Shown here one piece after another: positions 1 to 64,000 of a stretch of 64,000 nt of DNA. Position 1 is the stretch's first letter, and every line of letters begins with the position of its first letter. The translations under genes and the position numbers were made by a program. Source of the stretch: an uncultured Verrucomicrobiae bacterium (GTDB lineage Bacteria; Verrucomicrobiota; Verrucomicrobiia; Chthoniobacterales; JAFAMB01). Below the pieces are notes generated by a model. It was not told the DNA's origin. It saw only the letters and a program-made list of their open reading frames with translations, and did not search any database. The stretch covers positions 4,192 to 68,191 of the forward strand of contig CAWBKA010000020.1 in NCBI GenBank assembly GCA_963789065.1. The letters are read 5' to 3'.

Positions 1-1885
1 CGATTGCCTCGTACTCGGCGAGACCCAGGCGGTCATAGTGCTGAGCCGTTGCTCGATTGTTGTTTTCGGCCTGCTGCCAACTCTCTCCGGATTGCTTTTC
101 CAGGAATGGCGTTTGGCTTCGCTGTGAGCGGTGATGATAGAGACAATCCAATTTGACCGCCAACTCCGCCGGGCTCAGAGGTACGGCCATGTCGATTTCC
201 TCCGGATACCATGGGCGTTCGCTGGAAGCGTATAACCAGACTTGGCAGGCCTTCATCCAGGGTTCATCGCCGCACATCCGGAGAGCGGAGGTGACAAGGC
301 GAAATGAAATCCCAGCAACGCTGCCAGGTTCGGCTCCGGCACCCGTGAGGTAGATCTGATGAGGCAGGATACGTTGACATAATTCCCGGATGACAGCCAC
401 GTCTTTCTCCCCGGTGGTGAACTGGCGGTACCGGCCCTCTTCGTAAAATGGAAGATCAAGAAAGTGCACCTGAGGAAGGGCGAGTCCAAGTACCTGGCAG
501 GAGCCACGTGCCTCGGCCTTGCGAATGAGCCCCTTAAACTGTCGTAAGTCAGAGCTGTCCTCGTCGAACGGGGTCTTGTTCTCAAGCTCGTGAGCCAGAT
601 CTTCTACGCGACCCTTCCTCTGGTGCCCTCCTGGTCGGGTGCCACTGAGCTCATGGAGTAGACTGATCGCCATGCGGGCCTCGCTGTCAGGGACGCCGAG
701 GTTGCCCGAAGTCAGGTAGGCAAACGTGACCTCATGTTGGTGGCGGCAAAGGCGATGCAGTGTGCCAGCCATGCTCAGCTCGGCATCAAGCGGTTCCGGC
801 CCAAAGACGAGGACCCGCTTCCGGGCCGGCTCCGCCGGAACCGGGCGGTTCGAGTCATCGGCATTTGGTTTTCCGCCCGGCCAGCCGGTGATGGTATGTT
901 GCAGTTCGTTAAAGATACGAATGTTGAGCGTGTAAGCCGAGCCGGTTTCCAAGAGCAGCGGGGCGAGGCCGCGTTCCGTGTAGTCTTCGTCGCGTAATCT
1001 GAGGACTGGCTTTTTAAGATCGTTGGCTAACGAAACAACGGCTTCTCGGATAACCTTAGGCTTCCAGTCGACCGGACCGACCTTCCAGGGAAACCGAGAA
1101 CGAGTCAGTTCTCCGGCGGCAGCCTCGTCGATGTAGCATCCGCAATTTGCATGTCTCTGGAGAAAACTGGCCGGAACAGTTTCAGTTTGCGGACCCTCGA
1201 TCGCCGCTCGAAGGATCGCGGCCTTCGATTCACCCCAGGCCAGGAGCGCGATTTCTTTGGCTTGCAAAATCGTTCCCACGCCCATGGTAATCGCGTATCC
1301 GGGTACATTTGCCTCACCTCGGAAGTCCCGTGCCGCATCCCGACGGGTTAAACGGTCCAAAGCCACCATTCGGGTTCGCGAATCAATGCCAGAACCGGGT
1401 TCATTAAACCCGATATGTCCCGTCCGTCCGATACCAAGAATCTGCAGATCGACGCCCCCGGCATTCCGAATCTGCCGCTCGTACTCCTGGCAATAGCTAA
1501 AGACTTCCGAACGCGCGATCATCCCGTCCGGCACATGCACGTTCTCCAATGGAACGTCGACGTGGCTAAAGAGCTGCACCTCCATGAAGTGGCGGTAACT
1601 CTCCGGATGGTGCGGCGGCAACCCGGCGTATTCGTCTAGATTGAAGGTGACAACGTTCCGGAAGGAGAGTCCCTCACTGCGGTGCAATCTGATCAGCTCG
1701 CGGTAAAGCTTGACTGGAGTTGAGCCCGTCGCGAGCCCCAACACCACATTCCGCCCCTCCTCTTGGCGTTGACGAATCAAACGCGCAACCGAAGCCGCCA
1801 CCACCCCGACAGCCTCATCCGAGGTCTGAAAGACCTTGGTTCTAATTCGTTCAAACTGTTCGGTTTCAGTGCGTGGCGTTTCCAT
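1..1885 (-). CDS. nagB: glucosamine-6-phosphate deaminase, long form with a C-terminal LmbE/PIG-L-like extension; 3' end runs off the window
   Basis: I translated the minus strand from the ATG at 1885-1883: METPRTETEQ..LGLATGSTP..FNLDEYAGL..LGIGRTGHIGFNEPGS..YDRLGLAEYEAI. It stays open to position 1. It is absent from the ORF track because no stop lies inside the window. Confidence 0.8.
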   Translation of the reverse strand, partial: METPRTETEQFERIRTKVFQTSDEAVGVVAASVARLIRQRQEEGRNVVLGLATGSTPVKLYRELIRLHRSEGLSFRNVVTFNLDEYAGLPPHHPESYRHFMEVQLFSHVDVPLENVHVPDGMIARSEVFSYCQEYERQIRNAGGVDLQILGIGRTGHIGFNEPGSGIDSRTRMVALDRLTRRDAARDFRGEANVPGYAITMGVGTILQAKEIALLAWGESKAAILRAAIEGPQTETVPASFLQRHANCGCYIDEAAAGELTRSRFPWKVGPVDWKPKVIREAVVSLANDLKKPVLRLRDEDYTERGLAPLLLETGSAYTLNIRIFNELQHTITGWPGGKPNADDSNRPVPAEPARKRVLVFGPEPLDAELSMAGTLHRLCRHQHEVTFAYLTSGNLGVPDSEARMAISLLHELSGTRPGGHQRKGRVEDLAHELENKTPFDEDSSDLRQFKGLIRKAEARGSCQVLGLALPQVHFLDLPFYEEGRYRQFTTGEKDVAVIRELCQRILPHQIYLTGAGAEPGSVAGISFRLVTSALRMCGDEPWMKACQVWLYASSERPWYPEEIDMAVPLSPAELAVKLDCLYHHRSQRSQTPFLEKQSGESWQQAENNNRATAQHYDRLGLAEYEAI

Positions 1886-2168
1886 TTGCGGGTTTAGGTT
1901 TAAGGTCCGGGTAAAAGCGATTCACGAAAAGGGAGGAAGGAGCACGAAGATGCGAGGTTATCGCTTGGGGAGCACATGAACACGATAACTATCGCCATGG
2001 TAAGTCGAGACAGCAAACTAAGGAATGTCGATTCTGGTAGCTGCGTGAGATTAGGAACTCTCATCAGGCCGGATCTGGTGGCAAGAGCCATTGAGTTTTT
2101 CTTTCAACGCTTCAACCAACCGGTTACCTTCGATTTTGAGCGTCGCTGCTCACCCCCGTGCGCATTTC

Positions 2169-3182
2169 ATGAAGGTTACTATCCGAAGCGTGGCGAAACT
2201 TGCCGGCGTGGCGCCCAGTACCGTGTCGCATTACCTCAACCAGAGCGCGCCTATCTCGGTGCTCACCGCCCAGAGTGTCGAGCGAGCGATCTTGGCCTTA
2301 AATTATCGAGTAAACCTCGGGGCGCGAAGTCTGCGGCTACGGAAGACGCATTCCATCGGTTTGGTGATTCCGAATATCTCGACACCGTTTTTTGGCGAAC
2401 TGGCCGCTGTCATCGAGAACGCTCTCTGGGACCGTGATTACCAAACTTTGCTTTGTATTTCTCAACGGGATGTCGAGCGGGAGGTTTTGCAACTGGCTAA
2501 TCTTGTCAGTCGTCAGGTGGACGGAATTCTGCTCGCTTACACCAGCGAGCAGAGTAAAGCGATCGAGTTTTCCAAGGAAATCTCCATCCCGTTTGTCTTC
2601 ATTGATCGTCGCGTTCCAGACGAGTATTCGGTGGCGACGGATAACTATCTGGGAGGGCAACTGGCGGCGCGCCACTTGACGGAACTCGGCCACCGGTGCA
2701 TTGGGATGCTCTGCGGGGAAGCCGAGATTCGAAATGTCGCGGAACGGATCGACGGCTTCCAAACGGAGCTCAGGAGATCGGGCTGTGAAGTTTCGCCAGA
2801 CTATATGCTATACGGTCTGCAGGAGCTACAGCTGGGACTACGGATCGCCGAGCTCTTGGAGAAAAATCCGCGCCCGACAGCGTTTTTCGCGACCAACGAT
2901 ATTGTCGCGGTGGGCGCCTGGCGAACGCTGCTTGAGTCAGGTTATCGGATTCCGCAAGATTTTTCGATTGTCGGCTTTGATGACATCGAAATAGGCCGTT
3001 TCCTGGTGCCCCCTCTGACCACCGTGGCGCAACCGACCGGCGAAATGGGAGCGAAAGCCGTCGATTTGTTGTTGGAGTTGATCAACGACGAAGCGGGATA
3101 TCTAACCAAACCGACAACCAATTTGATGATCTCTCCGACGCTGCAGATTCGAGGATCGAGCACCATACCCGGAGCTTCATGA
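2169..3182 (+). CDS. LacI-family transcriptional regulator, divergent from nagB
   Basis: ORF 2091..3182. The N-terminal HTH is MKVTIRSVAKLAGVAPSTVSHYLN, followed by a periplasmic-binding-fold core (FATNDIVAVGA, IVGFDDIE). The start is placed at the internal ATG that begins the HTH. Confidence 0.85.
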   Translation: MKVTIRSVAKLAGVAPSTVSHYLNQSAPISVLTAQSVERAILALNYRVNLGARSLRLRKTHSIGLVIPNISTPFFGELAAVIENALWDRDYQTLLCISQRDVEREVLQLANLVSRQVDGILLAYTSEQSKAIEFSKEISIPFVFIDRRVPDEYSVATDNYLGGQLAARHLTELGHRCIGMLCGEAEIRNVAERIDGFQTELRRSGCEVSPDYMLYGLQELQLGLRIAELLEKNPRPTAFFATNDIVAVGAWRTLLESGYRIPQDFSIVGFDDIEIGRFLVPPLTTVAQPTGEMGAKAVDLLLELINDEAGYLTKPTTNLMISPTLQIRGSSTIPGAS

Positions 3183-4103
3183 GACAGAATGCGGAGTGGG
3201 CGAAAAAAACCGCAATCGCCGGCACCAACGGCCGAGCAACGACTGGGTTTTGTCCGACGCGTAGAAGAAATCGAGGACGAGAACAAGGATGACGACGAGG
3301 ACGATATTTAGGAACGATTGTCGAGGAACGAGAGCGGTCCGTTTGGGGCGATGTTCAAAGGTGGCGTAGAGAAATCTCAAAAGCTTCCGGAACTCTACGA
3401 AGCAGTTGCCAAGAAGGATGGGCCGGGCAGAATATTTGAACGCTGGATCTGTCGTCTCAACCGACGGCGTCGACGGTTTACATCTCACGGCCGAATCCGA
3501 AAAAAACTCGGAGCCGCGTCCTACGTACGGCAGTGTAGCGCCAAAGGGAGATCATCGATGTGGTGTGTCGCGCCCCGGGAGGGTGGCCTGGGCCGGAATT
3601 GCACCAAAATTGCGTCAGAGCCGATTTAATTGATCGTCATGTCCCTGGTAGAGCAGAGGCCGTGCGCGGCGGTGCAATTACCTAAGTATCGCAGAGGAGT
3701 CAGCCGGAATCCCGTCTGGTGGCCTTTAACGAATGCCGCCGAAGTTCTGCACATGATCGGCGCCGGACCAATGCCATGCGATTCCTCATGAACACTCTCC
3801 TCGCACACCCAATACCGCTCTTGATGCATGCGTCCCGGCAAAACCTCTGGATTGCGCTCGCTCCAGAAAACTCATTGCCACAGATGGAGCAGGTGCGTTG
3901 AGGCTCCGTGCTAATGGGCCTAACCGCCCTTCAGTCGCTATCTGAGCCGAAAACAACACCAAGGCACTCCTGATAAAAAGTGCCGCTTTAATTCTGCGGA
4001 TTTTCTGAAACTCGGGCTTTCTCCTGCCTTTGTAAGTTGACGAAGCCCGACTGCTTGAGCAGCGAGCCGCCCGCGCAGCCAAAATCGACAACCGGAATTT
4101 AGG

Positions 4104-4394
4104 ATGAGAACACAAAGGCGACTGCAGAAAATATCAACCGCAATAAGCTTGGTCGGCTTGGCCCTGGGGTTTTCCGTTTTAGGCCTTCTGATGGTCGCGA
4201 AAGAACACGATGGCGGCGCATCGATCACCGGTGGAATTCTTGGCATTTTGCTAGGCACGGCATTTCTGATTGCGGCATGCCTGCATAGGAAGCGTGGCGA
4301 TCAAATTCCGGGCGGATTTCAGGTAGAGGAAGTTCCAGCAGTCGAAATCGTTTCTGAAATGCTCCAAGCTCCCGGAGCAATATGTAGTTTCTGA
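4104..4394 (+). CDS. possible small two-TM membrane protein
   Basis: Two clear hydrophobic helices (ISTAISLVGLALGFSVLGLLMVA and ITGGILGILLGTAFLIAACL). It sits in a gene-poor region, overlaps an antisense ORF, and the RBS is poor. Confidence 0.3.
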   Translation: MRTQRRLQKISTAISLVGLALGFSVLGLLMVAKEHDGGASITGGILGILLGTAFLIAACLHRKRGDQIPGGFQVEEVPAVEIVSEMLQAPGAICSF

Positions 4395-5089
4395 AAACCC
4401 TAAAATAGCGGCTAACCACGAAAATTCTGGCCGGTACCTCCACTCTTCTCTCTTTCGAGGCTTTTGGACTAAAGATGTAATGGTAAAAAGCCATGCTTGC
4501 GACCACGGCACAATTGTAAGTTGACTGACCGGTATACGCGTGTATCTTTGGACTCAGGTTTTCAAGAAGTTCTCTGGGCATCTTGGGAGGCGCCTCGATT
4601 AGGGGTGGCTGGTCCATGATGCTGAGAGGAAAAATGGAAACATTAATATTTGCGTTAATCGCATCATACAACGCGCACCGACAACAAGAGTCGGTGATCG
4701 CTGAACCGGAGGAATTTCAGCCTTTTGATTTGCAAGCGCTGAGAAACTCCGAAAACAACAAGCTGCACCGGTCGTCAAGACGCTGGGAAGCATACGTGCC
4801 ACAAACCGCCTGACTCCTTTCGACCATGAACTCAAAATCTAACCTCGATTCCCCCCAGACTCCTTTTTTTTTGTCGAGGCAGCTTCTCGCCGGGCTTGTA
4901 AGTTGCCAGCAATCCTCCCCCACCCTACTCGCCTGAGTATCCGTTCCAGATTTTTGGCTTGTTTCTTCGCAACAATTACGAGCTTTGTCTCTCTTGACGC
5001 ACCCAAGCATCCGCACTGAAGCGTCGGTTCCTGCGACGTACTCATCTCAATAATAGGCCGCGATTGCGGCGAAAGCCGATGCGCATTCC

Positions 5090-5310
5090 TTGGGCGCGTC
5101 CCGTTACCTTCGCCGGCTCGGGCTGGTGCTGCCTGTTTGCGCCGATCGGAAAAGCTCGTCACGCGCATTGCTCCCTTCCTCTTTTGTAAGACCGGCGCCT
5201 CGCCTTATCATTTTGGAAAACGTGTGCGGGACGCTAACCTCGCAGTGCGGAAAAGACTTCGCCACGATCTGCGCCGCTCTCGAAGAAGAACAAGGCCTGA
5301 CCGCACGAAA
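5090..5310 (+). pseudogene. remnant of a DNA (cytosine-5) methyltransferase (motif VI region only)
   Basis: The translation ..RALLPSSFVRPAPRLIILENVCGTLTSQCGKDFATICAALEEEQG matches the Dcm-family pattern L..F.R...P..I.LENV.G.L...G..F..I...L...G. Upstream PCQ-type and downstream QxRxR/GNAV motifs are not recoverable. Confidence 0.45.
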
Positions 5311-5509
5311 CGGAAATCTAAGCACGCTAAGGGCTTCCGAGGATCACTCGACTAAAATAAAACTCTCCAGAAATTCGACCACAGCTCGTTTTACGAGAAA
5401 ACCGGCGCCCGGAGACCCGCTACCTTGTGATGGAGGTTAGCATTCTCTTGACGTGCCTTTCACTCCGTTCCACGAGGAGAGAGAACTCCTTAGCGTGCTT
5501 AGATTTCCG
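5311..5509. repeat. perfect 21-bp inverted repeat pair (cggaaatctaagcacgctaag at 5311-5331; its reverse complement at 5489-5509), about 157 bp apart
   Basis: Read directly from the sequence. The arms extend to about 28 bp with mismatches. The pair starts exactly where the methyltransferase remnant loses similarity. Confidence 0.85.
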
Positions 5510-5646
5510 TATCGTGTGCGGACCCCATGGAGCCGCTTATCGGGGCAAAGTTGGTAAAGATAGAATATGGCTGGAAACGCGATATCAAATTCTCACGGGC
5601 GCTCGCTCTCGCGATCGGGCGAACGGTTGCTATCTTATCGCAAACG

Positions 5647-7293
5647 ATGAGAAGAGCCGGTTTTATCAGCTGTTTCGTTTTCGCGCTGATGATCGTCAAT
5701 GTTGACGCCGATAGTGCGTCGCCGGAACCGTTCTTCGAAGGTCTGGGGTCTCACACGCGAAAGATCACCACCGACTCTCCCGAAGCGCAAAAATACTTCG
5801 ACCAAGGTCTCGACTTCCTCTTCGGCTTCAATCACAGCGCCGCAATTCGGGCATTCCAAGCGGCGGAGAAGGTTGATCCGACCTGCGCCATGGTGCATTG
5901 GGGCGTCGCGCTTGCGTGCGGGCCGCACATCAACTTCCCGCACATACCGCAGCCGGCGGCCGAACTCGCTTGGAAGGAACTCGTACTTGCCCAGGAAAAC
6001 GCGTCACACGCGTCAGTAGTAGAGAAAGCGCTCATCGAGGCGCTCGGCCATCGCTATGCGAATCCGCAGCCCGAGGATCGCGGGCCGCTGGATCGCGCCT
6101 ACGCTGACGCGATGCGCGGGGTTTGGAATACGCACGGTAATGATCCCGATGTCGGCGCGCTTTTTGCCGAAGCGATGATGGACCTGCGGCCGTGGGACCA
6201 GTGGACCGCAGATGGCCAACCGCAGCCCGGCACCGAAGAAATTCTCGCGACCCTCGATGCCGTATTGAAACTCGACGTGAATCATCCGCTGGCAAATCAC
6301 CTCTACATCCACGCCGTCGAGGCCTCGCCGCATCCTGAGTTGGCTGACGCCGCAGCCGATCGCTTGCGCGAACTCCAGCCCGGCCTCGCGCACAGCGTGC
6401 ACATGTCTTCGCACATCGATATCCGCCGCGGTCGCTGGCACGACGCCATCGAAGGAAACCTCAAGGCCATCGCTGCGGACGATCATTACCGCGCGGTCTT
6501 CGGGCCACTGCAGGGCCTGAATATTATATACGCCGCCCATAACCAACACATGCTCGCCTATGCCGCGATGATGACTGGCCAAAGCGAACTGGCTGTCCAA
6601 CATATCCGCGCGATGGTGGATGGCATTCCTCTTGACTTCGTGAAGGAACACGCGGCCATAGCCGAGAGTTTCGTTGGCCTGCCCTACGAAGTGCTTATCC
6701 GATTCGGACGGTGGGACGACATTTTGGCCGCGCCCGATCATCCCGACTTCATGCCACTCACGCGCGCGCTGCGCTTTGCGGCGCGCGGCATCGCGCTTGC
6801 GGCCAAAGGGGATGTCGCTGCAGCCAAGCTCGAACAGCAGGCATATTTGGCTGCGGTGACGCTTGTGCCGCCAGAGGAAACCAGCGGTTCCGACACCAGG
6901 CAGGCGATTCTGCCCATTGTCACTCCGATGCTAGCGGGCGAAATTCTTTATCGCGACGGCAAGGTCGGCGAGGGTCTCGCCAAACTGCGTGAAGCAATTA
7001 AAGCTGAGGACGCACTGCCATACAGCGAGCCGCCCGACTGGATTTTGCCGGCACGCCATTCGCTCGGCGCGGCGCTCATGCAGGAGCGCCGCTTTGCCGA
7101 AGCCGAACAGGTGTATCGAGACGACCTCGCGCATCTGCCTGAAAACGGCTGGTCGCTCTTCGGTCTCGCGCAGACCCTCCACCGTCAGGGTAAAGAGGAA
7201 GAAGCCGTCGCGACTGAGGCCCGTTTCCAGAAAACGTGGTCTAAGGCCGACGTGCAGATTAAAAGCTCCTGCCTATGTCAGCCGGGAGTCTGA
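5647..7293 (+). CDS. secreted TPR-like repeat protein
   Basis: ORF 5527..7293. The internal start MRRAGFISCFVFALMIVNVDA looks like a signal peptide. The body is helical-repeat-like (AAIRAFQAAEKVDPTCAMVHWGVALA ..). Confidence 0.7.
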   Translation: MRRAGFISCFVFALMIVNVDADSASPEPFFEGLGSHTRKITTDSPEAQKYFDQGLDFLFGFNHSAAIRAFQAAEKVDPTCAMVHWGVALACGPHINFPHIPQPAAELAWKELVLAQENASHASVVEKALIEALGHRYANPQPEDRGPLDRAYADAMRGVWNTHGNDPDVGALFAEAMMDLRPWDQWTADGQPQPGTEEILATLDAVLKLDVNHPLANHLYIHAVEASPHPELADAAADRLRELQPGLAHSVHMSSHIDIRRGRWHDAIEGNLKAIAADDHYRAVFGPLQGLNIIYAAHNQHMLAYAAMMTGQSELAVQHIRAMVDGIPLDFVKEHAAIAESFVGLPYEVLIRFGRWDDILAAPDHPDFMPLTRALRFAARGIALAAKGDVAAAKLEQQAYLAAVTLVPPEETSGSDTRQAILPIVTPMLAGEILYRDGKVGEGLAKLREAIKAEDALPYSEPPDWILPARHSLGAALMQERRFAEAEQVYRDDLAHLPENGWSLFGLAQTLHRQGKEEEAVATEARFQKTWSKADVQIKSSCLCQPGV

Positions 7294-7347
7294 GCCAGAT
7301 TTGCGAGACTGAATTTTCGATCGTTTCCCGCGCTTTTAAGACGTGGA

Positions 7348-7686
7348 TGTCGCGATGCCCTTTATTAGTGGAATTTGCATTCGCGACCCTGAAAATTGCT
7401 CTTAATTAATGCGTGGAGTTCAACATTTTTGCTGCCCTTAATTAATGGAATTTGTTGCTGTTTATCTGTGAGCTCTGCGCGCACAAAAATGGCCACTTGA
7501 GACGGTAGAGCGGCATGAAAATCGGATTTCGCCCGCTACAGAGCGTCAACAAAACGGCGTGACACTCTGTCCACCGATTAAGGGCCGCATTCCACAGATA
7601 AACGACGGCACCCCGTTGCCCTTTATCCGTGGACTCTCCTCGAGAGACAGAAGCCTGGGATTCCACTAATAAAGGGCATCACGACA
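7348..7686. repeat. palindromic, MITE-like element or motif array: about 27-bp terminal inverted repeats enclosing 8 copies of a GCCCTT(T/A)AT..GTGGAAT-like motif
   Basis: gatgccctttattagtggaat at 7354-7374 equals the reverse complement of 7660-7680 (21/21). The arms extend to tgtcgNgatgccc... Further motif copies start near 7399, 7431, 7455 and 7617 on the plus strand, and near 7574 and 7590 on the minus strand. There is no ORF inside. Confidence 0.75.
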
Positions 7687-7834
7687 GTGTGATTTGGAAA
7701 ATTATTTTGTGTGAATCTTTGGGCGATATTTTGCGCAGTCGTTGCCACCGCCCTAATTCAGCGTTTGCGATACCGGGTTGGACCAAAGCACCCCTAAGCC
7801 GGTCAGGAGCGCGAGCTAGTTCCTACTCGATCGT

Positions 7835-8077
7835 TCAACCCCCCATCATTTCCGCAGCGCGCTCCAAGTCTTTCCAAAATCCTCCGCGGCACGGCGTCAG
7901 TTCGGAAATCTCTTGGAACCCATCCAAGGCGAGCTCTAGTTCATTGTGCTGAAGCCACTCATCAGACTCCTTCCGGAGTTTTACGACCTCTTCAGACGAA
8001 TCTTGGACAACGTGCCGCGCCCGATGCAGCAGCGTCGCGGTGGCTTTCCATTGCTTGATCAGTTCGGGCGATGGCAT
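7835..8077 (-). CDS. small immunity-like protein (resembles MafI-family polymorphic-toxin immunity proteins)
   Basis: The 80-aa product MPSPELIKQW..EWLQHNELELALDGFQEISE..GGFWKDLERAAEMMGG has the HNE(L/Y)xLAL(D/E) core and a C-terminal W..L...A..M pattern that I recall from MafI-type immunity proteins. No search was possible. Confidence 0.45.
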   Translation of the reverse strand: MPSPELIKQWKATATLLHRARHVVQDSSEEVVKLRKESDEWLQHNELELALDGFQEISELTPCRGGFWKDLERAAEMMGG

Positions 8078-8445
8078 GGGGTGCCTCAAGACAAACCTAT
8101 TGGTCGATGCTCTTAGAAAGAGCGCTCTGGAGGTCTGGACCAAAGCCGATCAGCCGATCTGCCGCTTTCCAGTCCCGATTGCGCACAACGCGACACGTTT
8201 CCAAACTTCGTCCTACAACCCCTTTATGACTGGCCAAAAGGGGACGCTTTTGCGTAGTCTCTAACGCCTCCGGACTGTCAGGCTTTGGACGGGGAAGAGG
8301 CTTGCCCGCTGCACGATGAGCTTCGCCCTGACATACTCTTACTCGATCTTCGGATGCCGAAAAAGATGGTCAGGAGGTTGCGTCCGAGCTGATGTCGCGA
8401 AAGCCGCAGCCCGAATTATCGTGCTGACCATCTCCGTCGTCTGCC

Positions 8446-11400
8446 TTGATTGAGCTTTCAACATATGTCTTTAAGACGCTCAGGGAGGGTGGTGAGTTCG
8501 TCCTTTCTCGGGGCCGAAGGAAAGGCGACGGATCCCGTCTCCTTGTACTAGAGTCTGTTTCGGAACATCCATCCGTTCGGAGCCTGAAGGAATTGGAACA
8601 CGAGTACTCCATCAGAGAGGAACTCGATACCGATTGGGCGGCCCAACCGATCGCGCTTCAACGCCGCGACGGTCGGACGATGCTATTGCTCGAAGATCCT
8701 GGCGGCGAGCCTCTCAACAGCCGCCTCGGCCGACCATTGGAATTGATAGAGTTCTTGCGCTTGGCCATCGCCATCGCAGGCGCCCTCGGGAAGCTCCACG
8801 CGGCGGGTCTCATTCACAAGAAAATCGAACCGGCAAACATTCTGACTGAGGCTGCGACCGGCCAAGTCTGGCTGACGGGATTTGGCATCTGCTTGGCGTC
8901 GCATTCGCCCCGCCAGCGCCAGGTCCCGGAGCCACTGGACGTGATCGCTGGGACGTTTCCCTACATGGCCCCCGAACAGACGGGCCGTATGAATCGGTCA
9001 ATCGATTCGCGGAGTGATCTTTATGCCTATGGCGTTACGCTCTACGAGATGCTGACAGGAGTGCTCCCGTTCGAGGCGACCGACCCCATGGAGTGGGTGC
9101 ATTGCCACATCGCGAGGCAGCCGATTCCGCCCGCGGAGCGGCTGAAAGGGATCCCCGAGCCGGTCTCGGCAATTATCATGAAGCTTCTGGCCAAGAACGC
9201 CGAGGAAAGGTATCAAACCGCCGCGGGGGTGGAGGCTGACTTCCGGAAATGCCTTGCAGAATGGGAGTCGCTTGGACGGATCCAACCGTTCCTGCTGGGC
9301 TCACCGCGACCTGTCGGATCGCCTCCTGATCCCGGAGAAGCTTTACGGACGGGAACCGGAGATTGAAGCCTTGCTTGCGTCCTTCGACCGTGTGGTGGGC
9401 CACGGCAGAACGGAGCTAGTGCTCGTGCACGGCTATTCCGGTATCGGCAAGTCGTCGGTTGTGAACGAGTTGCACAAGGTGCTGGTGCCGACGGGCGGCC
9501 TCTTTGCCGCCAGCAAATTCGATCGGTACAAGCGCGACATTCCGTACGCAACTCTAGCCCAGGCCCTCCAGACGCTCGTTCGCCAGATCCTTGCCGAGAG
9601 CGAAACGGATTTGCAGCGATGGCGAGGCGCCTTGCAGGAACCACTAGGCCGCAACGGTCAGTTAATGGTTAACCTCATTCCTGAGCTCGAGTTCATCATT
9701 GGCAAACAGCCGCCCGTTGCCGAGCTTGCGCCTCAGGACGCACAGAACCGTTTCCAGACGGTGTTCCGGCGGTTTCTGGGCGCGTTCGCTCGACCGGAAC
9801 ACCCGCTGGCGTTGTTCCTCGACGATTTGCAGTGGATGGACGCGGCTACCCTTGAACTGCTCGAGCACTTGATCATCGAATCGCAGGTGCGGTATCTCCT
9901 GCTGGTCGGCGCCTATCGGGACAACGAGGTCGGCCCCGGGCATCCGCTGATGCGAACCTTGGATCGGATCCGTAAGGCCGGAGCGAGTGTGCAGGGAATG
10001 ATGCTTGCGCCTCTTGGGCTCGACGATGTGGGCCGATTGGTGACGCGACTCCCTGCATTGCGAGCAGGATTCCGCCAGGCCACTGGCAGAACTGGTGCAC
10101 GAGAAGACTGGGGGCAATCCGTTCTTCGCAATCCAGTTCTTGACGGCATTGGCCGAGGAGAGGCTGCTCGTCTTCGACCCAGGCGCTGTGGTCTGGAGGT
10201 GGGATCTGGCAGGCATCCGCGCCAGGGGCTATACCGACAACGTGGTGGATCTCATGGCGGGGAAGCTGAGCCGTTTGCCCGACACGACGCAGGAAGCCTT
10301 AGGAAAACTTGCCTGTCTGGGGAACGTGGCCGAGATCGCTACCCTGGCCCTGGTTCAAGGGGAGTCGGAGGAGCAGATCCACGCGGCTCTTTGGGAGGCT
10401 GTTCGGACGGGACTCGTCTTCCGGCTGGATAACATCTACACGTTCCTCCACGACCGCGTGCAGGAGGCGGCCTATGCGCTCATGGCTGAAAGCGAGCGGG
10501 CGGCGGTCCACCTCAGGATCGGCAGATTGTTCGTGTCACGGACGGCGCCTGAGGAAATTGAGGAGAAGATCTTCGAGATCGTCAATCAGCTCAATCGCGG
10601 TACCGAGTTGATCCATTCGCTCGAGGAGCGAGAGCAGGTCGCCGAGCTCAATCTCATAGCCGGCAAGCGGGCCAAGAGTTCGACCGCTTATGCCTCGGCG
10701 CTGACCTATTTTGTCGCCGGCCGCGCGTTGCTGGCAGAGGAGAGTTGGGCGCAGCGGTACACGCTCACATTTACATTTGAGGTCCATCGGGCGGAGTGCG
10801 AGTTCCTGACCGGCGATTTCCCAACGGCGGAAGAACGGCTGTTGATGCTGTCGCGCCGCTCCGAGGATCTGGCTAACAGTGCCATCGTCGCGCGCCTGCA
10901 AACGGAACTTTACACCGCTCTGGATCAGAGTGAGCGCGCTGTCGCGGTGGGCCTCGAATACCTCCGGCGCGCAGGCGTCGAATGGTCGCCGCACCCAACG
11001 AACGACGAGGTGCGACGGGAATACGAGCGGATCTGGCAACAGCTCGGAAATCGGCCAATCGAGGCGCTCATCGACTTGCCCCCAATGACGGACCCGGCCT
11101 GGGGGGCAACTCTCGACGTTCTCACGGCGGTCGAGGAGCCCGCCCATTATACCAACAAGAATCTGCAGAGCCTCATCATCGCGCGTATCGTGAACCTCAG
11201 CCTGGAGCGCGGCAACAGCGACGGGTCATGCGTGGCCTACGTCCAACTAGGCAGGCTTGTGGTATCGCGTTTCGGCGACTACCAGACCGGGTTCCGCTTC
11301 GGCAAGCTCGGCCTCGATCTCGTGGAAAAACGCGGGCTAGAGCGTTTCAGGACTCGAGTCTCCCTGCGCTTCGGTTACTTTGTGAATCCTTGGTCAAAGC

Positions 11401-14400
11401 ACTTCCGCACGAGCGTCGAATTGTTGCGACGTTCCTTCGCCACGGCGCAGGAAGCCGGCGACCTCCAGTACGCCGCCTATTGCTGCGACCGTTTGGTCAC
11501 GCTTCTTCTCGCCGCCGGAGCTCCGCTGGGCGACGTCCAACGGGAGGCCGAGAACGGGTTACAGTTCGCGCGAAAGGTCAAGTTTGGTTACATCGTCGAC
11601 ATCGTCATCGGACAGCTCAGGTTTATTCGGGCTCTTCTGGGCCAGACCTCGAGCTTGTCCTCCTTCAGCGATGCGGAGTTCGATGAGGGCAGGTTCGAGC
11701 AGTACCTGGAAGCCAATCCGGACCCGGTCTTTGCTGGGTGCTGGTATTGGATCCGCAAGCTGCAGGCACACTTTTACGCCGGCGAGTACGCGTCCGCCCT
11801 GGCGGCGGCATCCAAGGCTGAGCCGCTCTTGCAGACGGGGCCAGGACATTTTGAGTCACCCGAATACCTTTTCTATGACGCGCTCGCGCGGGCAGCACAG
11901 TACAACTCTGCGTCGTCCGAGGAGAAGGCCCGGTATCGCGAGACCCTCGCTGCCCATTGCCAGCAACTCGAAGTATTGGCGGAGAATTGCCCCGAGAATT
12001 TCGGGAACCGCGCGGCTTTGGTCGCTGCCGAGATTGCCAGGATCGAAGGCCGCGAACTGGACGCCGAGACGCCTTTACGAAAGGGCTATTCGATCAGCCC
12101 GGGAACACGGCTTCGTCCAGAACGAAGCCACCGCGCAGGAAGTCGCTGCGCGGTTCTACTCCGCACGCGGTTTGGAGACGATCGCGGAAGCCTATCTGCA
12201 AAATGCTCGGCACTTGTATATCCGCTGGGGTGCACTCGGCAAAGTGAAACAACTCGAGCAGCGTTATCCCGGCTTGCACGAAAAGCCCCCATTGCCAGAC
12301 CGTACGTCCACTTGGCTCGCCTTTAGAGCAAATTGACGTCCTCGCGCTGGCGAAGGCCTCGCAAGCCGTTTCCAGTGAACTTGACCTTGATAAACTGATC
12401 GAGACGCTCTTATTAATCGCGCTGGAGAACGCCGGGGCCCAACGCGGGGTTCTCATTCTTCTTCGGGGAGACGAGTCGCAAATTGAAGCCGAAGCAATCA
12501 CCGGTCACCATGCGGCTACGGTCACTTTCCACCGAGCGTTTCCGACGACCGTAGAACTGCCCGAATCGATCCTCCGCTACGTCATCCGAACCCAGGAGAG
12601 CATTCTATTGGACGATGCTTCAGCTCCGAACCAGTTCTCCGAGGACGAATATGTCCAAAGGAAGCAGGCCCGATCTATTCTTTGTCTGCCGCTGGTCAAG
12701 CAGGCCAACCTGAAAGGTGCGCTGTATCTGGAGAACAACCTGGCCTCCCATGTCTTCACGCCGAACCGTATATTGGTGTTAAGACTATTGGTTTCCCAGG
12801 CTTCGATCTCTCTGGACCATGCACGATTGTATGCTGATCTGACGCAAGAAAACAACGATCGAAGGAGGGCGGAAGAAGCCCTGCGTGCCAGTGAGGAGCG
12901 CCTGCAGGATATTGTCGACAACACCTCAGCGGTCATTTCTGTGAAGGATCTCGACCTCCGTTACCTTTTGGTTAACCGCGAATATGAGCGTCGCCATCGT
13001 GTTCGACGCGACCAAATCCGCGGCAAAACCGACTTCGATATTCTTCCCCATGATGTCGCCGAAGCGGTTCGTGACAATGATCGACAAGTGATCGAAGCCG
13101 GCGTGCCGATCCAGTTCGAGGAAACCGTGCCCTCGGATGGGGGCGAACATTTGTACGTCTCGGCAAAATTTCTGCTGCGCGACCACACGGGGAAACCCTA
13201 TGCGGTCTGTGGTATCGCGACGGACATCACGGCGTTGAAACGCGCGGAGGAAATGCAAGCGGCCCTGGCCCGCGAGCGGGAGTTGTTCGCGCAGCAGCGC
13301 GCCACCCAGTTGGCAAAAGCGAACGAGGCTCTTCGCGGATGTCTCAATGCACTCGCCTCTGTGCCCGAACTTGATGAGTTTCTTGGGCAAGTGATGGCTG
13401 TGATCACCCGGCAGTTGGGTGCTGTCTCTTCCACCCTGCGAATGCTTAACCTCGAGCAAAACACCTTGACTCTGGAGCTCGTCTTTCAAGACGGTCAAGT
13501 CATGTCGCCTGCCGAAGCGAGCTATCCAGAATCCTTGCGACCCCTGTCGCTTGACGAACAAGGGGCCGCCACTTTTCTGGATCAGCCAACGACTGTCATC
13601 CATATTCTCAATCCGAATTCGCCAATCACTGAAACCCAGCGCTCCTATCTGCTTGGACTGGGTATAAAGACCTTATTGATCATTCCTTTGAGCTCGGGGA
13701 GGCAAATCAACGGCCGGTTAGGCTTTCGTTTCAACGAGGAGCGCAATTTTGACCCGGAAGAACTCGAAATCGCGAGAGCCCTGGCAACCCAAGCCAGCTT
13801 GGCCATTGAGCTCACCCGGTTAGCGAAAACCGCCAGGCAAACTGCCGTGCTCGCAGAGCGAAATGAACTGGCCGGCGAAATTCATGATTCGCTCGCGCAG
13901 AGTTTTGTTGGAATTTCCATGCATCTGGACGTCGCCGAGGTCGCTACTTCGAAGGCCAAGGGCCTCCACCACATCCACAGAGCAAACGAGCTCGCTCAAT
14001 TTGGTCTGGCGGAAGCGCGACGCTCGGTGCTCAGCTTGCGATCTGGCATTCAACCGGGAGGACTGGTCAAGGCCGTTCAACAGCTCGTTGAACGTTCGAA
14101 CGTGCCTGGTATCTTGCGTTGCGAGTTGCGATCGGAGGATGTCCCTGACGAAAGCATACCCCCTGAGGTCCAGCATGAACTTATACGAATCTGTCAGGAA
14201 ACGATTAGCAATGCGGTTCGTCATGCCAAGCCGACTGTCATCACTACCACCTTGCGTTGGAACACCCCGAACCTAATCCTCCAAGTCACAGACAATGGAT
14301 CCGGGACGACCAGGAATCGTCTCGAACAAAGCGAAGGCTTTGGAATGACAAATATGCGTGCACGGGTCGCGAAGCTCGGAGGAAAGCTGCAAATCGAGAC

Positions 14401-14452
14401 CGGCGCGGGGTGTGGCACCAGCATCATTGTCACCCTGCAAATCGGTTCATAA
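8446..14452 (+). pseudogene. giant multidomain sensor: Ser/Thr-kinase-like, AAA/NTPase, TPR-like, GAF-PAS-GAF and HisKA_3/HATPase domains. One gene split over four reading frames.
   Basis: ORFs 8446..9366 (kinase fold, YMAPEQTGRMNRSID), 9254..10432 (ELVLVHGYSGIGKSSVV Walker A), 10095..12326 (HEKTGGNPFFAIQFL) and 12608..14452 (GAF/PAS, HDSLAQ H-box, HATPase) join into one protein. The join requires removing single extra bases at about 9298, 10046 and 12069, plus one further shift at about 12270-12320. Confidence 0.85.
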
Positions 14453-14464
14453 CATGTTCTCGAG

Positions 14465-15109
14465 ATGAAAACATCCTCAAAAGCGGCTGGAAAGGTCATC
14501 CGGATTCTCGTGGCCGACGATCACCCGGTCGTACGTGAAGGTTTGGCGAGTATTCTGAAAGCCAAGGATATCAAAGTAATCGGTGAAGCGGGCGATGGAG
14601 AGGAAGCATGTCGGCTTTACGATCAACTCTCCCCGGATATCCTCGTCCTCGACCTTCGGATGCCCAAGAAAGACGGACTACAAGTTGTGACTGAACTGAT
14701 GTCGCGGACACCGAAACCACGCATCATTGTCATGACGACCTACGAGGGAGAAGAGGATGTCCGTCGTGCGCTGAGGGCTGGAGCGAAGGGATACGTGTTG
14801 AAGGGGACGAAACGAGACCGGATTCTGGAAACTGTCCGAAAAGTGTACGAAGGACAGCCTTCGTTGTCGGCTGAAGTCGCCGCGAAACTCGCTGATTCTC
14901 TGACGCACCCAGAGCTCTCGGAGCGCGAACTTCAGATTCTGAAGTACATGGCTACCGGTAAGAGCAACAAAGAGATTGCCCAAGTTATTTACGTCAGTGA
15001 GAACACCGTGAAAGCTCACGTTAAATCGATCCTCGCGAAGATGGACGCCATGGGAAGAACCGCGGCCATCGCAATTGCGATCAAACGTGGGCTAATTGAG
15101 GCTCCCTGA
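14465..15109 (+). CDS. NarL/FixJ-type response regulator (REC domain plus LuxR-type HTH)
   Basis: IRILVADDHPVVREG..DILVLDLRMPKKDG..ELSERELQILKYMATGKSNKEIAQVIYVSENTVKAHVKSIL. It lies immediately downstream of the HisKA_3 kinase. Confidence 0.9.
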   Translation: MKTSSKAAGKVIRILVADDHPVVREGLASILKAKDIKVIGEAGDGEEACRLYDQLSPDILVLDLRMPKKDGLQVVTELMSRTPKPRIIVMTTYEGEEDVRRALRAGAKGYVLKGTKRDRILETVRKVYEGQPSLSAEVAAKLADSLTHPELSERELQILKYMATGKSNKEIAQVIYVSENTVKAHVKSILAKMDAMGRTAAIAIAIKRGLIEAP

Positions 15110-15132
15110 TCTCATGGCGGTGGACGTTTTAT

Positions 15133-15199
15133 CCTTTAGAGTAGCTGAGGCCTCCCATTAGGGTAGCCACAAAATGCTCGTTTAGGCAATGGCAGCGGC
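15133..15199. repeat. left arm of a 66-67 bp inverted repeat (contains aggcaATGGCAGCGGC reading inward)
   Basis: cctttagagtagctgaggcctcccattagggtagccacaaaatgctcgtttaggcaatggcagcggc. It differs from the reverse complement of 16139-16204 by one substitution and one 1-nt indel. Confidence 0.9.
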
Positions 15200-15903
15200 A
15201 TCTAGCTATGAGTAGAGTGAATCATGAATACAACTTTGAGCATTGATGCCGCCAGAACTCACGACTCACAGTCTTCTAATTTTAAAACAACAAAGAGTCT
15301 TGACGCGCCTTTTATAGATGAACCACTTCTCAAGTTATCCTCGTTGCCCACTTCTCAGGAGAGAGTCGAGCGTAGACTTGAAACTGAAGAATGGCCAATC
15401 GGATGGGAAGGTGATTACTGCATCTAAATCCGACCCGTTGTACCACGCTTTTGAAAACCCAACAGGCCGCTTAACCAATCGTTTCAAGAAGGATACGTCC
15501 CTTCCCGATACACAACTTTTGACAATATCTCTTCCGAGTTCTGGAATATTCCGAGTTGTCGATCCGTGTTACATTTATTAGGAGCGCTGACAAATTCAGG
15601 AGCATGGAGCTGGTCTGCTCGGAATATTCCGCTCTACCGATTTGATCCCGACGGTAGAACTGTCGGATGATCGAACGTTACTTTTCACAGGCGAAAGTGC
15701 TTATTTCGTCTGTGATCAGGCTCAGTTGGATGCCGTATCTGCCGCGCTTCGTGAGCGCTCTGGAGCTATATTCGTGGAGCGGACAGTTTGTGCCGCTGGC
15801 TCGACGGTCAAGGTTTCTTTCCGGCGCTTCTGCTGTGGCACGAACTCTCAACCGACCTCTCGGCCATTGCAGTGTAGTTCCCCTCTAACTCCAATCGAAC
15901 CTT

Positions 15904-16149
15904 CTACCGCCCGTCGGGGTTGGCTTCTTTCCATAACTGGGCTGCGACTTCACCAACGTCCCCGTTGGCCGACAGTGCGGCGGTAATGTCGGGCGCGCCG
16001 CCAGCGTCATTGACAACCACGTTGAACACCTGCCACTCGGCGTCGGACATCGCGAGTTGAGCCACATCGACCTTTGCGGCAGTGAGAAAATCCTTGAGCA
16101 AGGCGAAGCCGGCGTTGTCGTCTGCACTCTTGGCGTGGGCCGCTGCCAT
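15904..16149 (-). CDS. 81-aa hypothetical protein whose start codon and leader lie inside the right inverted-repeat arm
   Basis: MAAAHAKSADDNAGFALLKDFLTAAKVDVAQLAMSDAEWQVF.. has strongly GC-biased third positions, typical of real coding DNA here. I recognised no family. Confidence 0.5.
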   Translation of the reverse strand: MAAAHAKSADDNAGFALLKDFLTAAKVDVAQLAMSDAEWQVFNVVVNDAGGAPDITAALSANGDVGEVAAQLWKEANPDGR

Positions 16150-16204
16150 TGCCTAAACGAGCATTTTTGGCTACCCTAATGGGAGGTCTCAGCTACTCTA
16201 AAGG
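16139..16204. repeat. right arm of the 66-67 bp inverted repeat
   Basis: gccgctgccattgcctaaacgagcatttttggctaccctaatgggaggtctcagctactctaaagg, aligned by eye to the left arm. Confidence 0.9.
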
Positions 16205-16431
16205 GTAATCCGCCACTTACCTCACGTGGCTTTAAGGATGCTACTGTCACGCTGCACGAAATTGGGAGACTTGGAGAATAACGAGTGTTTGTTGCACTTA
16301 AAGGGACTCAGCACAGGAACTGTATTTAATTAGGAGACCCGCATCCCCGTTCGCATTAGAACCGTGAAGCCCGGCAGGGTGTCCCTTGGAGGCCTGGGAG
16401 CCAGCAAGTGCGCGCATCTTCAAGGCCGAAT

Positions 16432-17625
16432 TCATCCTCCAGTGCCCTCCCTGGAGCCCGTGCCGCCTGATAAGCGTATCCACACGTACACGTCTAGGAT
16501 GAATTTGACTTCCAAGACCGTGAGACGCTGGCCGGGCCGTATAATTCCGGTAGACTTTTGATTAACCCAGTTGGAATTAATGAACTGAATAGGACCTTTC
16601 CTTATGGTGACTGTGCCCGTCGCGATAACTATATCACCAACATCGGGCGTAGAAACTGGATCCCTTGTCTGATCCTTAAAGAAGACTTCGTCCCATCCGT
16701 TCCCGTTTCTCCTGCCGAAATATGCCCAATCCCCAGGCGTCGATGGCGCTTGCGGCGGTTCTGGCAGCGGTGTTTGTTCTGGCGATTGAGATGGCTGTGG
16801 CAGCGGTGTTTGTTGTGGTGTGGCCACCTCTGATGTTATCTGCTTCGGCTCCGGATGCCGGGAGCGGAGGTAGTTAGCGGTACCCACGGCTAGGCCAATG
16901 GCAAGCGCCAGCAACGTCATTATTCCAACCACTGGCAGCAGCTTTCTTTTGGCAGGGGACGTCAACGGCGCAAGGCCTGGAGGCGGCGACTGTGGTTCGG
17001 TCTCCTGTCGCTCCTGTTCTTTCTTCCGCAGTCGCTCGGCCTCTAAACGCTCCGTCGCCTCGCTTTCACGGTGTTCGGCCTCCTGTCGCTCTTTCTCTTC
17101 GCGCTCACGACGCTCCGCATCCAGCCGGTTCTTCTCGCGCTCTTGCTCTTTAGCCGCTGCTTCCTCCAAAACCTGCCTTATTGTAGCAATTAACCGCTGG
17201 CAATCTCCGTCGAAGCTCGTATCGCTAATTTGTAATGCATTTCGGCGAACCAATGGCTTCAAGTCATCAGGAAGCTCAGTCGCAAAAGGCATCAAAGCGC
17301 CATCCACAAGAACAGGGATCACACGAATATCACGACTGAGCGCGGTCGCGATCTCCATGCGCACGAAGTCCCCAGGGTTGTCGAGCCGACGAACTCCTTG
17401 GCGATCTTTGGACGTGAGCCAATTAGCTCCAATCACGGCGATAAGCACGTCGCATTTCGCAACCGTTGTTTCGATGGCTTTAACAAAGTCCTCGCCTAAT
17501 GCGATTGCTTCGATATCCATGAAAATCTGATTCCGATCAAAATGCATGGAAAGGCGGTCGTGCAGGCTTCTGGCTGACCACCGGCTTTCCTCCCGACGAT
17601 AGCTAATGAAGATTTGCCCGCTCAT
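16432..17625 (-). CDS. TIR-domain membrane protein: N-terminal TIR, E/R-rich coiled coil, one TM helix, P/Q-rich linker, C-terminal SH3b-like domain
   Basis: MSGQIFISYRREESRWSARSLHDRL..DIEAIALGEDF..CDVLIAVIG..RVIPVLVDG is a TIR_2-type signature. REREEKERQEAEHRESEATERLEAERLRKKEQERQ is the coiled coil. LLPVVGIMTLLALAIGLAVG is the TM helix. The C-terminal VIATGTVTIRKGP..IIRPGQRLTVLEV..VWIRL is SH3b-like. Confidence 0.8.
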   Translation of the reverse strand: MSGQIFISYRREESRWSARSLHDRLSMHFDRNQIFMDIEAIALGEDFVKAIETTVAKCDVLIAVIGANWLTSKDRQGVRRLDNPGDFVRMEIATALSRDIRVIPVLVDGALMPFATELPDDLKPLVRRNALQISDTSFDGDCQRLIATIRQVLEEAAAKEQEREKNRLDAERREREEKERQEAEHRESEATERLEAERLRKKEQERQETEPQSPPPGLAPLTSPAKRKLLPVVGIMTLLALAIGLAVGTANYLRSRHPEPKQITSEVATPQQTPLPQPSQSPEQTPLPEPPQAPSTPGDWAYFGRRNGNGWDEVFFKDQTRDPVSTPDVGDIVIATGTVTIRKGPIQFINSNWVNQKSTGIIRPGQRLTVLEVKFILDVYVWIRLSGGTGSREGTGG

Positions 17626-17647
17626 TTTTGCTGTGGATTGGCTGCGA

Positions 17648-17848
17648 TCAATATCGAATCCTCTCCTTCTGACTGCGGCAGTCGTAGAGTTTCGTAGTGC
17701 GGCAATCGGCGTGGCCAGCGATTCGGCTGAGCGGCTTCAAGGGTACCGTCATTTTCCAGAAAATTCGTGATACCGGTGACCCGGAATGAGTGAGGCGAGT
17801 AGGGCCCGCATGCTGCGGGGCGGACGTTGGGATAAGTCGATGGGAGCG
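17648..17848 (-). pseudogene. C-terminal stub of a tyrosine recombinase/integrase (HxxR box and catalytic-Tyr region), frameshifted and missing its N-terminal part
   Basis: My own minus-strand translation gives ..YSPHSFRVTGITNFLENDGTLEAAQ, a +1 shift, then RIAGHADCRTTKLYDCRSQKE.. This matches the H-x-x-R ... (L/I)xGH....TT..Y box II pattern of tyrosine recombinases. It is open only from a TGA at 17849-17851, has no start codon, and ends 22 nt before the TIR start. Confidence 0.6.
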
Positions 17849-17884
17849 CTCATGGCATTGGGGTTCTTGGCATGAATTGAATCG

Positions 17885-19077
17885 TTATCTGCCTCGATTC
17901 CAGCCCCGCCCATTATCGCCGAAGCTCACGCAACCCTCTTCGGTTACCGCAATGGTATCCTCGAGCTTGATGAAGCCGCGCCCAGGATGGGCCATGGTGG
18001 TCTCCACAGAGATAACCATATCGGTCTCAAGCGGACGTTCCGCATCATAGCCCTCATACCCCTCAGCCCCATTGTTCGTCAGACGAGGCGCTTCATGGGT
18101 GACGAGGCCCATGCCATGCGCCATGAAACTCAAATAGGCCGCGTGGGGCGAGCCGCCTACAAGCTCGTTGGCCGTTGCGAAAATCTCGGCTCCCGTGGCG
18201 CCGCGGCGGACTGCATTGCGCGCCCGCCGCTGAATCTCTTCGATCACCCCAAGAAGATCAATGAGTTCGGCATCCGGCTCGCCCAGAATTCCCATCCGAC
18301 ACAAATCGCCGATATAACCCTTATATCTAGCCCCAGAATCAAGCGAAAGGATATCGCCGGCTTCGAGGCGCTGGTCGGAGGGGGCTCGGTTGAGACTGCT
18401 GCCGGCGGTGATCAAGCAGTAATTGAAGCTCAAATCCCGCCCTACCTCCTCTCTGCGCAGCCGGTCGACCAGCTCATTTTTCGTCTGGCCTGGCGCGCAT
18501 CGCTCGAACACGGCCAGCATTGAGGCCACAACGCGCTCGGAGGCCTCGCGCAGGTGCGCGAGTTCGGTTCTTGTTTTTCGTGCGCGCAGCCGCTCCAACG
18601 GAAAATAGGCGTCGACGATCTGGCTATCGCCGAGCCTTTCCTGCAGCAACCTGGCACCGTCCCAGGGTAGAAAGGAAGCTTCCACACCGACCCTTCGGAT
18701 CGGCCCGGGCAGACCCTTGATATACTCGACGGTTCACTCGATTGCGCCGGTGCTGTTGCTGGCGGCGGTCGAGAAGACCGGAGGCCAGAACTTGCCGAGC
18801 TGCTTCTCATAGTTTTCCATCAGGTGTCCGATATAGGCCGTGTTGTCCGGGCGACCCCTCTGATAGACGACGACCGGCAGATAGCGGCTCACCCCGACCG
18901 CATCCGTGTACTCGAAGAAGAAAAAACGATAGCCGCCAAGCAGATACTCCACGTTGTGCTTGGACGTCGCGACGAGACGTCGATGCCCTCCTCTTCCAGC
19001 AGGGCGTCGAGTCGCGCCGTGTCGAAGGGTGCGTGCTTTACCTGATCATATCGAGCTTCGTTCATGTCGTCTCTCAT
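17885..19077 (-). pseudogene. M24-family metallopeptidase (Xaa-Pro peptidase/creatinase-like) with one frameshift and one in-frame TGA
   Basis: ORFs 18889..19077, 18734..18952 and 17885..18685 join into one protein. A 1-nt deletion near 18975 breaks ..EEGIDV|LVATSKHNVEYLLGG. The TGA at 18734-18736 is in frame with the downstream 266-aa catalytic part (..GYIGDLCRMG..HGMGL..). Confidence 0.8.
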
Positions 19078-19137
19078 GGTGGGGGTTGCTTAAACTTTAC
19101 ACTCCGGAGGAGTACAGGTCAGGCAGAAAACGTGGTT

Positions 19138-19494
19138 TCATTTCTCCAGATCCGGAATCTTCGCACCAGCTCTAGCCTTGATCCTGGCAAAGGTCGCCGC
19201 GAGGATTTCGGCAGTCAGGTTATCGGCTTCTTCTGCCAGGATGGGTTTCGAATAGGGATTAGAGACCATCAGGCGTTCATTGTGAACAACTGGTGAGCGG
19301 TCCACGGGAAAATGGAATTGAATTACCGTTTCAAAGTCAAATGACGTAACGGCCCCTCCCTGAGCGCCAAAAGCCATGGACGAGCTACGAGAAGTCTCCG
19401 GCTGGGGAGGCGGAATTCGCCCTCCAGGCAAGGATCGAATCGGCGTGGCGGCAATGGGCATCGCCTGCCTGAATCCTGATACCCAAGCGCTCAA
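19138..19494 (-). CDS. hypothetical protein (start uncertain; an internal ATG at 19377 is also possible)
   Basis: An ORF just upstream of, and co-oriented with, the M24 gene. I recognised no family. Confidence 0.35.
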   Translation of the reverse strand: MSAWVSGFRQAMPIAATPIRSLPGGRIPPPQPETSRSSSMAFGAQGGAVTSFDFETVIQFHFPVDRSPVVHNERLMVSNPYSKPILAEEADNLTAEILAATFARIKARAGAKIPDLEK

Positions 19495-19589
19495 AAGTCC
19501 GATCTAATTGGCAATCGTCCTCAAATCCATAGTTAAGAACTTTTTATTTTTGTGTTGTTATATTTAAATAACAAATCTATATTAGTGTT

Positions 19590-20371
19590 GTGATGTGGCC
19601 TTTCTCTCTCAGTTATCCATTGCTCTGGGCGTTCATTTGTTCGCAGGCAATGGGACGACCAATTCCAGCAACTGTCTCAGAACTCGTGCAGCGAGCCGAT
19701 CCGCAAGCCAAGGTTGAATATTGCGGTAGCTTCTCCATAAATCAGGTTGACTATTACTCTTCGTCCTGGCCCGCAAGGAGTTGGTCGGAGTCGTACTGGT
19801 TCAGATCCGCTCGGAAAAGCGCCCGTGACGCCGATGCAGATACCTCTCTTTTCCCGTTTCGCGGCGATCCGCCACAGCCCGTGGCACGGCCGCTACAGGA
19901 GGCGATCGCAGAACTGCTCAGAAGACGCAACCTGAAGCAAAATGGAGAGGTCCGTCCAGGAACCTGCAATAATGGCCGGAGATCAGTGCGGTCGGACGCG
20001 GCATCGATCTTGTTGTATATCCGATCTCTGGTTTTCGATTCGACACAGATTCCACACGCGAAATCTTGCGACTTCTCCGGACGGGTCCCACGTTTTCGAT
20101 TGACCCCAAAAAGGCGCCACCGGGTTCGATCATCGTCAGCCCAACCCAGTTTTCGCACGATGGTCCGATCTTTCTGGGGCATGCGGGGATCCTCGGGTCA
20201 GACGGTTCAATCTATAGCGCGGACGCCAGGCACGGAGGTGCCTGGACCAAGAACTTCACTTTGTCCAATTGGCTGAAGCGATTTTCCGGAACCAACGGAA
20301 CCTACGCTTTTCGTTATCCGTGCGCGTTCCTCCGGGAACACTCGCGGGCTGGCGCCCAGTCCCTGAAGTAG
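19590..20371 (+). pseudogene. secreted NlpC/P60- or papain-like cell-wall hydrolase, frameshifted near 19970
   Basis: It has an N-terminal signal-like MMWPFSLSYPLLWAFICSQA, and ..GTCNN then shifts frame to WPEISAVGRGIDLVV... The C-terminal APPGSIIVSPTQFSHDGPIFLGHAGILGSDGSIYSA resembles the G-D-I-hydrophobic ... GH-hydrophobic-G-I pattern of these amidases. Confidence 0.55.
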
Positions 20372-20456
20372 CATGTATTTCTATGAGCGACGAGGGTTCG
20401 GCTCGCGGACTGGTAGAGCCCTGTTTTTCTCGCGTTTCTGTTTTTGCTCGGATGCG

Positions 20457-21117
20457 ATGACGAAGACACCTGGACTCCGGAATTCCGCCGGGATCTTTTC
20501 ACCAACGAAAAGCGACCTGGTGCAGAGCATGGCCATTGCCGCGCAGGCAGGCACCGGCGCAACAATTCTGCCGAGCGACTCCAACACTCCTGTTTCCAGC
20601 GATAACGACTTGAGCGTACTTGGCGGAGACGCCAACGAAAATCAGCAGGCTTTTCGGCAAAGGTTCGGCTTGAGCAACCCGACGCAAGAACAACTGGCGC
20701 GATGGTCAGAATATGATGCAAGACTCACCGCGTACTCAAACAAGGATGCCGATTGGCCATATCCGACCGCAGCTTCAGCGAATTGGATTGGAACGACCTC
20801 GACAAACGGCGACCCACTCGCCGTCGAAGGCACTACGGTGGCGGTTGACTTCAACCGAATCCCTCGCGGCTCACTCGTCTACATTCCTGCCTTGGACATG
20901 TATGCGGAAGCCAATGACACCGGGCTACGGCATGTGGTCACAAGCCGATGCCGGCCAGAGCGACTACGGCGCAAGCGGGGCCGGCAGGGTCGATGTTTAC
21001 AATCTGGCTGGAGACAGGTCGTCGAGCCAGGTCGAAAGGAACTTTCAGAGCCGGGTAGGAAACGATGAGTACGGGCAAATTTACGTGGTTTATAAAGGAC
21101 CTGGCTGGAAAAAGTGA
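20457..21117 (+). pseudogene. 3D-domain (MltA/RlpA-like) protein, frameshifted near 20920
   Basis: ..GTTVAVDFNRIPRGSLVYIPALDMYAEANDTG then shifts frame to YGMWSQADAGQSDYGASGAGRVDVYNL. This fits the 3D-domain pattern (AVD..iP.Gs.v.i....y.A.DtG....riDvy). Confidence 0.6.
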
Positions 21118-21216
21118 AGCGGCTAGCCTGCGATGAGCTCCGTTCGCTTCGTCTTTCGTGTGATTCTGGCGGGGAAAAATACTGAACCAAACGAAACATG
21201 TCATGAACACACTATT

Positions 21217-21800
21217 ATGAGAATGCTTATGGTCTGTTTGCTGGCAGTTTCTGCGCCAGCTCAGAATCCGCCGAAGTCGGGCAATCCATACATCTCGAGA
21301 GGGAACCCGAAAAGTCCAAACGGCAAATACGAGTGGATCGTTAGAACCGACTATCCGATCCGTTACGCGCTTATCGATATCGCTCAGCGGGAAAACGATC
21401 GCCAGCGTTAACGCATATTACCCGGACGTTTACGGCTTAAACATTCAATTCGCCCAAGCAATCGGAGTCTTCTGGAACCGGGACGGGACGGTTGTCGCGC
21501 TGGACGAGTTAAATCGGCGCCGGGCAGGGCGGCTCTATTTTTACCCTGCGAGACGGCGACGTTCGTGAAATGCCATCGGAGAGCATCCTTCCGATTGCGG
21601 CATCCGCAGACGAAGGTCGATTGGTGGTTGATCCAGGCTGGGTATCCCGGACGAAGATTCGGGTCCGGCTCGCCCTGCAGGCGAAAAGCGGCAACACGAC
21701 CAGCAGGTTCTATGATATTGATTTCAGCGATCCGGATCGTCCGACGGTCCGATCGACGCAATTGTCCGTACCATTCCACGCGCGTGGCCACGTTACGCGG
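21217..21800 (+). pseudogene. hypothetical secreted protein split over three frames
   Basis: MRMLMVCLLAVSAPAQNPPKSG.. (signal peptide) continues in other frames as ..VNAYYPDVYGLNIQFAQAIGVFWNRDGTVVALDELN.. and ..TLRDGDVREMPSESILPIAASADEGRLVVDPGW.. The end is uncertain because it runs into REP repeats. Confidence 0.35.
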
Positions 21801-21803
21801 CCA

Positions 21804-21898
21804 AACACCGACACGCCGATACGCCCAAACGGTCTTCTTTCGGCCTGCCACGCCGGACGCGCAGGAGCCCGTCCAGGAGCGCGTCCCTTCGCGCGGAC
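21804..21898. repeat. GC-rich REP-like element (family R1)
   Basis: acaccgacacgccgatacgcc ... tgccacgccggacgcgcaggagcccgtccaggagcgcgtcc. It shares both sub-motifs with the copies at 29.9, 30.1 and 47.3-47.5 kb. Confidence 0.75.
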
Positions 21899-22992
21899 TA
21901 AGGCTCGAGGGTGACCTTTACGGAAGTCAATCCGGAGATGACTAGATCGATCCCTTTCTGGAAATCGCTCAGCGGGAGACGATGCGTGACAATCTCGTCC
22001 ATCGGCAAGAGGCCCTGGCCGATCATGCGAATTGCCACGGGATAACATCGGGGGCCCAAATGGGACCCATGAATATTCAACTCTTTGGAATCGCCAATGA
22101 TGGTCCAGTCCACGGTCACTTTTTCGCGCATGACGCTAAACTCAACGAATGTCCCGAGTTTACGGATCATCTGCAGCCCCTGCTCCACGGCAGCTGGATG
22201 TCCCGTCGCTTCGATATAAACGTCGCAACCGTAGCCGTCGGTCAGAGCGAGAACTTTCTGGACCGCATCCTCCTTCCTTGGATTGATACCGAGATCAGCT
22301 CCCGAGCGCCTGGCCACTTCCAGCCGCTCATCACTCAGATCGAGCGCGATGATCCGCTCGGGACCTTTCATCTTAGCAGCGGCGACCATTCCCAACCCAA
22401 GCGGACCACAACCGGCAATCACCACAGTATCCTGGTACTTAATATCGCCCCGTTCGACCGCGTGGATCGAACATGCGAGCGGCTCGATGAAGACCGCATG
22501 ATGTAACGGAATTGATTTCGGCACTTTGTAGTTGAGCGCACCGGCCGGGAACACCATGTAGTCGGCCCACGATCCGAAAGTGCGCTGATGAAAGCCGTAG
22601 ATATCGTGGACGTTGCACATCCAATAGGAACCGCTTTTACAGTACCTGCAGTTCCAGCAAGGAACGATCTGTTCGCTGATGGCGCGGTCCCCGATCTCAA
22701 GGCCGTATAACTCGGCGGCGCCATCGCCCAGTCCTACGACTTCACCGATAAATTCATGACCAGGAGTTACTGGAGCCTGGCAGTAGCCTACCCGATGTTC
22801 GTCGCCCCAAAACATGGGGGCACCGGTATAACACTTTATATCGCTGGCACACACACCGGTGCTCTGAACCTTAATCAGGACTTCACCAGGACCGGGTCTG
22901 GGTACAGAACGCTCTTCGAATCGGTAGTCCCGCGGGCCATGCGCCACCACTGCCGGCATGGTTTTTGGTAGTTTGTCAACGATAGAACTCAT
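21898..22992 (-). CDS. zinc-dependent medium-chain alcohol/polyol dehydrogenase
   Basis: ..GEVLIKVQSTGVCASDIKCY..VTPGHEFIGEVV..IAGCGPLGLGMV.. covers the catalytic Zn ligands, the structural-Zn Cys cluster CWNCRYCKSG, and a GxGxxG motif. Confidence 0.85.
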   Translation of the reverse strand: MSSIVDKLPKTMPAVVAHGPRDYRFEERSVPRPGPGEVLIKVQSTGVCASDIKCYTGAPMFWGDEHRVGYCQAPVTPGHEFIGEVVGLGDGAAELYGLEIGDRAISEQIVPCWNCRYCKSGSYWMCNVHDIYGFHQRTFGSWADYMVFPAGALNYKVPKSIPLHHAVFIEPLACSIHAVERGDIKYQDTVVIAGCGPLGLGMVAAAKMKGPERIIALDLSDERLEVARRSGADLGINPRKEDAVQKVLALTDGYGCDVYIEATGHPAAVEQGLQMIRKLGTFVEFSVMREKVTVDWTIIGDSKELNIHGSHLGPRCYPVAIRMIGQGLLPMDEIVTHRLPLSDFQKGIDLVISGLTSVKVTLEP

Positions 22993-23171
22993 GGATTTGC
23001 GTTATGATTCGGGGGTTTTCTCAATAAACTTTCACTTTAGCCTCTTTTGGGGGATCGGCTGCTACTCAGCATCGACTCCTGTCCGCATTTGTAAATATTT
23101 TCATGGTGATAAAACCCATCCGAGCTATTGAAAACTCTCAGCAAAGAGCCTTCGTTGATCCGGGTTTCAAT

Positions 23172-23813
23172 ATGTTCAAAAGGACTGTGTGCATCGTTTC
23201 GTTAGTTTTTGCCGTTCTGGTTTTCCGAGCTTCGGGAGAACCGCCCATCCTGGACCCGATCGCCGACTATCTGGCAATGAACGTACCGGATCGGGCGACA
23301 AACGTGGGGCGTCTCCTGGTGATCAAGAAAGTGGCGATCGACATGGAAGGTACTGGCAAGGAGGACCTCTTTGTTGGGACCTGGTACCGAAATTCCGGGC
23401 CTAACACCTGGCTTTGGGTGGGGTACGCGCCAGTGGCTGGCGGCTATCAACGGATCACTGATTCGGATGTTTTGATCGACTTTGACGGCATTTACGTGGG
23501 CGAGCTCCCGGATATTGGTCGACCCGGAATGGCTCAAGCGTACAGCCTGGAACTGGATAACAAGGATCGGGACGAATCGAATATGATCAGCGACCTCACT
23601 TTTTATTACATCGAGGACGGAAGGTTGATGCAGCAGGGAACCGGAGCGCTCGACCGAGATGATCCAGAACAAGCGTCTAAATTCGACTATTACTTCGGAC
23701 CGAACCGGAAAACATCAGCAACGCCAAAAATCGAGTCGTTTACCGTTCCGGAACTGGTGCAGCGAGGTTACCGCCTGCCGGTTTGGGGATCGCTCAAGCC
23801 GTCCGGAAAATAA
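23172..23813 (+). CDS. hypothetical secreted protein
   Basis: The signal-like N-terminus is MFKRTVCIVSLVFAVLVFRASG. It is an intact ORF with no recognised family. Confidence 0.5.
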   Translation: MFKRTVCIVSLVFAVLVFRASGEPPILDPIADYLAMNVPDRATNVGRLLVIKKVAIDMEGTGKEDLFVGTWYRNSGPNTWLWVGYAPVAGGYQRITDSDVLIDFDGIYVGELPDIGRPGMAQAYSLELDNKDRDESNMISDLTFYYIEDGRLMQQGTGALDRDDPEQASKFDYYFGPNRKTSATPKIESFTVPELVQRGYRLPVWGSLKPSGK

Positions 23814-23931
23814 ACGAGTGCAGTTGTGGTTGCTGATTTACAAATCCCACGGGGTTTGACGTTTGTGAACTGAGGTATTACCCTCTTTCTGCGGGGTTTC
23901 AGCTCCCCGCGAAGAAGCAAAGCCAATACTC

Positions 23932-25387
23932 GTGGACGCCCGCATCCTCCAGGAATTCCGCGCCATCACCGGGGATCGCGGCCTGATCACATCGCAGGAC
24001 GAATTGAAAACCTACGAGTGTGACGGGCTGACGAATTTCCGGGTCGTTCCGCAGGCGGTGCTGCTGCCGCAATCCACGGAAGAGGTCCAGGCGGATCGTG
24101 CGCGTGTGCTTTCGAGAACGGATTCCGTTTGTGGCGCGCGGCTCGGGCACGGGATTGAGCGGGGGCGCCCTGCCGGTGAAAGACGGGGTGGTGATCAGCC
24201 TGGCCCGCATGAACCGTATCCTTGAAGTGGATCTGCCGAACGCACGGGTGGTGGTGGAGCCGGGCGTGATCAACCTGGAGGTGACCGGCCGGGTTGCCGC
24301 CCACGGCTTTTTCTACGCGCCGGATCCCTCCTCGCAGTCTATCTGCAGCATCGGCGGAAACGTGGCGGAAAACTCCGGCGGCGCGCACTGCCTGAAATAC
24401 GGATTTACCACTACGCATGTGCTTGGGCCTCGAGGTGGTGCTGCCAGACGGTTCACTGGCGCATCTCGGAGGAAAGACGCTCGATGCGCCAGGCTACGAT
24501 CTGGCGGGCGTGTTCGTGGGCTCGGAGGGCACGCTGGGCATCGCCACTAAAGTTATTCTCCGCATCGTGAAGCGGCCCGAATGCATTCAGACGCTGCTGG
24601 CGGCGTTTGCTTCCACCAGCGAAGCCGGGGCGGCGGTCAGCGAGATCATTGCCGCGGGCATGCTGCCGGCGGCAATTGAAATGATGGACAACCTGGCCAT
24701 CCAAGCCGCCGAAGCGGCGGTGCACGCCAACTATCCCGACTGCGGGGCGCTGTTACTGGTGGAGCTCGACGGCGCGGTAGGCGGAAGTAGAAGCAGCTGA
24801 TGCGCGCAGGTGGGCGAAATCTGTCGCGAGTGCGGCGCCGGGGAAATCCGCGTGGCACAGACGGAGGAGGAGCGCGCCGTGGTATGGAAGGGACGTAAGG
24901 CGGCGTTTGCCGCGATGGGACGCATTTCGCCGAATTATATCGTGCAGGACGGCGTGATCCCGCGCACGGCGCTGCCACGGGTGATGAGCGAAATCGAGCG
25001 GCTCGGCGCGGAGGCGGGAATCAGAGTGGCCAACGTGTTTCACGCCGGCGATGGCAATCTGCATCCGTTGGTTCTCTATGACCGCCGGATCGAAGGCCAG
25101 GAGCACGCCGCGGAGGACCTGGCCAACCGCATCCTGGAACTTTGCATCGAGGCTGGGCGGCTCGATCACGGGCGAGCACGGCGTGGGCGAAGAGAAGAAA
25201 ATGATGATGTCGAAAATGTTTGCGGAGCCCGACCTGGAAACGATGCAGCGAGTGCGCTGCGCGTTTGACCCGGAGCACCTTTCCAATCCCACGAAGATTT
25301 TCCCGCGGCCGCGGCTGTGCGGCGAAACGCCAGGGGAGTATCGGCCTCATCCGCTGGAAGATCGCCGGAATCGCGGAACGCTTCTAA
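23932..25387 (+). pseudogene. glcD: glycolate oxidase subunit GlcD (FAD-linked oxidase), multiple frame changes
   Basis: Fragments in three frames join up: VDARILQEFRAITGDRGLITSQDELKTYECD.., ..[18 protein letters not shown].., ..[28 protein letters not shown].., ..[14 protein letters not shown].., ..[13 protein letters not shown]... The true end, [12 protein letters not shown], is at 25385-25387. Confidence 0.85.
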
Positions 25388-25388
25388 G

Positions 25389-26690
25389 ATGGCCGCGCCG
25401 TCCTCAACTTCCGGTGAAGCGAGGGCGGCATCGCGGCTCCGTGGGACGATCTGCGTGGCAATCGTCGGGCGCGGAACATCTGCGCGCCGCGGGAGCGCGA
25501 GCGACGCGTCGCTGGAGTCCAGCCGCGGATGGTCTTCGAGCCCGGCAGCGAGATCGAACTGGCCGCCGCGCTGCGCTGCGGCAACGACGCGGGCTCGGCG
25601 TGGTACCACGCGGCGGCGGCACGAAGTCGGGCTGGGGCAATCCGCCGGTGCGCGCCGACCTGATTCTTTCGACGGCGCGGCTCAACCGGGTAATCGAACA
25701 CGCCTGGGCCGATCTGACGGTGAGCGTAGAGGCCGGATGCACCATCCAGAATCTGCAGAGCGACTCTCGCGCGGCACGGCCAGCGCGTTGCAGTGGATCC
25801 GTTATGGCCCGAGCGAGCCACCGTCGGCGGAATCCTTTCGACGAATGACAGCGGCTCGCTGCGTATTCGGTTTGGCGCGCTGCGCGATTTGGTCATCGGT
25901 GTGACGATTGCGCTGCCTGACGGCACGCTGGCTTCGAGCGGCGGCAAAGTGGTAAAAAATGTCGCAGGGTACGATCTGCCGAAACTGGTCACTGGAGCGC
26001 TGGGCACGCTGGGCGTTATCACTCGCGCCAACTTCCGGCTGCATCCTCTGCCCTCGCAAAATACAATCGTTTACCTTTGCGGCGCGCGATCTTCGCGACG
26101 CCCTCCGCGTCGTGCTGGCGGTGCAGGATTCCAGGCTGATTCCCACCAGCTTGCAGATGCGGTTCACCCCGGGAGCGGCGCCTGCAGTGGACGTTCGCTT
26201 TGAAGGCACCGATGCAGGAATTGCGGCCCAGGCAGCGACGCTCCGGAAACTGGCTGCCCCGGCGACCGAAATGTTGGCCAGCGACGCGGTTTGGCTGGCG
26301 CGGGAGGAGCTGTGGATTTCTTCGGAGCCGGCGGCGATCGCGAAATTCAGCGTCCTGCCGGCGTCGGATCGCAGAAACCTGCGGACGCATTCGCCAGCTG
26401 GCCGATTCCTGAGGCGTACGGTGGCGTGCCGTTGTGCAGGGAACAGGGCTGGGCTGGATGCGTCTGGAGGCGTCAAGCGCCACTGCGATCCACCAAGTGC
26501 TTGATACCCTGCGGCCCGAACTCGAACGCGTGGGGGGCTCGGTGGCCGTGCTGCATCGACCCGCGACAATGCCGACGATTGATGCCTGGGGCAGCGGAGG
26601 TGATGCACTTCCGTTGATGCTCCGAGCCTGAAACAACAACTTGACCCGCGGGGCACACTCAATCCCGGCCGTTTCGTCGGGGGAATCTGA
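25389..26690 (+). pseudogene. glcE: glycolate oxidase FAD-binding subunit GlcE, multiple frame changes
   Basis: Fragments: ..[53 protein letters not shown].., ..[64 protein letters not shown].., and the end ..LDPRGTLNPGRFVGGI*. Confidence 0.8.
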
Positions 26691-28005
26691 TGGCCACAAG
26701 AAAGCATCCAGAAGGCGGCAAGCGGGTACGACGCGTACCACCCGCCGTCGATCGAGCTGATCGACAAATGCGTGCACTGCGGTTTCTGCCTACCCGTGTG
26801 CCCCACTTACCTGCTGTGGAACGAGGAAATGGATTCGCCGCGGGGCAGGATCTACCTGATGAAGATGGTCGCGGAGGGACGGCGACTATCAACGAAACTT
26901 GGGTGGGCCATTTCGACGCCTGTCTGGGCTGCATGGCTTGCATGACGGCGTGCCCTTCCGGCGTGGATTACGCGAAGCTAATCGAGGGCTACCCGGGCCC
27001 AAATCGAACGCCGCTACACAAGACCGGCCGCGGGAGAAGAGGTTTCGGCGATTTCTGTTCGGCGTCTTTACGCGCCCGGCCCGGTTGCAGTGCGCTATTG
27101 GTCCCGGTGCGCCTTTATCAGAAGGTCGGGGCTCGAGGCGCTTGGTGCGCCGCATGGGTATCCTCAAACTTTTTCCCGGACGGCTGCAGGCCATGGAGGC
27201 GCTGCTGCCGCAGGTGCCCGCGCAGAAAAGGCTTCCCGAGTTGATGCCGGCACAGGGCGAGCGGCGACGCCGCGTGGGTTTGCTGACAGGTTGCGTGCAA
27301 CGGGTGCTTTTCCCGCAGGTCAACGCGGCGACGGCGCGCGTGCTGACGGCAGAGGGATGCGAAGTGGTAGTTCCGCGGAACAACCCTGCTGCGGGGCCCT
27401 GTTAGTGCACGCGGGAGAAGAGGAGCAGGCCGTACAGTTCGCGCGCCAGACCATTGACGTGTTCGAAAACGCCCGAGGTGGACGCGGTGATTGTCAATGC
27501 CGCGGGCTGCGGCTCGAACGTGAAGGAGTACGGCCACCTGTTGCGCGACGACCCACAATACGCCGGGCGCGCGAAAGCGTTTGCCGCGAAGTGCCGCGAT
27601 GTTTGCGAATTCCTGACCGAGCTCGAACCCCGCGCCACCCGCCACTCGCTGCGCTTGCGCGTGGCCTACCACGATGCCTGCCATTTGCAACACGCACAGG
27701 GCATCCGCGCGCAGCCGCGCAAGCTGCTGAGAGTAATCCCAGAACTCCAATTGTTGGAAATCCCCGAAGACGCGATCTGCTGCGGCTCCGCGGGAATTTA
27801 CAACCTGGTGCAGCCGGAAGCCGCGACACAACTTGGCGACCGAAAAGCGGGCCATGTCGCGGCGCTGGAGCCGGATGTCGTTGTGTCCGGCAACCCTGGC
27901 TGCCTGCTGCAGCTCCAGTCCGCGTTGGCACGCGCCGGACGAAAGCTGCCGGTTCGCCACACCGTAGAGCTACTCGACGCCTCTATCCGGGGCGCTTCCC
28001 TCTGA
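26690..28005 (+). pseudogene. glcF: glycolate oxidase iron-sulfur subunit GlcF, multiple frame changes
   Basis: The ATG overlaps the glcE stop (TGATG). Fragments: ..[35 protein letters not shown].., ..[21 protein letters not shown].., ..GLLTGCVQRVLFPQVNAAT.., ..VDAVIVNAAGCGSNVKEYG..AYHDACHL..CCGSAGIYN..GNPGCLLQL. Confidence 0.8.
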
Positions 28006-28116
28006 AGCAGGCGGATCGCTTTGGCTTTGCGAGATTTTCGATGACCTGAGAAAACCGGGCTTTCACTTTGTCTGAGAGAGGTTTAGATTACCCGCGCTAA
28101 CGAAGAGAGGGAACTC

Positions 28117-28416
28117 ATGAGAAAATTTTCGATCGCCTTTTGTGCGATTCTTGCAATGACTGCCTGTGTTGGTATGGCTCAGGAATTTACGACAACCCCT
28201 CGAGTTGCTCCCCAGCCTGAGCCGCCGCGACCCCCCGTCGAACAGAATTCTAATTCGTCCTGGTTCAAAAAATTTGTAGCAGCTCAAAATAAGCTGCAAC
28301 TGTTGAACCCGGCAGCCCCTCGGCAATACGGCAGTGGGGAGCAAGTGGTTGTTACTGACCCGCGGGATCCACAGCAGAAACCGCGCTTCTTTCGGTTGTT
28401 CTCCATCGCTTTCTAA
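28117..28416 (+). CDS. small secreted proline-rich protein
   Basis: Signal peptide MRKFSIAFCAILAMTACVGMA, with a purine-rich stretch (agagagggaa) just upstream of the ATG. Confidence 0.45.
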   Translation: MRKFSIAFCAILAMTACVGMAQEFTTTPRVAPQPEPPRPPVEQNSNSSWFKKFVAAQNKLQLLNPAAPRQYGSGEQVVVTDPRDPQQKPRFFRLFSIAF

Positions 28417-28427
28417 AGCAAGAGCGA

Positions 28428-29618
28428 TTGCCAAAAGGCGACGCACTAGAGTTCGGCCCATCGGTGGCGGCAACGTGTCAATCACGTGTTGGGATATTTT
28501 GTCCCACATTTCTGAAACCAGAAATGCTTCATGTGTATCGCCAGGTGGTGGGACTCAGGGCGGTCACACCCATCCTGCTGACGTTCAAGCGCGAGAGTTC
28601 GGAGCTCTTCCCATTTGAAGCCGTCCGATTCGTTCGCCGCTCCCATCTTCGCTGGCTGCGCCGAATCTGGAGTGTGCAGATTAGAAAGGTTCCGCCGCAA
28701 GCGTATCCAGATGAAGTCAAATCCATTCGCGCGCTGTTAGCCGCAGACGACTGTAAACTGCTGCACATTTACTTTGGTAACAACGGATTGTTCTGGCTGC
28801 CGCTCCTGCGCCATTGCCCCGTTCCCACGGTGGTCTCCTTCCATGGAGCAGATGTCCGAGTCAATGTCGGTTCACCGACTGCCCGACGCCTGTTTCTGGA
28901 TCTTTTCGCCTCCTGCACTCTCGTCCTCGCGCGGTCCGAATCACTCGCTTCTTCGCTTTTAGACCTTGGATGTCCTCCAACTAAGCTTCGGATCCAGCGC
29001 ACTGGAATTCCTCTGGATACATTCTGCTTTATACCTCGCCGGAAACCGCCAGACGACGCGTGGCGACTTCTTCAGGCCTGCCGCCTGATCGCCAAGAAAG
29101 GGCTTGAATTGACAATTCAAGCCTTCGCCAAATTCTCGAAAGGACACCCAAATGCTACCCTGACAATTGCCGGCGACGGGCCTCTGCGCGGTGTCCTGGA
29201 GGGTTTGGCAGCGAGGCTGCGGTTAGATGGGAGAATCTATTTTGCGGGTTTCGTCAGCCCATCTGCCCTCTTGGATCTTTACCGGGCGAGTCATCTCTTT
29301 CTTCATCCCAGCGAGCAGACACCTGATGGCGATCGAGAGGGCATCCCAAACAGCCTGTTGGAAGCAATGGCGACAGGGCTCCCCTGCATCACGACGCGCC
29401 ATGGGGGGATCCCTGAAGCCGTCACTCATTTGGAATCCGGAATTCTGGTGCCAGAATCGGATTCTGAAGGAATCGGAGATTGGTTGGAGCGTTTGGCTGG
29501 TGACGATGCGTTGCGAGATTGCTTGGGAGCAGGAGCGGCGCGGACGATCGCTGAGAAATTCGATCTGGTGACCCAAATCGAGAAGCTTGAAGCAATTTAT
29601 CTGAGCGCTGCGGGGTGA
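28428..29618 (+). CDS. family-4 (GT-B) glycosyltransferase; the true start is probably internal (GTG near 28464 or ATG 28524)
   Basis: ..TVVSFHGADV..LLQACRLIAKKGLELTIQAF..LTIAGDGPLR..FLHPSEQTPDGDREGIPNSLLEAMATGLPCITTRHGGIPE.. carries the E-x7-E type GT4 signature. Confidence 0.8.
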   Translation: MPKGDALEFGPSVAATCQSRVGIFCPTFLKPEMLHVYRQVVGLRAVTPILLTFKRESSELFPFEAVRFVRRSHLRWLRRIWSVQIRKVPPQAYPDEVKSIRALLAADDCKLLHIYFGNNGLFWLPLLRHCPVPTVVSFHGADVRVNVGSPTARRLFLDLFASCTLVLARSESLASSLLDLGCPPTKLRIQRTGIPLDTFCFIPRRKPPDDAWRLLQACRLIAKKGLELTIQAFAKFSKGHPNATLTIAGDGPLRGVLEGLAARLRLDGRIYFAGFVSPSALLDLYRASHLFLHPSEQTPDGDREGIPNSLLEAMATGLPCITTRHGGIPEAVTHLESGILVPESDSEGIGDWLERLAGDDALRDCLGAGAARTIAEKFDLVTQIEKLEAIYLSAAG

Positions 29619-29894
29619 GGATGGCGGCGTGTCGGCGTGTCGGCGTGGGAGAAGGCAGCCGCCGGGCCCGACGTTTCAGCCCTGGGCAGTCTTCAATTAA
29701 ATTAAAATTAAACGACTCGCACCGAAGTTGAAGGGGCGTGGTAGGCGTCTCGCCTTACTTACTTACGCCCGAAGGGGCGTTACCCAAAGTTAATTAACTT
29801 AACCCGAGTAAAGTAAAGTAAACCCTGGCCGGTTCAATTTAAACAGCCGCAGGCTAAAAATCCGGCTGAGTTAGGCGGCGTTCGAAATGGCCGA

Positions 29895-30170
29895 ACCGCA
29901 GAGGGGCGCGCGGGAGCGCGTCCCACGCTATGCGTGCAGCCACGTCACACGCTCAAACGCCGACGCGCCGATACGACGGCATCTCCGGAGATCTTCCAGC
30001 CCCCAACAACCTCTGCAGAATCTTTGCTTCCTTTGCTACCTTTTGTTCAAGAAATCCTCTTTGCTTTCTTCTGTGCCACGCCGGACGCGCGGGAGCGCGT
30101 TCCCTACCTCGCCATGCGTGCAGCCACTTCACACGGTCAAAAACACCGTTACGCCGACACGTTTCCCTCT
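29895..30170. repeat. two tandem copies of REP-like family R1
   Basis: gggcgcgcGGGAgcgcgtccc..atgcgtgcagccacgtcacacg..acgccgacgcgccgatacg at 29.90-29.98 kb, and ccacgccggacgcgcGGGAgcgcgttccc..atgcgtgcagccacttcacacg..acgccgacacg at 30.07-30.17 kb. Confidence 0.8.
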
Positions 30171-30930
30171 ACAGCCGCAGCATCTTTCGCCGGTATTCCT
30201 CATCGAGGCGATTCTCGATGCGATCGACCTCCCGCTGTGGCATCGGCACATTCCCGCCTAGCGAATGGCCCCCGACAAAAATTTCCGCGGCTTTCACGGT
30301 CATGGCCATGGCGACGCGGACCCCATCGACTGACTGCCCAATTGTTATCACACCATGGTTCTCGAGCAGGATCACTTTCGGCAGTTTGCCATGCTTCCGT
30401 TCAAAGCCTTGCAGGTCCTGCCGAATTCTTTTGGCCAAGGCGAGCCCTGGATCCTCGTACGGGATCAGCAATGACAGAGGCCCGCAACAAACGACCTCAT
30501 CAGGGAAACGCCTTTCTTCCGCAAACGAGGCACCGAGACTGGAACAAAGGATCTGATTAACAGGAATCGGATGGGTGTGCCCGACATAGTTAACGCCGGG
30601 AAGTGCAAGCAAAGAGGCGTGAAAGAATGTTTCAACCGAGGGTTTCAAGGCGGTTTGTCGAACGCGAGCGCCGCGGAGAAGGTCTTCAACCTCAGCTTCT
30701 GATAGGCTGTCTCGCTCCAAAGCAGGTAGGAGCCTATCGAAGTAACAATGCGTCAGTTCGATCTCTGTCAGCGTCCCCAGGCTGCTCCCACTTGATTTCA
30801 CGGCAAAGACATTCTGATCGATTCGGCCGGAGACGTTTCCCTCTCCTAAAATCGTCCAACCGGCCCGGCCGAACTCCCAAGAGAGTTCGATTAGCCGGGC
30901 ATGGACGAAGACTGCGTCTTGATTTGACAT
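30169..30930 (-). CDS. class II aldolase/adducin-family protein
   Basis: ..GNVSGRI..FAVKSSGSSLG..YVGHTHP..ILLENHGVITIG.. The start is set at the internal ATG, 13 nt after the upstream gene's stop. Confidence 0.75.
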   Translation of the reverse strand: MSNQDAVFVHARLIELSWEFGRAGWTILGEGNVSGRIDQNVFAVKSSGSSLGTLTEIELTHCYFDRLLPALERDSLSEAEVEDLLRGARVRQTALKPSVETFFHASLLALPGVNYVGHTHPIPVNQILCSSLGASFAEERRFPDEVVCCGPLSLLIPYEDPGLALAKRIRQDLQGFERKHGKLPKVILLENHGVITIGQSVDGVRVAMAMTVKAAEIFVGGHSLGGNVPMPQREVDRIENRLDEEYRRKMLRL

Positions 30931-30943
30931 AACGATGGCAGGT

Positions 30944-32542
30944 CTAGAAATCTCCGCAGAAGTGGACTTTGAGACCGAGTTCATGCATAGCCACCGCTTT
31001 GGTAAACATGGCCAGGCGAGCACCCGCACGGTCAGGGCCATAGGCCACCTGGATATGATTCGATTTGTGTTGAGCCATCATCTGATCGCGAGTAATTCCT
31101 TTCAGAACGGCGTGCATGATCGGCCACTGCGGGGTAGTTAGTTGCCAGCGTTCGCTTGTTTCCTCGTCCGGGAGACGCACCACTTCGGCTAACCCGGTAT
31201 CAAATTGAAGGTCGCCGCCTGAGATGTAAACACGGCTCCAGACGATCCAGCCTGGTTTGCTGATTCCCTTGCAGGTGCCGCCACCCAGCCGAAAATACAT
31301 GGGCGGCTGGCGTTCGCTTGAGGTCCCTTTGAACTCACCGATGAAGTGCGCAGGCGGTGCACCGCCGCTGATCAAAAAGACCCAGACATACTCGTCGATA
31401 TCGGAGTTTTTAAAATGGCGTCCCCATCTAAGGTCGTGCAGCGTCGTCTCGGGAGGGAAACCCAATTCCAGCCATACGCGGTTGGTGATTAGACCATCAA
31501 GTCCAGCACACTCGTCAACTTCATTAAAATGCGGTAACGCTTCTCCGGCAAAAAGTTCCCGACCCGTCGTCTGATGGTAAACCGGAGGCCGGTCAACGTT
31601 GTTCAAGAGTCCCTCCACGAGGTCCGAGGCCGGAGCGAGATCCTTCAGCCCTTGCTGATATTGGATACCGATGGTGGCACAACCAAATTCATCGGCCAAC
31701 CGGATCGCCGCGACGTACATCTTGCACTGTTGAAGTGCCTGGTTCTCTGTCAGATCGGTTTCTTCATTCGGTCCGAACTGGAATTTCACTCCTCGCGAAA
31801 CTAGCCACTCGTAAATTCTGCGTGCTTCTTCTTCCGGCACGGCAAGCATGTGCGCATACAGGGTCGACTGACTCAGTCTCTCCTTGTACACACCGGTCGA
31901 GTGGAGCAACTCGTCGGGAATGATCGCGTTGTACATACCCATGCAACCTTCATCGAAAACCCCCATTATCGCCTTCTCAGAAAGCAACCGGCCGGCAATT
32001 TTTCCTCCGTACTTCCGCGGCGACTCAGGTATTTTGACGTCGTCAAAATTCACTACCTGCGAGGTGTCATGTTTGATTTTCCCCTTTGCGAGCCATTGCC
32101 GAAGATGCTTGGTAAAAAACTTATCCTTAAAATCCTCGCTCCAGAGGCTGCTATACTTCACACCCGCCTTGGTCAGGCTTCCATTCAAATTCAGCAGACC
32201 GACTAAACCCGGCCATGTCCCGCTCCAGTTTGCGGCCGTGAGGATCGGCCCTTGGTGCGAAATCAAACCCCCGAGCAAATGTTGGCTGTACTGCCAAACG
32301 GCCTCTGCCACAACAAGAGGAGCTTCTTGAGGTATTGACTTAAATACACGCAAGCCCATCTTTTGCGAGTCGATGAATCCGTGCCCTTTCGCTTCATCAA
32401 ATGGATGCGCTCGGGTGACGCTAACGCCTTCGCGTTGAATCGCTTCAACCAGAACTTTTTCCATTGCGGCCTGCGCGGCTTCGCATTTTTGGTTGGCTGA
32501 TAGACGAAGATCGCCGTTGGCGACAAGGTAGACTGTATTCAT
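30944..32542 (-). CDS. L-fucose/L-arabinose isomerase-superfamily sugar isomerase
   Basis: A 532-aa intact ORF. The C-terminal ..TTPQWPIMHAVLKGITRDQMMAQHKSNHIQVAYG.. parallels FucI ..TWPTTWFAPRL...VMANWGANHGVLTIGH. Confidence 0.6.
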   Translation of the reverse strand: MNTVYLVANGDLRLSANQKCEAAQAAMEKVLVEAIQREGVSVTRAHPFDEAKGHGFIDSQKMGLRVFKSIPQEAPLVVAEAVWQYSQHLLGGLISHQGPILTAANWSGTWPGLVGLLNLNGSLTKAGVKYSSLWSEDFKDKFFTKHLRQWLAKGKIKHDTSQVVNFDDVKIPESPRKYGGKIAGRLLSEKAIMGVFDEGCMGMYNAIIPDELLHSTGVYKERLSQSTLYAHMLAVPEEEARRIYEWLVSRGVKFQFGPNEETDLTENQALQQCKMYVAAIRLADEFGCATIGIQYQQGLKDLAPASDLVEGLLNNVDRPPVYHQTTGRELFAGEALPHFNEVDECAGLDGLITNRVWLELGFPPETTLHDLRWGRHFKNSDIDEYVWVFLISGGAPPAHFIGEFKGTSSERQPPMYFRLGGGTCKGISKPGWIVWSRVYISGGDLQFDTGLAEVVRLPDEETSERWQLTTPQWPIMHAVLKGITRDQMMAQHKSNHIQVAYGPDRAGARLAMFTKAVAMHELGLKVHFCGDF

Positions 32543-32573
32543 AATTACATTTGCTTCCCAGATCCCCGCGAAT

Positions 32574-33155
32574 CTACCACCAGCGAAGGTGGCTGAGTGC
32601 GGCGTAGACCAACAACAGGGTCACCGTCACGATCAAGAAAAACGTTATGCCGATCAGTATCGAGACAAACAACAAGTCACCTTGAGTAACCTCGCGGGTC
32701 TGGCCGGCGTATCGTTCCAGGATCTTATAATTTCGAATGTTTGGCTTATACCAGAGGACAAAAATATTACCGAAAAACGGCACCATTCCCATGACCCCAT
32801 TGATCAGGATGTTCAACGCCATGCGGACAAGCGCAATTTTCGGAAGTCGATGCCGGACACTCCGATATAAGAGAGCAGCCGACATCAGCGAAGTCGCCTG
32901 GTTGCCCAGGATTGGTATCAGCCCGATGATTGGCTCGAAACCAAAGCGGATACGCGTTCCCGGAATCACAAAAAGGGCATCCAATAGATGGCTGACTAAC
33001 CCGATGAACGGGTCGGGTCCGTTGGACCGCTTCGCTTTCCCCTCAGGCTCAGGGGGCAAAACCTCCACCTCGAGATAGTCCGGCCCTTTTCCAGGTTGGC
33101 TGGTTCTTGGACCGCTTTCCATTATAAGCCTTTCAAAGGGGGGACGCGTCGCCAT
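32574..33155 (-). CDS. DUF4112-family membrane protein
   Basis: ..LLDALFVIPGTRIRFGFEPIIGLIPILGNQATSLMSAALLY..MALNILINGVMGMVPFFGNIFVLWYKPNIRN.. Confidence 0.7.
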   Translation of the reverse strand: MATRPPFERLIMESGPRTSQPGKGPDYLEVEVLPPEPEGKAKRSNGPDPFIGLVSHLLDALFVIPGTRIRFGFEPIIGLIPILGNQATSLMSAALLYRSVRHRLPKIALVRMALNILINGVMGMVPFFGNIFVLWYKPNIRNYKILERYAGQTREVTQGDLLFVSILIGITFFLIVTVTLLLVYAALSHLRWW

Positions 33156-33220
33156 CCTGCCGACTATCCAAAAAGGCACACGCTGAAGCAGGATCCGGTG
33201 CGAACAAAGAACACCCGTCC

Positions 33221-34729
33221 TTATCCCGGAATCTCCCGTAACATCTGAGAATTTGTCGGGAATTTCTTGAGGAAAGACAAAAGTCTTTCGATCGCTTCCG
33301 GCGGCCGGTGCCCGGCCAATCCGCGCCTGATGGTGTTGATTTTCTCCAGATCGTGCACCGGCAGCAATAACTCTTCCCGCCGAGTCCCAGATTTGAAGAT
33401 GTCAATGGCCGGATAAATCCGTTGATCGCTGATTTGCCGATCCAAGACCATTTCCATATTACCGGTGCCTTTGAACTCCTGAAAAATGAGCTCATCCATC
33501 TTGGAGCCGGTCTCGATCAAGGCCGTCGCCATGATGGTGAGCGAACCCGCCTCTTCCGTATTTCGCGCCGCCGCAAACAGCTTGCGTGGAATTTCCATGG
33601 CCCGAGAATCCATACCGCCGCTCATCGTCCTGCCACTGCCGGAGATTGCGTTGTTGAAAGCCCGGCCAACGCGCGTCAACGAATCCAGCAAGACGAACAC
33701 GTCTTTGCCGGCCTCGACCAAACGCTTTGCCCTTTCGATCGCCAGTTGAGCAATCCGGGTATGGCTTTTGATATCGCTGTCATTAGAACTCGCCATGATG
33801 TCGGCCTTCGGCACAGTGCGGCGAATTTCGGTGACTTCCTCGGGGCGTTCGTCGACCAGAAGAATAATCAGCTTCATCTCCGGATGATTCCGGACCACCG
33901 CATCCGCGATATGCTGCAGAAGGGTGGTTTTTCCGGTTCTGGGCGGGGCCACGATCAATCCCCGTTGTCCTTTCCCGATCGGCGTCATCAAATCCATGAC
34001 ACGCGTCGTGTACCTGTCCGGAACGGTCTCCAGGCGAATCCTTTCCAAGGGGTTGATCGAAGTCAGTTCCTCGAAGACAGGCAGGTTCCGGTACTTTTCG
34101 GGATCTTCGGAATTGATCAGAGCCAGTTTGAAAAGCTGCGGGCCTCGACTGCCCCGGCGAATTTCACCCTTGATCCACAGGCCATCACGCAAAGCGTGCT
34201 TTCGAACTACCTCCGGCGTAACAAATATATCCTGAGGGGACTGGGTGTAATTGCGTTTTGGATCTCGCAGAAATCCAAATCCCTTGCCAGAAACCTCGAT
34301 CAACCCTTCACCAAAAATTGATTCATATCTGGGAGGTTCAGCCGCCGGAGAGGTTTCCTGAAAGCGGAGGGATGCCGAAGCAGTCCTGGCGGGCTCTTCC
34401 ACAGCTTCGCTTGTCTCGGCCCGTCGTTCTTCAACAAAACGCTCTCCAGCCTCCTCAGCTCTTTGCCTCGGTGGCGAAGGGTGCCGCGCGCCCAGATCGT
34501 TTTCAGGGGGAAGCACATTCTGGCTCTCCGCCAACGTCGAATGGTTATTCGTCTCGGAGAGGGTTGGCTTTTCTACCTTCACCTGCTTTTTAGGCCTTCT
34601 CGTACTCGTTTTATTTGCTGTTGTCTTTCGCACGACACCAGTGGTTTTCGTTCGCCGAGGTTTTTTGACACCATCCACCTCTTGATTCAGCAAAGCGGGT
34701 TGTTCGTGTGCTTCTGCCATAACTTCCAT
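33221..34729 (-). CDS. rho: transcription termination factor Rho with a long basic N-terminal extension
   Basis: ..GFGFLRDPKRNY..IFVTPEVVRKHALRDG..GQRGLIVAPPRTGKTTLLQ..LLVDERPEEVT..DSLTRVGRAFN.. Confidence 0.95.
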   Translation of the reverse strand: MEVMAEAHEQPALLNQEVDGVKKPRRTKTTGVVRKTTANKTSTRRPKKQVKVEKPTLSETNNHSTLAESQNVLPPENDLGARHPSPPRQRAEEAGERFVEERRAETSEAVEEPARTASASLRFQETSPAAEPPRYESIFGEGLIEVSGKGFGFLRDPKRNYTQSPQDIFVTPEVVRKHALRDGLWIKGEIRRGSRGPQLFKLALINSEDPEKYRNLPVFEELTSINPLERIRLETVPDRYTTRVMDLMTPIGKGQRGLIVAPPRTGKTTLLQHIADAVVRNHPEMKLIILLVDERPEEVTEIRRTVPKADIMASSNDSDIKSHTRIAQLAIERAKRLVEAGKDVFVLLDSLTRVGRAFNNAISGSGRTMSGGMDSRAMEIPRKLFAAARNTEEAGSLTIMATALIETGSKMDELIFQEFKGTGNMEMVLDRQISDQRIYPAIDIFKSGTRREELLLPVHDLEKINTIRRGLAGHRPPEAIERLLSFLKKFPTNSQMLREIPG

Positions 34730-34755
34730 TTTAGAAATATTTCTCCTCCGAACGG

Positions 34756-35508
34756 TTAGCTGGAAAGCTTCGTTATTAGCTCATCGGAGATGTCGAAATT
34801 GCTGTAAACATTCTGCACGTCATCGTTGTCCTCGAGGGCATCGCATAATCTGAGTAATTGCGATGCTAACTCTTCCTTCGCCACTGCGACCATGGTGCTC
34901 GGCAAAAAGGCTAACCTTTGCGATTCGAAATGCATTCCAGCATTTTTGATCGCCTCTCCGACCTGGTACAACTGGTCGTGAGGCGTGGTCACGACATACA
35001 GATCCTCATCGGTGGTTAGATCTTCCGCTCCAGCCTCCAAAGCGGTCTCCATTAACTTGTCTTCATCGACTCCTTTTTTCCCGAGAGCGATTTGACCCTT
35101 TCGCCTAAACATGTACGAGACGGCACCGGATGCAGCCAGGTTTCCGTGGTTCTTGGAAAAAATGCTCCGAATATCCGCAGCGGTCCGATTCCGGTTGTCG
35201 GTCGCAGCCTCGACAATAATCGCAACACCTCCGGGCCCATATCCTTCATACATCAGCTCTTCGACGATACCTCCCTCGATCTCGCCAGTCCCCTTTTTGA
35301 TCGCTCGGTCAATCGTTTCATTCGGCATATTCTGGGCACGCGCTGCGAGGACAGCCGTCCTTAGACGAGGATTTAAATTAAGGTCACCGCCACTCATCCG
35401 GGCCGCAACCATAATCTCCTTTGAGAACCTGCTGAATATCTTCCCGCGCTTTGCATCCAATGCGCCTTTAAAGCGCTTGACCTTCGACCATTTACTATGA
35501 CCCGCCAT
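34756..35508 (-). CDS. yebC: YebC/PmpR-family transcriptional regulator
   Basis: MAGHSKWSKVKRFKGALDAKRGKIFSRFSKEI..NPRLRTAVLAARAQNMPNETIDRAIKKG.. Confidence 0.95.
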   Translation of the reverse strand: MAGHSKWSKVKRFKGALDAKRGKIFSRFSKEIMVAARMSGGDLNLNPRLRTAVLAARAQNMPNETIDRAIKKGTGEIEGGIVEELMYEGYGPGGVAIIVEAATDNRNRTAADIRSIFSKNHGNLAASGAVSYMFRRKGQIALGKKGVDEDKLMETALEAGAEDLTTDEDLYVVTTPHDQLYQVGEAIKNAGMHFESQRLAFLPSTMVAVAKEELASQLLRLCDALEDNDDVQNVYSNFDISDELITKLSS

Positions 35509-35661
35509 ACTTCGGGTAAATACAGAATCAGAAAAAAGGGGTTTTAGTTTTACTAGCGACGCACTTGCGACCGATGAGAAAGACAGAAGACTTCCAAGAG
35601 AGAACCGCCGATTAGCGCATCAACAAGCGATACGCCAAAAAACCGCAGATGGACCGGTTTG

Positions 35662-37539
35662 TCAACTTACTTTGGAAGAAGCACGCTTCCGAACGGTCGA
35701 ATCGAGTATTTTTTTCCGCAACCGAAGCGACTTTGGCGTGGCCTCAACGTACTCATCGCGGCCGATATATTCCAGGGATCGTTCGAGAGTCATGCGGAGC
35801 GGAGTCGCCAATTGCACACCCTTTCCGTCTCCCTGGCTCCGCATGTTGGTGAGATGTTTTGTCTTACAGGGATTTACGTTCAGGTCGTCCGGACGAGAAT
35901 TCTCACCGACTATCATTCCTTCGTAGACATCCTCTTGCGGGCCAATAAAGAGCTTCCCGCGCTCCTGAACGTTATTGAGAGCGTAGGCTGACGAAGTTCC
36001 ACCTTCCATGGCCACCAGCACGCCATTGTCACGATTCGATATTTCACCCTTCAACGGCCCGTATTCCTTGAATAGATGGCTCATTGAACCGAGCCCTCTG
36101 GTGAGGTTAACCAAGTCGCTCTCAAAGCCGATCAACCCACGAGTGGGAATCACCGACTCGACCAACACGGTGTTGATCTGATGGTCCATGCTGACTATTT
36201 CCGCCTTCCGGCCAGCGAGCGATTGGAGGATATCTCCAAGATTTTCATTTGGAACATCGACGTAGAGCGTCTCAAACGGCTCCATGACATTGCCTAGATT
36301 GTCCTTGTGAAAGATCACTTCGGGACGGGACACCAGCAGTTCGAAGCCCTCGCGCCGCATTTGTTCGACGAGAATCGCAATCTGCATCTCTCCCCGAGCG
36401 CTAAGCGTGAATATGCCGGCAGTTTCCGTCTCACTAAATTGCAGCGAAACGTTCGTGCGGCATTCGCGGACCAGTCGCTCTTTGAGATGGCGCGCCGTCA
36501 AAAACTTGCCCTCACGACCGGCCAGCGGAGAGTCGTTCACGAGGAAGTTCATCTGAATTGTCGGCGGATCGATATCAACGAACTCGAGCGCGGATCGCTC
36601 TTCCAGATCGGTCAACGTCTCACCAATGAAGACCTCCTCGAAGCCGGCCAGACCGACAATGTCACCGGACCCGGCGTGTTTGACTTCGATCCGCTCCAGA
36701 CCCTGATGTCCAAACAGGGCTGTCACCGAGCTACGCTCACGCCGGCCGTCTTTGTGAATGCAGACAATTGAATCGCCAACTTTTACGCGTCCGCTGACAA
36801 TGCGACCAAAAGCGAGCCGGCCGAGATAATCTGAATAGTCCAGGTTGGACACCAACATCCGAAAATAGGTTTCGAGCGCTTTCGGTGGAGGGGGAATGTG
36901 CTTGATGATCGCCTCGAATAACGGTTCCATCGTGGTACTCGGCTCATGAATCTCCCTCATCGAGTACCCCTCCTTCGCGCTCGCGTAGATGACAGGAAAA
37001 TCGAGCTGTTCATCGGTGGCATTGAGCTCGACGAAAAGGTCAAACACCATGTCCAAGACCTTGTGGGGACGAGCATTTTCCCGGTCGACCTTATTAATGA
37101 CGACGATCGGGCGGGCGTGGTTCTCTAAAGCCTTGCGAAGGACAAACTTAGTCTGAGCCTGCGGCCCGTCGTGCGAATCGACCACCAGGAGCACGCCATC
37201 CACCATTTTCATGATCCGCTCCACTTCCCCACCGAAGTCGGCGTGGCCGGGAGTATCGATGATGTTGACGTGGTAATCCTTGTATCGGAAAGCGGCGTTC
37301 TTCGCCCTGATGGTGATCCCCTTCTCCTTTTCAAGGTCCATCGAGTCCATCATGCGTTCCTCGACCTTCTGATTAAGCCTGAAAGTACCGGACTGCCGCA
37401 GCAACTGGTCTACGAGAGTCGTCTTCCCATGGTCGACATGGGCGATGATAGCGATGTTGCGAATATGGTCCATAGAAGACGACGGAGAATCGGCAAGATC
37501 ATCGCGCATGATAGGATCGTCAACGAGGTTTGCATTCAA
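35662..37539 (-). CDS. typA: translational GTPase TypA/BipA (the start may be the internal MDHIRNIAII at 37473)
   Basis: ..IRNIAIIAHVDHGKTTLVD..INIIDTPGHADFGGEVER..VVINKVDR.. Confidence 0.95.
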   Translation of the reverse strand: MNANLVDDPIMRDDLADSPSSSMDHIRNIAIIAHVDHGKTTLVDQLLRQSGTFRLNQKVEERMMDSMDLEKEKGITIRAKNAAFRYKDYHVNIIDTPGHADFGGEVERIMKMVDGVLLVVDSHDGPQAQTKFVLRKALENHARPIVVINKVDRENARPHKVLDMVFDLFVELNATDEQLDFPVIYASAKEGYSMREIHEPSTTMEPLFEAIIKHIPPPPKALETYFRMLVSNLDYSDYLGRLAFGRIVSGRVKVGDSIVCIHKDGRRERSSVTALFGHQGLERIEVKHAGSGDIVGLAGFEEVFIGETLTDLEERSALEFVDIDPPTIQMNFLVNDSPLAGREGKFLTARHLKERLVRECRTNVSLQFSETETAGIFTLSARGEMQIAILVEQMRREGFELLVSRPEVIFHKDNLGNVMEPFETLYVDVPNENLGDILQSLAGRKAEIVSMDHQINTVLVESVIPTRGLIGFESDLVNLTRGLGSMSHLFKEYGPLKGEISNRDNGVLVAMEGGTSSAYALNNVQERGKLFIGPQEDVYEGMIVGENSRPDDLNVNPCKTKHLTNMRSQGDGKGVQLATPLRMTLERSLEYIGRDEYVEATPKSLRLRKKILDSTVRKRASSKVS

Positions 37540-37616
37540 TCATCAGTAACCAAGGGGAGTTTGGCCAGATAGCAACTATGGTTTTTAACCGAAGATCGGC
37601 CGAGCCAAAGTGCTTT

Positions 37617-38516
37617 TCAGGTTTTCGCGCTATCCGGCAACCTCTCGAATTGGTTTAAATCCGATGAAAATAGCGCAGCCCGGGGATCTCCGTAGTCCGC
37701 GCCGATATTGATCCCGATCATACCGCCCAGGTTGACCGGACCTGCTCGGCGATGGGTATGCCCACAGACCACACCGACAATCTTGTGCCTGGATTCCCAC
37801 AATGCAGCTCCCATCGACCGGTTTCCGAGATAAGCCCGGAAGAAAGCGTAGACCGATGGGGGTGAGTTTGACGGCAAGTCGCTGGCCATTGGCACCCCAA
37901 GCAACTCTTCGAACGGAGGGGTATGCAGCGCAACGATAACGCGAGAATCAACCGATTGAGAGAGGCGCATTTTGACGCCTTCGACCTGCTGGAGAGCGAC
38001 TTCGCGCAGATGCAGCCCGCTTGGCATGAGTTGGAAGTCGCGCCAGCGCATTGGAGAACCGGTAGAAGGATTCCCGCGGAGATAGTCTTCTTCCGTCACC
38101 CGAACTCCGTCGTAAACAAGATCCGGAACTGCGAAGCCGAGATCATAGTGGCCGTAGCCACCAACGATGGTGAGACTTTGTAGGGAAAGATTTTCTACAT
38201 CCAGGAGAACAACATCGAAAGATTTGGCTGGGGGCACCCAGTAGCGATCGACGACTGCCGAAAGCAAATGACACTCGTTCCGGGCACTGTCGTGCATCCA
38301 GAAGTCGTGATTACCAAGGCAAACAGCCAGCGGACCCTTTGGGAAGCAGCCACGGATGTTCTTGAGGGTCTCATCGGCCTGAGGTGCGCTCGACAGGTCT
38401 CCGGCAACAATGACTGCATCCGGTCGGCAGAGATCGATCCAAGCTCGCAATCTGTCTAAAATCCGGTCCTGGGTCGCCCGAAGCAGGTGGAGATCCGCGG
38501 TAAACAAAATCTTCAC
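37617..38516 (-). CDS. metallophosphoesterase-family protein
   Basis: MKILFTADLHL..VIVAGDLS..CLGNHDFW..VCGHTHR.. It overlaps the upstream gene's stop by 4 nt. Confidence 0.8.
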   Translation of the reverse strand: MKILFTADLHLLRATQDRILDRLRAWIDLCRPDAVIVAGDLSSAPQADETLKNIRGCFPKGPLAVCLGNHDFWMHDSARNECHLLSAVVDRYWVPPAKSFDVVLLDVENLSLQSLTIVGGYGHYDLGFAVPDLVYDGVRVTEEDYLRGNPSTGSPMRWRDFQLMPSGLHLREVALQQVEGVKMRLSQSVDSRVIVALHTPPFEELLGVPMASDLPSNSPPSVYAFFRAYLGNRSMGAALWESRHKIVGVVCGHTHRRAGPVNLGGMIGINIGADYGDPRAALFSSDLNQFERLPDSAKT

Positions 38517-41500
38517 GATGCCGGGATCCCGAAAGCGCCGCCACCAGGAGTTTCAACAACGATCACGTCCCCGGGTTCGACCTCGGCTCGTGCACAACTC
38601 CCGAGCTCGTCAACCCGTCCATTGCTTCGGCGAATATAGGTCCGCCCGACTTGACCGGCACCGCCACCCTCCAAACCAAACGGCGCCACCAGCCGGCCAT
38701 TGGCTAAAATCGCCACGCTCATCGGCTCGCGGAAACGGATCTGACGAACAACACCGTCGCCTCCTCGCCAACGCCCTGCACCGCCAGTACCTCGCCGGAT
38801 TCTAAACGCCTCGAGCAGAACAGGGTAACGCGACTCCAGAATCTCGGAATCCGTTAACCTGGTATTCGTCATGTGAGTGTGAACCGCGGAAGCACCGTCA
38901 AACCCGCGGCCGGCCCCGGCGCCACCGCAAATCGTCTCGTAATATTGATAGCGGTTATTGCCGAAGGTAAGATTGTTCATCGTTCCCTGGCTGGCCGCCA
39001 GAACGTTCAGAGCGCCGTAGAGAGCGCTGGTGATCGCTTGCGATGTTTCGACATTGCCAGCCACCACTGCCGCGGGCGGTCTTGGTGCCAGCATCGACCC
39101 TTCGGGAATGACGATATCGAGCGCCTCGAGGCATCCGTCATTCAACGGGATATCTTCCTTGACCAATGTCCGGAAGACATAGAGGACCGCCGCCTGAACG
39201 ATCGATGATGGAGCGTTGAAATTATCCGCGACCTGAGCTGACGTACCGTGAAAGTCTATTTTGGCGCGGCGCGCAGCGGAATCGACGTCAATCCGAACGT
39301 GGATCTCCGCGCCGGAATCCATCTTCTGAACGAAACGACCTGACTTGAGGTGGTCAATCACCCGCCGGACCCGCTCGGCGGCGTTGGATCGAACATGGTC
39401 CATATAAGCCTCAACCACTTCCAAACCGAATTGCTCGACCACGGCAAGCAATTCCTTGACGCCCTTTTCGTTCGCGGCGATCTGGGCATGCACATCTCCC
39501 AGGTTCTGCGCAGCATTTCGAACTGGATATCGAGCATTGGAGAGAAGCTCGAGAAAAGCCTCTTCGCGAAAGCAGCCATTATCGACCAGCAAAAAATCGG
39601 TGATGAGAACCCCTTCTTCTTCAATGGTTCGACTATCCGGCGGCATCGATCCCGGAGTGAGTCCGCCGACATCTGCGTGATGGCCACGACTTGCCACCCA
39701 AAATCGAAGCTGATTCTCTATCCCAAAGACCGGCGTCACCACCGTGATATCGGGAAGATGCGTGCCGCCGGCGAATGGATCATTTAGAGCATAGACATCC
39801 CCCGGTCGAATTCTGTCCTCCCGACGCTCAAGGATTGCTCGCACGGAGCCCCCCATCGACCCGAGATGCACAGGCACATGAGGCGCGTTGGCAACCAGCC
39901 TCCCTTCGGCGTCGAACAATGCGCAGGAGAAATCGAGACGCTCCTTGATGTTGACCGAATAGGCGGCGTTTTGCAGGACAGCACCCATCTGTTCGGCGAT
40001 GGCCATGAAAAGGTTATTGAATACTTCGAGCAAGACGGGATCCGCCTCGATTCCGGTCGCCACGCGTGTTGTCCGAGGTACCGCTCTATTCAAGATGAGA
40101 TCCAGTCGAGGGGTTATCTCGGCTTGCCAGCCTGGCTCAATGACGGTGGTCGTGGTTTGCTCAATGATCAGCGCCGGCCCTTGAACGTTCGTTCCGGGCG
40201 CCATTCTTTCCCGCTTGAAAACCGGAGTGGACTTCCACTCCCCGGCAAACACGGCACTCAGGTGAGCAACCGGATCTGGACCGGCTTCGTCACTGGACCC
40301 GGGCAGATGGTCAACTCGTGTTTCGGTTCCGCTAATCGCTTCGACCGACACCGAGTCGATCATCAAACCTCGTTCGTTTGGATCCATGACAAACCCAAAT
40401 CGCGCAAAATGAGCCGCCTGAAACGCGTCTCTCATCTCGGCAATCGAACCGGCATCGACGGCCAATGCCGTATTGGTCCCACGATATCGAATATAAAACT
40501 TTCGGATGACGATTTCCGCCGCGGATTGCTGAGCTTCGAGCTGCAGCCGGGCCTCATTTTCCAGCTGAGCCAACAATCGCCCGGTTTGAGCCGCTCCCTC
40601 TTTATCCAACGGTTTTTCCACCGAACTTTCACGCAGTGCGCGAAGCTCGGCGAGTCCCATTCCGTAAGCAGATAGCACCCCGGCCAGGGGATGAATCAAG
40701 ACCCGATCCATACCCAGCGCATCGGCTACCGCACAGGCGTGCTGTCCGCCCGCTCCACCAAAGGTGACCAAGGTGTAGCGCGTCACGTCGTATCCGCGGG
40801 CTATCGAGATCTTCTTTACCGCATTGGCCATATTTTCGACAGCGATCCGAAGAAATCCACTCGCCACTTCTTCGGCCGTAAGCCCGCCCACCTCGACAGC
40901 GAGCGCTCGGAGACGTTCGGTGACCAATTCTCGATCGATGGGCAAATCGGCTTCTGGACCAAAGATTCTCGGAAAGAAATCCGGCGGGAGGCGCCCCAAC
41001 ATTACATTGCAATCGGTCACCGTAAGAGGGCCGCCTCGACGATAACAGGCCGGACCAGGGTTAGCTCCCGCGCTCTCCGGACCAACCCTGAGACGTGTTC
41101 CGTCGAATCGGCAAATCGAACCGCCCCCGGCTGCCACGGTATGGATATGCATCATCGGCGCACAAATTCGCACTCCGGCAATTTCGGTCTCAAATCGACG
41201 CTCATATTCACCGGCGAAATGCGTTACGTCAGTCGAGGTCCCGCCCATATCGAATCCAATAATCCGATCAAATCCAGCTCGGGCCGCGACCTTCGCGGCT
41301 CCTACCATTCCTCCTGCCGGGCCGGACAAGATAGAATTCTTTCCATGGAACAAGGTCGCATCGACCAAGCCGCCGCTTGATTGCATGAAGAACAAATTTA
41401 CTCCAGGTAATGCAGCTCGGACCTGCTCGACATATCGGCGAAGAACAGGCGAAAGATACGCATCCGCGACAGTGGTATCGCCTCGATTCACGAGGTTGAT

Positions 41501-42106
41501 TAATTGGCTGGTATCATGGCTGGTCGACACCTGGGTAAAACCGAGCTGAAGCGCGACTTCGGCAACCGCTCGTTCGTGCCGAGGATATCGGTAACCATGC
41601 ACGCAGACGATCGCGACCGAGCGAATGCCCTGCCTAAGCACTTCCTGAAGCGATCCTCGAACCACCGCTAAATCCAGAGGCTCAATCTCTTCCCCATCAG
41701 CGGAGATCCGACCGGCAATCTCGACAACCGTTTCATAAAGCTGTTCCGGCAAGACAATCCGCAGGTCAAAAAGTCTGGGCCGTTGCTGAGTCCCAATCCG
41801 CAGCACGTCGCCAAAGCCTCGATTGATCACCAGCGCAACTCGTTCCCCTTTCCGTTCGAGGAGAGCGTTCGTGGCTACGGTTGTTCCCATCTTGATCGAT
41901 GCAATCTGCTCAGCCAGAAGCGGTTCGTCCGATCGCAGGTCGAGCATTCGGCGAATTCCTTCCACCGCTGCGTCCGAATAGTGCTCCGAGCTATCTGACA
42001 AGAGCTTTGCCGACAAGACCCTTCCATCCGGACGACGGCCAACGACATCCGTGAACGTCCCGCCTCGATCGATCCAAAATTGCCACGGTGCCGGGTTCTT
42101 TTCCAT
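38513..42106 (-). CDS. 5-oxoprolinase / hydantoinase A-B fusion protein
   Basis: A 1197-aa intact ORF. WQFWIDRGGTFTDVVG.. is hydantoinase_A, and ..DPVLLEVFNNLFMAIAEQMG..DITVVTPVF.. is hydantoinase_B. Confidence 0.9.
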   Translation of the reverse strand: MEKNPAPWQFWIDRGGTFTDVVGRRPDGRVLSAKLLSDSSEHYSDAAVEGIRRMLDLRSDEPLLAEQIASIKMGTTVATNALLERKGERVALVINRGFGDVLRIGTQQRPRLFDLRIVLPEQLYETVVEIAGRISADGEEIEPLDLAVVRGSLQEVLRQGIRSVAIVCVHGYRYPRHERAVAEVALQLGFTQVSTSHDTSQLINLVNRGDTTVADAYLSPVLRRYVEQVRAALPGVNLFFMQSSGGLVDATLFHGKNSILSGPAGGMVGAAKVAARAGFDRIIGFDMGGTSTDVTHFAGEYERRFETEIAGVRICAPMMHIHTVAAGGGSICRFDGTRLRVGPESAGANPGPACYRRGGPLTVTDCNVMLGRLPPDFFPRIFGPEADLPIDRELVTERLRALAVEVGGLTAEEVASGFLRIAVENMANAVKKISIARGYDVTRYTLVTFGGAGGQHACAVADALGMDRVLIHPLAGVLSAYGMGLAELRALRESSVEKPLDKEGAAQTGRLLAQLENEARLQLEAQQSAAEIVIRKFYIRYRGTNTALAVDAGSIAEMRDAFQAAHFARFGFVMDPNERGLMIDSVSVEAISGTETRVDHLPGSSDEAGPDPVAHLSAVFAGEWKSTPVFKRERMAPGTNVQGPALIIEQTTTTVIEPGWQAEITPRLDLILNRAVPRTTRVATGIEADPVLLEVFNNLFMAIAEQMGAVLQNAAYSVNIKERLDFSCALFDAEGRLVANAPHVPVHLGSMGGSVRAILERREDRIRPGDVYALNDPFAGGTHLPDITVVTPVFGIENQLRFWVASRGHHADVGGLTPGSMPPDSRTIEEEGVLITDFLLVDNGCFREEAFLELLSNARYPVRNAAQNLGDVHAQIAANEKGVKELLAVVEQFGLEVVEAYMDHVRSNAAERVRRVIDHLKSGRFVQKMDSGAEIHVRIDVDSAARRAKIDFHGTSAQVADNFNAPSSIVQAAVLYVFRTLVKEDIPLNDGCLEALDIVIPEGSMLAPRPPAAVVAGNVETSQAITSALYGALNVLAASQGTMNNLTFGNNRYQYYETICGGAGAGRGFDGASAVHTHMTNTRLTDSEILESRYPVLLEAFRIRRGTGGAGRWRGGDGVVRQIRFREPMSVAILANGRLVAPFGLEGGGAGQVGRTYIRRSNGRVDELGSCARAEVEPGDVIVVETPGGGAFGIPAS

Positions 42107-42126
42107 CCCTCTCTGGTTTCAGACCC

Positions 42127-42711
42127 TTAACTCCTCAAGAACTCCAACACTTTGGCGAGAGCCCGGCCACGATGACTCAGGCTATTTTTGATCTCTGGTT
42201 GAAGTTCGGCAAATGTTTCCGAATATCCGAGAGGTCTAAACATACAATCGTAGCCAAATCCACCATACCCGCGCTCTTCCAGAATAGCCGTTCCTTCGAC
42301 GGTACCCGCGAAGGATCCAAGTAATGCAGCTTGACTCGCCAGCACCATGACGCAGCGGAACCGGGCGGAGAACTCGGTTCCCCCGACTTCCTTCAGTTTC
42401 CGAATCAACAAAGACCGATTTTCGGCGTCATCTGCATTGGGACCGGCAAATCGAGCCGAACGCACACCAGGAGCACCTTGAAGAGCGTCCACTTCGAGTC
42501 CAGAATCGTCCGCCAGAACCAAGCCGGTAAAGACTCGCGAGATTTCCAGCGCCTTGAGCACGGCGTTGTCTTCAAACGTAGCGCCGGTCTCTTCAATCTT
42601 CGGAGCATGCGGCAGGGCGGCCAAATCGCTGACCTGCCATCCGAAGCCAAGCATTTGCCCGATTTCCCGGGTCTTATGCCCGTTGGAGGTGGCAATTAAA
42701 AGTGTTTGCAT
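42127..42711 (-). CDS. rdgB: non-canonical purine NTP pyrophosphatase (RdgB/HAM1)
   Basis: ..LLIATSNGHKTREI..EETGATFEDNAVLKA..ADDSGLEVDAL.GAPGV.SAR..GGFGYD..F.. Confidence 0.9.
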   Translation of the reverse strand: MQTLLIATSNGHKTREIGQMLGFGWQVSDLAALPHAPKIEETGATFEDNAVLKALEISRVFTGLVLADDSGLEVDALQGAPGVRSARFAGPNADDAENRSLLIRKLKEVGGTEFSARFRCVMVLASQAALLGSFAGTVEGTAILEERGYGGFGYDCMFRPLGYSETFAELQPEIKNSLSHRGRALAKVLEFLRS

Positions 42712-42845
42712 CGTAGAGCGAGCCCTGAAAGTTGCCTCCTCCGCGAAGACTGATCAAACACCACAGGCCACCCGCGCCTGGAGAATGACCAACCTCATCG
42801 TGGATTGGCACACACTGTCTTGTCCCAGAAACATAAGTTATACCA

Positions 42846-45455
42846 ATGAGCGAGCGACGAAAACAGTTTCCGTTTCCGGAATTCGAACCGAAATGGCAAC
42901 AAACTTGGGAGGAAAGGGAAACCTTTCATGCTCCAAATCCGGGCGAACCGGGCTTCGACGCCGCTAAACCCAAGTTCTACGTGCTCGACATGTTCCCATA
43001 CCCCAGCGGCGAAGGACTCCACGTGGGCCATCTTGAAGGCTACACCGCGACCGATATCCTCGCTCGATACAAGCGCATGAAAGGCTTTAACGTTCTGCAT
43101 CCCATGGGATGGGATGCATTCGGATTGCCAGCGGAGCAGTTCGCGATCAAGACGGGGCAACATCCTTCGGTCGCGACTGTGCGCAATATCGAACGTTTCA
43201 AGCGCCAGCTCAAAAAGATCGGCTTCAGTTACGATTGGCAGCGCGAAATCAACACGACTGATCCGGGCTACTATAAGTGGACGCAATGGATCTTTCTGAA
43301 ATTGTACAATTCCTGGTTTGATCCGATAGAAAACGCGGCCCGGCCGATCGAAGAGCTCCTCGACAAGAGGAATCGAGAATCTCCGAATGAATCCGAGGAA
43401 GAGCGTCTGGAATATGCAGATGGTCATCGGCTCGCGTACGTGACTGAGGCTCCGGTGAACTGGTGCCCGGAGCTGGGTACCGTTCTGGCGAACGAAGAAG
43501 TCGTCGATGGCAAAAGCGAAGTTGGAGGGTTCCCGGTCGTACGGCGCCCGATGCGCCAATGGATGTTGCGGATCACCGCTTACGCCGATCGATTGTTAGA
43601 GGAGCTCGAAGGGCTCGATTGGCAAGAGTCGATCAAAACTCTGCAGCGAAATTGGATTCGGCCGCAGCGAAGGCGCTTTGGTGACATTCCGCGTAGAAGG
43701 CAGCGGCGATCTGATCACGGTTTTCACCACCCGGCCAGACACGCTTTTCGGAGCCACTTACGTCGTGCTGGCTCCTGAGCATCCTTTGGTCGATCGGGTA
43801 ACAACCAAGGCACAAATGCCCGAGGTTGCTGGCTACAGGGAGAAGGTTGCTACCAAATCCGATCTCGAACGGACGGATCTGGCGAAGGAAAAGACCGGGG
43901 TTTTCACCGGTGGATTCGCGATTAACCCGGTGAACCAGGAGAAGATTCCAATCTGGATCGCGGACTATGTTCTCATCAGCTATGGAACGGGTGCCATCAT
44001 GGCGGTTCCGGGCCATGACGAGCGCGACTTCCAATTCGCAGAGAGATTTGGAATCAATATTCGGTACGTCGTCGAGCCGCCGACACCGACTGAGTCCTGT
44101 TTCACCGGAGAAGGGGTAGCCAAAAACTCCCGTTTTCTGGACGGATTACCTACTCCCGCGGCAAAGAGAAAGATCAATGATTGGTTGGAGGAGCAAGGGA
44201 GCGGAAAACGCGCGACCACTTATAAACTGCGCGACTGGCTGTTCTCACGCCAGCGCTATTGGGGTGAACCGTTCCCGATCGTCTGGCGGAATGGTAAACA
44301 TGAAGGGCTTCGGGAGTCGGATCTTCCCGTGGTCCCGCCCCCACTTAGCGACTACCGCCCAACTGGCACGATCGAGCCTCCGCTCGCCAAGGCAAAGGCG
44401 TGGATCGCCCTTTCCAGCGGAGCAACTCGGGAACTCAATACAATGCCGCAGTGGGCGGGATCATGCTGGTACTTTCTCCGGTTCCTCTCGCCGCACGATT
44501 CAACCCGTTTCGTGGACGAAACTGCCGAGCGTTACTGGATGGGCGGCAACAAAGCCCGAGATCACTCCTCGCGGGAGGTGTTGACCTCTACGTCGGTGGA
44601 ACTGAGCATGCAGTGCTCCACCTTTTGTATGCACGTTTCTGGCACAAATTTTTGTACGATCTGAACTACGTCTCGACCGTCGAACCATTTCAGCGGCTGG
44701 TGAACCAAGGGATGATCCTTGGGCAGGACAACCAGAAGATGTCCAAAAGCCGCGGCAACGTCGCTAATCCCGACGATATTGTCGATGAGTATGGCGCGGA
44801 TTCTTTGCGTCTCTACGAGATGTTCCTGGGTCCTCTCGAAACGACCAAGCCGTGGAGCACGAGTGGCGTCGAAGGTGTTTACCGTTTTCTGGCCAGAGTT
44901 TGGCGGCTGGCGATGGATGAAGATCAGGAAGGTCAATGGAAGCTATCCTCATCCCTGGCAAGTGCCGAACTCAGCACGAAGCAGCTAAAGATGGTTCACG
45001 CAACCATCAAGAAAGTCTCAGAAGATACCGAATCGCTCTCTTTCAATACCGCGATCGCGCAGATGATGATCTTTGTGAATGAATTTACCGGCGCGGAAAT
45101 CCGACCCGTGGAAGCCATTCGCACCTTGCTGATCCTTTTAAATCCATTCGCTCCACATCTCTCAGAAGAACTGTGGTGGCGCCTGAGTGCCAGGTTCGCC
45201 GGATTCGACAAATTGGCCTGCCAGCAGCCTTGGCCCGAGTGGAATGATCAATTCCTCGCGGAAGAGGAAGTGGAAATTGTCATTCAGGTGAATGGGAAAT
45301 TGCGCGACAAAGTAATCGTCAAGAGGGACCTGGAAAATGAGGAACTGGAACGAGTGGCGCTTGCCTCGCTGAAGGTGAAAGAAGCCGCGCGCAACAAATC
45401 GATTCGGAAGGTCATTGTTGTGCGAAATAAGCTGGTGAATGTCGTGGTCGAGTGA
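42846..45455 (+). pseudogene. leuS: leucine--tRNA ligase, frame interrupted twice (an extra c at 43659; a second shift at about 44550-44575)
   Basis: Frame 3 reads ..[22 protein letters not shown]. Frame 1 continues [34 protein letters not shown].. Frame 3 then resumes with GGVDLYVGGTEHAVLHLLYARFWHKFL..KMSKSRGN.. to the end. Confidence 0.9.
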
Positions 45456-45457
45456 TG

Positions 45458-45570
45458 GGGAACGTGTCGGCGTGGGAGGCGCTTGGACCGGTAGGAGGGT
45501 TGCGCTTGCGCCGACCGGCGTCGCAGGTCTGAACCTGTAGTATCGCGCGTGGCCGGTAGGTGCCCGTTCG
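45458..45570. repeat. GC-rich REP-like region downstream of leuS (R1-related cgtgtcggcgtgggag plus ccggtagg hairpins)
   Basis: acgtgtcggcgtgggaggcg also occurs right after the stop at 29.62 kb. ggaccggtaggagggttgcgcttgcgccgaccggc is self-complementary. Confidence 0.6.
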
Positions 45571-45719
45571 GCGATGCGCGTGGAGTTGAATCAAAATCCA
45601 GCCCCTAACGTCTCTCGTGAACCGGCACTGAATTCGTCGGCCGTTTGCGCCACTGCTGTTGACCAGCGAACAAATATTTTGTCTTAACCCCCCAACAGAG
45701 CTCGGAAGAAGGCAGAGTT

Positions 45720-47045
45720 ATGAAACGTTCCCCCGATGGTATTCCAATTTGTTGCGGCAAAGCGGTCGGCAGAGGCAGAATGGTTAGTTTAGCAGCAGGC
45801 CTCTTCGCCTTGGCGTTTGTGAGCGCCACTTTCGGATCGAGTTTGCCTGGAGCGGCAGCCGAAACCCAGAGAGGTAACGACCACTGGATCAATACCTGGA
45901 CGGCAGGCCCGATGCCATCATCGACCGGTGGGCCACTTCCGGTAGTTTTTTTTGACCAGACCGTGCGTCAGGTTGTGCGGATCAGCCTGGGCGGAGGCAA
46001 GGTGCGCGTGCGGTTGTCCAACGAGTTTGGCTTCAAACCCGTGGAAGTGGCGGCCGCCCATGTTGCTCTCGCGGGAGCTTCAGGAGCGATTCAGCCGGAT
46101 ACCGATCGAACGCTTACGTTCGGCGGAAAGCCTGCGGTTACGCTTTTGGCGGGCGCCCCGATCCTCAGCGACCCGGTCGAGCTGAAAGTGCCTTCGCTCG
46201 CACACCTTGCTATCACCCTTTACTTCGCTCAGCGAGCCGAGATCAGGACCTGCCATTTGGATGCGGCCCAAACAGCCTACGTCTCAAAGTCAGGAAATTT
46301 TGTCAGCGCCGAGAAGATGCCGGTTGCCGACACCGCGACCGGTCGCTTTTTTCTCACCGCCGTCATGGTCGATGCTCCGGCGGGCTCGCGCGTGGTAGTG
46401 GCTTTCGGGGATTCAATTACGGATGGCGCGGGGTCGTCGCTGGACGCCGACAATCGATGGCCTGATCACTTGGCGGAGAGATTGAGTCAGGCGCCTGATC
46501 ATGGCGCTATCGCGGTAGTCAACGAAGGCATCGGGGGCAACCGGTTATTGAGCGATGGAATGGGGACCAAAGCTCTGGCTAGATTCGACCGGGACGTACT
46601 GAGTCAGCCAAGCGTTTCGCATGTGGTTATAATGGAGGGCATCAACGATATTGGATGGCCCGGGACGTTTCTGACGCCGCCAGAAGAACCGGTCACGGTG
46701 GAAAAGCTCATCGCTGGTTATCAGCAACTGATTGATCGGGCGCACTTACATGGGATCAAAGTCATCGGCGCGACGTTGACGCCCTTTGAAAGTGCGTTTG
46801 CTGGGACGCCCCTTCAGACCTACTACAATCCGGAAAAAGAGAAGATGCGGCAAGCGGTCAATGATTGGATACGGCAAAGCGGTGCCTATGACGGGGTCAT
46901 CGATTTCGACGTTGTGATCAGGGATCCGCAACACCCTTCGCGAATTCGGGCCGAATACGATGCGGGCGACCACCTACATCCCAACGATGCCGGTTACAAA
47001 GCAATGGGGGATGCGGTCGATCTGAAGCTGCTAGGCGATCAATAG
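45720..47045 (+). CDS. secreted SGNH/GDSL-family hydrolase
   Basis: ..VVVAFGDSITDGAGSS..NEGIGGN..GDHLHPNDAGY.. supplies the Ser, Gly, Asn and DxxH blocks. Confidence 0.8.
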   Translation: MKRSPDGIPICCGKAVGRGRMVSLAAGLFALAFVSATFGSSLPGAAAETQRGNDHWINTWTAGPMPSSTGGPLPVVFFDQTVRQVVRISLGGGKVRVRLSNEFGFKPVEVAAAHVALAGASGAIQPDTDRTLTFGGKPAVTLLAGAPILSDPVELKVPSLAHLAITLYFAQRAEIRTCHLDAAQTAYVSKSGNFVSAEKMPVADTATGRFFLTAVMVDAPAGSRVVVAFGDSITDGAGSSLDADNRWPDHLAERLSQAPDHGAIAVVNEGIGGNRLLSDGMGTKALARFDRDVLSQPSVSHVVIMEGINDIGWPGTFLTPPEEPVTVEKLIAGYQQLIDRAHLHGIKVIGATLTPFESAFAGTPLQTYYNPEKEKMRQAVNDWIRQSGAYDGVIDFDVVIRDPQHPSRIRAEYDAGDHLHPNDAGYKAMGDAVDLKLLGDQ

Positions 47046-47132
47046 AGCAATAAAGCATAGGTGCGTTTCCCTCGTGGTTTGAGGACGGGCAAGGTTTCGA
47101 TGCGTAGACCGCTGCGAGCGTAATTTAAAAAA

Positions 47133-47545
47133 CCGAGGACGAGGACGAGCTCGAGGACGAGGACGATTTAAGAACGAAAGCGATTCTTGGAGGTGCGAGG
47201 AAGAGATTTTCGATCTGAAAACGCCGAGTACGCCGAGCGCGAGTTTCCTGTCAAATCTTCACACGCGCTGGCCCGTGGGATGCTTCTGGCCATCGTTCCC
47301 CACGCGTGTGACGACGCGTTCTCCACCGGCCACGCCGATACGCCGATACGCCGACACGTTCTCCGGACGCGCCGACACGCCGATAGGTTCCCTTGACGTG
47401 CCACGCCGGTCGCGCGGGAGCGCAACCCTACCCACCACGCGTGTGGCGACGCGTTCTCCACCGCCGCGCCGACACGCCGATACGCCGACACGCCGATACA
47501 TTCTCCTGACGTGCCGAGACGCCAACACGTTCCTTGCCCCGTTCC
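47133..47545. repeat. repeat cluster: a GAGGACGAG-type microsatellite element (R3), then at least two direct copies of REP-like family R1
   Basis: ccgaggacgaggacgagctcgaggacgaggacgatttaagaacga (compare 3271-3317). cacgcgtgtgacgacgcgttctccaccg..cgccgatacgccgacacg occurs twice (about 47296-47365 and 47431-47505). gccacgccggtcgcgcGGGAgcgcaaccc is also present. Confidence 0.8.
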
Positions 47546-47673
47546 TCGCCCAAAAGACCTTGCAAGAAAGGTGTTCCGCCATTATTCCCTAGCTTGTCGG
47601 TGCCCCGTCTTCCGAAGGTGTTTCATCGCGAGAGCCTCATTCACTTGGCGCCGGCCTAACCTCCTCTGAGAAA

Positions 47674-47886
47674 ATGGACAAAACCGAATTAGTGCAGTTG
47701 GTGAGCAGCAAAACAGGGCTGAACGAGCAGATGGCCACTCTGGCTGTGGATACGGTGATCGGCTTCCTTAAGCAAAAGCTTCCAGCCGAGCTTTCCGGGC
47801 AATTGGACTCCTTGCTATCCGGCCAAGAATCTTCCTCCGGAATTCTGGGTGCGGTTAAGGGACTCTTCGGAAAGAAGGATAGCTAG
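47674..47886 (+). CDS. 70-aa hypothetical protein with an HU-like N-terminal 30 residues
   Basis: MDKTELVQLVSSKTGLNEQMATLAVDTVIGFLKQKL.., then a Ser/Gly-rich tail. It lacks the HU beta-arm. Confidence 0.45.
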   Translation: MDKTELVQLVSSKTGLNEQMATLAVDTVIGFLKQKLPAELSGQLDSLLSGQESSSGILGAVKGLFGKKDS

Positions 47887-48034
47887 CCCCGAAAATTCAC
47901 AGAGCCTGGGAAGAAGCCCAGACCCTGTTTTATTCCCTTTAGAACCAACCTTCCTCACGAGCCGCTTTCCAAGCGGGTCTAGAGCGCGAAAATCTCACGA
48001 ACACTTTGGCTCGTGAGATTTTGGCGCTACTTTC

Positions 48035-48829
48035 ATGAGCGCCGTTCGTACCGACTACCATATCCATACCACACTTTGCCATCATGCGGTTGGCGACCCC
48101 GTCGAGTACGTGCAGGCGGCGAAACGTGCGGGACTGACTGAGATCGGTTTCGCTGATCACAATCCGATGCCGGAGCAATTCGACGCCTGGCGGATGTCGA
48201 GAGAGGATTTCCCGCGGTACCTTGAAATGGTGGAAGAAGCCAGATCAACAGGATTCCCCGTTCGCCTTGGCCTGGAATGCGATTTTATCGATGGCTACGA
48301 ATCCTGGATTGAGGAACTGGCAGGAATGGCGCCATGGGATTATTTAATCGGAAGCGTTCACTACATCGCCCCGGGCTGGGATGTGGACAATCCAAAGTAT
48401 CTGGCGCGATTCAAGCAACATCCGATCGAAGAGATCTGGGCACTCTATTGGAAGCATTATGTCCGCTGCATCGAAAGTGGGCTCTTTGACTTTGTCGCTC
48501 ACCCGGACTTACCAAAAAAATTTGGCTTTCGGCCGGCCGGGGACCTTCGACGGTACTACGAACCCGCCGTCGAGTCGCTGGCTAAAAGAAACGTGGCCTT
48601 CGAGATCAACACGGCCGGTCTTCGCAAAGAGGTCGAAGAAATCTATCCGGCTCGAGAGTTTATTGAGATGGCAAAAAAAGCCGGGGTTTCGATATTGATT
48701 AATTCCGATGCGCATGCACCTGAAGAGGTTGCGTACGGCTTCGGCCTGGCGAGAGATCTGGCACGCGACGCCGGCTACTCCAAAGCGTGTTCATTCGAGA
48801 AGCGTCGGCGAATCGAAATAGATCTATGA
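48035..48829 (+). CDS. HisJ-family histidinol-phosphatase (PHP domain)
   Basis: ..DYHIHTTLCHHA..GFADHNP..GSVHY..NSDAH.. Confidence 0.8.
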   Translation: MSAVRTDYHIHTTLCHHAVGDPVEYVQAAKRAGLTEIGFADHNPMPEQFDAWRMSREDFPRYLEMVEEARSTGFPVRLGLECDFIDGYESWIEELAGMAPWDYLIGSVHYIAPGWDVDNPKYLARFKQHPIEEIWALYWKHYVRCIESGLFDFVAHPDLPKKFGFRPAGDLRRYYEPAVESLAKRNVAFEINTAGLRKEVEEIYPAREFIEMAKKAGVSILINSDAHAPEEVAYGFGLARDLARDAGYSKACSFEKRRRIEIDL

Positions 48830-49701
48830 TCCTGACGATGAGGGGCAGAACGATCGAGTTCCCTCGTCGTCCCTTGGTCATGGGGATCGTGAATATCAAC
48901 GATGATTCGTTTTCCGGAGACGGCTCACTGGAGATTGAACAGGCTGTTGCCACCGCGCAGCGGCATGTGCTTTCCGGTGCCGATCTCATTGACGTCGGAG
49001 GCGAGAGCGCACGGACGAATCGTCCGCAGATCGATGAAGAAGAGGAATGCGCCCGTATCCTGCCGTTCCTTAAACGCTTTAGCGAATGTTACGCCGGAAA
49101 GACGCCGATTGACGGCCAACAGCTGTTTCCACCTTTGTTGTCGATCAACACCTGGCGGCCGAAAGTTGCCGAGACCACACTTCGGTTTGGTGGCGACCTG
49201 TTAAACGACCTGAGTGCACTTCCGACGGACGAGAACGCTGCCATCGCCGCGAAGTACGGGGCCGGTCTTCTTATTATGCATTCGGTCGGGTTACCAAAGC
49301 AGCCGCATACGCATATCCGGTACGACGATGTCATCTCCGCTCTCAGCAGCTTTTTTGACCGGAAAATACAGCAGGCGGTGGCCGTCGGTCTCGCTCCCGA
49401 AGCGATTGTGCTCGATCCCGGCATCGATTTCGCCAAGCAAAGGCCGGACAACCTTCGGATCTATCGAGAATTGGAAAAGCTGAAGCGTTTTGGGCGCCCG
49501 ATTCTGCTGCCGGTTTCCCGAAAGACCGTGATTGCCGACGTCCTCGGCATTTCCAACCCGGCAGACCGAGACGCCGGAACGATTGCCTGCGTCGTGGCGG
49601 GCACATTGCGCGGTGCTTCGATATTTCGCGTTCACAATGTCCGTGCCGCGACGCAAGCATTGAGGGCCATTTTCCCGATCGTTCGCCAGTCGAAAGAATG
49701 A
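48826..49701 (+). CDS. folP: dihydropteroate synthase
   Basis: ..VMGIVNINDDSFSGDG..GADLIDVGGESARTN..DPGIDFAK..SRK..FRVHNV.. The ATG overlaps the upstream stop. Confidence 0.85.
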   Translation: MILTMRGRTIEFPRRPLVMGIVNINDDSFSGDGSLEIEQAVATAQRHVLSGADLIDVGGESARTNRPQIDEEEECARILPFLKRFSECYAGKTPIDGQQLFPPLLSINTWRPKVAETTLRFGGDLLNDLSALPTDENAAIAAKYGAGLLIMHSVGLPKQPHTHIRYDDVISALSSFFDRKIQQAVAVGLAPEAIVLDPGIDFAKQRPDNLRIYRELEKLKRFGRPILLPVSRKTVIADVLGISNPADRDAGTIACVVAGTLRGASIFRVHNVRAATQALRAIFPIVRQSKE

Positions 49702-49745
49702 AAGAAGCCGCCTGCTTACTGCATCCAGGCTCTGCAAAAGGGAAC

Positions 49746-49893
49746 CTCACACAGCGGCCACTAAGGTCACGAAGGTTTTGAATTTTAAATCAAAAGCTAA
49801 GCTCCGATAGTTGAATTAAATAGGAAGGTTACTGCTTTTTCGTTTAGAAAACCCTAATTTATCCTTTTGTGACCTTCGTGGCGTTGGTGTGAG
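49746..49893. repeat. MITE-like element, family R2 (about 30-bp imperfect terminal inverted repeats around an AT-rich core)
   Basis: ctcacacagcggccactaaggtcacgaagg ... ccttttgtgaccttcgtggcgttggtgtgag. A shorter copy lies at 63625-63709. Confidence 0.7.
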
Positions 49894-49958
49894 TCTCTCC
49901 CCCAGTCTCTCTCCCCTCCTTCCCGCCCCGCTCCAAACAGGCCGATACGTTTCTCCCG

Positions 49959-50642
49959 CTACGACGAGTCTGGCTCACCCACCAACAAAGGTCCACGCCG
50001 TTTGTAAAAGTCATACCGCGCCAGAATCGTTCTCACGTATCGCGCCGTAGAGGGAAAATCGATGCTATCCTGGAAAGTTTGGGCCGTCACAGGGTGACCG
50101 TTCCCCTTTTGCAGCGCCGTGCGAACCCAACGGTCGACTCTGCTCTTGCCGGCATTATATTCAGCAAGGCCCAAGGGAACGGCGTAATCCTCACCATTCC
50201 ATCGTTGGACCGCCTTACTCAGATACCAGGTTCCAACCTCTAAGTTCAATTCGGGAACAAACATTTGATCCGGGCGGAGAGGTGGCAGTCCTTTTGCCGT
50301 GGCCCAGTCTCGCGCCGCGACTTCCGACACCTGCATCAGACCCCGTTCACCATTCCGGCCAATCATGTCCGCTTGAAATCGGCTTTCTCTCCACACGACG
50401 GCTTTGATCAATCGCGGATCCAAATCGTATTCGCGTCCCACTTTGACGATCAACGAATCGAAGCGCCGATAATCTGTCCAATCCTTTAACTCGCGGAGAA
50501 CATAGACTGGATCGTGAGATCGAAGCGCCAGGTAAGCCACCGCCGCAGCACATGAAAGAAAGAGCGCGAGGCCAAGCTTAAGCAGGAAGACGCCTGCCGC
50601 GCTCCATCGACTGTTCCGGTTTTGACTTTGCTCTAAAGCCAT
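49959..50642 (-). CDS. lytic transglycosylase (SLT domain) with an N-terminal membrane anchor
   Basis: ..VVWRESRFQADMIGRNGERGLMQV..YLS..AEYNAG.. Confidence 0.85.
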   Translation of the reverse strand: MALEQSQNRNSRWSAAGVFLLKLGLALFLSCAAAVAYLALRSHDPVYVLRELKDWTDYRRFDSLIVKVGREYDLDPRLIKAVVWRESRFQADMIGRNGERGLMQVSEVAARDWATAKGLPPLRPDQMFVPELNLEVGTWYLSKAVQRWNGEDYAVPLGLAEYNAGKSRVDRWVRTALQKGNGHPVTAQTFQDSIDFPSTARYVRTILARYDFYKRRGPLLVGEPDSS

Positions 50643-50660
50643 TAGACTACGACAATCAAC

Positions 50661-52877
50661 ATGCAGCTGTACGCGCGAGTCATCACCGACGACCCCACGG
50701 CCAAAGAACTAGATTACTCTATCCCTGAGTCTTGTATCGGCAAGGTTCACGTCGGTTCTCGGGTAAAAGTTCCACTACGCTCTCGTGAAATACTAGCAAC
50801 TGTCGTTGCCCTCGTCGACACCTCGTCGGTATCAGAACCAAAACTTATTTCGGCTCTTATCTCGGATAGTCCAATCCTGAGCAAATCGTTGTTAGCGCTC
50901 GCGCGCTGGATGGCGGAATACTATTGCTGTTCGGTCGAGGCGGCGATTCGGTCCGTCTTGCCTCAGGTGATAAGGAAAGCCGAGCTTGGTTTTAAACGAG
51001 AGCGGATCGTTTCACTCAATAACGAAATCTCGGAAGAGGAAATGCAAAAGTTCAGGGCGAAAGCTCCTCGACAGGCGCAAGTGTTGCAGTTCGCGATCGC
51101 CTTTGCCGAACCACTCCAATGGAGGGAATTGCGACTTCGCGCGGCAACCACAGACCGGACCATCCAGCATTTGATTGATCGCGGGTTTCTTCGAGTCGAA
51201 CTCGAAACTGCCGATCGCGACCCGTACGCTAATGAGCGGTTCGTTCCGAGCACCGCTCACGAATTGAATTCCGGCCAAAAGCACGCCTTGGAAATTGTCG
51301 TCCAGTCCATCCAGGACCGAGACAGTCGACCGATCCTCCTCCATGGGATCACTGGGAGCGGTAAGACCGAAGTATATCTACAAGCGATTGATCTTTGTCT
51401 TAATCAAGGTCTTAGCGCGCTGGTTCTGGTGCCTGAAATTTCGCTGACACCGCAAACCGTTGAACATTTCAAGATGCGATTCCAATCAGAATTGATCGCG
51501 GTTCTGCACAGTCACCTTTCCGCGGGCGAACGTCACGATGAATGGCACAAACTCAACAGTGGCAGGGCGCGAGTTGCTATTGGCGCTCGAAGCGCAGTGT
51601 TTGCTCCTGTCCATCGCCTCGGGTTAATCGTCGTTGACGAGGAGCACGAGACTTCCTACAAGCAGGAAGAAGCGCCGCGTTACCACGCCCGCGACCTGGC
51701 GGTTGTCCGAGCACAACTCGACCAATGCTCGATTCTTCTCGGAAGCGCGACTCCCTCTCTGGAAAGCTATCAAAACGCTAAGATTGGGAAATATCGGCTC
51801 GTCCACCTGATTTCCCGAGTCGATGACCGCCAACTTCCGTTGATACGCGTGGTCGATATGCGGCAGGAGTATCTAAAGCAAAAGCACGTCCCTTTAATCT
51901 CGAACGGCCTGGCCAGCGCGATCGAAATGCGGTTGGCTAAGAAGGAGCAGACAATCCTTTTCTTAAACCGGCGAGGCTTCGCCACTTCCCTGGTTTGCAA
52001 TCAATGCGGCTTCGTCTGTGAATGCCCGAATTGCAGCGTCGCGCTCACTTTCCACCTGGGCGAAAATCGGCTCAAATGCCACCTGTGCGGTCATATCGCG
52101 CTGGCTCCGCGAAAATGCCCCAAATGCTCCGACTCCTCGATCCGATATGCAGGCTACGGAACCGAGAAAGTCGAGGGCGCCGTTCAGAAGCTTTTTCCGT
52201 CAGCAACGGTGGCCAGAATGGACGCCGATTCGATGACCCGGAAAGATGCCTACCGTGCGATTCTGCAAACCTTTCGGACTGGCAAAATCGACATCCTGGT
52301 CGGTACCCAAATGATCGCCAAGGGTCTCGACTTCCCGAACGTCACTTTGGTTGGCATCATCAACGCGGACGTTGGACTGCACATGCCCGATTTCCGAGCT
52401 GGAGAGCGGACGTTTCAGCTCCTGACCCAGGTCGCCGGGCGTGCGGGTCGAGGCGATATGAGTGGTGAAGTCTATGTCCAGAGTTCGACTCCATTTAGTC
52501 CCTCTATCCAGTTCGCGCGACACCATAACTTTGAGGGTTTTTGGGAGCAGGAGATCGAGTTTCGAGAGCGATGCGACTATCCACCTTTTCTCCATTTGCT
52601 GATGGTCCATATTCGTTCTGAACACCAAAGGCGCGCGGAGTTTACCGCGGAAACTATCCACCGCCGAATCAGTGAAAATCTAGACCAATCCGTCACTTTG
52701 CATCCGGTGGTACCCGCCCCGATTGAACGATCGAAAGGATATTATCGTTATCAGATTCTCCTTCGAACCAAGTCGATCCGCCGGCTCAGCAAGAAAGTCC
52801 GATCGATCGTCGAAAAGCTGACCTTTCCGGACGATGTGCATGTCACGGTCGACGTCGATCCTTACCAGGTATTGTAA
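50661..52877 (+). CDS. priA: primosomal protein N' (replication restart helicase)
   Basis: ..LLHGITGSGKTEVY..VVDEEHE..CNQCGFVCECPNCSVALTFH..CHLCGH..CPKC.. Confidence 0.95.
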   Translation: MQLYARVITDDPTAKELDYSIPESCIGKVHVGSRVKVPLRSREILATVVALVDTSSVSEPKLISALISDSPILSKSLLALARWMAEYYCCSVEAAIRSVLPQVIRKAELGFKRERIVSLNNEISEEEMQKFRAKAPRQAQVLQFAIAFAEPLQWRELRLRAATTDRTIQHLIDRGFLRVELETADRDPYANERFVPSTAHELNSGQKHALEIVVQSIQDRDSRPILLHGITGSGKTEVYLQAIDLCLNQGLSALVLVPEISLTPQTVEHFKMRFQSELIAVLHSHLSAGERHDEWHKLNSGRARVAIGARSAVFAPVHRLGLIVVDEEHETSYKQEEAPRYHARDLAVVRAQLDQCSILLGSATPSLESYQNAKIGKYRLVHLISRVDDRQLPLIRVVDMRQEYLKQKHVPLISNGLASAIEMRLAKKEQTILFLNRRGFATSLVCNQCGFVCECPNCSVALTFHLGENRLKCHLCGHIALAPRKCPKCSDSSIRYAGYGTEKVEGAVQKLFPSATVARMDADSMTRKDAYRAILQTFRTGKIDILVGTQMIAKGLDFPNVTLVGIINADVGLHMPDFRAGERTFQLLTQVAGRAGRGDMSGEVYVQSSTPFSPSIQFARHHNFEGFWEQEIEFRERCDYPPFLHLLMVHIRSEHQRRAEFTAETIHRRISENLDQSVTLHPVVPAPIERSKGYYRYQILLRTKSIRRLSKKVRSIVEKLTFPDDVHVTVDVDPYQVL

Positions 52878-52897
52878 TCCGCGGTGCGCCGCGGAAA

Positions 52898-53257
52898 TCA
52901 AGAATGTTGGTGGCGGTGTTCGATCACCTGGATCGCCGTCGTCCGATAACGAGTAGGTCGCTCGTTGCGGACAAAGGTGAATTCCATCCGACCGCCGCAG
53001 AACAGATGCCCAGGCTTGAACGCATGGCAAAATCCGAATCCGCATCCAGAAATCGTAACTCGTCCGGACGGACGATCGGTTCGCGAACATTTGAGCTGAA
53101 GCTCTTGACCGCTGATCACGGTGAAAACGTAGTTGGTATGCTGCGTAACAATTCTGAGCGTATCACCGGGATTCAGCCGTTCGAGCGAGAACTCTTCTGC
53201 GTCCGATTCTCCATACTTCGTCGCGAACTGCTCCCAGTCTGAAATCACCGCTCTCAT
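52898..53257 (-). CDS. hypothetical protein
   Basis: An intact ORF convergent with priA; no recognised family. Confidence 0.4.
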   Translation of the reverse strand: MRAVISDWEQFATKYGESDAEEFSLERLNPGDTLRIVTQHTNYVFTVISGQELQLKCSRTDRPSGRVTISGCGFGFCHAFKPGHLFCGGRMEFTFVRNERPTRYRTTAIQVIEHRHQHS

Positions 53258-53316
53258 CCGCTCACAAACCCATATCACCTTCCGTACGAAGTACGCAAGG
53301 AGAAGAGCCAGTGGAT

Positions 53317-54627
53317 CTACTCATATCTCAGCGCCTTTACAGGATCCAGGCGAGCCGCAAAATAAGCGGGGATCAGGGCGGCCAGGGAGCAGATCAAAAA
53401 ACCACTGACGCAAATCACGAAAACGTCCCGCGGCACAATCTCGGCGGGAATCTCCGAAAACTGATAGACCGCCGCTGGGAAGAGCTCAATATGAAGGGTC
53501 GCGGCGAGAAAATCGCGAACTTGATTTCGGTATTGAACCAAGGCGATCCCGCTGCTCAGCCCGATCAACGTGCCAAAGAAGCCGACGATCATGCCTTGGG
53601 CGAGAAAGATCCACATGATTTGGTTGACCTGCGCTCCAAGGGCCTTCATGACGCCTATCTCGCGGGTCTTCTGCACCGTCGTGGTGATCAGGGTGCTCAT
53701 AATTCCAAACGCGGCGACGATCACGACGAAAATCAGCACAAAGAACATCGTCGTGCGTTCGATCCGGATGGCGTCAAAGAGCTCGCGGTTCTGGTCAATC
53801 CAAGTGACCGCCTGGAATGGCTGCGTAAGAAACTTGTTGAGCCGGTCTCTCACCTTGTCGGCCGAATATGGGTTCGTCGTCCGAACCGTGATTCCATGGA
53901 CACCCCCTCCTAAACTGTAGGCTTCCTGCATGATGTGCAAAGGCACGAGGATATAGTCGGAGTCATAGGCGTATCTGCCGGAGTTGAACATTCCGGTCAC
54001 GGTGATCTCCATCGGGAGAATGAGTTCCCGCACCCGTTTCAGCTCTTGCTGATTGTCTGCCTTGCCCTGGGCGTTATCGAGAGCCTTTTGCAACTCTCCC
54101 ATGTCGTGCGGAGAATAGATTTCGAGCGTATCACCGATGCTGACGCCGAGCGTTGCGGCCAATTCCGAGCCGATAATACCGTTGTCTCCACTCAGATCAA
54201 ATTCTCCGGCGACCAGGAATTGCTTTAAATTCGCAACCGCCTGTTCCAAATCAGGATCGATTCCGCGCAACCACGGAACGGCTCGATGATTCTGGTACTG
54301 AACGATGACGCGCCCTTGCGCGAAAGGAGCAGCTGCCACCACTCCCTCGGTTTTCCTGGTTTCACCCAGGATCTCACGCCAGTTATTCATGACTTCATTG
54401 CCGCTTATCAATATGTCGGCGTCGAACCCGATGATCTTCCTCTGGAGCTCCCGTTCAAAACCTGTCATCACCGAAATCACAATGATCAATACGCTGATCC
54501 CGAGAACCACCCCCAGGATCGAGATCAATGTAATTAGCGAAATGAAGGTGCGTTTCGGCTTCAGATAGCGCAGCGCCAGGAAATAGGTAAACGGTAGCCG
54601 GATCCTCTTGGGGACAGGGCGGAACAA
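53317..54627 (-). CDS. LolC/LolE-type ABC transporter permease (MacB-like periplasmic domain plus FtsX domain)
   Basis: ..FLALRYLKPKR..ISILGVVLGISVLIIVISVMTGF..REIGVMKALGA.. Confidence 0.85.
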   Translation of the reverse strand: MFRPVPKRIRLPFTYFLALRYLKPKRTFISLITLISILGVVLGISVLIIVISVMTGFERELQRKIIGFDADILISGNEVMNNWREILGETRKTEGVVAAAPFAQGRVIVQYQNHRAVPWLRGIDPDLEQAVANLKQFLVAGEFDLSGDNGIIGSELAATLGVSIGDTLEIYSPHDMGELQKALDNAQGKADNQQELKRVRELILPMEITVTGMFNSGRYAYDSDYILVPLHIMQEAYSLGGGVHGITVRTTNPYSADKVRDRLNKFLTQPFQAVTWIDQNRELFDAIRIERTTMFFVLIFVVIVAAFGIMSTLITTTVQKTREIGVMKALGAQVNQIMWIFLAQGMIVGFFGTLIGLSSGIALVQYRNQVRDFLAATLHIELFPAAVYQFSEIPAEIVPRDVFVICVSGFLICSLAALIPAYFAARLDPVKALRYE

Positions 54628-54650
54628 CGGAATTCAAAGGAAGGACGTCT

Positions 54651-56008
54651 CTATCGGTTGAAGAATCTGCCATAAAGCTTCAACCGCGCCAGGATGACAA
54701 CATCCCGGATAGCCGTGTCAAACGGCTTACCCTTCTTTTCCACAAGCGGGCGTGCGAGGAAAAAAGTGATAATACCCAGCACCGCAAGCAGAATGAAATA
54801 AATGCTAAATCGATTAACCTGGAAGAGTCCGATCGAAAACTCGTTCTTTGCCAACACATCGAGAAAGACTCCCCAGAAAATTGGAGCCAGACCGAGACTC
54901 AGAGAGGCGAAAACCGTGAAAAGTGAAAAAAAATGGTTCCGTCCGATCTCCGGCATCGTATCCATCGCTATCCGCGTATTCGCTATGGAGAAGAGTCCGC
55001 CTGCGACCCCGAGAATAAGGTAGTTTAATCCGACGAACAGATAGTGGGCGGGGACGCGTCCCGCTGGTGACCAGCACCCAAAAAATGATACCCAATAGAT
55101 AGAGCGTCATCGCAAGCCGGAGGATCGGTTTGCTGCCGGTCCGTTCAAGCACCAGACCAAAAAATGGAACACTCGCGAAAGCTCCGACCGCCGAAGCCAG
55201 ACTCACAGCGAGAACCTCTCCCGCAGTGTAGCCCGCTCTGCCTTCAAGAAAGGCGATCACGAAGGCGGCCAAGCCACCGACGACCCAGTTATAGACGACG
55301 TTGAAGACCAGGAGCTTGGTAAAGGGAGGATACTTCAGGATCTCCAGCCAGGGAACCGGATGACCCGAGGATCGAACCTGTTCTCCGATCTCAACGTCAG
55401 GAATCTTGCGGACAAAATGAAGGCTTAACGTTCCCGCCAGCGCGCTGATGAAAAAGAGTAGAGCAAATTGCCAGGGTTGGGCGCCTGACCACAAAACGAG
55501 GGTCGAAATCGCGATAGCCAACAAGCCGCCACACTGCATGTGTAGTTGGTCAAAACGCAGAAAGCCACTGCGGGCGTTCGCGGGAACAAGCGCTGTCAGC
55601 CAGGGAAGCCAGGCCCCTGTCGAAACGCCGCGGACAACATTGAACAGGAAGAGGCAGGTCAGCATCAACTCGATCTGGATCGCCGGAGTGAAAAAAATGA
55701 GCAAGGGCAGTAGCGCGAGAACGAACAATAACACCGCCCGAATCGACCAACCAAACAGGACGAATCCTTTATAGCCAATCCTCGGAATGAAATAAGCCGT
55801 TGGAAGCTGGAGCACGGTCATCAGCGGCGCCAGGGACGCGACGATCCCGATCGTGGTCGCACTGCCTCCCAACGACTTTGGCGTACAGCACCATGGGCGC
55901 CCCAAGCGTGATCTGGAAATTAACGGCATTGAACAGACTGAACCGGTAAGAATTATTTGCCTGAGGTGGAACCTCCGGCCTTGTCGCAGCTACCGAAGCG
56001 ATCGTCAT
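54651..56008 (-). pseudogene. MFS transporter split over three frames (shifts near 55.9 kb and 55.0 kb)
   Basis: ORFs 55769..56008, 54814..55929 and 54651..54965 join into one 12-TM-like protein (..NAVNFQITLGAPMVLYAK|SLGGSATTIGIV.. and ..GLNYLILGVAGGLFSIANTRIAMDTMPE..). Confidence 0.75.
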
Positions 56009-56024
56009 TCTTGCGATTTTGGTT

Positions 56025-57455
56025 TCAGATGCGGAAATAGATAACGTCCCGAATGGAATCCGCGCCGGTTAGCATCATCACCAGGCGATCGATGCCGACC
56101 CCGATCCCGCCTGCAGGCGGCATGCCGTGTTCCAGGGCGAGGAGAAAATCTTCGTCCAGCTTCTGGGTTTCCTCACCGACCTGGTCCAGCAGCCGACGGC
56201 GCTGCACCGCCGGGTCGTTCAATTCCGAATACCCCGGCGAAATCTCCTGGCCGTTAATGATCAACTCGTAAACGTCCACCACAGCCGGATTCTCCGCGTT
56301 TTGTTTCGCCAACGGAACCAGCTCTTTTGGCAAATGCGTCACAAACAAAGGGTCGATCGTTTGTTCTTCCACCAATTTCTCGAATACTTGCTGAGTGATC
56401 TCAAACTCCTCCATCCCGGGATGCACTTCGACGCCAAGGCTCCTGCAATGCATCAGCTTCTGATCGCGGCTGCGATCAAACCACGACGGGTCAACCTGCC
56501 GGATCAGGTCTTCATAGCGGGCTCGTTTCCAAGGACGAGATAGATTGATCGTCCGTTTAATGTTTCCGTCACTATCCTTGTGGGTGACCTGCAGCGATCC
56601 AAGCACGCTCTCCGCCAACGTGCAGATCATTTCTTCGACGAGATTTGCCATCAGCTCGAAGTCGGCATACGCCCAATAGACCTCGAGCATGGTAAATTCC
56701 GGATTGTGCCGCCGAGAGATTCCCTCGTTCCGAAAGTTGCGATTCAGTTCAAATACCTTCGTAAAACCGCCAACCAGCAGGCGCTTCAAATAGAGTTCAG
56801 GGGCGATTCGAAGGAAAAGATCGATGTTCAGAGCGTTATGATGGGTCTTGAAGGGCTGGGCTGCGGCTCCGCCCGCAATCGGTTGCATCATTGGAGTCTC
56901 CACCTCCAGGAAGCCTCGCTCGTGCAAGAATTGCCGAATTTCGCGGACCATCCTGATCCGCATCAGGAAAACGTCGCGCGACGCCGGGTTTGCGATCAAA
57001 TCAAGGTAGCGCTGCCGGTTGCGAATCTCGACGTCACTGATCCCATGCCACTTGTCGGGTAGTGGGCGCAATGTTTTCGACAAGATTTGGAACTCTCCGC
57101 GCGAATCGTCGGTTCCCCGGTCCTGGTGATAAAAGCTTTCCCCTTCAACTCCCATAAAGTCGCCGATATCGAGCAGTTGAAAAATTTCAGCTTGTTCTGC
57201 CGAGAGTTCTTTCAGGTTCACGTAGATTTGCAGGCGTCCGCTCAAATCGCCGAGGTCGAAGAACTGACTTTTGCCCATATTGCGAAGCGCGGTTATCCGC
57301 CCCGCCACACGAACCCGCCTGCCCTCCAGGAAGTCTTGACGAACTTCGCCAATCGCTCCAGAAACATCGAACCGGCCCCCGAACGGATTTACGTTTCGCT
57401 CGAGTAATTGCTGCAGCTTTTGACGGCGAAAAGCAAGAAGTTCGTTTTCTTCCAT
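56025..57455 (-). CDS. lysS: lysine--tRNA ligase (class II); the ORF is intact but has a roughly 13-codon out-of-frame stretch
   Basis: ..RQRYLDLIAN..RNEGIS.RHNPEFTMLE.Y.AY..GGIGVGIDRLVMML.. The ATG at 57455 abuts the ilvB stop. Confidence 0.9.
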   Translation of the reverse strand: MEENELLAFRRQKLQQLLERNVNPFGGRFDVSGAIGEVRQDFLEGRRVRVAGRITALRNMGKSQFFDLGDLSGRLQIYVNLKELSAEQAEIFQLLDIGDFMGVEGESFYHQDRGTDDSRGEFQILSKTLRPLPDKWHGISDVEIRNRQRYLDLIANPASRDVFLMRIRMVREIRQFLHERGFLEVETPMMQPIAGGAAAQPFKTHHNALNIDLFLRIAPELYLKRLLVGGFTKVFELNRNFRNEGISRRHNPEFTMLEVYWAYADFELMANLVEEMICTLAESVLGSLQVTHKDSDGNIKRTINLSRPWKRARYEDLIRQVDPSWFDRSRDQKLMHCRSLGVEVHPGMEEFEITQQVFEKLVEEQTIDPLFVTHLPKELVPLAKQNAENPAVVDVYELIINGQEISPGYSELNDPAVQRRRLLDQVGEETQKLDEDFLLALEHGMPPAGGIGVGIDRLVMMLTGADSIRDVIYFRI

Positions 57456-59258
57456 CTACCCTTCAAACTTACCATGCCGCTCATCAATGATGATGTCACG
57501 GTAGGTTTTTCCAGACGGAATCATCGGCAAAACATGTTCGGTGTACGGGGTCATGACATCCAGGACGTAGCATTCATCGGCATCGAGCATACGTTGGAGC
57601 GCCGGCTGGAGATCTTTCTTTTCGATGACCCGCTCACACTTCACTCCGAATCCCCGACAGAGCTCGACATAATCGGGGTAAATCCGATCTCTGTCGCGAG
57701 GATCGCCCAGGAATGTATGTCCTCGATTGCTGTTATAGAACCGGTCTTCCCATTGCACGACCATTCCCAGGTGTTGGTTGTTGATAATGATCGCCTTGGC
57801 AGCGATGCCTTCAACGTGAGCGCAAGCCAGTTCCTGAACGTTCATCAAGAATGAACCATCCCCGTCAATGTCAATCACTTGCCGGTCAGGAAAGGCCACT
57901 TTCGCACCAAGCGCGGCAGGAAACCCGAAGCCCATCGCGCCCAGACCGGCAGAGGTCAGGAATTGGCGCGGATGGCTAAAGTCGTAATATTGACCCGCCC
58001 ACATCTGATGCTGTCCCACACCAGTCGTGATGATCGCTTCGCCGTTGGTCATTTCGTAGAGCAACCGGATCAGGTGCTGCGGTAAAACCGCTTCGTCCGT
58101 ATCCTTGAAATCCAGGGGATAGCGCTTTTTCCATTGATGGATCTGCGCCAGCCAGTCTGGAAAAGGGTGAAGAGCCTTCGAGCCACGCTCGTAGCCGCCA
58201 GCTGCCAGCAAGCGATTGAGCTCCCCGATCGCGTATTTGATGTCGCTGAGAACCGGTAGTTTGACGACCTTGTTCTTATTCAATTCCGAGAAATCAATGT
58301 CGATATGGACGATCGTACCATGCTCGGCGAACTTCTCGACTTTTCCGGTAACCCGGTCATCAAAGCGAACACCCAAGGCCAGCAAAAGATCTGATTCGTT
58401 GACGGCGCAATTTGCGTAGACTGTTCCGTGCATTCCGAGCCATTTGAGAGAGAGCGGATGTCCTTCCGGAAAACCGCCGATCCCCATCAGCGTCGTGGCC
58501 ACCGGGATTTGCGTCCGTTCGGCGAACTCCAGCAATTCGCTCGAGGCGTCCGAAGAAATGATCCCGCCTCCCGCATAAATCATTGGTTTCCGAGCAGATT
58601 TTATCAGCCCAATGATCTCATTCAAGGCCACCGGATCCGCTTTCGGGGGCGCCTGAAATCCGCGCAAGGTCAATTCGCTCGGGAAGACCGGCTGAGCCAT
58701 CTGGTTCTGAATATTCTTTGGAATGTCGATGACCACCGGACCTGGTCGACCGGTCGTCGCGATGTGAAAGGCTTCCTTTACCACGCGGGGAATCTCATGG
58801 ATATCCATGATCAGGTAGCTATGCTTGACGATCGGCAGCGTCATTCCAAACACGTCTGTTTCTTGAAACGCGCCGCGCCCGATCATCTCCTGAGGCACCT
58901 GCCCCGTGACTGCCACCAGAGGAATTGAGTCCATGTAGGCGTCCGCGATACCGGTGACCAGGTTGGTTGCTCCGGGGCCGGAGGTTGCCATGCAAACGCC
59001 CGCCTTTCCGGTGGCCCGTGCATATCCTCCAGCGGCAAAACTTCCTCCCTGTTCATGCCGAGGAAGAATCGTTCGGATTATTTTGGACCGCGTGAGGGCC
59101 TGATGGATCGGCATGCTGGCTCCGCCTGGATAGGCGAAAATTACCTCTACACCCTCCCGCTCCAAGGCGGTGACAAGGATCTCGGCGCCATTCATCGTTT
59201 CACCCAGAGCGGGAGCTTGGCGCGCGGTAGCGGGCTGTTTTGCAGTAGAGGTTTTCAT
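57456..59258 (-). CDS. ilvB: acetolactate synthase large subunit (biosynthetic type)
   Basis: ..[68 protein letters not shown].. Confidence 0.95.
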
Positions 59259-59466
59259 AAAAAAGAGTCAATTATTATAAAGGGTCACCCCCGCGTGATC
59301 AATCGTTAACCACACCTTGCGAAAAAACTCCTCTTTAAGCGCAAAGGGTCTCTGAAACCCTCCGTGCCCACCGTGACCTCCGTGCGAGCCATTCCCCCCC
59401 AAAAAAACGCTGCCAGCCAGGTTCCCAAAGTGGCCGCCTCCCCCATTGGATGTACATTAGAAACCT

Positions 59467-60210
59467 ATGATTACGCGACGCGAAGCAATTAAAGCTGTGG
59501 CTCTTACCGCCGGTGCTTTAGCCGTAGTTCCCTCTTTTCTCCGAGGGCAGACTCCCGATTCGAGTGCCGGCAGTTCAACCTACCCCTTCAAACTGGCCCC
59601 TCTTGATTACCCTTACGATGCACTCGAACCGTACATCGACGCGCTAACCATGCAGATTCATCACGATAAGCACAATGGCGCCTACGTCGACAACCTGAAC
59701 AAGGCGATCGCTCAAGCGCCCGAATCGATCCAGAAAATGTCCTTGGACGAGTTACTGATGAATCTTGACAAAGTTCCCGATAACATTCGAACCGCGGTTC
59801 GCAACAACGGTGGCGGCCAGTACAATCATTCCTTCTTCTGGAAGCTCCTCAAGAAAAACGAGGGAGGTAAGCCAACGGCGGAACTCGCCACGGCCATCGA
59901 TGGGACGTTCGGCAGCTTTTCAGCTTTCCAGGATAAGCTCAGTGAGGCCGGCACCAAAGTCTTCGGAAGCGGTTGGGCGTGGCTGGTCGCCGATGGCACT
60001 AAACTCGAAATTACCACGACGCCGAACCAGGACACTCCAATCTCGAAACCGCAGGGAAAACAATTTCCGATTGTCGGTATCGACGTATGGGAACATGCCT
60101 ACTACCTGAAATACCAGAATCGTCGCCCGGAATACGTGAAAGCATTCTGGAACGTGATCAACTGGGACTATGCCGCCGAGCGATACGCGACCGCGAGCAA
60201 GGCGGCCTGA
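59467..60210 (+). CDS. sodA: Fe/Mn-family superoxide dismutase with a twin-arginine (Tat) signal peptide
   Basis: MITRREAIKAVALTAGALAVVP.., then ..HHDKHNGAYV..GGGQYNHSFFW..GSGWAWL..VGIDVWEHAYYL.Y.N.R..Y. Confidence 0.9.
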   Translation: MITRREAIKAVALTAGALAVVPSFLRGQTPDSSAGSSTYPFKLAPLDYPYDALEPYIDALTMQIHHDKHNGAYVDNLNKAIAQAPESIQKMSLDELLMNLDKVPDNIRTAVRNNGGGQYNHSFFWKLLKKNEGGKPTAELATAIDGTFGSFSAFQDKLSEAGTKVFGSGWAWLVADGTKLEITTTPNQDTPISKPQGKQFPIVGIDVWEHAYYLKYQNRRPEYVKAFWNVINWDYAAERYATASKAA

Positions 60211-60218
60211 CGAGGAGC

Positions 60219-60283
60219 CTTTGGCGTTCCGCGTTTGGCGTTCACCGTTTGGCGTTCACCGTTTGGCGTTTGGCGTTCGGCGG
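60219..60283. repeat. tandem repeat, about 4.5 copies of a 14-bp unit (gtttggcgttcacc)
   Basis: ctttggcgttccgc gtttggcgttcacc gtttggcgttcacc gtttggcg tttggcgttcggcg, immediately after the sod stop. Confidence 0.85.
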
Positions 60284-60341
60284 GCAGGCGTGATTTCTCA
60301 CCATTCCCTCTCACTTCTCACCTCTCACTTCCTCTTTCCCA

Positions 60342-62366
60342 ATGGCGCGCCTGTTCGATCTGAATCCACAACAACTTGAAGCGGTCAAGGCGACCCGTGG
60401 CCCGGTACTGATTCTGGCCGGTGCCGGGACCGGGAAGACGCGGGTGATCACCACTCGGATCGTTTACCTCCTGCACGAGGGAGCGGCGGTCGATAAAATA
60501 CTGGCCGTAACTTTTACCAATAAGGCGGCGAACGAGATGCGCGATCGGGTTCGTTCCATGGTGGAGAAGGGCAAAAGTTCTAAATTAACCATCTGCACAT
60601 TTCATGCCTTGTGTGTCAGGATTCTTCGCCAGGACATCGATAAGCTTGGGTACAAAACCAACTTTTCCATCTACGATGAGAGTGACCAATTGGGCCTGAT
60701 CCGAAAAACCATCACGCGCTTAGCTGCCGCCACCGAAAAGTTAGATCCGCATTTGGCGCGGAATTTTATCAGCAAAGCCAAGAATCAGGGTTGGAAAGTC
60801 CCGCTTTCCGAAGAGACCTTGGCAGCCGCAGTGTTCCATCGGTATCAGGAACAGCTGAAAACATTCAATGCGGTCGATTTCGACGACCTGCTAACCCTCA
60901 CCGTCCGCTTGCTGGACGAATTCGCTGACGTCCGGACGAAATGGGAAAGCCGCTTCGAGTTTGTCATGGTCGACGAATTTCAGGACACCAATCGCTTGCA
61001 GTTTCAGTTGGTCCGTCAGCTCGCCGGGACCCACCGCAACGTCTGTGTCGTTGGTGACGATGATCAAAGCATCTACGGATGGCGCGGAGCAGAAATCTCT
61101 AACATTCTCGAGTTTGAACATCATTTTCCGCATCCGAAAATTATTAAACTCGAACAAAACTACCGGAGCACCAATGCGATTCTCGGGGGAGCGAACAGCA
61201 TCATCCGGAGTAACCCGCGGAGAAGACCAAAATCCCTCTGGAGCGAGAAGGGCGACGGTCAGGCGATTCGTATCATCCAGGTACCAGACGATCGCGAGGA
61301 AGCCAATTTTGTGGTCGGCGAAATTCAGAAACTGCAGTCAGCTGAGCAGTGCCACTGGACAGCATTCGCCGTGATCTTTCGCATGAACGCCCAATCCCGG
61401 CTGATTGAGGAGCATCTTCGGCGATTGCAGATCCCGTACCGAGTGGTCGGTGGACGCAGTTTCTTTGACCGGCGTGAAGTGAAAGATCTGCTGGCCTATT
61501 TGACTTGCCTGGCCAATCCGCGGGATGACGTAAACCTGTTGCGGATTATTAATACTCCGGCCCGGGGGATTGGCACCTCGACAATCGAGTTGGCAATTCA
61601 GGAGAGCAACACCTCAAAGAAAAGCATCTTTGAAACCCTGGAGTCAGAGGCGTTCCAGGATCTGCTAACCCAACGTACGCGGGATTTCGTTTGCAAATTC
61701 ACGGAGCTGATGGACGAATACGAGACGAAGGTCTGTCAACCTTTGGCAGATTTGACCAAAATAGTCGAAGATTTGCTTTCTCGGATCGACTACTTCCAGG
61801 ATTTGCGGCGCGGTTGTAAGAGTCCCGAAGAAGGGCTCAATCGTGAGGAGAACGTACGAGAAGTGGTGCGGGCTCTGTCGAACTATCAAGCGCGGTCCAA
61901 CGATGGACTGCCTGGATTTTTGTCCGAAACAGCGCTCAATCAAGATCGCGCGGAAGAGTCTGAAACCGGCCCGGAGGGAGTAACGCTGATTACCTTTCAT
62001 GCCGCGAAAGGTTTGGAATTCCCCCACGTTTTTTTGCTGGGTCTGGAGGAAGGTCTTTTGCCACACAGCCGTTCCAAGCTCGAGGGAAATCTGGACGAGG
62101 AGCGAAGGCTCTTTTACGTCGGAATCACGCGCGCGATGCGCAGCCTGACGATCACTTACTCCACCAACCGAATGAAATACGGAAGTTCCTCACCTTGTCA
62201 GCCAAGCTCGTTTTTGAGGGACTTGGATCCGCGCTTCACCGAGATACTGAACTTCCACGACCTGGCAAATAAACCGGCCAGCGAAGGAACCGCCCGGTCG
62301 CATTTTGCCAGAATGCGAGACCTTGTGGGGAGAGGGCGTGCCGGGGCGGATGGCCATCAGCGCTAG
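60342..62366 (+). CDS. pcrA: UvrD/PcrA/Rep-family ATP-dependent DNA helicase
   Basis: ..LILAGAGTGKTRV..VTFTNKAANEM..VDEFQDTN..DDDQSIYGWRGA..YRS..TFHAAKGLEF..VGITRA.. Confidence 0.9.
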   Translation: MARLFDLNPQQLEAVKATRGPVLILAGAGTGKTRVITTRIVYLLHEGAAVDKILAVTFTNKAANEMRDRVRSMVEKGKSSKLTICTFHALCVRILRQDIDKLGYKTNFSIYDESDQLGLIRKTITRLAAATEKLDPHLARNFISKAKNQGWKVPLSEETLAAAVFHRYQEQLKTFNAVDFDDLLTLTVRLLDEFADVRTKWESRFEFVMVDEFQDTNRLQFQLVRQLAGTHRNVCVVGDDDQSIYGWRGAEISNILEFEHHFPHPKIIKLEQNYRSTNAILGGANSIIRSNPRRRPKSLWSEKGDGQAIRIIQVPDDREEANFVVGEIQKLQSAEQCHWTAFAVIFRMNAQSRLIEEHLRRLQIPYRVVGGRSFFDRREVKDLLAYLTCLANPRDDVNLLRIINTPARGIGTSTIELAIQESNTSKKSIFETLESEAFQDLLTQRTRDFVCKFTELMDEYETKVCQPLADLTKIVEDLLSRIDYFQDLRRGCKSPEEGLNREENVREVVRALSNYQARSNDGLPGFLSETALNQDRAEESETGPEGVTLITFHAAKGLEFPHVFLLGLEEGLLPHSRSKLEGNLDEERRLFYVGITRAMRSLTITYSTNRMKYGSSSPCQPSSFLRDLDPRFTEILNFHDLANKPASEGTARSHFARMRDLVGRGRAGADGHQR

Positions 62367-62615
62367 CTGTGAAGTGGGCAGCGTATGGAGAACGCGCTGC
62401 AGGCGCTGTTGAATGCGCGCTATGAACTCAGTCAAGCTTCGCACGACAAAGCGCTGCTTCTCGCCGAAACGGATTGGACACCTTCGATAACACCGCGACT
62501 AGCGACCGTTTCCTGGAAGATGCGCTGGCAGAAGAGAGCCATTCTGCCATATCTTTGGCGAATACCGTTACTCTGCTCCGACCGTTGATCAGGTTCAGAA
62601 GCACTAACTGAAGAT

Positions 62616-63587
62616 ATGAAGAAAATCTGGTTTGTTACGGGAAATTCTCGCGGGTTGGGCCGCAGGTGGTTGGTAGAGGCTCTGCTCTGTTTAGTGACCC
62701 TGGCCTTAAATTGCCCGTTCGTTCCTTCGGCTGGTGCTCAAACTTGCGGCGGAGAGGGTGTTGCAGTTCAAGTGCTCGGATCTGGAGGGCCTGAGTTACA
62801 GGACAAACGCGCTTCCAGCAGCTACCTGGTGTGGCAAAACGGAGAGGCGCGGGTGTTAGTAGATGCCGGCGGTGGCAGCGCTCTTCGATTCGGAGAGAGT
62901 GGCGCGAAAATGTCCCAGCTCGACGTGATCTTGTTCACGCACTTCCACATCGACCATAGTGCCGATTTTCCCTCCCTGATCTTCTCGTCCTGGTTTGAAG
63001 AGCGCGACCGCCCATTGCCCGTGTACGGACCAGCAGGCAACGGCGAGTTTCCGTCGACGGTAGATTTCGTGCGCGCTTTCTTCAATAGTCGGAACGGTAT
63101 TTATCGTTATCTGAGTGTGGTATTGGTCCCTCAAGAGGAGGGTGGCTACGAGTTGCAGCCTCACAACGTGGTCGGGGATCCATCCTCGGCGGCATTTCGT
63201 AGCGAACATCTTTCGGCGGATGCCGCTCGGGTCATCCACGGGTCTGTACCGGCCTTGGCGTGGCGTGTCGAGATTGGCGGCAAGTCCATCGTGTTTAGCG
63301 GAGACACCAATGGAGAGGGCGACTTGGTGCGCCTGGCAAAAGATGCGGATTTACTTATTGCTCACAACGCTGTTCCGGAAGGAGCTACCGGGGTTGAGCG
63401 GCGACTGCATATGCCTCCCTCGGTGATCGGACAGATCGCTGAGCAGGGGCACGTCAAGCAGTTGGTGTTGTCTCACCGGATGCTCCGGACCTTGGGCAAG
63501 GAAGAGCAGAGCCTGTTGGAAATCAGGAAGAGCTTTTCGGGCCCCGTGGCCTTCGCCAACGATCTCGATTGCTTCCCCGTACGCTAA
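62616..63587 (+). CDS. secreted MBL-fold metallo-hydrolase
   Basis: ..ILFTHFHIDHSADF.. (HxHxDH motif), with a signal or TM segment at the N-terminus. Confidence 0.75.
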   Translation: MKKIWFVTGNSRGLGRRWLVEALLCLVTLALNCPFVPSAGAQTCGGEGVAVQVLGSGGPELQDKRASSSYLVWQNGEARVLVDAGGGSALRFGESGAKMSQLDVILFTHFHIDHSADFPSLIFSSWFEERDRPLPVYGPAGNGEFPSTVDFVRAFFNSRNGIYRYLSVVLVPQEEGGYELQPHNVVGDPSSAAFRSEHLSADAARVIHGSVPALAWRVEIGGKSIVFSGDTNGEGDLVRLAKDADLLIAHNAVPEGATGVERRLHMPPSVIGQIAEQGHVKQLVLSHRMLRTLGKEEQSLLEIRKSFSGPVAFANDLDCFPVR

Positions 63588-63624
63588 AGTTGCCGCTGAT
63601 AATGGGGGAGTCTGATTTCGGATC

Positions 63625-63709
63625 TCACACGAAGGTACAAAGATCAGATAAGGTCGCCAAGGTTTTCAATTTTAAGGTCATATTTCCTTCGTGGCCTTGG
63701 CGTGAGTCA
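63625..63709. repeat. second, shorter copy of MITE-like family R2
   Basis: ctcacacgaaggtac..ataaggtcgccaaggttttcaattttaaggtcatatttccttcgtggccttggcgtgag. Compare aaggtcacgaaggttttgaattttaa ... ccttcgtggcgttggtgtgag at 49.76-49.89 kb. Confidence 0.65.
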
Positions 63710-63724
63710 TTCTCTGCCCACCTG

Positions 63725-64000
63725 TCACTCGATAACCTCGAAATGGCTCATTAGCCTGAATACCTCATATCGCTCTTCAATTTGTTCTTTGGAAAGCGTT
63801 TTGATCCGGTCGAGGCTGAATGATTCCACCGAAAAGCTGGCCATTAAGCTGCCATAGACCACGGCCTTCTTCAGGTCGGCAAAGGCAAAAGCCCCCTTAT
63901 TCAGGCTCGCTAGATAGCCGGCAAAACCGCCCGCAAAAGTGTCCCCAGCCCCGGTCGGATCATGAATGTCTTCCAGAGGAAACGCACCGCAGCTGAAGAA
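63725..64000 (-). CDS. PfkB-family carbohydrate kinase, C-terminal part (5' end outside the window)
   Basis: My own minus-strand translation gives ..DPTGAGDTFAGGFAGYLAS..VVYGSLMASFSVESF.., ending at a TGA (63725-63727). Confidence 0.75.
   Translation of the reverse strand, partial: FFSCGAFPLEDIHDPTGAGDTFAGGFAGYLASLNKGAFAFADLKKAVVYGSLMASFSVESFSLDRIKTLSKEQIEERYEVFRLMSHFEVIE

Follow-up and report, generated by a model that had tools for sequence, protein, structure and literature searches.

Integrase pseudogene remnants from decayed genomic islands and cryptic prophages are common. Recombinases also mark anti-phage defence islands, and in Bacteroidota defence genes were likewise recovered with tyrosine recombinases as baits (PMC13552941). 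Hotspots of prophages and satellites have similarly been described as sites of defence genes (10.1101/2021.01.21.427644). The locus analysed here lies in a 64,000-nt stretch of DNA (the window) from an uncultured Verrucomicrobiae bacterium and carries, directly upstream of an intact TIR gene, a stub that is an ordinary dead integrase fragment of known kind (Table 1). Taken as a whole, the stub is probably the dead 3′ relic of a Xer-like family that expanded and then decayed, with a full integrase once located about 20 nt before the TIR gene, both genes belonging to one mobile or island unit and the integrase eroding from its 5′ side.

Table 1. Features of the TIR locus, in window positions and ordered from left to right.
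Feature	Position	Strand	Basis
Inverted repeat, left arm, 71 nt	15129..15199	.	Repeat scan
Second recombinase relic, N-terminal SAM-like-domain piece, 'MIERYF..' family	15667..15852	plus	DNA matches in relatives
S13 (PBP4-type) D-Ala-D-Ala carboxypeptidase, internally deleted C-terminal fragment	15904..16149	minus	94–97% identical to intact C2 copy
Inverted repeat, right arm	16139..16208	.	Repeat scan
TIR gene, intact, 397 aa, with TIR_2 domain; relic directly upstream	16432..17625	minus	Profile match, paralogue comparison
Spacer, integrase stop to TIR start, 22 nt	17626..17647	minus	Spacing similar to G005:C338 (~20 nt)
3′ remnant of a Xer-like tyrosine integrase gene, ~55 codons	17648..17815	minus	HSFR, GH, Tyr, native TGA; profile and DNA/protein comparison
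Junction DNA between M24 gene and remnant, without integrase homology	17816..17884	minus	Alignments
M24 peptidase gene, directly upstream of the relic	17885..19077	minus	Orthologue comparison

The minus strand of the stub reads '..PAACGPYSPHSFRVTGITNFLENDGTLEAAQ' and, in the next frame one extra base on, 'RIAGHADCRTTKLYDCRSQKERIRY*'. The joined 66-aa peptide matched PF00589 (Phage_integrase) at profile positions 127–166 of 172 (E = 1.7e-5) with 25.1 bits, a score that for the stub alone falls just below the cut-off of 27.1 bits, and it matched the XerC, XerD and XerA models with E values from 3e-6 to 1e-4. Six-frame searches returned matches in 23 of 41 genomes (the window's own and 40 relatives, which are soil MAGs of the Verrucomicrobiota order Chthoniobacterales), and those in sister genomes reached 78–85% identity across ~50 residues (E down to 4.5e-24). 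At the DNA level, at least 10 loci were 82–88% identical over ~138 nt. The similarity of the stub to integrases is far beyond chance. The intact relatives are 311–404 aa long. For example, G010:C23 has 311 open codons, and G009:C26 encodes 324 aa from its first ATG within a 404-codon open frame. The intact relatives terminate in '...YSPHSFRATGITNFLENDGTLEAAQRIAGHADSRTTKLYDRRGQKVLLEDMERIRY*' and are ordinary two-domain tyrosine recombinases, with PF00589 (78.4 bits) and PF13495 domains and a match to the XerD model at E = 1.7e-35. Because the stub shares 78–85% identity with genes that score 78.4 bits, its descent from the PF00589 family can be regarded as secure. Thus, the original prediction of a C-terminal tyrosine recombinase remnant on the minus strand stands, with the peptides as they were read, the PF00589 and Xer matches, and the identity to intact integrases all in agreement.

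Alignment with intact copies places the start of DNA homology at ~17815, a few bases ahead of the YSPHSFR codons, and positions 17816–17848 ('ALPSTYPNVRPAAC') matched nothing. The remnant is therefore present but shorter than the 17648–17848 and ~67 codons first proposed, since homology covers just 17648 to ~17815, or ~55 codons. It retains the native stop (TGA, 17650–17648), the catalytic Tyr codon (17686–17684), HSFR (HxxR) and GH. The catalytic set is nonetheless incomplete: only HSFR, GH and Tyr remain, and the segment for Arg-I and Lys is missing. The window copy is the last sixth of the gene. Some 266 N-terminal codons are gone, and with them the SAM-like core-binding domain that intact relatives possess (PF13495). 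Furthermore, an 18-nt deletion at 17666/17667 takes out 'VLLEDM', two conserved residues are altered (YDRRGQ to YDCRSQ), and a single extra C is found at 17725/17726 (GCTCAG-C-CGAATC). Judged from its sequence, the relic cannot be active and encodes no enzyme, because the DNA-binding N-terminal domain and the first catalytic Arg and Lys have been lost.

The neighbouring M24 gene leaves no room for the missing codons, because homology to its orthologues reaches ~17873, fading ~12 nt beyond the stop. This stop (17885–17887) lies 37 nt above 17848, as predicted, and ~60–70 nt above the start of integrase homology. A search of the contig returned no N-terminal piece of the relic's integrase family. 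Hence, the absence of the N-terminal part had been read correctly, with ~266 codons missing and the M24 end immediately upstream, and so had the 22 nt between the stub's stop and the TIR start codon (ATG at 17625). The gene was also rightly called dead, given the lost codons, the 18 deleted nucleotides and a genome with no detected intact copy of the family.

One-base lesions in this contig need to be read with care. Both rpoB and rpoC of the same assembly are split between frames (contig C40:30602–38556, with breaks near 32100 in rpoB and near 38470–38488 in rpoC), and because these essential genes are also frame-broken, one-base shifts occur as errors in the assembly. The +1 shift first noticed in the stub is real in the contig, where it corresponds to the extra C, but for the same reason it is no evidence of decay. 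This extra base and a one-base deletion in the M24 gene near 18976 may be assembly artefacts, and the same may hold for many of the 'frameshifted genes' in the window. The general lesson is that apparent frameshifts in the window are no sign of gene decay without read support. Many of the relatives' genomes come from the Nanopore-only Microflora Danica catalogue (PMC12313526). The truncation of the integrase and its 18-nt deletion are a different kind of change from one-base errors, and the in-frame TGA in the M24 gene (18734–18736, where orthologues have CGG) is a substitution rather than an indel.

Could the organism carry a full integrase, with the contig mis-joined or mis-polished at this point? 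The indel errors in essential genes of the assembly invite this explanation, which we nevertheless consider very improbable. A loss of ~800 nt and an 18-nt deletion are no polishing errors, the M24 gene aligns with its orthologues up to and past its stop, and the genome holds no near-identical repeat that could have caused a mis-join (81% identity over 98 nt is the closest). Moreover, stubs cut just as short are found in many other assemblies, short-read ones included.

The stub belongs to an abundant family. A search of five sister genomes with a full-length integrase recovered ~19 near-full copies and ~57 fragments, mostly C-terminal, and the stub alone had 17 matches in G006 and 23 in G010. 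Many of the relatives' stubs are still open frames of 60–96 codons. Similarity among copies stops at the gene ends, with no conserved motif seen past the stop codon. Downstream of different copies lie highly diverse genes (transporters, regulators, sulfatase-like genes and porins), which begin from 7 to more than 600 nt away. These counts suggest that the integrase family multiplied and then mostly decayed in this soil Chthoniobacterales genus. The window stub is one more piece of this abundant integrase debris, and an ordinary one. The organism's own genome (G000) holds 17 PF00589 matches of other kinds. Its nearest members of the stub's family are decayed pieces on contig C4, and the best match (C4:82426–82803) is a 141-aa open frame with 47% identity. 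No intact paralogue able to act in trans was found in this genome, which is 73% complete, so that an intact copy could be unassembled.

We also considered whether the stubs share a mechanism of truncation. C-terminal fragments (~39) outnumber N-terminal or middle ones (~18), an excess explained by the easier detection of the conserved box II, and a 5′-truncating mechanism was rejected as its source. That the integrase gene has a hotspot for deletions, or an att core, at ~nt 798 is unproven, as the 5′ ends of ~40 stubs are scattered over aa 174–282. Four high-identity stubs (the window's, G006:C4, G018:C78 and one from a SMAG contig) start within ~15 nt of one another, in an interval that was picked after the fact. 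Diverged copies also 'begin' near nt 798 because a conserved block starts there. A split integrase, with attP within the gene, was rejected as well: the contig has no integrase head and the relatives' N-terminal fragments have no fixed end.

The link between stub and TIR gene, part of the original prediction, recurs in other genomes. At G005:C338, a longer piece of the same integrase (aa ~110–285, with an internal deletion) ends in 'ERIRY*', and ~20 nt later a gene from the window's TIR family starts with '(L)SGKIFVSYRREES'. Its counterpart in the window is the 22-nt spacer and the TIR start 'MSGQIFISYRREES'. The G005 locus retains ~175 more integrase codons than the window, and two independent JGI soil-metagenome contigs carry its arrangement. 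The genes upstream differ, being the M24 gene in the window and a BBE-type oxidase in G005. The integrase-TIR junction is thus a derived state shared by two species, and together with the longer piece in G005 it shows that the TIR gene was once directly preceded by a much fuller integrase. Upstream of the closest TIR homologue, at G010:C14 (84% nucleotide identity over the TIR domain), there are two co-oriented integrase stubs. The stub at G010:C14 is 77% identical to the window stub over 61 nt, compared with 86–88% for other copies, so the two loci are not necessarily simple orthologues.

The partner TIR gene in G005 is dead, with its ATG changed to CTG and its frame truncated after 83 codons. 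In the JGI contig L158 (Ga0210390_10025262, positions 2981–3718), the internal deletion brings the integrase into frame with the TIR start, so that integrase(aa ~110–285)::TIR(1–83) reads as one open fusion. The MAG copy (L144, G005:C338) and this contig differ by one base in the HSFR codons.

Across the genomes, TIR_2 genes follow integrase relics in the same orientation, at a distance of at most 1.5 kb, at 5 loci in 5 genomes (the window's included) against ~0.14 expected under uniform placement, a generous comparison since relics and TIR genes both cluster in variable islands. These TIR_2 genes span several different architectures. No intact integrase-TIR pair was present in 32 GTDB loci, none of ~8 intact integrase copies examined had a TIR gene within 3 kb, and a scan of JGI metagenomes for the junction pattern gave 2 hits, both G005-type relics and neither an intact pair.

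The linkage could also have a different origin, in which the TIR gene was never cargo. An element with an outward-reading terminal integrase would have inserted ~20 nt upstream of a resident TIR gene, and its body, possibly including the M24 gene, would later have been deleted. Consistent with this alternative, integrase homology ends exactly at the stop and the downstream genes are very diverse, intact integrase copies occur without a downstream TIR gene, and most TIR genes of the family lack an integrase and carry a conserved leader of their own. Nine other members of the family (four in the same genome) have no integrase tail, and several of the nine share another conserved leader, which is absent in the window copy. 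The M24 gene also behaves as mobile cargo would, with copies 91–93% identical between species and unrelated flanks. However, the flanks of copies that have diverged by 14–25% are unalignable anyway, which weakens the argument from homology ending at the stop. The same junction with an M24 gene upstream in one species and a BBE-type oxidase in the other is easier to account for if integrase and TIR moved together. Different TIR families downstream of relics in several genomes likewise argue against a resident gene. We view the insertion next to a resident TIR gene as a tentative and rather unlikely alternative. Because the same junction is found behind different upstream genes in two species, we lean slightly toward integrase and TIR having been a common unit rather than neighbours at an insertion site.

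A full integrase gene was once present immediately upstream of the TIR gene, its stop ~20 nt from the TIR start, and on the common-unit reading the two genes were probably parts of one mobile or island unit. Deletions would then have eaten into the integrase from its 5′ side until they reached the point where the neighbouring M24 gene ends, while the TIR gene would have been kept. The relic would now mark history only, or at most be passively transcribed as a TIR leader. The M24 gene itself may have arrived as a single gene: its sequence suggests recent transfer or mobility, as the gene is 91–93% identical at the nucleotide level between G010, G006 (two copies) and G005 (L039, L040, L041, L043), homology begins and ends at the gene ends, and the flanks are unrelated in every relative. 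The orthologues are intact, with open frames of 386–475 codons around the match.

Retention of the relic as a promoter, leader or small ORF for the TIR gene would also account for the tight spacing conserved in two species, for the absence of the native TIR leader, for the recurrence of relics upstream of TIR genes and for the many stubs in relatives that are still open. Several lines of evidence make such a role quite unlikely. No sigma-70-like promoter or terminator was found in 16200–18100, and the relic has suffered both a deletion and changes at conserved residues. The TIR partner in G005 is itself dead. Furthermore, similar stubs are found ahead of many unrelated genes, 7 to more than 600 nt away from them, and their 5′ ends vary.

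A conserved leader of ~70 nt (..CTAAAATC..CTGCTCTAG..CCCGGTAGC..AAAATG) precedes most members of the 'MSGQIFISYRREES' TIR family and could be a regulatory element. Leader-bearing paralogues were seen in G000 (C26 and C36), G010 (C14) and G001 (C11 and C31). TIR_2 domains are unusually numerous in the genus, with 19 matches in G000, 28 in G010 and 22 in G006, and the window TIR is one of at least 8 paralogues of its own family in its genome. A near-invariant N-terminal TIR domain is combined with varied C-terminal parts, such as the Sel1 repeats in G010:C14, and other TIR families have TPR or LRR/Roc-COR neighbours. In G001:C11 (L094, positions 6583–15800), a homologue (55–74% amino acid identity) of the window's large kinase-AAA-GAF sensor gene is followed, after ~1.1 kb and in the same orientation, by a TIR paralogue, whereas sensor and TIR are convergent in the window. 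The two may form a functional sensor-TIR pair.

The borders of a mobile element were harder to trace. No tRNA gene was found in 10000–24000 and no Rfam match in 14500–19500, and a repeat scan of 14900–18100 gave only short, chance-level direct repeats as att candidates. No functional integrase is present at an element border, where the only candidates are the two relics of Table 1. Synteny around the M24 gene is absent in relatives whether or not an element is present, and the M24 flanks, which differ in every relative, give no basis for defining an empty site. G010 has its best counterparts of the kinase-regulator pair, of the TIR gene and of the M24 gene on three separate contigs. With neither an att repeat nor a tRNA target, the proposed borders of an integrated element at 15.1–17.9 kb are not supported.

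The evidence does support a block rich in wreckage between 15.1 and 17.9 kb. Here, between the response-regulator gene and the TIR gene, the arms of an inverted repeat bracket the S13 peptidase fragment and a second tyrosine recombinase relic (15667–15852), the latter newly noted. This second relic ('MIERYFSQAKVL..', with two SAM-like domains) is unrelated to the stub's family and has matches of 76–82% nucleotide identity in G006:C7, G010:C22 and G009:C526. In relatives, its 'MIERYF..' family includes intact members, which have open frames of 404–417 codons and occur in clusters of several recombinase genes (e.g., G009:C339). Between the right arm and the TIR stop, ~100 nt (16245–16343) are 82–84% identical to two G006:C7 sites, with neither an ORF nor a tRNA or Rfam match. 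On contig C4 of the same genome (93688–94930), the stub's integrase family has left another decayed tail, ~840 nt from a further S13-peptidase fragment.

The original prediction had named the stub as the only candidate enzyme for the inverted repeats. This claim falls, as the cassette itself contains the second relic and PF00589 has 17 matches in the genome, and the present-day stub is refuted in that role by the loss of most of the enzyme. A broader possibility is that the stub or its parent acts on the 71-nt repeats (15129–15199 and 16139–16208) as an invertible switch. The stub is near the repeats, and at the C4 locus the integrase stub and S13 fragment have a relative orientation opposite to that of the window's pair, as a single past inversion would produce, and are not separated by a TIR gene. 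Yet such a flip of the cassette fits without the need of a dedicated enzyme, for near-identical arms of 71 nt can be inverted by ordinary homologous recombination. The recombinase relic inside the cassette is a different one, and the interior holds gene fragments only. Recombinase-driven switches (Fim-type, invertons, shufflons) are a poor match to a locus with no intact recombinase beside the repeats, where both recombinase genes are fragments and the arms bracket gene wreckage. We therefore give the switch practically no credence.

A more ambitious reading of the junction is that integrase and TIR form a directional two-gene module in Chthoniobacterales, with the integrase stop and the TIR start within ~20 nt, either as a minimal mobile defence unit or through an integrase that targets TIR leaders. 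We hold this to be doubtful. If it were true, integrase tails before TIR or other immune-type genes would be footprints of a process and no random debris. The relic as such is an annotation point, to be recorded as a pseudogene fragment instead of intergenic DNA, and carries little weight alone. It also serves as a historical marker of a TIR gene that was once directly behind an integrase.

Comparison with described recombinase systems sets the locus apart from two of them. Integrases that span their own attachment site resemble it in that the integrated state gives a tail followed by co-oriented cargo. They belong, however, to another enzyme class, the contig holds no matching head, and the 5′ ends of the stubs (aa 174–282) are not fixed. 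Integrons also place a tyrosine recombinase beside variable one-gene neighbours, and the stub weakly matches integron-integrase models (E = 0.0047 and 0.15). Its score (16.3 bits) and that of the intact relative (47.1 bits) compare with a cut-off of 265. In contrast to integrons, where attI lies upstream of the integrase, the variable gene here follows the integrase 3′ end, with no conserved sequence past the stop and a spacing to the next gene of 7 to more than 600 nt. The repeat scan of 14900–18100 showed no attC-like repeats.

The closest likeness in domain build is to the Xer-like simple tyrosine recombinases (PF00589 with PF13495 or PF02899), as the intact relatives have the same two domains and the stub keeps HxxR, GH and Tyr. 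XerC and XerD differ in that the intact relative scores far below their equivalog cut-offs (122.8 versus 329.6 bits) and that the stub's family is multi-copy and scattered rather than a single housekeeping pair. In its state of decay, the locus resembles the integrase pseudogenes of decayed islands and cryptic prophages, which are truncated integrases by accessory genes, among gene fragments, with function lost. It differs from them in having no visible tRNA or att scar and in a 3′ remnant that abuts the downstream gene at 22 nt. No known multi-gene defence system was identified at the locus. Like recombinase-marked defence islands, it has a recombinase gene beside an immune-type gene. Unlike in those islands, the recombinases next to TIR genes have been reduced to relics, the host belongs to the Verrucomicrobiota and the TIR gene is of a putative single-gene immune type. 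Integrase relics could thus be cheap signposts to TIR-type immune genes in a poorly studied soil lineage, a use in line with published recombinases as markers of defence genes (PMC13552941).
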